Origin: a virus | Taxonomy: Duplodnaviria > Caudoviricetes | IMG/VR virus record: IMGVR_UViG_3300037484_000729 | Location: 1 to 25,275 of that record | Direction: 5' to 3' (one strand) | DNA length: 25,275 nucleotides | In this document: one piece after another, positions 1 to 25,275 of the stretch | Layout of the letters: each line of letters opens with the position of its first letter | Position numbering within the stretch: the first letter of the stretch is position 1 | The notes under the pieces: model-generated | Told to the model about the DNA's origin: nothing | Databases searched by the model: none | What the model saw: only the letters and a program-made list of their open reading frames with translations | Translations under genes and position numbers: made by a program

Positions 1-240
1 CTCGAAATCCTCATTGACCACGCTGTATTTATAGGCAGACAAAGATTTAATGGTTTTATCCCCAAGCCAGCGCACCATTTTGGGAAAATTGGAGAGCCAG
101 CCGTAATCTTCCTGACTGGTGGTGGACGGCACCATCATGGCGATTTTCTGCCACTGGGATGGCGCCCCGGCAAAAGCCTGATTAAAAGTTGTCCGCAGAT
201 TGATAAAAATAGACTGCAGGACAGTTGCGTTTACTATCAT
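1..240 (-). CDS. Mu-like major head subunit gpT, N-terminal part (runs off window)
   Basis: Manual translation MIVNATVLQSIFINLRTTFNQAFAGAPSQWQKIAMMVPSTTSQEDYGWLSNFPKMVRWLGD..., typical gpT 'Y.WL..FP.M..W.G' motif. GGAG RBS at 249-252. Confidence 0.9.
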   Translation of the reverse strand, partial: MIVNATVLQSIFINLRTTFNQAFAGAPSQWQKIAMMVPSTTSQEDYGWLSNFPKMVRWLGDKTIKSLSAYKYSVVNEDFE

Positions 241-282
241 TTTTGAATCTCCTTACTATGCGTATTTAAAAATCAACTTAAC

Positions 283-1326
283 TTATGCAGTCAGCAGTAC
301 AGCCGTGTACTCGATCCAGATTGCGGACAGCACTACGGTATCCGTGGTGTGCGCTCCCGGTGTCAGTTCAACTGTCAAAGTTTGTGCCCCTGCAGGAATA
401 TCGGCAGCAGCAATAGTAATGGTGTTCTCCGCGTATGCTGCACCCAGGGCGGAGGAAACGTCCTCAACCTTGGTGTCTCCCTCGTTAAAGTAGGAATCCG
501 CAGCAATGGTTGGAGTATCAGTGGCGCCACCGGATTTTGCCCGGAAATGGATAACCAGATCAGAGGCAACGTCAAGATCCGGAGGAAGCGGTGTCTGGAA
601 AAGTACCGCATCGGAATTACTCGCAACCCATGTTACCAGCAGGCCGGAATCAGTGTCACCGTTTGCCATGTCCAGAACCGGAGTGGTACTGACTCCGAGA
701 CGCGCCACGACATTAGTGGCATCTGTTTCAATCAGATCTCCCAGCATAATCTGGATAAACTTCTGGGCGCTGAGCAGATGCTGATAGATTTCCTGCAATG
801 CCGCTTCAACTTCTGTCTGGGCGGTGAACGTTCCAGCATCTGCCATGCTGATGGCGCTGGCAGCATGGGCTCCAGTGGTGTCGGCAATGTGTGTCGCCAC
901 ATCCGCCTGAACGATTGCAGGTTCGATGTCAATCATGGCATGTGTGGTGTCGAGATACTCGGCAATCACACCGCAAAAAATATTGTTGGTGACGTTGGCC
1001 ACCAGATCAACTGTCTGGTCATCAACCAGAAAAACCTCGTCACCGACATTGGCCTGGGTGATGGCTGTATCCATAACAACCTTCACCAATCCGCGTCTGC
1101 GCAGGACAATGTCAATATCGCCGTTGGAGCCGGAGCTGTTGTCTGCCCTGGCTGTTGCAACTCCCTGGAAAATCAGCCCCGCTGTATCAGAGCCTTCGAG
1201 CGCGTATCCATTGGCATTGACACAGGCCAGCGCTCCACCGAAAATTTTCTCTGACGCCGCAACTGGAAAGGCAAGCTCCTTACCTTCTTTATGATGGGCA
1301 TCACGATCTTCTGTTTGTGCAGTCAT
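283..1326 (-). CDS. Capsid cement/decoration protein (DUF2190-like N-terminus) with long C-terminal extension
   Basis: Lies between protease and capsid. N-terminal 'FPVAASEKIFGGAL..VNANGYA...VGDEVFLVDDQTV' pattern, then 'HAASAIS...VEAALQEI' neck and a beta-rich domain. Confidence 0.7.
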   Translation of the reverse strand: MTAQTEDRDAHHKEGKELAFPVAASEKIFGGALACVNANGYALEGSDTAGLIFQGVATARADNSSGSNGDIDIVLRRRGLVKVVMDTAITQANVGDEVFLVDDQTVDLVANVTNNIFCGVIAEYLDTTHAMIDIEPAIVQADVATHIADTTGAHAASAISMADAGTFTAQTEVEAALQEIYQHLLSAQKFIQIMLGDLIETDATNVVARLGVSTTPVLDMANGDTDSGLLVTWVASNSDAVLFQTPLPPDLDVASDLVIHFRAKSGGATDTPTIAADSYFNEGDTKVEDVSSALGAAYAENTITIAAADIPAGAQTLTVELTPGAHTTDTVVLSAIWIEYTAVLLTA

Positions 1327-1375
1327 TTTGTACTGTCTCCTTACTTGGTTGGTAAACCGTTTGTATCAGCTGCGC

Positions 1376-2395
1376 TCAAGCAAAACCGAATTTTTTAATA
1401 TCGTCTGACTCAATGCCCATCATTCCGGCAATTTTGAGAGTGGTAGCATTCAGCTCCTTGTCATCGGTGGTGGTGTCCTTTGTCTCAAGTTTTGATACCG
1501 GAACCACAACAGGCGCCTTGGCCACAAACAGGTTGAAGCCTGCCAGATCAGCAGCGGCATAGGTCGCTGCCCAGTCTTTCTGGTCGGGAGTTATCTTCCC
1601 GGCTGTCATGGCTGCTTTTACAGCATCGAAAGCGTCCCGTTTGGCTATTTTTGCCTGCAGGGCGTCAAAGTCTTCCTTGGAAACCATCATTTTGGCGCCC
1701 TGTTTCAGGGCATGAATGGAGGCTATAACCTCACTTTCACTGTTTGACTCCAGTCCAAGAGCCGTAACCACAGCGCCTGAAATCACCTCCTTTGCTGCTT
1801 TTTTGTCTGTGTTTTTTCCAGCCAGCAACTCATCAATTGCCAGCAGTACCTGGTCTTCGGTCGCGTCCGACTGGAGCGACAACTTCGCAATCAATTTCTT
1901 CAGCATTTCGTTCTCCTGCTCAAGTTGTGCCCCCAGTTTAGCCAGGAGCGGTTGTATATTGTTGGTCTTAGGGTTATTGGTCAGCGATACGCTGTGTATC
2001 GCGAAAATTCTTTTGTCTTCGGTACTCACATAAAAGACCGGAGAAATGTAGCGGTATTCCTTTTTTGCCAAATACTGTCTGGCCGTTTCCGTCCAGTCGA
2101 CCTTTGCCTCGATCCCCCGTAATGTCCAGCGCCAGTCTTTGGCCCAGCCAGAAGCAGGGGCCTGTACGTCTTTGGTGGCCTGATGCTCGTAGTCAAAGAC
2201 CACATCCACCCCGCGCCGGTTGATTCTGGCTTGCATCCGCAGGTATCCTTCCTCATCAACCAGGAACTTTCCGGCCTCGCCTTCCCCTTCGAGCTGCTGC
2301 CAGCCTGCTGCAAAGATGAGATACCATTCCGGTAACTGTTCTGGTGCGAGATTGTCTGTCCCCAGGGACGCTGTCAGTGTGTATGCTTTTTTCAT
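1376..2395 (-). CDS. Mu-like prophage I protein (head maturation protease/scaffold)
   Basis: 'VFDYEHQ...APASGW', 'YRYISPVF', 'SLTNNP', 'GKITPDQKDWA' motifs. Start MKKAY coupled to the gpG stop. Confidence 0.9.
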   Translation of the reverse strand: MKKAYTLTASLGTDNLAPEQLPEWYLIFAAGWQQLEGEGEAGKFLVDEEGYLRMQARINRRGVDVVFDYEHQATKDVQAPASGWAKDWRWTLRGIEAKVDWTETARQYLAKKEYRYISPVFYVSTEDKRIFAIHSVSLTNNPKTNNIQPLLAKLGAQLEQENEMLKKLIAKLSLQSDATEDQVLLAIDELLAGKNTDKKAAKEVISGAVVTALGLESNSESEVIASIHALKQGAKMMVSKEDFDALQAKIAKRDAFDAVKAAMTAGKITPDQKDWAATYAAADLAGFNLFVAKAPVVVPVSKLETKDTTTDDKELNATTLKIAGMMGIESDDIKKFGFA

Positions 2396-2931
2396 GTTTT
2401 TCCCTCTATGATCCATCGTGCAGATAATGCCTCTATTTCCAGAATGTCCTCATCCTGTACCAGCAGAAATGGTCTTGCCGGGATATCGCCCCAGGGCAGT
2501 TTCATTTTCCTGCCGTGCCCGGAGACGTTGTATTTTTTGCCAGCCCTGCTGGTGCGCTGATGTGCCTTTACCTGGGCCAACACCTCGCCAAACGATCCTT
2601 TTGCGGCCCCGAAGTGGTGCACAGCCGCATAAACGACATTGGTACCAACCAGCACCTCATCACCCTGAACTTTGCTGGTGATGGAATTCATCAGTCTGTT
2701 GGTGTTCCGCAGGGTGCCTGCCGTCTTTCCCGGGACGGCCTGATCAGTACCGCGCCTGCTTGGCTTCCATTTCTCCGGCCTGCCTGCCTGGGCAAAATTG
2801 GTCCTGACCGATTCACTGACAATGGTTCCTGCCAGCTTCAGCAGTTTTGTCTTGCTGGTGATCCGGCCAGCGATCTCGTCCATCTTCTTTTTCAGCTCGG
2901 ACGCATCTATTTCAAACAACAGCTCGCTCAT
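2392..2931 (-). CDS. Phage virion morphogenesis protein (Mu gpG-like)
   Basis: 'NF...GRP..WKP', 'VGTNVVYAAVHHFG', 'IPARPFL' motifs. Start moved to MSELL. Confidence 0.88.
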   Translation of the reverse strand: MSELLFEIDASELKKKMDEIAGRITSKTKLLKLAGTIVSESVRTNFAQAGRPEKWKPSRRGTDQAVPGKTAGTLRNTNRLMNSITSKVQGDEVLVGTNVVYAAVHHFGAAKGSFGEVLAQVKAHQRTSRAGKKYNVSGHGRKMKLPWGDIPARPFLLVQDEDILEIEALSARWIIEGKT

Positions 2932-3048
2932 AGATTCCAACCCCATTAAAACAGCCTTTAAAGTCGCCAGTATCGCATTTGCCGGGTAACGTCCGACACA
3001 TTGGACAGGTTGTCCAGGCTGCATCAGACAGGGCCATTTTTAGCGCTT

Positions 3049-3864
3049 TCATTTGTCTGGCCATTCCTTCACCGTCATGTTGTCTACATCTATCTCCAGT
3101 TTTTCTGCTAATGGTGTGGCCATTTCTGCCAGCGCGGCCTTTGCAACAGGCTCCGGCCAGGAGGCTATCCGCTCGGTGAGCAGTTCGCCCATGCCCTGCC
3201 AGTAGCTCGCCCCGGCGTTGTATTCAAAACCGATGTCCGGCAGCATCTGGACAGCAGGTGTCCGGTTACCGGTGGTCGGATCTATGGGTTCAATCAAGCG
3301 CTGGGTGATATCTTCCTCTTCAACGCTCAGTCCTCTTTTCTGTACCTGACTCCCGGTCAGGCCGATGACCGAACAGCGTCACCTGTAGCCGTTTGGCGGA
3401 AACCATGTCGCCCAGACCGGATGATTGGCGGGCCAGACCCTGTTATCCATCGCCAGATGGGTGGGACGCACCCGCCTGTCATTGATGGCGCTGTACTGCC
3501 AGTACTCCAGCACATCACGGTCCTGCATCAGCTGCTGGTAATGGCCGACGTTATAGGCGGTCTGGATATTGGTGCGGAAGATGTTGTCAATCCTCCATGC
3601 CCGTTTTCCGGTCCAGCCTCTGCGCTCAAAGATGCCTGCGCATTCCTTCTGGAACTGCTCAAAACTTGTGCCCTGGTCGACGGCCTTCTGCAGTGCCAGG
3701 TATACGGTCGACAGCTCATCGCCCTTGGCAATGCCGGAGACTGCAAAGGCCCGGAGCTTGGCCTCGTTCTCCAGCTCCCTAAACTCAGAGGGTGACACCT
3801 GCACCTTGTCGCGCCAGAATATCTGTGCTGCCTCCATAGGCAGCAAGGCAAACTTAAATGCCAT
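3049..3864 (-). CDS. Mu gpF/gp30 head morphogenesis protein with in-frame TGA (3379-3381), probable selenocysteine readthrough
   Basis: 'IFRTNIQTAYNVG', 'YSAINDRRVRPTH', 'FPPNGYR*RCSV'. ORFs 3379-3885 and 3049-3297 are in the same frame, and the only stop between them is one TGA at the conserved Cys. Confidence 0.85.
3340..3378 (-). promoter_or_regulatory. Candidate bacterial SECIS element
   Basis: 3' of UGA: CGCUGUUCGGUCAUCG-GCCUGAC-CGGGA-GUCAGGU-ACAG. 7-bp upper stem, G-rich loop starting 23 nt after UGA, CUGU/ACAG lower stem. Confidence 0.65.
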
Positions 3865-5428
3865 CACGGGCCACCTTGCGGCCAAACATCTCGGCGTTAA
3901 AAGCCGCCATTTCCATTACCGCCTGCAGGCTGGACATATCCATGTCCGGATACAGCGCAATGATTTTTTCCATCGCCTCTTCATACGAGGCAGAGGAGCG
4001 CACCGTTTCCAGAAGTTTCTGCTCATTGGCATCAAGATGGGTTTGTTCAATGGCTTCGTCCCCCAGTTCTTCCAGCGCCTGTTGCTCTTCGGTAAAGCCT
4101 GCCGTGTTCCGGTCCTTGGCAACCAGCAGTTTTGCTGCAAAGGGTAACTGTACAGGAGCTGGCTGTTGCTGGCCTCCACCGCCCACCATCAGTTCTCCCT
4201 TCTTCGGCTCCGGGATATTAAATTCTTTGTTGAGCCAGGAGGCAGGAACCTGATGAATTCTGGTGATCTTCTCCACCCAGCTCGCCTTGGCGTCCAGATC
4301 CTCGTCTTCATCCAGGCGGGCAAAATAGCCGGGAATCCTGGTATCCCAGCCAAAATTGAACCCGACCATGGGACGGATCAGCTGGTTGCGGATGGTGGCT
4401 GCTTCGGCGCGTCCGTCTGCCTTGAGCAGATCCAGCCGGATACCGTCATGAGTTTTAGATGCTGCATAGCTGCCAGACTCTCCCACATCGGCGGTCAAGG
4501 TCTGCCCCAGTATGGCCTTGGATATCTCGCCGTTGCAGAACTCTGCCAGCATCTTCCACAGATCTCCCTTGACAGATCCCTGCGAGGCCTCGACAAATTC
4601 AATCTCCGTGCTCTTGGAGATGATTCCTGCCGCATCAGTGCCCAGTGATGAAATGGCAGCGAGCAACGCTGCCCGGTCCTCACTGCTTGCACCCTGATCA
4701 TATCTGCCCAGACGCAGCGGCATGCCGTAGGTCTCGCAAAAAATTACCCAGTCCTTGATGGCGTAATGCTTGAACAGCACCATCCAGGCTGCAACCCGGT
4801 AAATGCCGGATCTGGTTGCATGGCCGCTTTTGCCGCCGTATTGATGGAGCAACACCTTCCATTCGGGGATTTCGGCGCCCATGGCATGCTCATCAGAAAG
4901 CAGCAGGGGAAAGCGCCGCAATAAGCCATTGTTGTCGGTAAACAGAAAACGCTGCTGTTCAAGAAACTCAAGTTTGCCGGGCATAGCCATCCCCTCGGAA
5001 ACATCCCAATGGATTTCCATAGCGGCAAAGCCTTTGCCCACTGCGTCCTGCAGGGAAACAAGGCAGTCATCCCAGTCGGAATGGTTTTTGAAAAAATCAC
5101 CGATAAACTCGGCAACCTTGATGTCTCTGGCGTCATCACTGGCAGGCTCCACTTCAAAATCCAGATCCAAAATGATATTCTTGCGTTTGTCACGTTCACA
5201 GAGCAAGTGGCCGTCTTTCTCCTCCAGCTGCTCAAACAGCGCTGCCTGCCGGGAGACATTGCCGCCATCCGCTTCCTTGAAAATCGTTGCCAGCCGTTCA
5301 GGAGTAAGGCCGTCTGTGACATAGTCCCGGAAAGAGTCCAGAATAGGGGCAACAGCCAGAGCGCGCTTCTCAGGCGCCTTCTGTTTTTTTATTTCCCTGC
5401 CGAACTGATCGTATAAAATGACAGCCAT
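3854..5428 (-). CDS. Portal protein (Mu gp29/DUF935)
   Basis: 'LEEKDGHL', 'F.E.YGMPLRLGRY', 'CNGEISKAILGQTLT...GSYAASKTH' motifs. Directly follows the terminase. Confidence 0.93.
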   Translation of the reverse strand: MAVILYDQFGREIKKQKAPEKRALAVAPILDSFRDYVTDGLTPERLATIFKEADGGNVSRQAALFEQLEEKDGHLLCERDKRKNIILDLDFEVEPASDDARDIKVAEFIGDFFKNHSDWDDCLVSLQDAVGKGFAAMEIHWDVSEGMAMPGKLEFLEQQRFLFTDNNGLLRRFPLLLSDEHAMGAEIPEWKVLLHQYGGKSGHATRSGIYRVAAWMVLFKHYAIKDWVIFCETYGMPLRLGRYDQGASSEDRAALLAAISSLGTDAAGIISKSTEIEFVEASQGSVKGDLWKMLAEFCNGEISKAILGQTLTADVGESGSYAASKTHDGIRLDLLKADGRAEAATIRNQLIRPMVGFNFGWDTRIPGYFARLDEDEDLDAKASWVEKITRIHQVPASWLNKEFNIPEPKKGELMVGGGGQQQPAPVQLPFAAKLLVAKDRNTAGFTEEQQALEELGDEAIEQTHLDANEQKLLETVRSSASYEEAMEKIIALYPDMDMSSLQAVMEMAAFNAEMFGRKVARDGI

Positions 5429-6895
5429 TTAAAATGCTCCCCGCTTGGTTGTGCGTTTGCTGACCGATTTGTATTCTGTTTCCCCGCCGCCTTCCTGTCT
5501 GGTGGCATACCATGCCATGGCCCCGGCAATACCGGAATCACCGTGGCGCTGTTTCTTGTCTCTGGCGTTGGTTTTTTTTTCCGGCAGTTTGGGCACCCCC
5601 TTGATTACCTTGAATGCCCGGTGGTCTTCGATGATGTCCGCATCCTTTGGCAGCAGGATGGAACGGTCCTCAAAGGCCGCTTTATACTTGGGCATGTTTT
5701 CCCGGTACCACGACTCGGAGAGCATCACCTGACTGATTCTGCTGGCGCCGTACCGCTGCATGGTAACCTCCGCCAGATACTGGCCGTTGCCCCTGGCATC
5801 AAGCGCGCCGTGCCGGAACCGTGGCAGGCGGTCGATGAGGTAAAACAGGATTTGCTCCTGCTGCCGGAACGGAATGTTGCGCAGCTCCAGGGTAAAAGGT
5901 GCCTTGAAGACTGTGTTCTGCTGCTCCTGCAGGGGGATAATGATGCTCAGATCTCCTGTTCTGGCAAAGTCCTCCCCGAAATACGATTCCCTTTTCTTGT
6001 CCAGGGTTGCCAGCAACGGCTGCAGATAATCCTCGCACCATGCCCCGACCTCTGCCTCCCGCACTGCATCCGGAAGATGGACAAATTCAGACGTCTGCTC
6101 GTAGCGGATCACCGAAATGGTGTCGCTCATACATGCTTCCACCATCGCCCTGGTCAGATAGGTGCCGGAACCCTGGGCGGGAATACAGAAAAGCTCTTCA
6201 TCCGCTGCATCACCGTAGGAGGCAATCAGCCCTGTTTTCCATTCTTCCTCTGCCTCCTGGCTCCACTTCCTGCCCAGCCTGAGACAAATCCGCTTGTAAA
6301 GTCCCTGTTCAACGGCATCATCAAAGGTGATCCTGTGCAGGCTGTATGGTTTACGGCCTGCCCGGATGTCCTTTACCAGCTCATTAAACGGATTGGCCTC
6401 TCCGTCATGGGTTGAGATAACCCGTACCTGACCGCCCCACATCAGCAGGGCCATAGCCGCTTTGAGCAGCTCCCCCAATGCGTCATGGAACGCGGCCTCA
6501 TCAATCACCACTCTGCCCTGCTTGCCTCGCAGATTTGATGGTCTTGATGAGAGAGCGACAATCTTGTGGCCGGATTTAAAGCGAATTCTGAAGGTAAGAA
6601 TGTCCTTGTCCTGGTCAACAAAAACCTCTTCTTCCACCGCCTCCGCCGCCAGATCGTATTGCTTGGCCCAGAACGCGCAGTCTTCGATAAACTCTTCGGC
6701 CATGTCCTTGTTGTAGCCGATATACCAGACATCATCTCCTGAAGCCATGGCTGCAAACAGTGCATCGTCTGCAGCCTCGGACCAGGACAGACCAATCCGG
6801 CGTGATTTTACAATCACTTTGACTTCCGCCTCATCCGCAGCCCAGTCCTGCTGGTAGGGCAGAAAGACATATGGCACATCCGCTGTGGTTGTCAT
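5429..6895 (-). CDS. terL: Terminase large subunit (Mu gp28-like)
   Basis: 'FLPYQ', 'KSRRIGLSW', 'LRGKQG.VVIDEAAFH', 'GEDFARTGD', 'HGDSGIA'. Confidence 0.95.
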   Translation of the reverse strand: MTTTADVPYVFLPYQQDWAADEAEVKVIVKSRRIGLSWSEAADDALFAAMASGDDVWYIGYNKDMAEEFIEDCAFWAKQYDLAAEAVEEEVFVDQDKDILTFRIRFKSGHKIVALSSRPSNLRGKQGRVVIDEAAFHDALGELLKAAMALLMWGGQVRVISTHDGEANPFNELVKDIRAGRKPYSLHRITFDDAVEQGLYKRICLRLGRKWSQEAEEEWKTGLIASYGDAADEELFCIPAQGSGTYLTRAMVEACMSDTISVIRYEQTSEFVHLPDAVREAEVGAWCEDYLQPLLATLDKKRESYFGEDFARTGDLSIIIPLQEQQNTVFKAPFTLELRNIPFRQQEQILFYLIDRLPRFRHGALDARGNGQYLAEVTMQRYGASRISQVMLSESWYRENMPKYKAAFEDRSILLPKDADIIEDHRAFKVIKGVPKLPEKKTNARDKKQRHGDSGIAGAMAWYATRQEGGGETEYKSVSKRTTKRGAF

Positions 6896-7338
6896 GCGCC
6901 TATGCCCAGAATACGGGATCTGATATCATCTGCCATGGCGTCGGAGAGTCCGGCGCCCTTGGCTTCTTTCACCACGTTGACCACCTCTTCCGCCACACGC
7001 TGCGCCTTTTCCAGCTTGTCCCATTTTTCCAAAAGAGATCCCATTTTGGAGAGCGTGTCCATCATGGGCGCTGTCCGGTCTTCTGCGTGCTGGTCTTCCA
7101 GATATTGGAGCTGGTCCTCGAAGAGGTCCCGCAGTCTCTGGACATTGCCGCGCTTCTGGCTTCTGGCTTTGTCCCAGCCGTCCATCTCTTCTGATGGCAC
7201 TTTGGATTCTGATTTCCAGCGCGCCAGCGACGTGACCGATACGCCAAGCCGCTCTGCAATCGTGCTTAATCCATGACCGTCAGTGTATAAACGCATTGCC
7301 TGTGGTTCCAGAAATGCGCGATCGCCCTTATTAGCCAT
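6892..7338 (-). CDS. Putative terminase small subunit (DUF1804/gp27-like, N-terminal HTH)
   Basis: HTH 'LSTIAERLGVSVTSLARWK...WDKAR'. C-terminus 'GLSDAMADDIRSRILGI'. Directly upstream of terL. Confidence 0.8.
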   Translation of the reverse strand: MANKGDRAFLEPQAMRLYTDGHGLSTIAERLGVSVTSLARWKSESKVPSEEMDGWDKARSQKRGNVQRLRDLFEDQLQYLEDQHAEDRTAPMMDTLSKMGSLLEKWDKLEKAQRVAEEVVNVVKEAKGAGLSDAMADDIRSRILGIGA

Positions 7339-7579
7339 AGAGCATCTCTTCCAGCTGACCTATTTTGGCCTTGTGACCCAGCAGCTCTCCCTGCAGCATG
7401 ACCAGATCGTCCATGTGCCTCGCAGCAGAGGCTATATCCATTTCCCCAAATTCCCGCAGGGACGGATTGAGCAGCACTGCCAGATCGTTTAACACCAGCT
7501 TGACACGGGTCTTGATTTTCAAGATTTCCTGTTGGTGTTTGTCCATTTCATATCGCATCAATGCGCGGTTGCTATTCAT
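7331..7579 (-). CDS. Phage hypothetical protein (coiled-coil)
   Basis: Translationally coupled ORF starting MNSNRALM. Confidence 0.65.
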   Translation of the reverse strand: MNSNRALMRYEMDKHQQEILKIKTRVKLVLNDLAVLLNPSLREFGEMDIASAARHMDDLVMLQGELLGHKAKIGQLEEMLYG

Positions 7580-7977
7580 CAGTTTTCTCCCTTTTTTCTG
7601 ACCATTGGGCAAAAATGGTTGTTGTCGATTCTGTCTATCAGCTTGGTGACGGCCATGGTGTTACGCTGGATGATATCAGCCAGCGACCCGGCCAGTTTTT
7701 CATAGACTTCCACCAGCCTGACATTGTCCTCGTAATACCGGGTGACCTTGTCGAATTCCCGCTGATCTGCCAGCCTGTTGGCGTACAGCTGGTTCTGCAT
7801 TTCGTTAAGCGCCTTGGCTATCAGCTCCTGATGGCTGTTGAGAGCCTGTACCATCCGATAATTACCGATCAGGTTGGCGATCCAGGGGCCGATGATCAGT
7901 GCCACCAACACACCCCAGACTTCCCATCCCTGAAACAGTTTGACGATTGTGGCCAGCGCCACGACATCACTGTTCAT
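7579..7977 (-). CDS. Membrane protein with coiled coil (lysis region)
   Basis: N-terminal TM segment 'VWGVLVALIIGPWIANLIG' followed by a helical region. Confidence 0.7.
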   Translation of the reverse strand: MNSDVVALATIVKLFQGWEVWGVLVALIIGPWIANLIGNYRMVQALNSHQELIAKALNEMQNQLYANRLADQREFDKVTRYYEDNVRLVEVYEKLAGSLADIIQRNTMAVTKLIDRIDNNHFCPMVRKKGEN

Positions 7978-8129
7978 CGCGACTTTTCTATTTTATGCCC
8001 AATGCCGACAAGACCAAGCATGCCGCCGATGGCCTCAACGATCGAAGCATATTCCTCGTAACCAGTGGCTCTCATCGCCGCTGACAGCCCAATCAAGATC
8101 GTTCCTGTCCATGTTTTCCAGCCGCCCAT
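7974..8129 (-). CDS. Small two-TM protein, putative holin
   Basis: MGGWKTWTGTILIGL...IGGMLGLVGIGHKIEKSR, AAGGAG RBS, basic C-terminus. True start lies inside listed ORF 7974-8522. Confidence 0.7.
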   Translation of the reverse strand: MGGWKTWTGTILIGLSAAMRATGYEEYASIVEAIGGMLGLVGIGHKIEKSR

Positions 8130-8148
8130 CGTTTGCTCCTTGTTCTGG

Positions 8149-8556
8149 TTATTGTTTGCGCCAACTGCTTCTGCCAAATTGGTGTACTGCTGTGTAGACA
8201 ATATTTGCCACCACCGGATGACCTGTATCGCCGATACATGCCCAGAGTTCATAGTCTGCCTGATTTCTGGTAATGCCGTACCTGCTTCCTTTTCGGTAAT
8301 CAAAATCATGCTGGATGCAGCAGTCCTGCCAGTTTTTGCGCAGGAACGTTTCTGCAAACCAGTGCAGCCCCTCTGTGCTGGAACATTCATCGGTTTCTCT
8401 GGTGGTCTGCACCCAGGCTGCAACCGCCTGTTGGCTTTCCAGCAGCTTGACCGTTTCCGGTGCAATTCTTTCCGCGCCCTGGGGAGCACAGGACGCGGCG
8501 AAAATAATAATGATGAGTGCAATTTTCAGTTTTATTATTTTAATATGGCCATTCAT
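8149..8556 (-). CDS. Lipoprotein with phospholipase A2-like domain
   Basis: Signal peptide and lipobox 'IALIIIIFAASC'. 'DCCIQHDFDY..G...R..AD..L..CI...Y.AV..FG' PLA2-type motif. Confidence 0.7.
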   Translation of the reverse strand: MNGHIKIIKLKIALIIIIFAASCAPQGAERIAPETVKLLESQQAVAAWVQTTRETDECSSTEGLHWFAETFLRKNWQDCCIQHDFDYRKGSRYGITRNQADYELWACIGDTGHPVVANIVYTAVHQFGRSSWRKQ

Positions 8557-8842
8557 AATGATTGCCGTCGTTGAAACGCCCGCCCCAGATACCGCCGACC
8601 GATTCCCACCACTCGCCAAGCTGCTGGTGGTGGCTGGTATCGTCCAGATAGTTGCCGTCCAGGAACAGGTTCAGATCAATTGCCAGTCTGATTTTGTGTT
8701 TGCTGTTCTCCGAGCCATACGGACAGCGTGGATCCCGATAGGCATCACCCAGGGTGACAGCAAAATTCAGCTCATGTGCCTTGTTGAGCAGGCGCCCAAC
8801 CATAACGGCAAATTGCTGCTGTCGTTTGAGTAGGAGGCTCAT
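8540..8842 (-). CDS. Endolysin, M15-family metallopeptidase
   Basis: 'GDAYR', 'SKH...LAIDL', 'WGGRF.DGNHY'. Confidence 0.88.
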   Translation of the reverse strand: MSLLLKRQQQFAVMVGRLLNKAHELNFAVTLGDAYRDPRCPYGSENSKHKIRLAIDLNLFLDGNYLDDTSHHQQLGEWWESVGGIWGGRFNDGNHYEWPY

Positions 8843-9504
8843 TTGATTTCCTTCAGTTTCTCATGGCGCTTGGCAGGAGATGTGACCAAGAACTTTCTGT
8901 CTCCTGCCTGCAGGATGGAAGGATCCGGATAGTCTTTTCCCGGCTTGCTGAATCGATATGTTGGGCGGTTACCGTTTGACCGCGGGTTGTCAGAATTCAT
9001 CTTCCCGCGTTCCGTGCCGATACTGACAGGCACATTATCGAAAGTATTGGCCAGCAAAACAACCAGCTTGCCATTGCTCTCGGAAACAGGTTTCCACAGT
9101 ATCGCTACCTCTTTTCCGGTGTACTGGTAAGTGGGTAGCGATACTTCCCCGTTGTTTTCTATTGTTGGTGTTTCCGGCACTGCAGGTTGTGGCTCAATAA
9201 TTGGGGGTTCTTCTGTTGGCGCAGAAGAACCCCCGCCCCCTGGTACTGGAGGTGCCGTGGAAGCCTGTGGTGTGGAGGTTGGCATTGGGCTTTGAAAAAG
9301 TGTTTTGGTAAAGGAATCGTACATGGTGACAAGCTGGGACCAGATCCCGACATCGGTCAGTACCCTTCCTTCATAGGTGGTGGCGCTGACTCCTGCAGGA
9401 TTGGTGGCTGTTTCGTATCTGACAGCACAGCGGGGCAGGGTAAATATAATCATCAGAAATGAGAGCAGCAGGGCATGTCTTTTCACTTTTTCCCTCCGGA
9501 GCAT
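8839..9504 (-). CDS. Secreted/lipoprotein with Pro-rich linker, first late gene
   Basis: Basic N-terminus, hydrophobic stretch ending in Cys, then P/T/S-rich linker and a globular C-terminus. Confidence 0.65.
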   Translation of the reverse strand: MLRREKVKRHALLLSFLMIIFTLPRCAVRYETATNPAGVSATTYEGRVLTDVGIWSQLVTMYDSFTKTLFQSPMPTSTPQASTAPPVPGGGGSSAPTEEPPIIEPQPAVPETPTIENNGEVSLPTYQYTGKEVAILWKPVSESNGKLVVLLANTFDNVPVSIGTERGKMNSDNPRSNGNRPTYRFSKPGKDYPDPSILQAGDRKFLVTSPAKRHEKLKEIK

Positions 9505-9556
9505 GGATTGATTGCGTTACATAGTATGCTTTGGATATACAGAAAGAGGAAAAAAA

Positions 9557-9584
9557 TGGTTATGTGATCGGTGTCACATAACCA
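9557..9584. promoter_or_regulatory. Dyad activator site of the late (lysis) promoter
   Basis: Perfect TGGTTATGTGA-N6-TCACATAACCA. -10-like TACTAT on minus strand at 9521-9526, no good -35. Confidence 0.6.
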
Positions 9585-9618
9585 GCAGGGGTGTCGATCA
9601 GGGTATGGTGGGGGGTTC

Positions 9619-9650
9619 TTCAGTGACCCGCTGGGAAGCGGATCACTGAA
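9619..9650 (-). other. 14-bp RNA hairpin downstream of csf3
   Basis: Minus strand TTCAGTGATCCGCT-TCCC-AGCGGGTCACTGAA (one G-U pair), no 3' U-tract. Confidence 0.55.
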
Positions 9651-9706
9651 AAGTGGAGAGAGAAAAAAGAGTTAAAAATTATTACAGGGCGGTTAAGGCT
9701 CACTGG

Positions 9707-10342
9707 TTAGGCCAATAAATCCCCGACCTCTCGGCATCGTATCCGGTCGATCCGGTTCCAGTATGGCGGCATCGAACGCACCAGACGAGTCCCGTTATGA
9801 TCAGGCAGCCAGCGCATAGCCTGGCCATCACGGACAAGGCTCCAGTCTTCCGGCGTCTCCTCGACTTCGATAGAGACGATCCGTCCGTGTCCGTACGCAC
9901 GTTTCTTGCCGAGGTAGCGCAATTGCTTCTTGAGCACCTTCTTGCATTCCCCACGATTGCCGCTGGCAAAAGCCACCATCCTGGGACAAAGCAAAAGCGG
10001 CATGGGCGCGTTCCAGTCCCGGTAAGTGCCATTGGTCAATACCGGTGCGCCGGTACTTAGGTCAGCGCGGCCCTGGCGGAAACGCTTACGCCAGAACTGG
10101 AGGTCTTCCCCTTGCTGCCCATCCGGGAACAGGGCCGAGGCATGCCATACCTTAACGCCATCGATCCTGGAGTTGATCAACGGCAGGGCCACAAACTCAG
10201 GCACATCGTCGCGGCCAAGTTCCTTATTTTTGCATTGCATGGGGGCCAGGCACCAGGCCAGTAAGGCGTCAAGGTGCAGTGGCTCGGATGGATCATAACA
10301 GACCCCTGAGCCGTCAAGATGGAAAATCACTTTAAAGTTCAT
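9707..10342 (-). CDS. csf3: Type IV CRISPR-associated Csf3 (Cas5-like RAMP)
   Basis: 'LHLDALLAW', 'LPL...WHAS', G-loop 'LGKKRAYGHGRI', C-terminal 'MRWLP...PPYW'. Confidence 0.9.
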   Translation of the reverse strand: MNFKVIFHLDGSGVCYDPSEPLHLDALLAWCLAPMQCKNKELGRDDVPEFVALPLINSRIDGVKVWHASALFPDGQQGEDLQFWRKRFRQGRADLSTGAPVLTNGTYRDWNAPMPLLLCPRMVAFASGNRGECKKVLKKQLRYLGKKRAYGHGRIVSIEVEETPEDWSLVRDGQAMRWLPDHNGTRLVRSMPPYWNRIDRIRCREVGDLLA

Positions 10343-11016
10343 GCCAATCCCCTTTGACGCCAGAGATCACGCATCTCGGCGGCATCTGTTGAGTTCATTA
10401 GGTCAAGCGCCCTCTCGGTGTAGGATCCTGGCCTGCAGCCGGTTGAGGTGCGCACCTCCAAGCCAAAGCGCCGGTATGGTGACAGTAGTGGCAACTCATA
10501 CCTAGCAATATAGGCCGCCAGGTCGGCAACTGTCCACCAGGCCATGGGGTAACAGCGGCTACGGCCATCGGCCAGGAGCTTGCAACGTCCGTGGTCTAAG
10601 GTCTTGCATAAGGCCATCCTGCCCTTGCTCTCCTCGGCAGCGATGCCGACAATCTGGCCTCCATGGTGGTGGCTATTGTCATATTCGGCAATCGCCTCTT
10701 TAAGCGACAGTGCGCGGGGCCACTCCAGATAGTTCAAGGGCCAGCGGCCCATGAAGGCCTCTTTAACGGCCATAAAATCACCCAACAACTCGGCATCCTC
10801 CCCGGTCCAGTGCACACAGAGGGTGTGCGGCCGATGAATGGCCACCACATGGGCCAAGATGATAGACTGCTTACCCCAGGACAACGAGAGATATGGGCTT
10901 TCAATTCGATCTATAAACCGGCAGACGTTGGTTATCAGCGCGGTTTCCTTGCCCCGATATTGTGGCAGGTTGGCCATGATCCGGCCATCTGCCAATTGGT
11001 CATCCAGCTTGCTCAC
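10339..11016 (-). CDS. cysH: CysH/PAPS-reductase-like protein (type IV-B accessory)
   Basis: PP-loop variant 'SLSWGKQS', 'GIAAEES..R', 'CYPMAWWTVADL.AYI....LP....Y'. Confidence 0.85.
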   Translation of the reverse strand: MSKLDDQLADGRIMANLPQYRGKETALITNVCRFIDRIESPYLSLSWGKQSIILAHVVAIHRPHTLCVHWTGEDAELLGDFMAVKEAFMGRWPLNYLEWPRALSLKEAIAEYDNSHHHGGQIVGIAAEESKGRMALCKTLDHGRCKLLADGRSRCYPMAWWTVADLAAYIARYELPLLSPYRRFGLEVRTSTGCRPGSYTERALDLMNSTDAAEMRDLWRQRGLA

Positions 11017-11671
11017 TCTTTAGCTCCTCTTGGCTCGGTAACAGGTAGCACATAAAGGCGTAGAGCGCCGACTTGTACCGTGGCCGAGCCCACTCATCGA
11101 ACGCCAGCCACTCCTTAATGCCGTTTTTCTTAATCAACCACGGGGGGCAATTAAGGGACTCGATCACCGAGCGGCCAAATCCTTGCCGCAGTACGGCATT
11201 AAGCCGTTGCCATACCTCTTGCATTTGACCGCTGTCCGAGCAATCGACCAAGCGAGATTCGAAGAGCCATACCATTTGCCCTGGGCCATTGACCCTGGCC
11301 CGCATCGCGCCGTGTTTTTTGTAGCTGGTGGTAGCGTAAGCGGTCCACGGATCGGAAGGGGCCGGGCCAAAGACAGCAGCCCGCACCCCTTGCCGGTCAA
11401 GGCGCTGGAAAGTATGGCCATCGCAGATCCAGGAGCTCATACGCTCCCACTTATAGGCCAAGGCGGTGTAGGCCTCGACGCTCACTCGGTCAGACTGAGG
11501 GGCCTTTAGTAAGGCCCCATCGGTAAAAGACTTGCCGAGCAACTCCTTGCGCGGGATGGTGGCGCCCTCGTCGCCCGTCACGGCGCATATGCCCGTGGCT
11601 ATGGCCACTGGCAAAGCAGGGCAATCCTCAAGGCTATAAATCGCTTGCGCTATCAGTTGCACCGGGTGCAT
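11000..11671 (-). CDS. csf1: Type IV CRISPR-associated Csf1 (Cas8-like)
   Basis: 'GICAVTG...GKSFTD..LL.AP.S', 'P..P......TTSYKKH', and its position in the operon. Confidence 0.8.
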   Translation of the reverse strand: MHPVQLIAQAIYSLEDCPALPVAIATGICAVTGDEGATIPRKELLGKSFTDGALLKAPQSDRVSVEAYTALAYKWERMSSWICDGHTFQRLDRQGVRAAVFGPAPSDPWTAYATTSYKKHGAMRARVNGPGQMVWLFESRLVDCSDSGQMQEVWQRLNAVLRQGFGRSVIESLNCPPWLIKKNGIKEWLAFDEWARPRYKSALYAFMCYLLPSQEELKSEQAG

Positions 11672-12887
11672 GGATGGCTCCTATTTCCGTGAGGTAGGCC
11701 TTGATTTCACCTTGATTATTCTCCAGCCAATCTAAATAGGGCTGTTGGTCTGGAGCTCCTTCAATGGCCAGGTCAACCTTTCCCAGGCCCCGGCGGTTTT
11801 CTGCGCCCAGGAATCCACGCTCCTTGAGCAAGGCCAGGCCGCAACCAAGAGAGGAACGCTCCAGGTCATTGGCATGTGTGTCGATGTCAATGCCACCAGT
11901 AAGCACGGCCCCGGCCTTGATGCACTCGGTATTGGCAATCATGCCTGTGTGCTCATCTTCGGCGGTGCGCCCTTCGTAATCCTCGCGGCGGGTCAGGAAG
12001 GTCCACTCCATCAACTCGGCGGCATTAATGGTGCCGGTGCCCCACTCCAGGCAGCGCGGGCGCAAGTCGTTGACGCAAACCCGGCCAGGCAATACTTTGT
12101 TGCCGATGGCCGATCCGAGCAGGGAAAGAGAGGGCAGCATGTCGCGGATACGGCGGATGCCGTCCGTGCGCAGTGATCCGTTTTTGCCAAGCTCCTTGGA
12201 GATGGCATCCATTATCTTGCTTTGCTCCTCAAGTACCCCGCCAGCATATATCACGTGGAAGAACCAAAGCGCCACCGGAGGCTTATCCTTGCGCGGGGTA
12301 AGTCCAAGCGAACGCAAAAGATGGTCAGCCAGAAGGTCTCGGATCTGGCCCCGGATAGCGTTCCCGGCATAAAACGGCAGCTCCATCACTTGGCCGCCTG
12401 GAGTGATCACCTGCCGGCGGCGGAATAGGGTGGCATTTCCGGCCTTGCCATCGGCACCGTGGGCCAATGGTGCCAGCAGTTCGGCGGTAATGGCCACGTC
12501 AAAACTTGGTTTGGTGGCTATGGCCGTATGCTCATCGCCCGAAACTGGCGGCAAGACGATGGAGGCAACGGCCACCTGATAATCATCTTCGTTACGGAGG
12601 GCCGAGATCATGGCGGCAATGCGTGGATGCTTACGCAACCAAGCTAGGATAGCCGGGGCCTGTGCGGAGTTAGCGGACGCCATAAAAGCGGCGGTGCGCT
12701 TTCCACCCACCAACTCAATACTGGAGTCCATGGTCTTGGCCAGCCTCTCGATGGCATCAAGCAAGGTCGGCTCGGATGTTGACTGAACGATGCGGTCGGC
12801 AAAGAAATCGTCAAACGATCTCTTCACCTTGAGTTGCGAGCCCCCCTTAAGGCTCCGCATCATATCAAGGGTAGCGGTAAGTGGCAT
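11634..12887 (-). CDS. csf2: Type IV Csf2 (Cas7-like) with N-terminal helical Cas11-like domain
   Basis: 'PLAHG...GNATLFRR', 'LPFYAGNAIRGQIRD', 'P.LSLLGSAIGN.VLPGR', G-loop 'LGAENRRGLGKV'. About 110 extra helical N-terminal residues. AAGGAG RBS. Confidence 0.9.
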   Translation of the reverse strand: MPLTATLDMMRSLKGGSQLKVKRSFDDFFADRIVQSTSEPTLLDAIERLAKTMDSSIELVGGKRTAAFMASANSAQAPAILAWLRKHPRIAAMISALRNEDDYQVAVASIVLPPVSGDEHTAIATKPSFDVAITAELLAPLAHGADGKAGNATLFRRRQVITPGGQVMELPFYAGNAIRGQIRDLLADHLLRSLGLTPRKDKPPVALWFFHVIYAGGVLEEQSKIMDAISKELGKNGSLRTDGIRRIRDMLPSLSLLGSAIGNKVLPGRVCVNDLRPRCLEWGTGTINAAELMEWTFLTRREDYEGRTAEDEHTGMIANTECIKAGAVLTGGIDIDTHANDLERSSLGCGLALLKERGFLGAENRRGLGKVDLAIEGAPDQQPYLDWLENNQGEIKAYLTEIGAIHAPGATDSASDL

Positions 12888-12916
12888 GGTTTGCTCCTTA
12901 AGTTATGTGCCAAATG

Positions 12917-12993
12917 GCCTAACAAAACGGCTCACGCAGACGGCGGTGAGCCTTCCGATTTTCAATCAAGTTTTGAGGCCGCCGCTGGTGGCC
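12917..12993 (+). other. Degenerate attC-like site (R' lost)
   Basis: GCCTAAC-AAAAC-GGCTCACG-CAGACGGCGG...CCGCCGCT-GGTGGCC; no GTTRRRY follows. Confidence 0.6.
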
Positions 12994-13284
12994 TCAAGTC
13001 TGGTACTTCTTATCTATCGCTTTACCTGTCTCGACGGCTTTATCAAATTCCCTGATTGCCTCAAACCATTTAATCCTACCCGTGATGGTTGAGTTGTCGA
13101 TCTCTTGCATGGCCTTGACCGTCCTATCCATCACCTTTTGTACCTGACTTGTTTTCCGGTCCCACTCAAGGTACTTGAGCCTTCGCAGGAGTTCATCTTT
13201 TTTGTACCGCAGGAAGTACCCTTGCTCTTGGATAAAGGCAATCAGTGTGGCCTTCTCAAAATCATCAAAAACTGTTTTTTTCAT
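12994..13284 (-). CDS. Hypothetical protein
   Basis: 96-aa helical ORF coupled to the upstream ORF, AGGAG RBS. Confidence 0.7.
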   Translation of the reverse strand: MKKTVFDDFEKATLIAFIQEQGYFLRYKKDELLRRLKYLEWDRKTSQVQKVMDRTVKAMQEIDNSTITGRIKWFEAIREFDKAVETGKAIDKKYQT

Positions 13285-13493
13285 TTTCCCGGCACTCCTG
13301 TCATAGCTTTTTCAATTCTTGTCTGCTGGAATTTATCGATCAGTACCTTATTGGATTCCCAGCGGCCATCCGATATGCGGTCCAGAAAATCAATCACATC
13401 ATCAAAACCGGCATAACCAGGCGCTACACCTGGAACCATGGAGCGAGCACTTTCGGCACTTGCCGCCGCTTGTGTTTCCGTCGTTCCAAACAT
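13281..13493 (-). CDS. Hypothetical protein whose RBS and start lie inside an attC site
   Basis: GGAG-aaaaaact-ATG (MFGTTE...) in the attC loop. Stop overlaps the next start. Confidence 0.55.
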   Translation of the reverse strand: MFGTTETQAAASAESARSMVPGVAPGYAGFDDVIDFLDRISDGRWESNKVLIDKFQQTRIEKAMTGVPGK

Positions 13494-13533
13494 AGTTTTT
13501 TCTCCCATGGTTCAGGTGCGCTGATCGTTATGA
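13411..13533 (+). other. attC-like integron recombination site
   Basis: R'' GCATAAC, CAGGC, L'' GCTACACC, stem TGGAACCATGG/CCATGGTTCA, L' GGTGCGC, TGATC, R' GTTATGA. Confidence 0.8.
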
Positions 13534-13668
13534 GGCGTAGCCTTATCGCGTAGCCAAGCCGTCCCGGCATCAATCGCGGCCTGCTCGCTGTCGTGGTAGC
13601 CGCAAGGCAGTTTCCCCACGCCAATCGCGTGCGCTGCGTAGCCAGGCGCCAGCGTTTCCGGGTCGATA
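13532..13668 (+). repeat. 137-bp direct repeat, copy 1 (3' remnant of the gene at 15383-15616)
   Basis: Identical to 15406-15542 except C13549 vs T15423. Confidence 0.97.
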
Positions 13669-13699
13669 AAAAAAAATAAAAAAATATGCAATTTCACCC

Positions 13700-13729
13700 T
13701 TGACTTTTAGGCCCAATGGGCCTAAAAGT
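13700..13729 (+). promoter_or_regulatory. Sigma70-like promoter with overlapping palindromic operator
   Basis: A-tract, then TTGACT-17 bp-TAAAAG. Perfect ACTTTTAGGCCCA-A-TGGGCCTAAAAGT (13703-13729). Confidence 0.75.
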
Positions 13730-13781
13730 AAGTAACAAAGGGAAGGGAATCACCCCGGCCCAAACAACCATGGAGGAAACC

Positions 13782-14078
13782 ATGAAGATCAGCAAAACCC
13801 AACAACGTGTCAATTGGATCAACGACAATCTCCCCGCAATCAAAAAATCCCGCACAAACGATCACAGCCATTGCAAGGGAAAATGCCACAATGGCGCAAC
13901 ATGCCACAATCAGTCGGCCGGCGGGTATGGCTGGTGGGCAAATGCTCTTTCCCAGGCTGGCATAAACTCTGAGCGTCGCAACTACTGGAGCGGTAGCAAT
14001 CCCACTCCATCGACAAGCATCAACAAAGGTATTGCTGAGTACATCAGCAAAAATGCCCCTGCCGAAATCAGGTGGTAA
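13782..14078 (+). CDS. Small Cys/His-cluster hypothetical protein
   Basis: GGAGG RBS. MKISKTQQ...HSHCKGKCHNGATCH, 98 aa. Confidence 0.75.
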   Translation: MKISKTQQRVNWINDNLPAIKKSRTNDHSHCKGKCHNGATCHNQSAGGYGWWANALSQAGINSERRNYWSGSNPTPSTSINKGIAEYISKNAPAEIRW

Positions 14079-14088
14079 ACTGCAAATA

Positions 14089-14113
14089 GCCCCGCTCCGG
14101 CGGGGCATCTTTT
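14089..14113 (+). terminator. Intergenic hairpin/attenuator
   Basis: GCCCCGC-TCCG-GCGGGGC-ATCTTTT. Confidence 0.55.
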
Positions 14114-14129
14114 CACGGAGGAATCTATT

Positions 14130-14540
14130 ATGCAAAAAGAATGTTTTATCTGCGGAGATAACGCTTTTTCGGCTATCGGCGGAGTCCTGCTTTGCCAGGC
14201 ACACCGCGCCGCTGTTATGGCCGAAATTGATACTCTCAGGGCTGCTGGTAAATCGGTTGATGCAACGCGCATAGCTTATGAGATGCGCGAGCCGGAAACA
14301 CCGGCAAAATACGCTCCATCCGCAAAAGCCGTGCATGAGTTTTTGCAGAAGAATAACATTACCGGGAGCGACGCCGCAAGAATGATGTACCTTAGTGGCT
14401 CCAGGCAGGTGAGAAAATACACAGGCGGGCAAAAGCCCAGGCAGATGGATGGCGCAAGATGGTTTTGTTTGCACGCTCATACAATACTCAGCGCAGAAGA
14501 TATTGCAAAAATCGAAACAGCCATGATTTCTAACCTTTAA
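14130..14540 (+). CDS. Zn-finger plus KorC-like HTH repressor
   Basis: N-terminal CxxC...CxxH. 'PSAKAVHEFL....ITGSDAARMMYLSGSRQVRKYTGG.....AxW' resembles the IncP KorC HTH. Confidence 0.7.
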   Translation: MQKECFICGDNAFSAIGGVLLCQAHRAAVMAEIDTLRAAGKSVDATRIAYEMREPETPAKYAPSAKAVHEFLQKNNITGSDAARMMYLSGSRQVRKYTGGQKPRQMDGARWFCLHAHTILSAEDIAKIETAMISNL

Positions 14541-14548
14541 AAGTAGCT

Positions 14549-14612
14549 TTACAACCAGTCGTTTCACCGGATGCCGCAAACAGCGCGGCTCCGGTGAGCT
14601 CTATCGTTAACT
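14549..14612 (+). other. attC-like integron recombination site (64 bp)
   Basis: TTACAAC-CAGTC-GTTTCACC-GGATGCCGCAAACAGCGCGGCTCC-GGTGAGC-TCTATC-GTTAACT; canonical 7-5-8...7-6-7 spacing. Confidence 0.85.
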
Positions 14613-15344
14613 AGCCAACAGATCGACAAACCACACCTTGTCCACCTTGCGGATGTCGATAATACCTATGCTCTCGATGACAAAATCTCTGACGTGTTTG
14701 CGCTTTATCCACCATTGGTCCCCGCCTTGGCTCTCTACCCTCTTTGTTCCCCGGCGGCCTGCTACCAGCCACCCCCGGTCAATCCAACGGGTAACGACCT
14801 TGATGTCAACCCCGAACTCGCTGGCCAGCTGGGTAGCGGTATAATGGTCAATATCGATGGTGTTACACCGCGTCCGCTTACGTTTGACAGCAATGGCGGT
14901 TGCAGTTCTGGCATAACCATTGGCCCGAAAGACGCGGGCTATTATCTCGGGCGTCTTGTGAGCATGTTTTTCGAGCAACTCAATTTCAGCGGCAGACCAT
15001 TGAGGTTCTTTATTTTCGGCCAGGGCAGGTTGGGCCACACCGAGGTGAGAGCCACGTTTTTTTACCCACCAATAGGGACGGCTCAAACGTTTGGCCAACT
15101 TACGGAGTTCCCCTTTTTCTGGTCGGTTGCGGTAGCACTCGGTGATAAGTCGGTCAATTTCCTCTGTTGCCGGCCATGATCCGCGAGGGGCTTTGCGCTC
15201 CACTAGCCCAAGGTTGGCAGCCTGTTGGTATATGGCTCCTTTGGTGCGCCGGGGCAACAATGGCAGGCAGGCTTTCACTCCGCCTATCGGGTAGTGGTTT
15301 TTAACCACCGCCACCTCTTTGTTTGTCCAGTGGTATCGTTCCAT
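14607..15344 (-). CDS. Multi-HTH DNA-binding protein (three Myb/SANT-like repeats plus excisionase/MerR-like wHTH)
   Basis: Repeats 'WT..E...RT..AI' and 'WS..E...RT..AI'. C-terminal 'YTATQLASEFGVD.KVVTRWIDRGWL'. Confidence 0.7.
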   Translation of the reverse strand: MERYHWTNKEVAVVKNHYPIGGVKACLPLLPRRTKGAIYQQAANLGLVERKAPRGSWPATEEIDRLITECYRNRPEKGELRKLAKRLSRPYWWVKKRGSHLGVAQPALAENKEPQWSAAEIELLEKHAHKTPEIIARVFRANGYARTATAIAVKRKRTRCNTIDIDHYTATQLASEFGVDIKVVTRWIDRGWLVAGRRGTKRVESQGGDQWWIKRKHVRDFVIESIGIIDIRKVDKVWFVDLLAS

Positions 15345-15366
15345 CTTTCTCCCCTTAAACGATATT

Positions 15367-15405
15367 GTCTAACCATGCCAATTCAGCGGACGTGCCGCCC
15401 CTCAG
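15367..15405 (+). other. Left half of a truncated attC-like site
   Basis: GTCTAAC-CATGCC-AATTCAGC-GGACG..., joined directly to repeat copy 2. Confidence 0.5.
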
Positions 15406-15616
15406 GAGGCGTAGCCTTATCGTGTAGCCAAGCCGTCCCGGCATCAATCGCGGCCTGCTCGCTGTCGTGGTAGCCGCAAGGCAGTTTCCCCACGCCAATC
15501 GCGTGCGCTGCGTAGCCAGGCGCCAGCGTTTCCGGGTCGATATCAAGCTTCGCCTCAACCCCTTTCGCCAGCAGGTATCCGGCCCGTTGCTGCACATTCA
15601 TTGCACTGTATTCCAT
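15383..15616 (-). CDS. Hypothetical protein (77 aa)
   Basis: GGAG RBS, MEYSAMNV.... Its 3' part is the 137-bp repeat. Confidence 0.65.
   Translation of the reverse strand: MEYSAMNVQQRAGYLLAKGVEAKLDIDPETLAPGYAAHAIGVGKLPCGYHDSEQAAIDAGTAWLHDKATPPEGRHVR
15406..15542 (+). repeat. 137-bp direct repeat, copy 2
   Basis: One mismatch to 13532-13668. Confidence 0.97.
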
Positions 15617-15660
15617 ATCGTCTTCTCCAAAAATGCCGCAAGGCACTTGTTTTGATGGCG

Positions 15661-15999
15661 TTAAAACAAACTCATCTGCCTGTCTTCCATCGTTCCAGGC
15701 TGTTTCAAAATCCTGATAATATGACGGGCGCACAACCCAAATTCTACAGATATCTTTTTTTGCGGAACACCAGCATCCGCTTCCTTCCGGATCGCATCGT
15801 CTCGGATCTGACGTAACAATCCATCAATTTTATGCATATAAACAGGCCCACCACCAAACAACTGGGCAAAGATCAAAACAAGCTCTACTCCCCGGCCAGG
15901 TAATTGTTCTTCAATCACCTCGGCCATCCAGCGCAGCTCTCCCGGCAGTTCCTGTATCTCAGGATAATACTCTGGCGGTATGGTGATATACTTAGACAA
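15661..15999 (-). CDS. mor: Mor/C-family transcription activator
   Basis: 'FGGGPVYM.K.....R..RD..I', C-terminal HTH 'ISVEFGLCARHIIRIL'. Follows gemA. Confidence 0.85.
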   Translation of the reverse strand: MSKYITIPPEYYPEIQELPGELRWMAEVIEEQLPGRGVELVLIFAQLFGGGPVYMHKIDGLLRQIRDDAIRKEADAGVPQKKISVEFGLCARHIIRILKQPGTMEDRQMSLF

Positions 16000-16414
16000 G
16001 CTCCACTCCTTTCCTTTTGCCCCAATCCTTGAGCGCCTCTATCACAACAGCTTTCTGGGCAGCACTGCACCACTGGAGCCGGTCAACCTTGGTCATCTTC
16101 TGGACAAACACCAACAACGCCTGCTCCGAGCTGTTGTGCACCACCCCTGCCTTGTGCAGCGTTATCCACAAGGCCCGAATCTTGCGGGACATGGGATCGG
16201 ACGCCATTTCAATTCCCGGCAGACTCCGCTGTTTCTTCGGCTTCCAGCCAAGGTTCTGGAAATGTCTGAGCAGACGGCCAGCCTGCATGGGCGTCAATTG
16301 AGCGGCTGATTCTTTCCGAAACTGCTCATGCAAAATGGCACGGTATACTTCATCTGTCAGGTTCAGTTCCTTTTTTGCAATATGGATTTTTGCCAGATCA
16401 TTTTTACTTGGCAT
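15992..16414 (-). CDS. gemA: GemA/gp16 (DUF1018) regulatory protein
   Basis: 'LAKIHIAKKELNL.DEVYR.IL', 'KIRALW..L', 'VIEALK.W'. Confidence 0.9.
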   Translation of the reverse strand: MPSKNDLAKIHIAKKELNLTDEVYRAILHEQFRKESAAQLTPMQAGRLLRHFQNLGWKPKKQRSLPGIEMASDPMSRKIRALWITLHKAGVVHNSSEQALLVFVQKMTKVDRLQWCSAAQKAVVIEALKDWGKRKGVELV

Positions 16415-16943
16415 GGTTTATTCCTCCAGATACCTTCTTCAACGGATCGCCATGTTTCTCCAGATACTGTTTCATGATCGGCGATATTTCCTCAGCGCCT
16501 GCCTGCTGATCACGCCGATGGCCTGTCACTTCATTGCTCCTGGCAACCTGCTCATTTCTGGCATCCGCCGCATCCGCCAGGCTCCAGGCAATCTGCAGCA
16601 GATAATTGTGATTGGGCAACGGCAGCTGCAGCGATCCTCTCCGTTCCACCATCTGTTCGATTGCGGTGGCCCAGATCCGCACCGGGCATGGACGGGACAC
16701 CTTTCCCTGTACCTGCACATGACCAGCGGCCACCAGCGCGGCCAGATCCCTGGTGACGCGCAACGCCTTTTTCCAGCTCAGCGCCGACTTGCCGGGCCGA
16801 AACAAACTCAAATATCCGAGCAATACCGGTTGCAAGCCGCTCGGCAACTCACAGGCCGCTTTCAGCATTTCCCTGGCTGCGGCGTCATTTTCCCAGGCAT
16901 CGGCCCCGGCAACAGCTCCACATGATGGACATATCAGTTTCAT
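16404..16943 (-). CDS. Conserved Mu-like early hypothetical protein (Zn ribbon)
   Basis: 'MKLICPSCGA', 'YLSLFRP', 'LPNHNYL'. Confidence 0.75.
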   Translation of the reverse strand: MKLICPSCGAVAGADAWENDAAAREMLKAACELPSGLQPVLLGYLSLFRPGKSALSWKKALRVTRDLAALVAAGHVQVQGKVSRPCPVRIWATAIEQMVERRGSLQLPLPNHNYLLQIAWSLADAADARNEQVARSNEVTGHRRDQQAGAEEISPIMKQYLEKHGDPLKKVSGGINHAK

Positions 16944-17039
16944 ATTTTTCAATTTAATTTTTCGTTTATCATCGGCTGGCATCATCAGGCCGGAGCAACC
17001 ACACTCCGACGATCCCGCCCATTTGGGCAGGATTTCGCC

Positions 17040-17657
17040 TTATACTCCTGCAATATCAAGACTTATCTGTTTCCACTGGTCAGTGCCGCTGATCCTCTCA
17101 TACACCCGCAGATAGATCCGGCTGCCGGCAACGGTCAGGCTGTCGTTGATTGCCTCCATTGCCTGGAGCCAACGTGCGTCTTTGATGTTAAATTTACGCA
17201 GGGACAGGATCTGCTGCGTGTTGACGTTGCCCTTCTTGTCAACCCGAAAGGCATCATTGATCAGCAGTCTTATTTCCGGTCTGGCCTCTCCACCCCATTC
17301 CCGCAAACACTCATCGATCAGGCCCTTTGCTACCTGCAGCCGCTCATCAAAATCAAAGGAGTCCGAGACTGCACGCAGTATTTTGTACTTGCCGTCATAG
17401 CTCAGCAGACTGATGTTCCCCTTTTCACCGCCGTATTCTCTGCCGTATTCCATCGCTGAGAGATCGGAGAAAGCCGCTATTTCCGTGAAAGCGTGCTCCT
17501 TGAATTTCTTCAATCCGGTGTTGACGCTCAGCGCCATTCGCACCAAATCCATCACCAGCTCATGTCTGGTGCGGTCTATCTCCTTGACCATTTCGTCAGG
17601 CACCAGCCGCCCCATAGTGTCCTGCATATATCCTTGCGGCATTGTTATTTCAGGCAT
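17040..17657 (-). CDS. DUF3164 family protein
   Basis: 'GYMQD..GRLVP', 'GGEKGNISL.SYDG', 'FDERLQVAK.LIDECL..W'. Confidence 0.88.
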   Translation of the reverse strand: MPEITMPQGYMQDTMGRLVPDEMVKEIDRTRHELVMDLVRMALSVNTGLKKFKEHAFTEIAAFSDLSAMEYGREYGGEKGNISLLSYDGKYKILRAVSDSFDFDERLQVAKGLIDECLREWGGEARPEIRLLINDAFRVDKKGNVNTQQILSLRKFNIKDARWLQAMEAINDSLTVAGSRIYLRVYERISGTDQWKQISLDIAGV

Positions 17658-18036
17658 GTGTTTTCTCCTTTGTCCGTTCTAGTTCCTCACAGATCCGCTG
17701 CAAACCAGCTTCGTTCCGCAGTTCAAAAACGTGCTGGATCAGTACTGACAGATTGCCAGCCGCCAGACCGATAGTAAACAGGGTGTGGTCTGTTGAGCCT
17801 TTTTTGTATTCGTCAATCAGCTCCACCAGCCTCAGCATATGTGCTTCTGCGTCATTGCGGTATCCGCTGATAGTGTGGTTGTTCATCTTTCCCTGCATTT
17901 TAAACAGTTCCAGCGTGGTCATTTTCATTGCCTTGAGCCGGTCCTGCAGTTTGTGGTTGTTAATTATCAGTGCGTCAGACTGCAGCTCTGCAATCCCTGT
18001 CAGTATTCCAACCACTTTATTATCTATCGGTTCCAT
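17650..18036 (-). CDS. Hypothetical protein
   Basis: AGGAGG RBS, coupled to the DUF3164 gene. Confidence 0.7.
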   Translation of the reverse strand: MEPIDNKVVGILTGIAELQSDALIINNHKLQDRLKAMKMTTLELFKMQGKMNNHTISGYRNDAEAHMLRLVELIDEYKKGSTDHTLFTIGLAAGNLSVLIQHVFELRNEAGLQRICEELERTKEKTHA

Positions 18037-18060
18037 GTATTCCTCCTTTGTTTTATCTGG

Positions 18061-18369
18061 TCAGTTTATATACGCTTCGCAGGTTTGGCAGGCGTCCCAC
18101 AACTCCACCCTGGTCGGGTTGGCGGTGGAAAATTCCATTGACCGCTCCAGTGCACAGCGTCCCAGCTTGATAGTGCCAAGCACTGGACATACCACACTGA
18201 CATTGCCGTACACCTCTATGATCTTTGCAGCCAACCGCTCGGTGTTGCCCTGGTAATTATGGTGCAGCACCTGATTAATGGCAGATGCACTGTATCCAAG
18301 GCGCCTGGCTACCGCAGCCTGTGAGCTTTCTGTCACTGCATTTTGCAGCAGATATTCCCAGTCCATCAA
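18061..18369 (-). CDS. XRE-like HTH protein with C-terminal Cys cluster
   Basis: 'SQAAVARRLGYSASAINQVL...Y.G', 'VVCPVLG...C...ACQTC'. Confidence 0.8.
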   Translation of the reverse strand: MMDWEYLLQNAVTESSQAAVARRLGYSASAINQVLHHNYQGNTERLAAKIIEVYGNVSVVCPVLGTIKLGRCALERSMEFSTANPTRVELWDACQTCEAYIN

Positions 18370-18692
18370 TCATCACCTCCAAGGGTTTCGCCGGTGTTTG
18401 GGTCCCACAGTTTGCCATTATTGCGAGGTACTGGATATTGCGGCCCGGTATCCTGCATCAGTTCCAGTTTCTGGGCATATCCCTTTTCAGCTGCCTTGCC
18501 GACTGTGCCGATTATCTCTACATAGCCCCATTGTTTTAATGCCCGGAGGTATCGCCAGAGATTGTCCATGGATATCTCGGCTGTTGCCGCAATCTGAGGG
18601 GCGGTGAACACCCTGAAAATTCGCATGGACGTCCATGCCCTGGCTCGTGCTGTCCTGCCACCACTCCTTTTCATCCCTTTTTTACCGGCCAT
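18366..18692 (-). CDS. Winged-helix protein following MuB
   Basis: 'W.SMR..R.FT...IAATA.....N...YL.AL...GY', 'DTGP..P', 'WDPN'. Confidence 0.75.
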   Translation of the reverse strand: MAGKKGMKRSGGRTARARAWTSMRIFRVFTAPQIAATAEISMDNLWRYLRALKQWGYVEIIGTVGKAAEKGYAQKLELMQDTGPQYPVPRNNGKLWDPNTGETLGGDD

Positions 18693-19393
18693 TAAACGCT
18701 CCTTGAATCAAAGAACAGACGGCGCTGTCCCCATGCTGCAAGATCCACGCTGTCGCTGTTCGCGTTTTTCGCGAGGCGCTCTATCTTGTACAGCCCGGTG
18801 GAAACAAGGCCGATATTCCCGCCGGATTCCGTATGCAGCTTGGCCAGCAGATCATCCGCCACCTGCACTGTGCAGACATCGTCACAGACCAGTCTGGTAT
18901 CGGTGCTATCCAGCGGCTTGAAGTGGACTTCCTGGGTGATGCGGCGCATAAAGCGTTCGTTGGTGGCAAGAGAACGGGTGATGTCATCCATGCCGATCAT
19001 GACGATGGGACGGCGGGACAGGTCGTATATATCGCGGACTACGTCTATCATGTTCTCAGTGAGATAATCGGCCTCATCAATAAAGAGACAGCGGCGGGTG
19101 ACTTTGAGCTGCTTGACCACAAAATCAAACATCGGGTTGATAAATCGTGATGGCTTGCCGCCAAGTTCGTTGACCATTGCCGCCAGCATGGAGCTGGTCG
19201 ACCATGTGCGCAGGGCACGGACGAAAACGCCGTTGACCCGGTTGCAGACAAAAGCGGTTCCCCAGGTCTTTCCTTCGCCTGGGCGTCCGCGCAGAAGGGA
19301 CATGCCTTCCACGTTCAGGGTGCGTTCTTCCTGCGCTCCCATGGCCACCAGATAGGCTTTGATATTTTTGGTGATTGTCGTTTTAACACGCAT
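18692..19393 (-). CDS. MuB-like AAA transposition ATPase
   Basis: Walker A GRPGEGKT, Walker B LFIDEAD, 'RDIYD', 'MIGM'. Confidence 0.92.
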   Translation of the reverse strand: MRVKTTITKNIKAYLVAMGAQEERTLNVEGMSLLRGRPGEGKTWGTAFVCNRVNGVFVRALRTWSTSSMLAAMVNELGGKPSRFINPMFDFVVKQLKVTRRCLFIDEADYLTENMIDVVRDIYDLSRRPIVMIGMDDITRSLATNERFMRRITQEVHFKPLDSTDTRLVCDDVCTVQVADDLLAKLHTESGGNIGLVSTGLYKIERLAKNANSDSVDLAAWGQRRLFFDSRSV

Positions 19394-19445
19394 GTGCTAC
19401 AATCCTCCGAAGAGTTGAGGGGGCTAATCCTCTGTTTTTTGTTAT

Positions 19446-19472
19446 AAGCCGTGCGCCAACACGGCTTTTTTT
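19446..19472 (+). terminator. Hairpin between A and B with T-tract on plus strand
   Basis: AAGCCGTG-CGCCAA-CACGGCTT-TTTTT. Confidence 0.55.
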
Positions 19473-19489
19473 ATTGTCTTTTTGACTCT

Positions 19490-21766
19490 TTAAAATGCCC
19501 CTGGATAAGCATCATTCTCATAAATATCCTGCAGTGTCAGGTATTCGCTGGTGGTCTTGTAATACTCAATCCATTTCTGCTGGGTGTCTGTGAGTGCTGG
19601 CATTGTCTGGAGAAATTCAAACCGTTCCCAGCCATCCAGATTTTCCCAGCCTGACTGGTCTGCGTCCTTGATTTTTTTCTGGTGAAAATTACCTCTTGCA
19701 TCCACTACTTTTACTGATTTCGGTTGTGGTTCCGGCGCTGTCTCTGCCAGTATCTGCATGGCTTTCTGTTCATCTGCCTCGCTCAGCTGTGCCGGGTCTT
19801 CACTTGAGTATTGGTTATCGATGATATCCAGTGCTCTGTATGCCTCTTCCAGCCCTGCAGATGTGTGTTCCGTTGATTTTTGAGGCAGGTTGATAATGTT
19901 TTCCACCTGTGCTTCCCGGTAGTCGATATATTCGCGGAAGGCTTCCCGCTCTCCTTCGCTTTTGGTGTCCTGTATCAATTGGCGTTTTCGCTCCCGCATC
20001 ATTTTTGCCTGATGATTTTTGGCCTTGGTGTAGAATTCCTTGCGGTCTATGCCTGTGAAAATCGGGTCTATGGCAGCACAGAGGAACTTTTTCTCTCCTG
20101 ATTCCTGCATCAGATAGACATAGACTGTGCCCAGGTCGACCGGATCGAGCAGGATGAGCGCCTTGTCGCCGATATGCCCGGCAAAATCAGGTGACTGGTA
20201 CATACGGTTTTCAACCTGTATGCCTTTCTTGCCGATCACCCTGATACCGTTACCGTCCGGGGCTGGCATCAACAGAAGATCAAGCGCCCTGGTGTTGCTG
20301 ATCCGGCGGATTGGCTCTTGCCAGCTGCGTACCATTTCAATGGGTTTTTTGCCGTTCAGACCGCCGTGTTTGTCGTGCTGGTACACGTTTTCCGTCCATT
20401 TATCGCAGATCTCCTGCAGCTCCTGACTGGTCAGGTTTACCTGTACCGGGTCGCTGCCCTTGTTCATGACGCGATCAGCAAAGGTGCGCCTGGCTTCGAT
20501 CGCTTTGCGCTCTGCAACGTTATGCCCGATATATCCGGGCATCAGCTCGACCAGACCGTGCAGAAATGTCCTGAAACCGCGTTCCATGTGCGGTTTTTCC
20601 TCGCCCTTGAACGGTGTGCAGAGCACCTGCTCAATGTCAAGGCTGTCCAACACCCGCACCACATGTTTGGAGATATAGTCCTTGCCGTTATCGGTCTTCA
20701 GTATCTCCGGTACGCCCCAGCCGAGGATGCAATGGCGGAGCAGGGATATGACAGCAATTGCCCGTGATGTTTTGGAGACGAAAAGCTTCATCCGCCGTGA
20801 CCAAACGTCAATCATACCGATCAGAGAGTGCCTGCCGTCTTTCAGCATCAGGTCTGCAGGGGTTGAATCCGCTTCCCACAGGCCGTTGAGGCTGGTGACC
20901 TTTTCAGAGGCCGAGCCAAAGGCAAACATTTTCTTGTTACGCCATTCGTCCGGGTTAGTCAGAAACAGCCAGAATTCCTGATTCTGCGCAATCCACAGGT
21001 CTCGATAACGCCTGATGACCCCAACGCTTGGGACTTCTTTTTGATACCTGCCCAGCAGTGCCTTGCGGATATTCTCACCGCTGGTTGCAGGGTTTTTAAT
21101 CATGATTTCTATCACTGTTTTCTGCTGGTCTGCAGAGAGGCTTGACCGGCCTTTATTTGGGTTGTGATAGCTGTTGGAAAGTGCCGCCAGACCGCCTTGG
21201 TTAAAAGCCCGCATCCATCTGTTATAGGTTGACCAGCTGACAGTATTTCCGGCAACCGCCTGGACTGCATCATCCAGGGTGATGTTATTCTTATTGTATT
21301 GTTCCAGAAACAGTTCCTCACCAACACGGCTGCGCTGTGCCCCGCGTCTGGGCTTGATGCCGGCCGCTTGTACGAATGTCTGGCAGGTTTTGATAAAATC
21401 ATATCTGGCATTGGCAATCGTTTTCTGGTCATCGCTGAGCAGATCAAAAGCAGCCAGCCCGGCTTCCTTGGCAATCAATGCCAGCTCCCGCTTTTCGGCC
21501 TGCTCGCCGATGATCTTCCGCGCCGCTGCCTCCCCGGCATGGAGAGGATAACCCGCGGTTGTTGTCGGTTTTGGTAAGGCACGTTCCTTCACTAGAGCGA
21601 TCCGGTACGATTCAGGCAGGAGGGATATAAAAAAATGCTTTTCATTTCCGCTCTGACCGGTCCGCCATATATGAGAACAGCTTTTCTTGGCAAGATTCCG
21701 CCTGATAGTGGTCTCATGCTTGCCTGTTGCCAGTGTTATTTCACTAATAGTTGCTGTCTGTCTCAT
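19490..21766 (-). CDS. MuA-like DDE transposase
   Basis: DDE residues in 'WEADSTPAD', 'LKTDNGKDY', 'EKPHMER'. N-terminal Mu-type HTH and C-terminal barrel 'RVIGKKGI'. Confidence 0.95.
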   Translation of the reverse strand: MRQTATISEITLATGKHETTIRRNLAKKSCSHIWRTGQSGNEKHFFISLLPESYRIALVKERALPKPTTTAGYPLHAGEAAARKIIGEQAEKRELALIAKEAGLAAFDLLSDDQKTIANARYDFIKTCQTFVQAAGIKPRRGAQRSRVGEELFLEQYNKNNITLDDAVQAVAGNTVSWSTYNRWMRAFNQGGLAALSNSYHNPNKGRSSLSADQQKTVIEIMIKNPATSGENIRKALLGRYQKEVPSVGVIRRYRDLWIAQNQEFWLFLTNPDEWRNKKMFAFGSASEKVTSLNGLWEADSTPADLMLKDGRHSLIGMIDVWSRRMKLFVSKTSRAIAVISLLRHCILGWGVPEILKTDNGKDYISKHVVRVLDSLDIEQVLCTPFKGEEKPHMERGFRTFLHGLVELMPGYIGHNVAERKAIEARRTFADRVMNKGSDPVQVNLTSQELQEICDKWTENVYQHDKHGGLNGKKPIEMVRSWQEPIRRISNTRALDLLLMPAPDGNGIRVIGKKGIQVENRMYQSPDFAGHIGDKALILLDPVDLGTVYVYLMQESGEKKFLCAAIDPIFTGIDRKEFYTKAKNHQAKMMRERKRQLIQDTKSEGEREAFREYIDYREAQVENIINLPQKSTEHTSAGLEEAYRALDIIDNQYSSEDPAQLSEADEQKAMQILAETAPEPQPKSVKVVDARGNFHQKKIKDADQSGWENLDGWERFEFLQTMPALTDTQQKWIEYYKTTSEYLTLQDIYENDAYPGAF

Positions 21767-22008
21767 GCCGCTGCCTCCAGCAAGTCTTCTGGAAGTTCAA
21801 GATAACGGGCAGGACAGCCGATCTGCAGCAAATGCGCCAACACCCGCCTGTCATCACGCAGGCCCCACATGGTTTCTGATACCTGGGTGAGTGATCGTTG
21901 ACGCAAAGCTCGCTGTATATCTCGCTGACGGATACCGTTTTCAGCCATCCAGCCACGGGCCTTGCTTCGCCTTTTTTTGCTGTCCTTGTCCGTTTTTCGT
22001 TCCATCAT
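21763..22008 (-). CDS. Ner/Cro-like HTH regulator
   Basis: Small basic HTH directly upstream of, and coupled to, A. Confidence 0.7.
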   Translation of the reverse strand: MMERKTDKDSKKRRSKARGWMAENGIRQRDIQRALRQRSLTQVSETMWGLRDDRRVLAHLLQIGCPARYLELPEDLLEAAA

Positions 22009-22015
22009 TTCCCCT

Positions 22016-22696
22016 TTACAGTTCCTCTGCAGCCGCCAACAATGCCTTCAGCCTGGTAACCACTGCGGTTTTGCTGGTGTGTTGCCACTGCTCTTTTAGT
22101 TCCTGCTCAATCGCTGCTAAAAAGTCCTCAAAGGACTCCTTAAAACTGGCAGAAATACGCTCAGCGGTTGCCCGGTCTGACGGATGTTTTTTTGATTTTT
22201 CTATTTCCTTCTTCAAGGCCTGGCCTTTATATTCCATCACACATCTGGCAACCAGGGCAGCTGTCACCTTGACACCTTTCTCTCTGGCAGTCTTGAGCAC
22301 ACATATCCAGACATTAACCTGTTCATCTGGGGCGAATGGTACAAGCGGTCGAACCTGCGATTCGTTGACTGGCAAAAACTCAACAATTGTTGAGTTTTCT
22401 TCGCTAAGAAGTCCGGAAATAGATTTCAGGTTATCAACAACCTTTGTTGCATTGATAAGCTGATACGCTCGCTGAAAAGGCATCTCCCATACGTCCTTAA
22501 CGTATTCCTCAAAAGTCTGGTGTTCGGTGCGGTAGAGCCGTCTTTCCCGTATTTCAGCCAGTGCTGCACCAACTTTGACATATCCCTTCAGGTTCTCCAA
22601 AATCACAGATTCCAACTCTGCGAGAAGCTGCATCTCTGGAGTGCTCAATGGTTTTTCCTCAATCTCTCCGGAATGTTGCGTGCTTTCTATTCTCAT
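22016..22696 (-). CDS. Phage hypothetical protein (DUF3102-like N-terminal motif)
   Basis: 'VGAALAEIRERRLYR...TFEEYV...W.....RAYQLINA', 'NESQVRPL'. Confidence 0.7.
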   Translation of the reverse strand: MRIESTQHSGEIEEKPLSTPEMQLLAELESVILENLKGYVKVGAALAEIRERRLYRTEHQTFEEYVKDVWEMPFQRAYQLINATKVVDNLKSISGLLSEENSTIVEFLPVNESQVRPLVPFAPDEQVNVWICVLKTAREKGVKVTAALVARCVMEYKGQALKKEIEKSKKHPSDRATAERISASFKESFEDFLAAIEQELKEQWQHTSKTAVVTRLKALLAAAEEL

Positions 22697-22707
22697 GTGT
22701 TTGCTCC

Positions 22708-23127
22708 TTATATTTTTTCTTCCAGCTTGCGCATTCTGGCCTTAGACCTTTTCGCGCTCTGGTATTCCTTTGCCCATTCCAGTATTACAACTTCCTTGTC
22801 TGTGATAATTTTTGCCCCAAGCGGCGCCATCAACACCCGCATCGGGTCCAGGTCCTCAAGGACACCGCAAAACACCAGCAAGGCATTGGGGGACGGCACA
22901 TATTCACGGGCGCCTGGGTTCAGCCACTTCTCAAAAGTGACCATCGTCAACCCCTTGCCGTTGCCCTTCATCAGATGCACCCCGTACCGCTCAGCCAGCT
23001 GGTTCAGCTGGTCCAGAACCTCTTCACGCGACAACCCGCTCCGCTTCACCGCCGAAGCCATAGCCTCCTTCAGATCACGGTTAATATTCAAACTCGGTTG
23101 ATTAAATAAACTCAGCTGCTTAACCAT
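22708..23127 (-). CDS. CII-like phage regulatory protein
   Basis: 'SGLSREEV.D.LN', 'FEKWLNP......P....L..FC.V..D..P', coiled-coil end. Confidence 0.65.
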   Translation of the reverse strand: MVKQLSLFNQPSLNINRDLKEAMASAVKRSGLSREEVLDQLNQLAERYGVHLMKGNGKGLTMVTFEKWLNPGAREYVPSPNALLVFCGVLEDLDPMRVLMAPLGAKIITDKEVVILEWAKEYQSAKRSKARMRKLEEKI

Positions 23128-23213
23128 CTTATTCCTTTAAAAAGATTCCCCCCTGCGCTACTCTGCAAGAAAAGGGTGTGGGGCCCAAAAACATTTCACA
23201 CAAGGAGAAAAAC

Positions 23214-23621
23214 ATGTACAAACAAATCAAATTCCCAATTGAAGAGTCTTTTAAGGATTGCGCAGGTGTCCTTAGAAATTTTGTTATCAGCCTGCACCAT
23301 CCAATGATTGAGGATATGCACGTCGTATCTGCCAGGGAGGTTGATCCACAAAACGATGGATATGACCTGAGTGCTTCATCTCCATGCCAGTCTGAGGCGC
23401 TCACCCTGTTGAAAAAGAAAATACGAAAAACCCTCTCTACCAGATACCTTTCCGGCAGCAAAATAACCGGATTCAGCATGACGCACGATACCCTTGTAGG
23501 CTTCACGAGTGAAAAGGGAGTGCTGATTGATGACATTCTGGTCCCCTGGGAAAAATTCATTTCTTTATTTGGAACCCCAGGGAACCAGATTGAACTGATA
23601 GTCTCCGATGCTGCAGACTAA
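23214..23621 (+). CDS. Hypothetical protein antisense to the early operon
   Basis: AAGGAG RBS, MYKQIKF..., 135 aa. Confidence 0.6.
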   Translation: MYKQIKFPIEESFKDCAGVLRNFVISLHHPMIEDMHVVSAREVDPQNDGYDLSASSPCQSEALTLLKKKIRKTLSTRYLSGSKITGFSMTHDTLVGFTSEKGVLIDDILVPWEKFISLFGTPGNQIELIVSDAAD

Positions 23622-23774
23622 AACATCGTTGCTGATCTGGTCGGCTTCACATATAGTAACTGTCTCACCAACGTAACCGGCCAGATCATATGATCCAAAA
23701 TATCGACCGTAATAACTCACTCCTTTCTTCGAAATAATTCTGGTTTCTACTCCTGATTTTGTTTCACTATCCAT
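23565..23774 (-). CDS. Stand-alone Mu transposase C-terminal (beta-barrel)-like mini-protein
   Basis: GGAGG RBS. 'RIISKKGVSYYGRYFGSYDLAGYVGE' aligns with MuA 'RVIGKKGIQVENRMYQSPDFAGHIGD'. Confidence 0.65.
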   Translation of the reverse strand: MDSETKSGVETRIISKKGVSYYGRYFGSYDLAGYVGETVTICEADQISNDVLVCSIGDYQFNLVPWGSK

Positions 23775-23880
23775 AACACCCCTCCATAACTATCCAATCT
23801 TTTTCGCCCCCGGATGTTGAACAAATCAACCTTATCAGGTACGATAATTTTGTGTGTAATGATTCACACTGTTTAGATTT

Positions 23881-23909
23881 GTTCTAGCAATATTTTTATG
23901 CAGTGTCAA
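23881..23909 (-). promoter_or_regulatory. Putative early promoter Pe
   Basis: TTGACA-17 bp-TAGAAC on the minus strand. Confidence 0.6.
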
Positions 23910-23921
23910 TACCAAAAACAG

Positions 23922-24037
23922 TGCAGGGCATCGCTTATGCATTAATATTTAGTTATTCATGCGTAAGTTGTTGTTTAATCGTAGCTATATTGAAATGCCC
24001 TGCATTCAGTGATTATGCAGGGCATTATGCAGGGCAT
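23922..24037. repeat. TGCAGGGCAT repeats, putative repressor operators/transposition enhancer
   Basis: Copies at 23922, 23995 (inverted), 24016, 24028; partial copies at 23897 and 24073. Confidence 0.75.
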
Positions 24038-24074
24038 CCCTGTTTTTTAAAAACAACATTTTGAACAATAAATT

Positions 24075-24527
24075 ATGCAGGAAAAATTAGGCGAAAGGAT
24101 CAGAGAACTAAGAGGAACATTAAGTATTGGTGAATTTAGTGATATGTTTTCTATCCATAGAAACACTTTACCTGCTTATGAAAATGGGAAGACATCTCCC
24201 AATGCAAAATTTCTCACGGCTCTTTGTGAAAAATACAATGTCCAACCAAATTGGCTGCTAATGGGTGAAGGGACAAAATACAAAGGAGAATCTCAACAAC
24301 CAGCCAAAACAGCGGAGAACGGCAACGGAAGCCAGCTCAACCGCTTTGAAGACTCCCTCATCACAGAAATAAGAAACTTCATGAATGAATTGGGCCGCAA
24401 AGACCCTGACTGGCGCACATGGTTTAAAATGGAACTACTGGATAAAATACCGAAATTCCGTGAATGGTGGGAAGCAAAACACCATAGAGAGGGGGAAGAC
24501 ATATCCAATAAATCAAACGCTGCTTGA
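24075..24527 (+). CDS. XRE-family HTH phage repressor
   Basis: 'LGERIRELRG...FS....IHRNTL..YENGKTSP...FL', 'WLLMGEG'. Divergent from the early operon. Confidence 0.88.
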   Translation: MQEKLGERIRELRGTLSIGEFSDMFSIHRNTLPAYENGKTSPNAKFLTALCEKYNVQPNWLLMGEGTKYKGESQQPAKTAENGNGSQLNRFEDSLITEIRNFMNELGRKDPDWRTWFKMELLDKIPKFREWWEAKHHREGEDISNKSNAA

Positions 24528-24675
24528 TTTTAAAAAAACAGCAATATATAATGGTACCACAAATTAAAAAATCCGTATATTTACCTATATCTATATAGGC
24601 AATTATACCATCTTGTTAAACAATATCATTTTGAGTAGACATTCATTTTTTTCTAAAACAAAATTGGAGAATACA

Positions 24676-24993
24676 ATGAAAAGGATCATAATTTTTGCAG
24701 TATTTACATATTTACTGATATTCACAACTGGCTGTGATTCCGGTCCAAGCAGTCTCGGTGGAAGCGGTACAGTGGTAGGATTTTCAGTAGACTGCGCAGC
24801 AGGAGTAAAATGCTCATCTACCTCAGATATAAACGAATACAATAGTGGTGATTATCACAGCGTCACCTGTGTTTGGCACTGTGCAGCTTACAAAAATCAG
24901 AACAATAAATATGTCTCCATAACATTCGACAAAAGAGGAGGAGGCTGCTGGGAATACGACCGAGAATACGTCACAGGCGGAATCTGCTACTAA
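24676..24993 (+). CDS. Cys-rich lipoprotein (lysogenic accessory gene)
   Basis: GGAG RBS, MKRIIIFAVFTYLLIFTTGC lipobox, six further Cys. Confidence 0.8.
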   Translation: MKRIIIFAVFTYLLIFTTGCDSGPSSLGGSGTVVGFSVDCAAGVKCSSTSDINEYNSGDYHSVTCVWHCAAYKNQNNKYVSITFDKRGGGCWEYDREYVTGGICY

Positions 24994-25019
24994 AACAATT
25001 TAATTCAGATATCTAGTTC

Positions 25020-25065
25020 AATCATAAAATTTAACGTACCAAACCTTGCGTTAAATTTTATGATT
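25020..25065. repeat. Perfect 17-bp inverted repeat
   Basis: AATCATAAAATTTAACG-N12-CGTTAAATTTTATGATT. Confidence 0.8.
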
Positions 25066-25275
25066 TTTAATCATTTTTTAAATTAGTGTTTCAAACTTCT
25101 TTTGCCTTAACTGCAATTCAATACCGTTTAAAAGTTCATTTAAAATTAAGCCAAATTTCACAACCTTATTAAACCATCCTTAAAGAATCTAACCCACACA
25201 CCCCCATCAATCCTAACTAACCCAAACCTCACCCCCCTTCACAGGTCCCGACGCGCTAAACGTATAGAACGAAGT

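Follow-up and report, generated by a model that had tools for sequence, protein, structure and literature searches.

Among viruses of eukaryotes, poxviruses have selenoproteins, such as the glutathione peroxidase of molluscum contagiosum virus, a captured host enzyme with a 3'-UTR SECIS. Bacterial selenoproteins, such as those encoded by fdhA and selD, have UGA at a conserved Cys position and a SECIS hairpin downstream within the coding sequence. The bacterial consensus (bSECIS), as set out in a 2026 catalogue, is a stem of 4-16 bp with a loop of 3-9 nt at a spacing of 16-37 nt, with G in the first two loop positions and an MFE of -7.5 or lower (PMC13188914).

The MuF1 proteins include Mu gpF and SPP1 gp7. 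They contain the PF04233 domain, and their gene lies directly after the portal gene. The MuF domain is found in about one-third of tailed phages, and its biochemical function is not known (PMC5576092). SPP1 gp7 binds the portal, is present at one or two copies per capsid, and supports infection (PMC5576092, PMC6316719). It is dispensable for assembly, and about 25% of virions are infectious upon its loss (PMC6316719, PMC5576092).

The genes described here are Mu-type MuF genes with TGA at a Cys of the conserved motif (TGA-MuF genes). Like bacterial selenoproteins, they have UGA at a conserved Cys, followed after 16-37 nt by a hairpin whose loop carries G in its first two positions. Exchange of Cys and Sec is scattered in both, the short UxC and CxU motifs have parallels in some of the catalogued families, and the hosts of related prophages have selA, selB, and selC. 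Unlike bacterial selenoproteins, TGA-MuF proteins are phage-encoded, belong to a virion morphogenesis module, and have no oxidoreductase fold. The position after the portal, PF04233, and the short form of the window protein are those of MuF1 proteins; what differs is that UGA encodes the motif Cys position. The MuF polymorphic toxins are approached by four TGA relatives with a PBECR2 domain in the part made only by read-through, whereas the window MuF has no toxin domain. As for the poxvirus enzyme, a virus gene would depend on host Sec machinery, but TGA-MuF would be a native phage structural protein with a bacterial SECIS in its coding sequence.

The window is the whole stretch of DNA analyzed, a 25-kb contig (25,275 nt) from a transposable phage resembling Mu. 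Its genes lie on the minus strand, in the order transposase, AAA protein, GemA, peptidase, terminase, portal, MuF, gpG, and protease. The features of the locus are as follows.

5429..6895, minus strand: terminase large subunit gene, intact, start overlapping the TGA stop of the preceding gene (PF03237)
3854..5428, minus strand: portal gene, intact, stop overlapping the MuF start (PF06074, E 3e-93)
3049..3864, minus strand: MuF/gpF minor head protein gene (PF04233, TIGR01641, phrog_220)
3457..3459, minus strand: invariant His136 (RxxH), putative third ligand of a metal or redox site
3379..3381, minus strand: in-frame TGA, codon 162, at the first Cys of PPNGxxCRC (predicted Sec162; Cys in homologues)
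3373..3375, minus strand: second motif Cys, Cys164 (TGT); the same column is TGA in L028, L030, and L429
3049..3378, minus strand: 109-codon part of MuF made only by read-through, under purifying selection
3344..3362, minus strand: predicted bacterial SECIS hairpin, 7-bp stem and 5-nt loop CGGGA (3355-3351), from fold and model
2392..3024, minus strand: gpG-like virion morphogenesis gene, intact, TGA stop, downstream of MuF (PF05069)
1376..2416, minus strand: Mu gpI-like protease/scaffold gene, intact, TGA stop (PF10123)

The MuF gene starts at ATG 3864. Its product is 161 aa if TGA162 is a stop, and the gene has 271 codons if it is read through. The TGA lies in the context PPNGYR*RCSV and is followed by 109 sense codons, including PDIGFEYNAG, before the frame ends with TGA at 3049-3051. 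The read-through product has a PF04233 match at residues 54-167, spanning the TGA (E 7e-21; 75.5 bits against a curated cut-off of 29.6), and matches phrog_220, a minor head protein family (E 7e-70). Both motif Cys residues, together with D129, R133, and H136, are invariant in 106 full-length homologues. A preliminary description of this DNA had reported a UGA at the conserved MuF Cys, a frame open for about 110 further codons, intact flanking head genes, and a SECIS-like hairpin with a G-rich loop 23 nt past the UGA. Each of these is borne out by the coordinates above, the frames of terL, portal, gpG, and protease all being open. PF04233 is the only domain of the 271-aa MuF, and no C-terminal toxin domain was found in it. 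The window gave no match to NCBIfam selenoprotein models or to Rfam SECIS families. No tRNA gene was found in the 25-kb window; thus, the phage has no tRNA-Sec of its own in these 25 kb.

The window has several other features. A 347-aa gene follows the protease at 283-1326 (minus strand); its first 127 residues match the virion structural family phrog_1731, and about 220 unmatched residues follow. A type IV CRISPR-like cassette is located inside the phage at 9707-12887 (minus strand). It comprises a csf2-like gene (TIGR03115, weak), a 223-aa gene that occupies the csf1 position and has no match, a PAPS-reductase/CysH-like gene (phrog_2302), and a csf3-like gene (TIGR03116, E 3e-17, below cut-off). 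No CRISPR array was seen among the repeats in 8800-17200. A 137-nt direct repeat (13532-13668 and 15406-15542, 99% identical) flanks about 1.7 kb holding a D5-like regulator gene. A type II hammerhead ribozyme (RF02276, 53 bits) lies between two early genes at 16970-17040 (minus strand).

Phages with recoded genetic codes exist, and an alternative code would read UGA as Trp or Gly. In the window, 5 of 18 annotated genes stop at TGA, and 106 TGG codons are used. The neighbors of 24 of 27 TGA loci, compared over 12,804 aligned residues, contain one stop and none opposite Trp, against 113 Trp-Trp pairs, and 16 of 28 TGA-MuF genes themselves end in TGA. With TGA serving as a stop in the window and in neighboring genes, and never found opposite Trp, an alternative code was excluded and its probability is practically nil.

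The TGA is found in independent sequences. The MuF of L020 has 99% amino acid identity to the window MuF with 16 synonymous differences, and possesses the same TGA and hairpin. In a contig of run X4, which comes from a different study, there are 19 differences over 171 nt, and those listed leave 3379-3381 and 3344-3362 untouched. A quick tree of 162 MuF proteins places the window in an all-TGA clade of eight (SH-aLRT 96). The part of MuF downstream of the TGA is under purifying selection. The window and L020 differ here by 12 synonymous and 2 non-synonymous changes, all 11 pairs tested have a much lower pN than pS in this part, and frames past the TGA stay open for 52-323 codons in 28 of 28 genes tested.

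These data bear on whether codon 162 is a true stop, arising from a nonsense mutation or a sequencing error, or left by stable truncation of a gene that the phage can do without. TGY becomes TGA by one base change, and SPP1 gp7 is dispensable for assembly (PMC6316719). Against this stand the selection after the UGA and the retention of TGA across a clade of eight with near-saturated synonymous sites. The first in-frame start after the UGA is 28 codons on, beyond the invariant Arg-Cys. TGG, which is equally reachable, is absent: in four viral scans that gave 16 distinct TGA genes, the 21 TGG pattern matches included no MuF gene. This absence tests the decay model only, because selection removes Trp from working genes. 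A control with TAA or TAG two codons upstream of the TGA column gave no matches. A double TGA is present in one gene. In databases, truncations cluster at one residue, with 17 of 87 short homologues, counted from protein records rather than codons, ending immediately before Cys162. One is WP_205235001.1 of Desulfopila inferna, whose cluster partner is a 258-aa Cys form (also at the protein level). A true stop is therefore most improbable.

The preliminary description had asked whether TGA recurs at this column among homologues, and it does. At least 30 distinct Mu-type MuF genes have TGA at a motif Cys, window included. Among those listed, 27 are UxC, 2 are CxU, and 1 is UxU, and at least 28 distinct genes, with the window and the UxU gene included, have TGA in the first Cys column. 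Identity to the window MuF is 30-99% among 18 aligned TGA genes. A viral scan gave 21 matches, of which 13 were MuF, all with TGA and 12 of them distinct. A wider viral scan added one new gene (14 of 47 matches were MuF), and a viral scan for TGA at the second Cys gave 2 MuF among 13 matches. Both matches of a PLNG-pattern viral scan were MuF, representing one distinct gene. The last viral scan gave 3 MuF among 19 matches, the new one being L429. In L429, positions 934-942 contain TGA at both motif Cys residues (UxU), with one GGA-loop hairpin 18 nt after the second UGA.

Cellular genomes and metagenomes also contain such genes. Among 120 matches listed in a GTDB pattern scan (35 of 64 parts), 3 were MuF and 117 were not; the carriers are Desulfovibrio cuneatus (the same as L016), Ca. 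Bilophila faecipullorum, and a Pseudomonadales chromosome. A phylum sample contributed one further gene, G049. Metagenomes gave 9 new TGA-MuF genes of 28 matches, with 7 duplicates and 12 that were not MuF or were unclear. A scan for the HPNCRC type gave 2 MuF-like TGA genes of 9 matches, L399 and L400, which both score just below the Pfam cut-off and were left out of the TGA-MuF counts. These genes are SPP1 gp7-like and have TGA at the first Cys (L399 916-918, plus strand; L400 907-909, minus strand); the hairpin is clear in L399 and weak in L400.

Sec is rare in the MuF family, even in Desulfobacterota. TGA is found in about 16 of roughly 6,400 viral PPNG-type genes and in 1 of 36 non-seed MuF matches of a Desulfobacterota sample. 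No TGA was present among the MuF matches of two class samples (18 in 95 genomes and 6 in 96 genomes). This rarity fits near-neutral exchange as well as benefit. The tree requires 17 changes between Cys and TGA, at least 9 of them forced by strong branches, with gain and loss indistinguishable. Cys and Sec appear to have been exchanged many times in the MuF family, mostly in phages of Sec-using anaerobes.

The window hairpin has a folding energy of -10.5 kcal/mol and fits the bSECIS consensus on loop, stem, spacing, and MFE. Scoring used an implementation of the consensus in Figure 2 and section 5 of the catalogue, made for this analysis, and not bSECISearch (PMC13188914). Compared with dinucleotide shuffles, the window hairpin has a z of -0.3 to -1.8, and compared with synonymous-codon shuffles, p=0.017. 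By itself, it is modestly unusual and is weak evidence; its significance derives from the family comparison.

In that comparison, the SECIS model at an MFE of -7.5 or lower is matched by 15 of 19 TGA genes versus 39 of 137 Cys genes (p=3e-5, a value that overstates independence since the genes are interrelated). A perfect stem at -4 kcal/mol or lower, a threshold set after the -7.5 result was known, is present in 18 of 28 TGA genes where 6.8 are expected from synonymous shuffles, and in 22 of 137 Cys genes where 24.1 are expected. Among strong hairpins only, G[GU] begins the loop in 18 of 21 TGA genes versus 1 of 24 Cys genes. In 7 of 28 TGA genes versus 2 of 137 Cys genes, every stem pair forms in the exact register of the window hairpin, and L424, found after this count, shows the same register. 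Compensatory changes, which the preliminary description had proposed to look for, are present among TGA homologues. Four of seven stem pairs have two-sided changes in 12 genes picked for register, a number inflated by selection and relatedness, and in L374 a C-G pair is swapped to U-A through two synonymous changes. The hairpin structure is conserved beyond protein constraint.

The hairpin is not uniform across the family. Ten of 28 TGA genes fail the hairpin test, five of them in the window's own clade (L002, L380, L375, L010, and L011), with L010 and L011 having a 15-nt spacing. L002 and L380 have a very stable extended hairpin just after the UGA with the loop G at position 3, outside the consensus. 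This extended hairpin may be a variant SECIS. In other TGA lineages, the spacing is 15-25 nt, as expected from separate origins. The host selD and fdh SECIS hairpins look like the phage hairpins: the D. cuneatus selD loop is GGC at 20 nt, and that of the formate dehydrogenase in the G049 genome is GGUCU at 18 nt. The positive-control pattern recovered the Sec site in only 2 of 6 host loci.

The third of TGA genes that fail the SECIS test would agree with leaky or programmed read-through independent of SelB. Here, Trp, Cys, or another near-cognate residue would be inserted, aided by the hairpin, and MuF would be kept at one or two copies. Few copies of MuF are needed (PMC5576092), and genes of mobile elements often have an in-frame stop followed by sequence with low dN/dS (PMC7918605). 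However, the stop is always TGA and always at the Cys column, and TGG is never found there, so Trp looks untolerated. The hairpin loops bear the SelB-type G[GU] signature, the UxU gene L429 would require two leaky events, and the hosts possess Sec machinery. Such read-through is very unlikely.

The sel genes were read in hosts of related TGA prophages, from which those of the window's own host are predicted. All four genomes carrying a TGA-MuF prophage among the matches listed have selA and tRNA-Sec. Of the prophage hosts tested, 3 of 3 have selB and 2 of 3 have selD, which is missing from the fragmented Ca. Bilophila faecipullorum MAG. The three named hosts each have selA, one selB over the cut-off, and one tRNA-Sec(UCA), and the G049 genome has selA, tRNA-Sec, and a TGA-bearing fdh. 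The background frequency of selA is 137 of 150 other sampled genomes in the D. cuneatus phylum and 12 of 150 other Pseudomonadales genomes. Since three of the four hosts are from a phylum where selA is near-universal, the Pseudomonadales prophage has the only discriminating host. The nearest named relatives of the window are proteins of Desulfobulbaceae, Desulfobulbus, Desulfocapsa, and Desulfopila (Desulfobulbales, which belong to the same selA-rich phylum as D. cuneatus), so its host is likely a Sec-using member of the Desulfobulbales.

The same SECIS and SelB route could also deliver mostly Cys, either with selC* tRNA-Cys(UCA) or by Cys misloading at low selenium. Members of the Syntrophobacterales and Desulfobacterales have a selC* tRNA-Cys(UCA), along with a second selB, and this tRNA suppresses a Sec UGA (PMC5389517). 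The window phage probably has a deltaproteobacterial host, and the MuF family normally has Cys at this position. Against this, a single selB over the cut-off and a single tRNA-Sec were found in each of the three tested hosts, and one of these is a gammaproteobacterium. The selC* route itself still requires the Sec system and backs it up. Decoding mainly as Cys is considered quite unlikely.

It is close to certain that the UGA in MuF is real, conserved, and recoded. Judged from sequence comparison, decoding as selenocysteine by host SelB is highly probable and would make MuF a phage structural selenoprotein. In the proposed mechanism, the hairpin 23 nt downstream would recruit host SelB with Sec-tRNA, and Sec would be inserted at codon 162. 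The product would be a 271-residue selenoprotein with a His136...Sec162-Arg-Cys164 site, in which Sec would replace Cys in a metal-binding or redox site with His136 and Cys164. Under Sec shortage, termination would yield the 161-residue form, which has neither motif residue.

Cys-to-Sec changes fall mostly on redox-active cysteines (PMC1794560); this would point to a reactive or metal-binding His...CxC site in MuF. In L399 and L400, matched by eye rather than by profile alignment, Cys is found where the Mu type has His136, which suggests a metal site. The AlphaFold2 model of MuF is confident (pLDDT 91, pTM 0.85). Structure comparison gave no PDB sequence match and no Foldseek match at E<=0.001 (best VIA Z 4.1).

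By analogy with SPP1 gp7, the window MuF would bind the portal and be present in virions (PMC6316719, PMC5576092). It would enter the head on the portal at one or two copies and aid DNA delivery. The preliminary description had tied selenium to head assembly, which the one studied MuF does not support, as SPP1 particles assemble without gp7 but need it to infect efficiently (PMC6316719). By the same analogy, MuF probably aids infection and not head assembly, and any link to selenium is more likely through virion infectivity or cargo delivery than through assembly. Since gp7 is present in few copies and is dispensable for assembly, a low Sec efficiency would suffice, and an effect of selenium would fall on infectivity. 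Of the 8 long TGA genes tested, 4 (L221, L246, L063, and L335) encode a PBECR2 nuclease domain after the UGA, and toxin cargo would thus be gated by read-through in those lineages, not in the window gene, which has no PBECR2.

The decoding mechanism is known, and the protein class is new and unexpected. None of the 119 prokaryotic selenoprotein families in Table 1 of the 2026 catalogue is a MuF or other phage family (PMC13188914). In a term search, the main texts of BSepDB (PMC13326102), deep-Sep (PMC12013277), and the Haft and Gwadz preprint contained no phage selenoprotein. A search of mostly open-access literature found no report of a MuF or phage-particle selenoprotein; a listing elsewhere is possible. 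In databases, TGA-MuF genes are annotated as truncated, and their C-terminal nuclease domains are hidden. Cultured hosts for experiments are D. cuneatus DSM 11391 and, by its shortened annotation, Desulfopila inferna.

If the decoding as Sec is true, a phage structural protein joins a selenoproteome made mostly of redox enzymes, and phages evolve SECIS elements of their own, exploiting host recoding. The advantage of Sec may be oxidation tolerance, dosage, or a selenium switch, or Sec may be a tolerated swap. A tentative possibility, less probable than not, is that a virion pilot protein repeatedly became a selenoprotein in temperate phages of selenium-using anaerobes, as a host-nutrient switch on infectivity. 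In that case, selenium supply and SelB would decide whether full-length MuF, in some lineages with a fused nuclease toxin, is made and packaged, and selenium would be built into the phage particle.

Follow-up and report, generated by a model that had tools for sequence, protein, structure and literature searches.

The closest described relative of the locus reported here is the CRISPR-Cas system of type IV-B in Mycobacterium sp. JS623 (Csf1, Cas11, Csf2 and Csf3 with CasCysH; PDB 7JHY), which lies on a mobile element and lacks an array, cas6, cas1 and a helicase. The same five functional parts occur in a cassette on a 25,275-base viral record (hereafter the window, meaning the whole stretch of DNA analyzed), and the Csf2 folds match, but the window cassette has Cas11 fused to the N terminus of Csf2, follows the gene order csf2-csf1-cysH-csf3, resides on a phage rather than a megaplasmid, and encodes an enzyme of a KQS subfamily. 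The putative catalytic Asp42 of the JS623 system aligns with an invariant Gly150 here, and the nearby Asp146 is kept in 113/116. Virus-borne IV-B loci have already been published: those of the Bathyarchaeia Fuxiviridae (PMC10848311) and of a Methanoperedens virus (bioRxiv 2023.08.02.551345) include a cysH-like gene and have a proposed anti-defence role. They differ in that cas11 is listed as a gene of its own, the hosts are archaeal, and the viruses are not transposable; Fuxivirus additionally has a mini-array. Among solved structures, the type IV-C effector (PDB 11fs) comes closest to the Cas11 domain, its Cas11c being the top PDB match of the N-domain profile (E 6.5e-4) and its Cas7c matching at E 0.003, but where the window has a 223-aa Csf1 as large subunit, IV-C uses an HD nuclease resembling Cas10, and no such nuclease is found in the window. 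Finally, CasMu-I and CasMu-V (PMC10910872) likewise combine nuclease-less Cas genes with MuA and MuB in one element, but carry arrays together with effectors of type I-A or V and, in CasMu-I, a CasMuC adaptor. The window, in contrast, is from a Mu-like phage, with no array in view and no consistent linkage.

Phage Mu carries mom as DNA-modification cargo. Other phage accessories are built on PP-loop or ParB-N proteins, namely IbrA/IbrB, the PAPS-reductase-like enzymes DndC/SspD/BrxP, and the ParB-activated T-dioxygenases (PMC13229309), and their likeness to the present cassette extends to its proposed purpose. As far as these descriptions go, neither they nor mom come with a Cas scaffold, unlike the window cassette, for which no cysteine desulfurase partner was seen.

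Judged by its gene content, the host element is a Mu-like phage. An early/middle operon on the minus strand (15661..21766) encodes a MuA DDE transposase (19490-21766), an AAA MuB-like ATPase (18692-19393), DUF3164, GemA and a Mor-like protein (15661-15999), and is followed in Mu order by lysis and head genes on the same strand (1376..8842: M15 endolysin, terminase, Mu portal, MuF, gpG-like and the Mu-like gpI protease), although the Mor and MuB matches fall partly below Pfam cut-offs and the genome ends lie outside the record. The cassette occupies the slot between mor and lysis, as the preliminary description had placed it, but is not adjacent to mor, since ca. 2.8 kb of small ORFs separate mor from csf2. 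This slot is variable and holds mixed cargo in other Mu-like phages; only two methyltransferase matches were found among the 119 representatives scanned (of 206 clusters), so that a slot specific for DNA modification is unsupported. The upstream intergenic region (12888..12993, minus strand) holds the csf2 ribosome-binding site and showed no significant fold (z -1.5) and no sigma-70-type promoter call. Downstream, the intergenic stretch at 9505..9706 (minus strand) forms two strong hairpins (z -5.7), of which the second (9584-9557) leads into a stretch of U in a terminator-like arrangement, and is likely the phage terminator and late-promoter region. We rejected these hairpins as a Csf RNA, because elsewhere they are present only in a sister phage, in which an 870-nt insert lies between them and csf3.

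The cassette itself comprises four genes on the minus strand (12887-9707), each overlapping the next, by 38, 17 and 4 nt in gene order, as an ORF check confirmed for the genes and coordinates first proposed. They encode a Cas11-Csf2(Cas7) fusion (11634..12887, 417 aa; PADLOC typeIV_Cas7, E 2e-40), the Cas8-like large subunit Csf1 (11000..11671; PADLOC Csf1_0_IV, typeIV_Cas8/Csf1, E 1e-10), a CysH-like PP-loop enzyme (10339..11016, 225 aa; PHROG PAPS reductase, E 2e-9) and the Cas5 protein Csf3 (9707..10342, 211 aa; PADLOC Csf3_0_IV, typeIV_Cas5/Csf3, E 4e-31; TIGR03116, E 3e-17, below cut-off). Because the NCBIfam csf2 and csf3 matches are under curated cut-offs and a Pfam search of the four proteins returned nothing, the family is divergent; a Csf1 profile search found no solved relative. 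By sequence, the cassette is nonetheless a variant of type IV-B: Csf2, Csf3, Csf1, Cas11 as a fused domain, and a cysH-like gene without the catalytic Cys motif are all present, array, cas6, helicase and adaptation genes are absent from the locus within the 25-kb fragment, and the hallmarks of types IV-A, IV-D and IV-E (DinG or RecD helicase, Cas6, array) did not appear among the scanned ORFs and repeats. The original type IV-B assignment, and the Cas-profile and RAMP-fold checks proposed with it, were thus upheld by the PADLOC type IV matches of Csf2, Csf1 and Csf3 and by Foldseek matches of the Csf2 model to solved type IV Csf2.

The proposed cas11-csf2 fusion is backed by profile evidence for a Cas11-like helical domain (ca. 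aa 1-110; 12558-12887, minus strand) and by a Csf2 fold in the remainder, where a linker leads into a Cas7/RAMP domain (ca. aa 127-402). As modelled by AlphaFold (pLDDT 89), the 417-aa protein matches type IV Csf2 (E 6e-10) and IV-B 7jhy (E 4e-9). For the N-domain, 43 of 56 members match Cas11_0_IV at E<=1 (best 2.4e-6; the window's own Cas11 domain, E 0.039), and hhalign to free cas11 genes gave E 1.5e-5; Foldseek found no match to this domain at E<=0.001, the best TM-score being 0.50, to the 7jhy small subunit. A literature search returned no published description of Cas11 fused to the N terminus of Cas7. Proteins of this fused type form a broad clade (110 locus groups), and those carriers whose surroundings can be seen are mostly phages with little else in common. 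Among cultured phages, a search for Csf2 gave a single weak match, in Skermania phage SPI1 (28%), and plasmids gave seven weak matches, none covering 80% of the query.

The CysH-like family profile matched PAPS reductase and CysD best among PDB entries, with TtuA and TilS also matched. The C-terminal catalytic Cys motif of PAPS reductase, ECGLH, occurs in 0 of 73 CysH-like proteins, and a bona fide PAPS reductase (CysH) was rejected on this ground. In the window enzyme's subfamily the PP-loop motif SxGKDS is replaced by SxGKQS, a fixed trait (KQS in 32/32 homologues); this Gln-for-Asp exchange may have changed or removed the pyrophosphatase chemistry. In 76 groups the visible stretch includes csf3; among them, the enzyme position holds a CysH-like protein in 60, a B12-type radical SAM protein without CysH in seven, IbrA/IbrB without CysH in six, and nothing recognized in three. 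Radical SAM and CysH were never found together (0/7; Fisher p 5e-6, uncorrected for kinship). Placing the radical-SAM carriers on the Csf2 tree needs eight changes, at least seven of them forced by supported branches, and an AU test on 30 of the 84 rows rejected them as a single clade (p 2e-40). Moreover, four of 11 close pairs combine a similar Csf core (dN 0.04-0.20) with a distant enzyme (dN 0.47-0.92). The enzyme has been replaced repeatedly on the Csf2 tree, and the slot is exchangeable; the cassette is also mobile between unrelated phages. One slot ORF (locus L117) had no usable match in the ESM Atlas.

The cassette is kept under purifying selection, with dN/dS of its genes at 0.04-0.25 in unsaturated pairs. 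Between the window and its sister it is less constrained than the core genes (pN/pS 0.31 vs 0.10, p 0.011). This difference, the altered PP-loop and a cassette GC content slightly above that of the phage (57-58% vs 51-55%) would suit a cassette that was newly acquired and is neutral or in decay within the window's lineage. We consider this very improbable, however, since pN/pS is still below neutral (p 3e-4), the four frames are intact in both sisters, and KQS is fixed throughout the subfamily.

As the preliminary description had noted, the window, a fragment without the phage tail half, shows no array-like repeat, cas1, cas6 or dinG. An exact-repeat scan (>=20 nt, period 45-100, settings that degenerate or single-repeat guides could escape) of 111 loci (1.16 Mb) likewise gave no CRISPR-like array, the matches in 10 loci being low-complexity, tandem or lone pairs; a second scan, which tolerated mismatches and covered 10 near-complete genomes plus the window, found none near the cassette. 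All-versus-all and k-mer comparison of 97 upstream and 66 downstream flanks revealed no common non-coding element beyond close kin, and an Rfam scan of the window yielded nothing tied to the cassette. These results, together with the absence of cas1 from all 36 cassette-bearing viral records, make it distinctly unlikely that the complex uses a guide, whether encoded by an RNA gene that escaped detection or made in trans, to silence or site-specifically mark nucleic acid of the host or of rival elements, even though Cas5, Cas7, Cas8-like and Cas11 parts are all under purifying selection and a mini-array is reported next to the archaeal-virus IV-B (PMC10848311). A related locus, L038, does have cas6 after cysH, but no array. 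Another proposal in print is that the complex is an anti-CRISPR sponge that soaks up host crRNAs (PMC7038947, PMC8175902). Small ORF/HTH pairs beside the cassette, candidates with an acr-aca-like layout, and cas1 in seven of 12 cassette-bearing genome bins would be compatible with it, though controls have nearly the same rate (7/14). The cited authors judged a sponge unlikely, crRNAs made up ca. 0.12% of bound reads without enrichment (PMC7937560), and the enzyme in 73 of 76 groups would go unexplained; we regard this role as improbable.

The preliminary description had also raised a link to transposition targeting, in which the complex would steer MuA/MuB insertion. Mu transposons linked to CRISPR systems of type I-A or V do exist (PMC10910872), and two Mu-like lineages have the cassette. 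Yet among 60 GemA loci spanning the slot, the only one with a cassette was the 99% sister, and GemA accompanies the cassette in two of 36 viral records and one of 10 near-complete ones. The sites differ as well, being mor-lysis in the window and portal-MuF in a Sulfuriferula prophage, whose Mu-like assignment is based on a gene pair (HTH-led 603-aa + AAA) along with GemA, Mu portal and MuF. The window MuA had no match in the Sulfuriferula genome, and Mu-transpos_C scans matched nothing anywhere, controls included. Judged by their differing sites, the two lineages likely captured the cassette independently, although a tree uniting them as sisters was not rejected (p 0.07). The mark of CasMu, cas genes regularly coupled to MuA/MuB and accompanied by an array or homing spacer, is missing from these loci, no second MuA-like adaptor gene was seen in the window, and insertion steering is scarcely credible. 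The Mu link looks incidental. In the 10 near-complete phage genomes the three Csf families occur in 10/10 and CysH in 8/10, and only one other family occurs in at least three. In 15 of 47 loci a terminase or portal gene lies no more than 3 kb away, a count without a control; we dropped this proximity as support because it is near chance expectation in 40-60 kb genomes.

Our preferred reading, held tentatively and at somewhat less than even chances, is that the array-less IV-B cassette encodes a Cas scaffold that works without a guide and carries an exchangeable modifying enzyme to freshly synthesized DNA of the phage itself. The cassette would be cargo acquired by a Mu-like phage and, being co-directional with the middle operon, would by its orientation be expressed during replicative transposition. 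The fusion protein would polymerize along single-stranded nucleic acid and be capped by Csf1 and Csf3; its Cas11:Cas7 ratio would be locked at 1:1, compared with 6:5 for the solved IV-B complex. The PP-loop enzyme would bind an adenine nucleotide and adenylate or otherwise activate a base or backbone group, and the product may be a protective DNA mark that shields phage DNA from host restriction-type defences. The general anti-defence idea advanced at the outset holds; the cassette would probably serve counter-defence by modifying nucleic acid, not immunity or the guidance of transposition. AMPylation of bound nucleic acid was proposed earlier (PMC8175902), and PMC13229309 describes truncated ParB proteins as activators of post-replicative phage DNA modification.

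Several observations support delivery to phage DNA. The enzyme slot is nearly obligatory yet non-orthologously filled. Cargo inside the operon is of DNA type (N6/N4 methyltransferase matches in L027 and L107, and a ParB-N IbrB), and a TET-associated glycosyltransferase lies near the cassette in L013. Some Csf1 proteins end in a motif that we liken to a clamp-binding motif (9/89 Csf1 vs 2/240 other core proteins). Lastly, purifying selection acts on the cassette, and the three Csf families are common to otherwise unlike phages. The same reading is weakened because no IV-B locus is known to yield a modified base or to have an activity, because PP-loop relatives include tRNA-modifying enzymes (TtuA, TilS), because the window Csf1 itself has no clamp-like tail and Gln replaces the PP-loop Asp, because the mor-lysis slot carries mixed cargo in other Mu-like phages, and because constraint between window and sister is looser on the cassette than on core genes.

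It is weakened, too, because the solved IV-B filament holds RNA. Members of both the PP-loop and radical-SAM families modify RNA, a SpoU RNA-methylase gene follows csf3 in one locus (L072), and the enzyme swaps would fit equally well if the scaffold bound RNA without sequence preference and the enzyme modified RNA (tRNA, mRNA or defence RNAs), or made or destroyed a small adenylated molecule, in the service of counter-defence or of taking over the host. The filament binds RNA, not DNA, and forms on heterogeneous 55-60 nt RNA (PMC7937560). Against an RNA or small-molecule target, the in-operon cargo is of DNA type and some Csf1 proteins have clamp-like tails, and we think such a target rather unlikely. 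A wider form of the delivery reading, that the clade's Csf complexes are a general chassis for nucleic-acid-modifying enzymes, a Cas11-Cas7 filament, clamp-tethered in some lineages, whose PP-loop, IbrAB or B12 radical-SAM payloads write an undescribed protective mark, is a doubtful extension.

Reviews have looked to the CysH-like partner for the key to the IV-B role; in this clade that partner proves to be a slot whose occupant can be replaced, which points to chemistry on nucleic acid. The Mu-like setting itself contributes little. The 3.2-kb, four-gene cassette with its Cas11-Cas7 fusion is a compact construct, and its natural CysH, IbrAB and radical-SAM versions are ready-made comparisons. 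If the delivery reading is true, and if the scaffold accepts a defined RNA, the chassis would be a natural programmable nucleic-acid writer.

The 25,275-base record is a fragment of a Mu-like phage that carries genes for a repressor, MuA, a MuB-like ATPase, DUF3164, GemA, a Mor-like activator, lysis, terminase, Mu portal, MuF and a gpI protease. About 2.8 kb downstream of mor, and in the same direction as the early/middle operon, four minus-strand ORFs overlap in series: a 417-aa cas11-csf2 fusion (12887-11634; PADLOC type IV Cas7, E 2e-40), csf1 (11671-11000; PADLOC Cas8/Csf1, E 1e-10), a PAPS-reductase-like cysH-like gene (11016-10339) and csf3 (10342-9707; PADLOC type IV Cas5, E 4e-31). Pfam gave no match to the type IV Cas7, Csf1 or Cas5 ORFs, and NCBIfam matched the Cas ORFs below cut-off only. 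A model of the 417-aa protein (pLDDT 89) matches type IV Csf2 structures. The four genes that the preliminary description placed between mor and lysis are real, and the cassette is intact and well conserved.

Upstream, a type II hammerhead ribozyme (16970-17040, minus strand; Rfam RF02276, 53.4 bits, gathering score 37) separates the DUF3164 gene from the next early gene. A 137-nt direct repeat (99%; 13532-13668 and 15406-15542, 1,874 bases apart) flanks a variable segment that is arranged differently in the 99% sister phage (L001) and in contigs of run X1; one of these other arrangements skips 1,874 bases. An antisense pair of small ORFs (13716-14540, plus strand; 120 aa, unknown, and 136 aa, HTH-like, PHROG 20491), separated by a terminator-like hairpin, has a layout that we take to resemble acr-aca operons. 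A pentapeptide presumed to be clamp-binding-like is C-terminal in the Mor-like protein (15661-15999, minus strand) and N-terminal in a 139-aa regulator (22708-23127, minus strand).

Residues 1-110 of the fusion are modelled as a helical domain (pLDDT 96). For the profile built from 56 such N-domains, the best PDB match is Cas11c of type IV-C (E 6.5e-4). The profile also aligns (E 1.5e-5) with the separate 125-aa gene that lies upstream of csf2 where the two are unfused, in L044-L048; 43 of the 56 members match PADLOC Cas11_0_IV at E<=1. Foldseek on the domain was non-significant, with the best TM-score (0.50) to the IV-B small subunit. Direct search returned 453 homologues, and the Cas11-domain profile gave 119 clusters at 50% identity, of which 59 are 380-490 aa long and 60 are shorter fragments and free proteins, counted together. 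Since the solved IV-B filament holds six Csf2 and five Cas11 (PMC7937560), the fusion would plausibly fix a Cas11:Csf2 ratio near 1:1. In L051, the Cas11 domain alone is matched again (64%), isolated, 1.4 kb after csf3 (14698-15015).

Relatives were collected as 142 loci (50 viral, 12 genome and the best 80 of 147 metagenome), which together with the window fall into 110 groups when clustered at 95% Csf2 identity; the fused protein served as the search seed, so the collection favours the fused clade. On the tree, the Csf2 proteins closest to that of the window come from L002, L064 and L051. The three Csf families are present in all ten near-complete phage records and the CysH-like family in eight, besides which one family alone recurs in at least three; thus, the cassette moves on its own between phages. 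Cas1 was found in none of the 36 cassette-bearing viral records. For 11 close pairs, the unsaturated dN/dS values range from 0.04 to 0.25, and between window and sister the cassette is under weaker constraint than core genes (pN/pS 0.31 versus 0.10). Decay of the cassette in this lineage is very unlikely. One variant (L018:11218-14227) has two csf3 copies, in the order csf2-csf3-cysH-csf1-csf3, and another has a dual-specificity-phosphatase-like gene (below cut-off) between csf1 and cysH (L102:4641-5327).

A link to transposition targeting, raised earlier, is not supported by the relatives. Of 79 GemA loci examined, 60 cover the whole stretch between gemA and a late gene; the cassette is present in one, the sister (L143, the same as L001); the same slot elsewhere holds mixed cargo. 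Two of the 36 viral records with the cassette also have GemA: the sister and a Sulfuriferula prophage, in which the cassette sits between portal and MuF. The record of L002 lacks GemA. The known CasMu systems combine arrays with effectors of type I-A or V (PMC10910872), whereas the window has type IV-B and no array was found. The cassette is therefore unlikely to act in target selection; guided transposition is extremely improbable, and the cassette looks incidental to Mu transposition.

The reported absence of a CRISPR array holds for the fragment. No CRISPR-like array was found in 111 loci, nor any near the cassette in the ten near-complete phage genomes, and 97 upstream and 66 downstream flanks share no non-coding element, close kin excepted. 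Two strong hairpins 3' of csf3 in the window (z -5.7) were considered as a cassette RNA element and rejected: they recur in the sister alone, where an 870-nt insert lies between them and csf3, and likely belong to a terminator and late promoter. The insert (L001:13189-14057), directly 3' of the csf3 stop, is bounded by copies of a 12-mer and contains an AT-rich stretch, a short ORF for an acidic protein and a gene for a 71-aa HTH protein of Xre type. In L038, whose cassette is of the fused type, cas6 (13574-14086; PF08798, E 1e-24) directly follows cysH, and no array was found nearby. A 37-nt sequence occurs in two identical copies separated by 34 nt (L283:4758-4865, G017); the pair lies some 12 kb away from the cassette, overlaps the start of a gene and is either a mini-array or a local duplication. 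Guided targeting by a guide supplied in trans is improbable, and so, to a very slightly greater degree, is a crRNA sponge.

Enzyme-slot contents were counted in the 76 of 110 groups with csf3 in view, the 34 truncated or csf3-less groups being dropped. CysH-like enzymes occur in 60, nine of which also have IbrA/IbrB; a B12-binding-type radical SAM protein replaces CysH-like in seven; IbrA (PAPS-reductase domain plus DUF3440) with ParB-N IbrB and no other enzyme occurs in six; and three, one cut at the contig end, have no recognised enzyme. Radical SAM and CysH co-occur in none of the 76. The completed 84-row tree requires eight changes of the radical-SAM label (at least seven forced) and 12 of the KQS CysH subfamily; in a test on 30 of the rows, monophyly of radical-SAM carriers was rejected. 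Among 11 close pairs, four differ far more in the enzyme than in the scaffold. The window's PP-loop reads SWGKQS and most others SxGKDS (57 KDS, 14 KQS, 1 KHS and 1 unmatched among 73 CysH-like proteins); because Gln is present in 32 of 32 homologues found, KQS is a subfamily trait. ECGLH, the PAPS reductase motif, is absent from all 73. Tails that we take to be clamp-binding-like end 9 of 89 Csf1 versus 2 of 240 Csf2, CysH and Csf3 proteins, kinship ignored. Candidate further payloads are 333-aa and 310-aa slot ORFs (L117:529-1530; L140:3330-4262) with weak, sub-cut-off DUF matches only. Three small families accompany IbrAB within the cassette (in 6, 3 and 3 groups; L007:11851-12138, L105:3210-4004 and L027:13508-14368, each with kin) and have no Pfam, NCBIfam or PHROG match.

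Published accounts describe IV-B as array-less, CysH-linked, of unexplained function and found in prophages and viruses, and already propose a modification role (PMC8175902, PMC7937560, PMC7038947, PMC10848311, bioRxiv 2023.08.02.551345, PMC12669027, PMC11656645, PMC10910872, PMC11437467, PMC12839542, PMC13229309, bioRxiv 2026.09.14.751636, PMC13676074). The literature covered, which leaves out most subscription papers and all supplements, gave no radical-SAM or IbrAB replacement in IV-B, no N-terminal Cas11-Csf2 fusion and no IV-B in Mu-like phages, all of them cases that the uncovered sources may hold. The cassette represents a known, unexplained subtype in a new architecture; phage- and prophage-borne IV-B and the proposed modification role are known.

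A conserved scaffold, an almost obligatory, exchangeable enzyme and the lack of a guide locus point to a platform that delivers chemistry, and DNA-type cargo and clamp-like tails tip the target toward newly made phage DNA. Against phage DNA stand an RNA-binding solved complex, the absence of a clamp-like tail from the window's Csf1, terminase proximity in 15 of 47 loci, a figure without a control, and the weaker constraint on the cassette between the sisters. Chemistry on RNA or small molecules is an unlikely alternative. Delivery of putative enzyme chemistry to phage DNA is our tentative preference, short of an even chance; the cassette would then act as a scaffold bringing exchangeable chemistry to that DNA as it is newly made.
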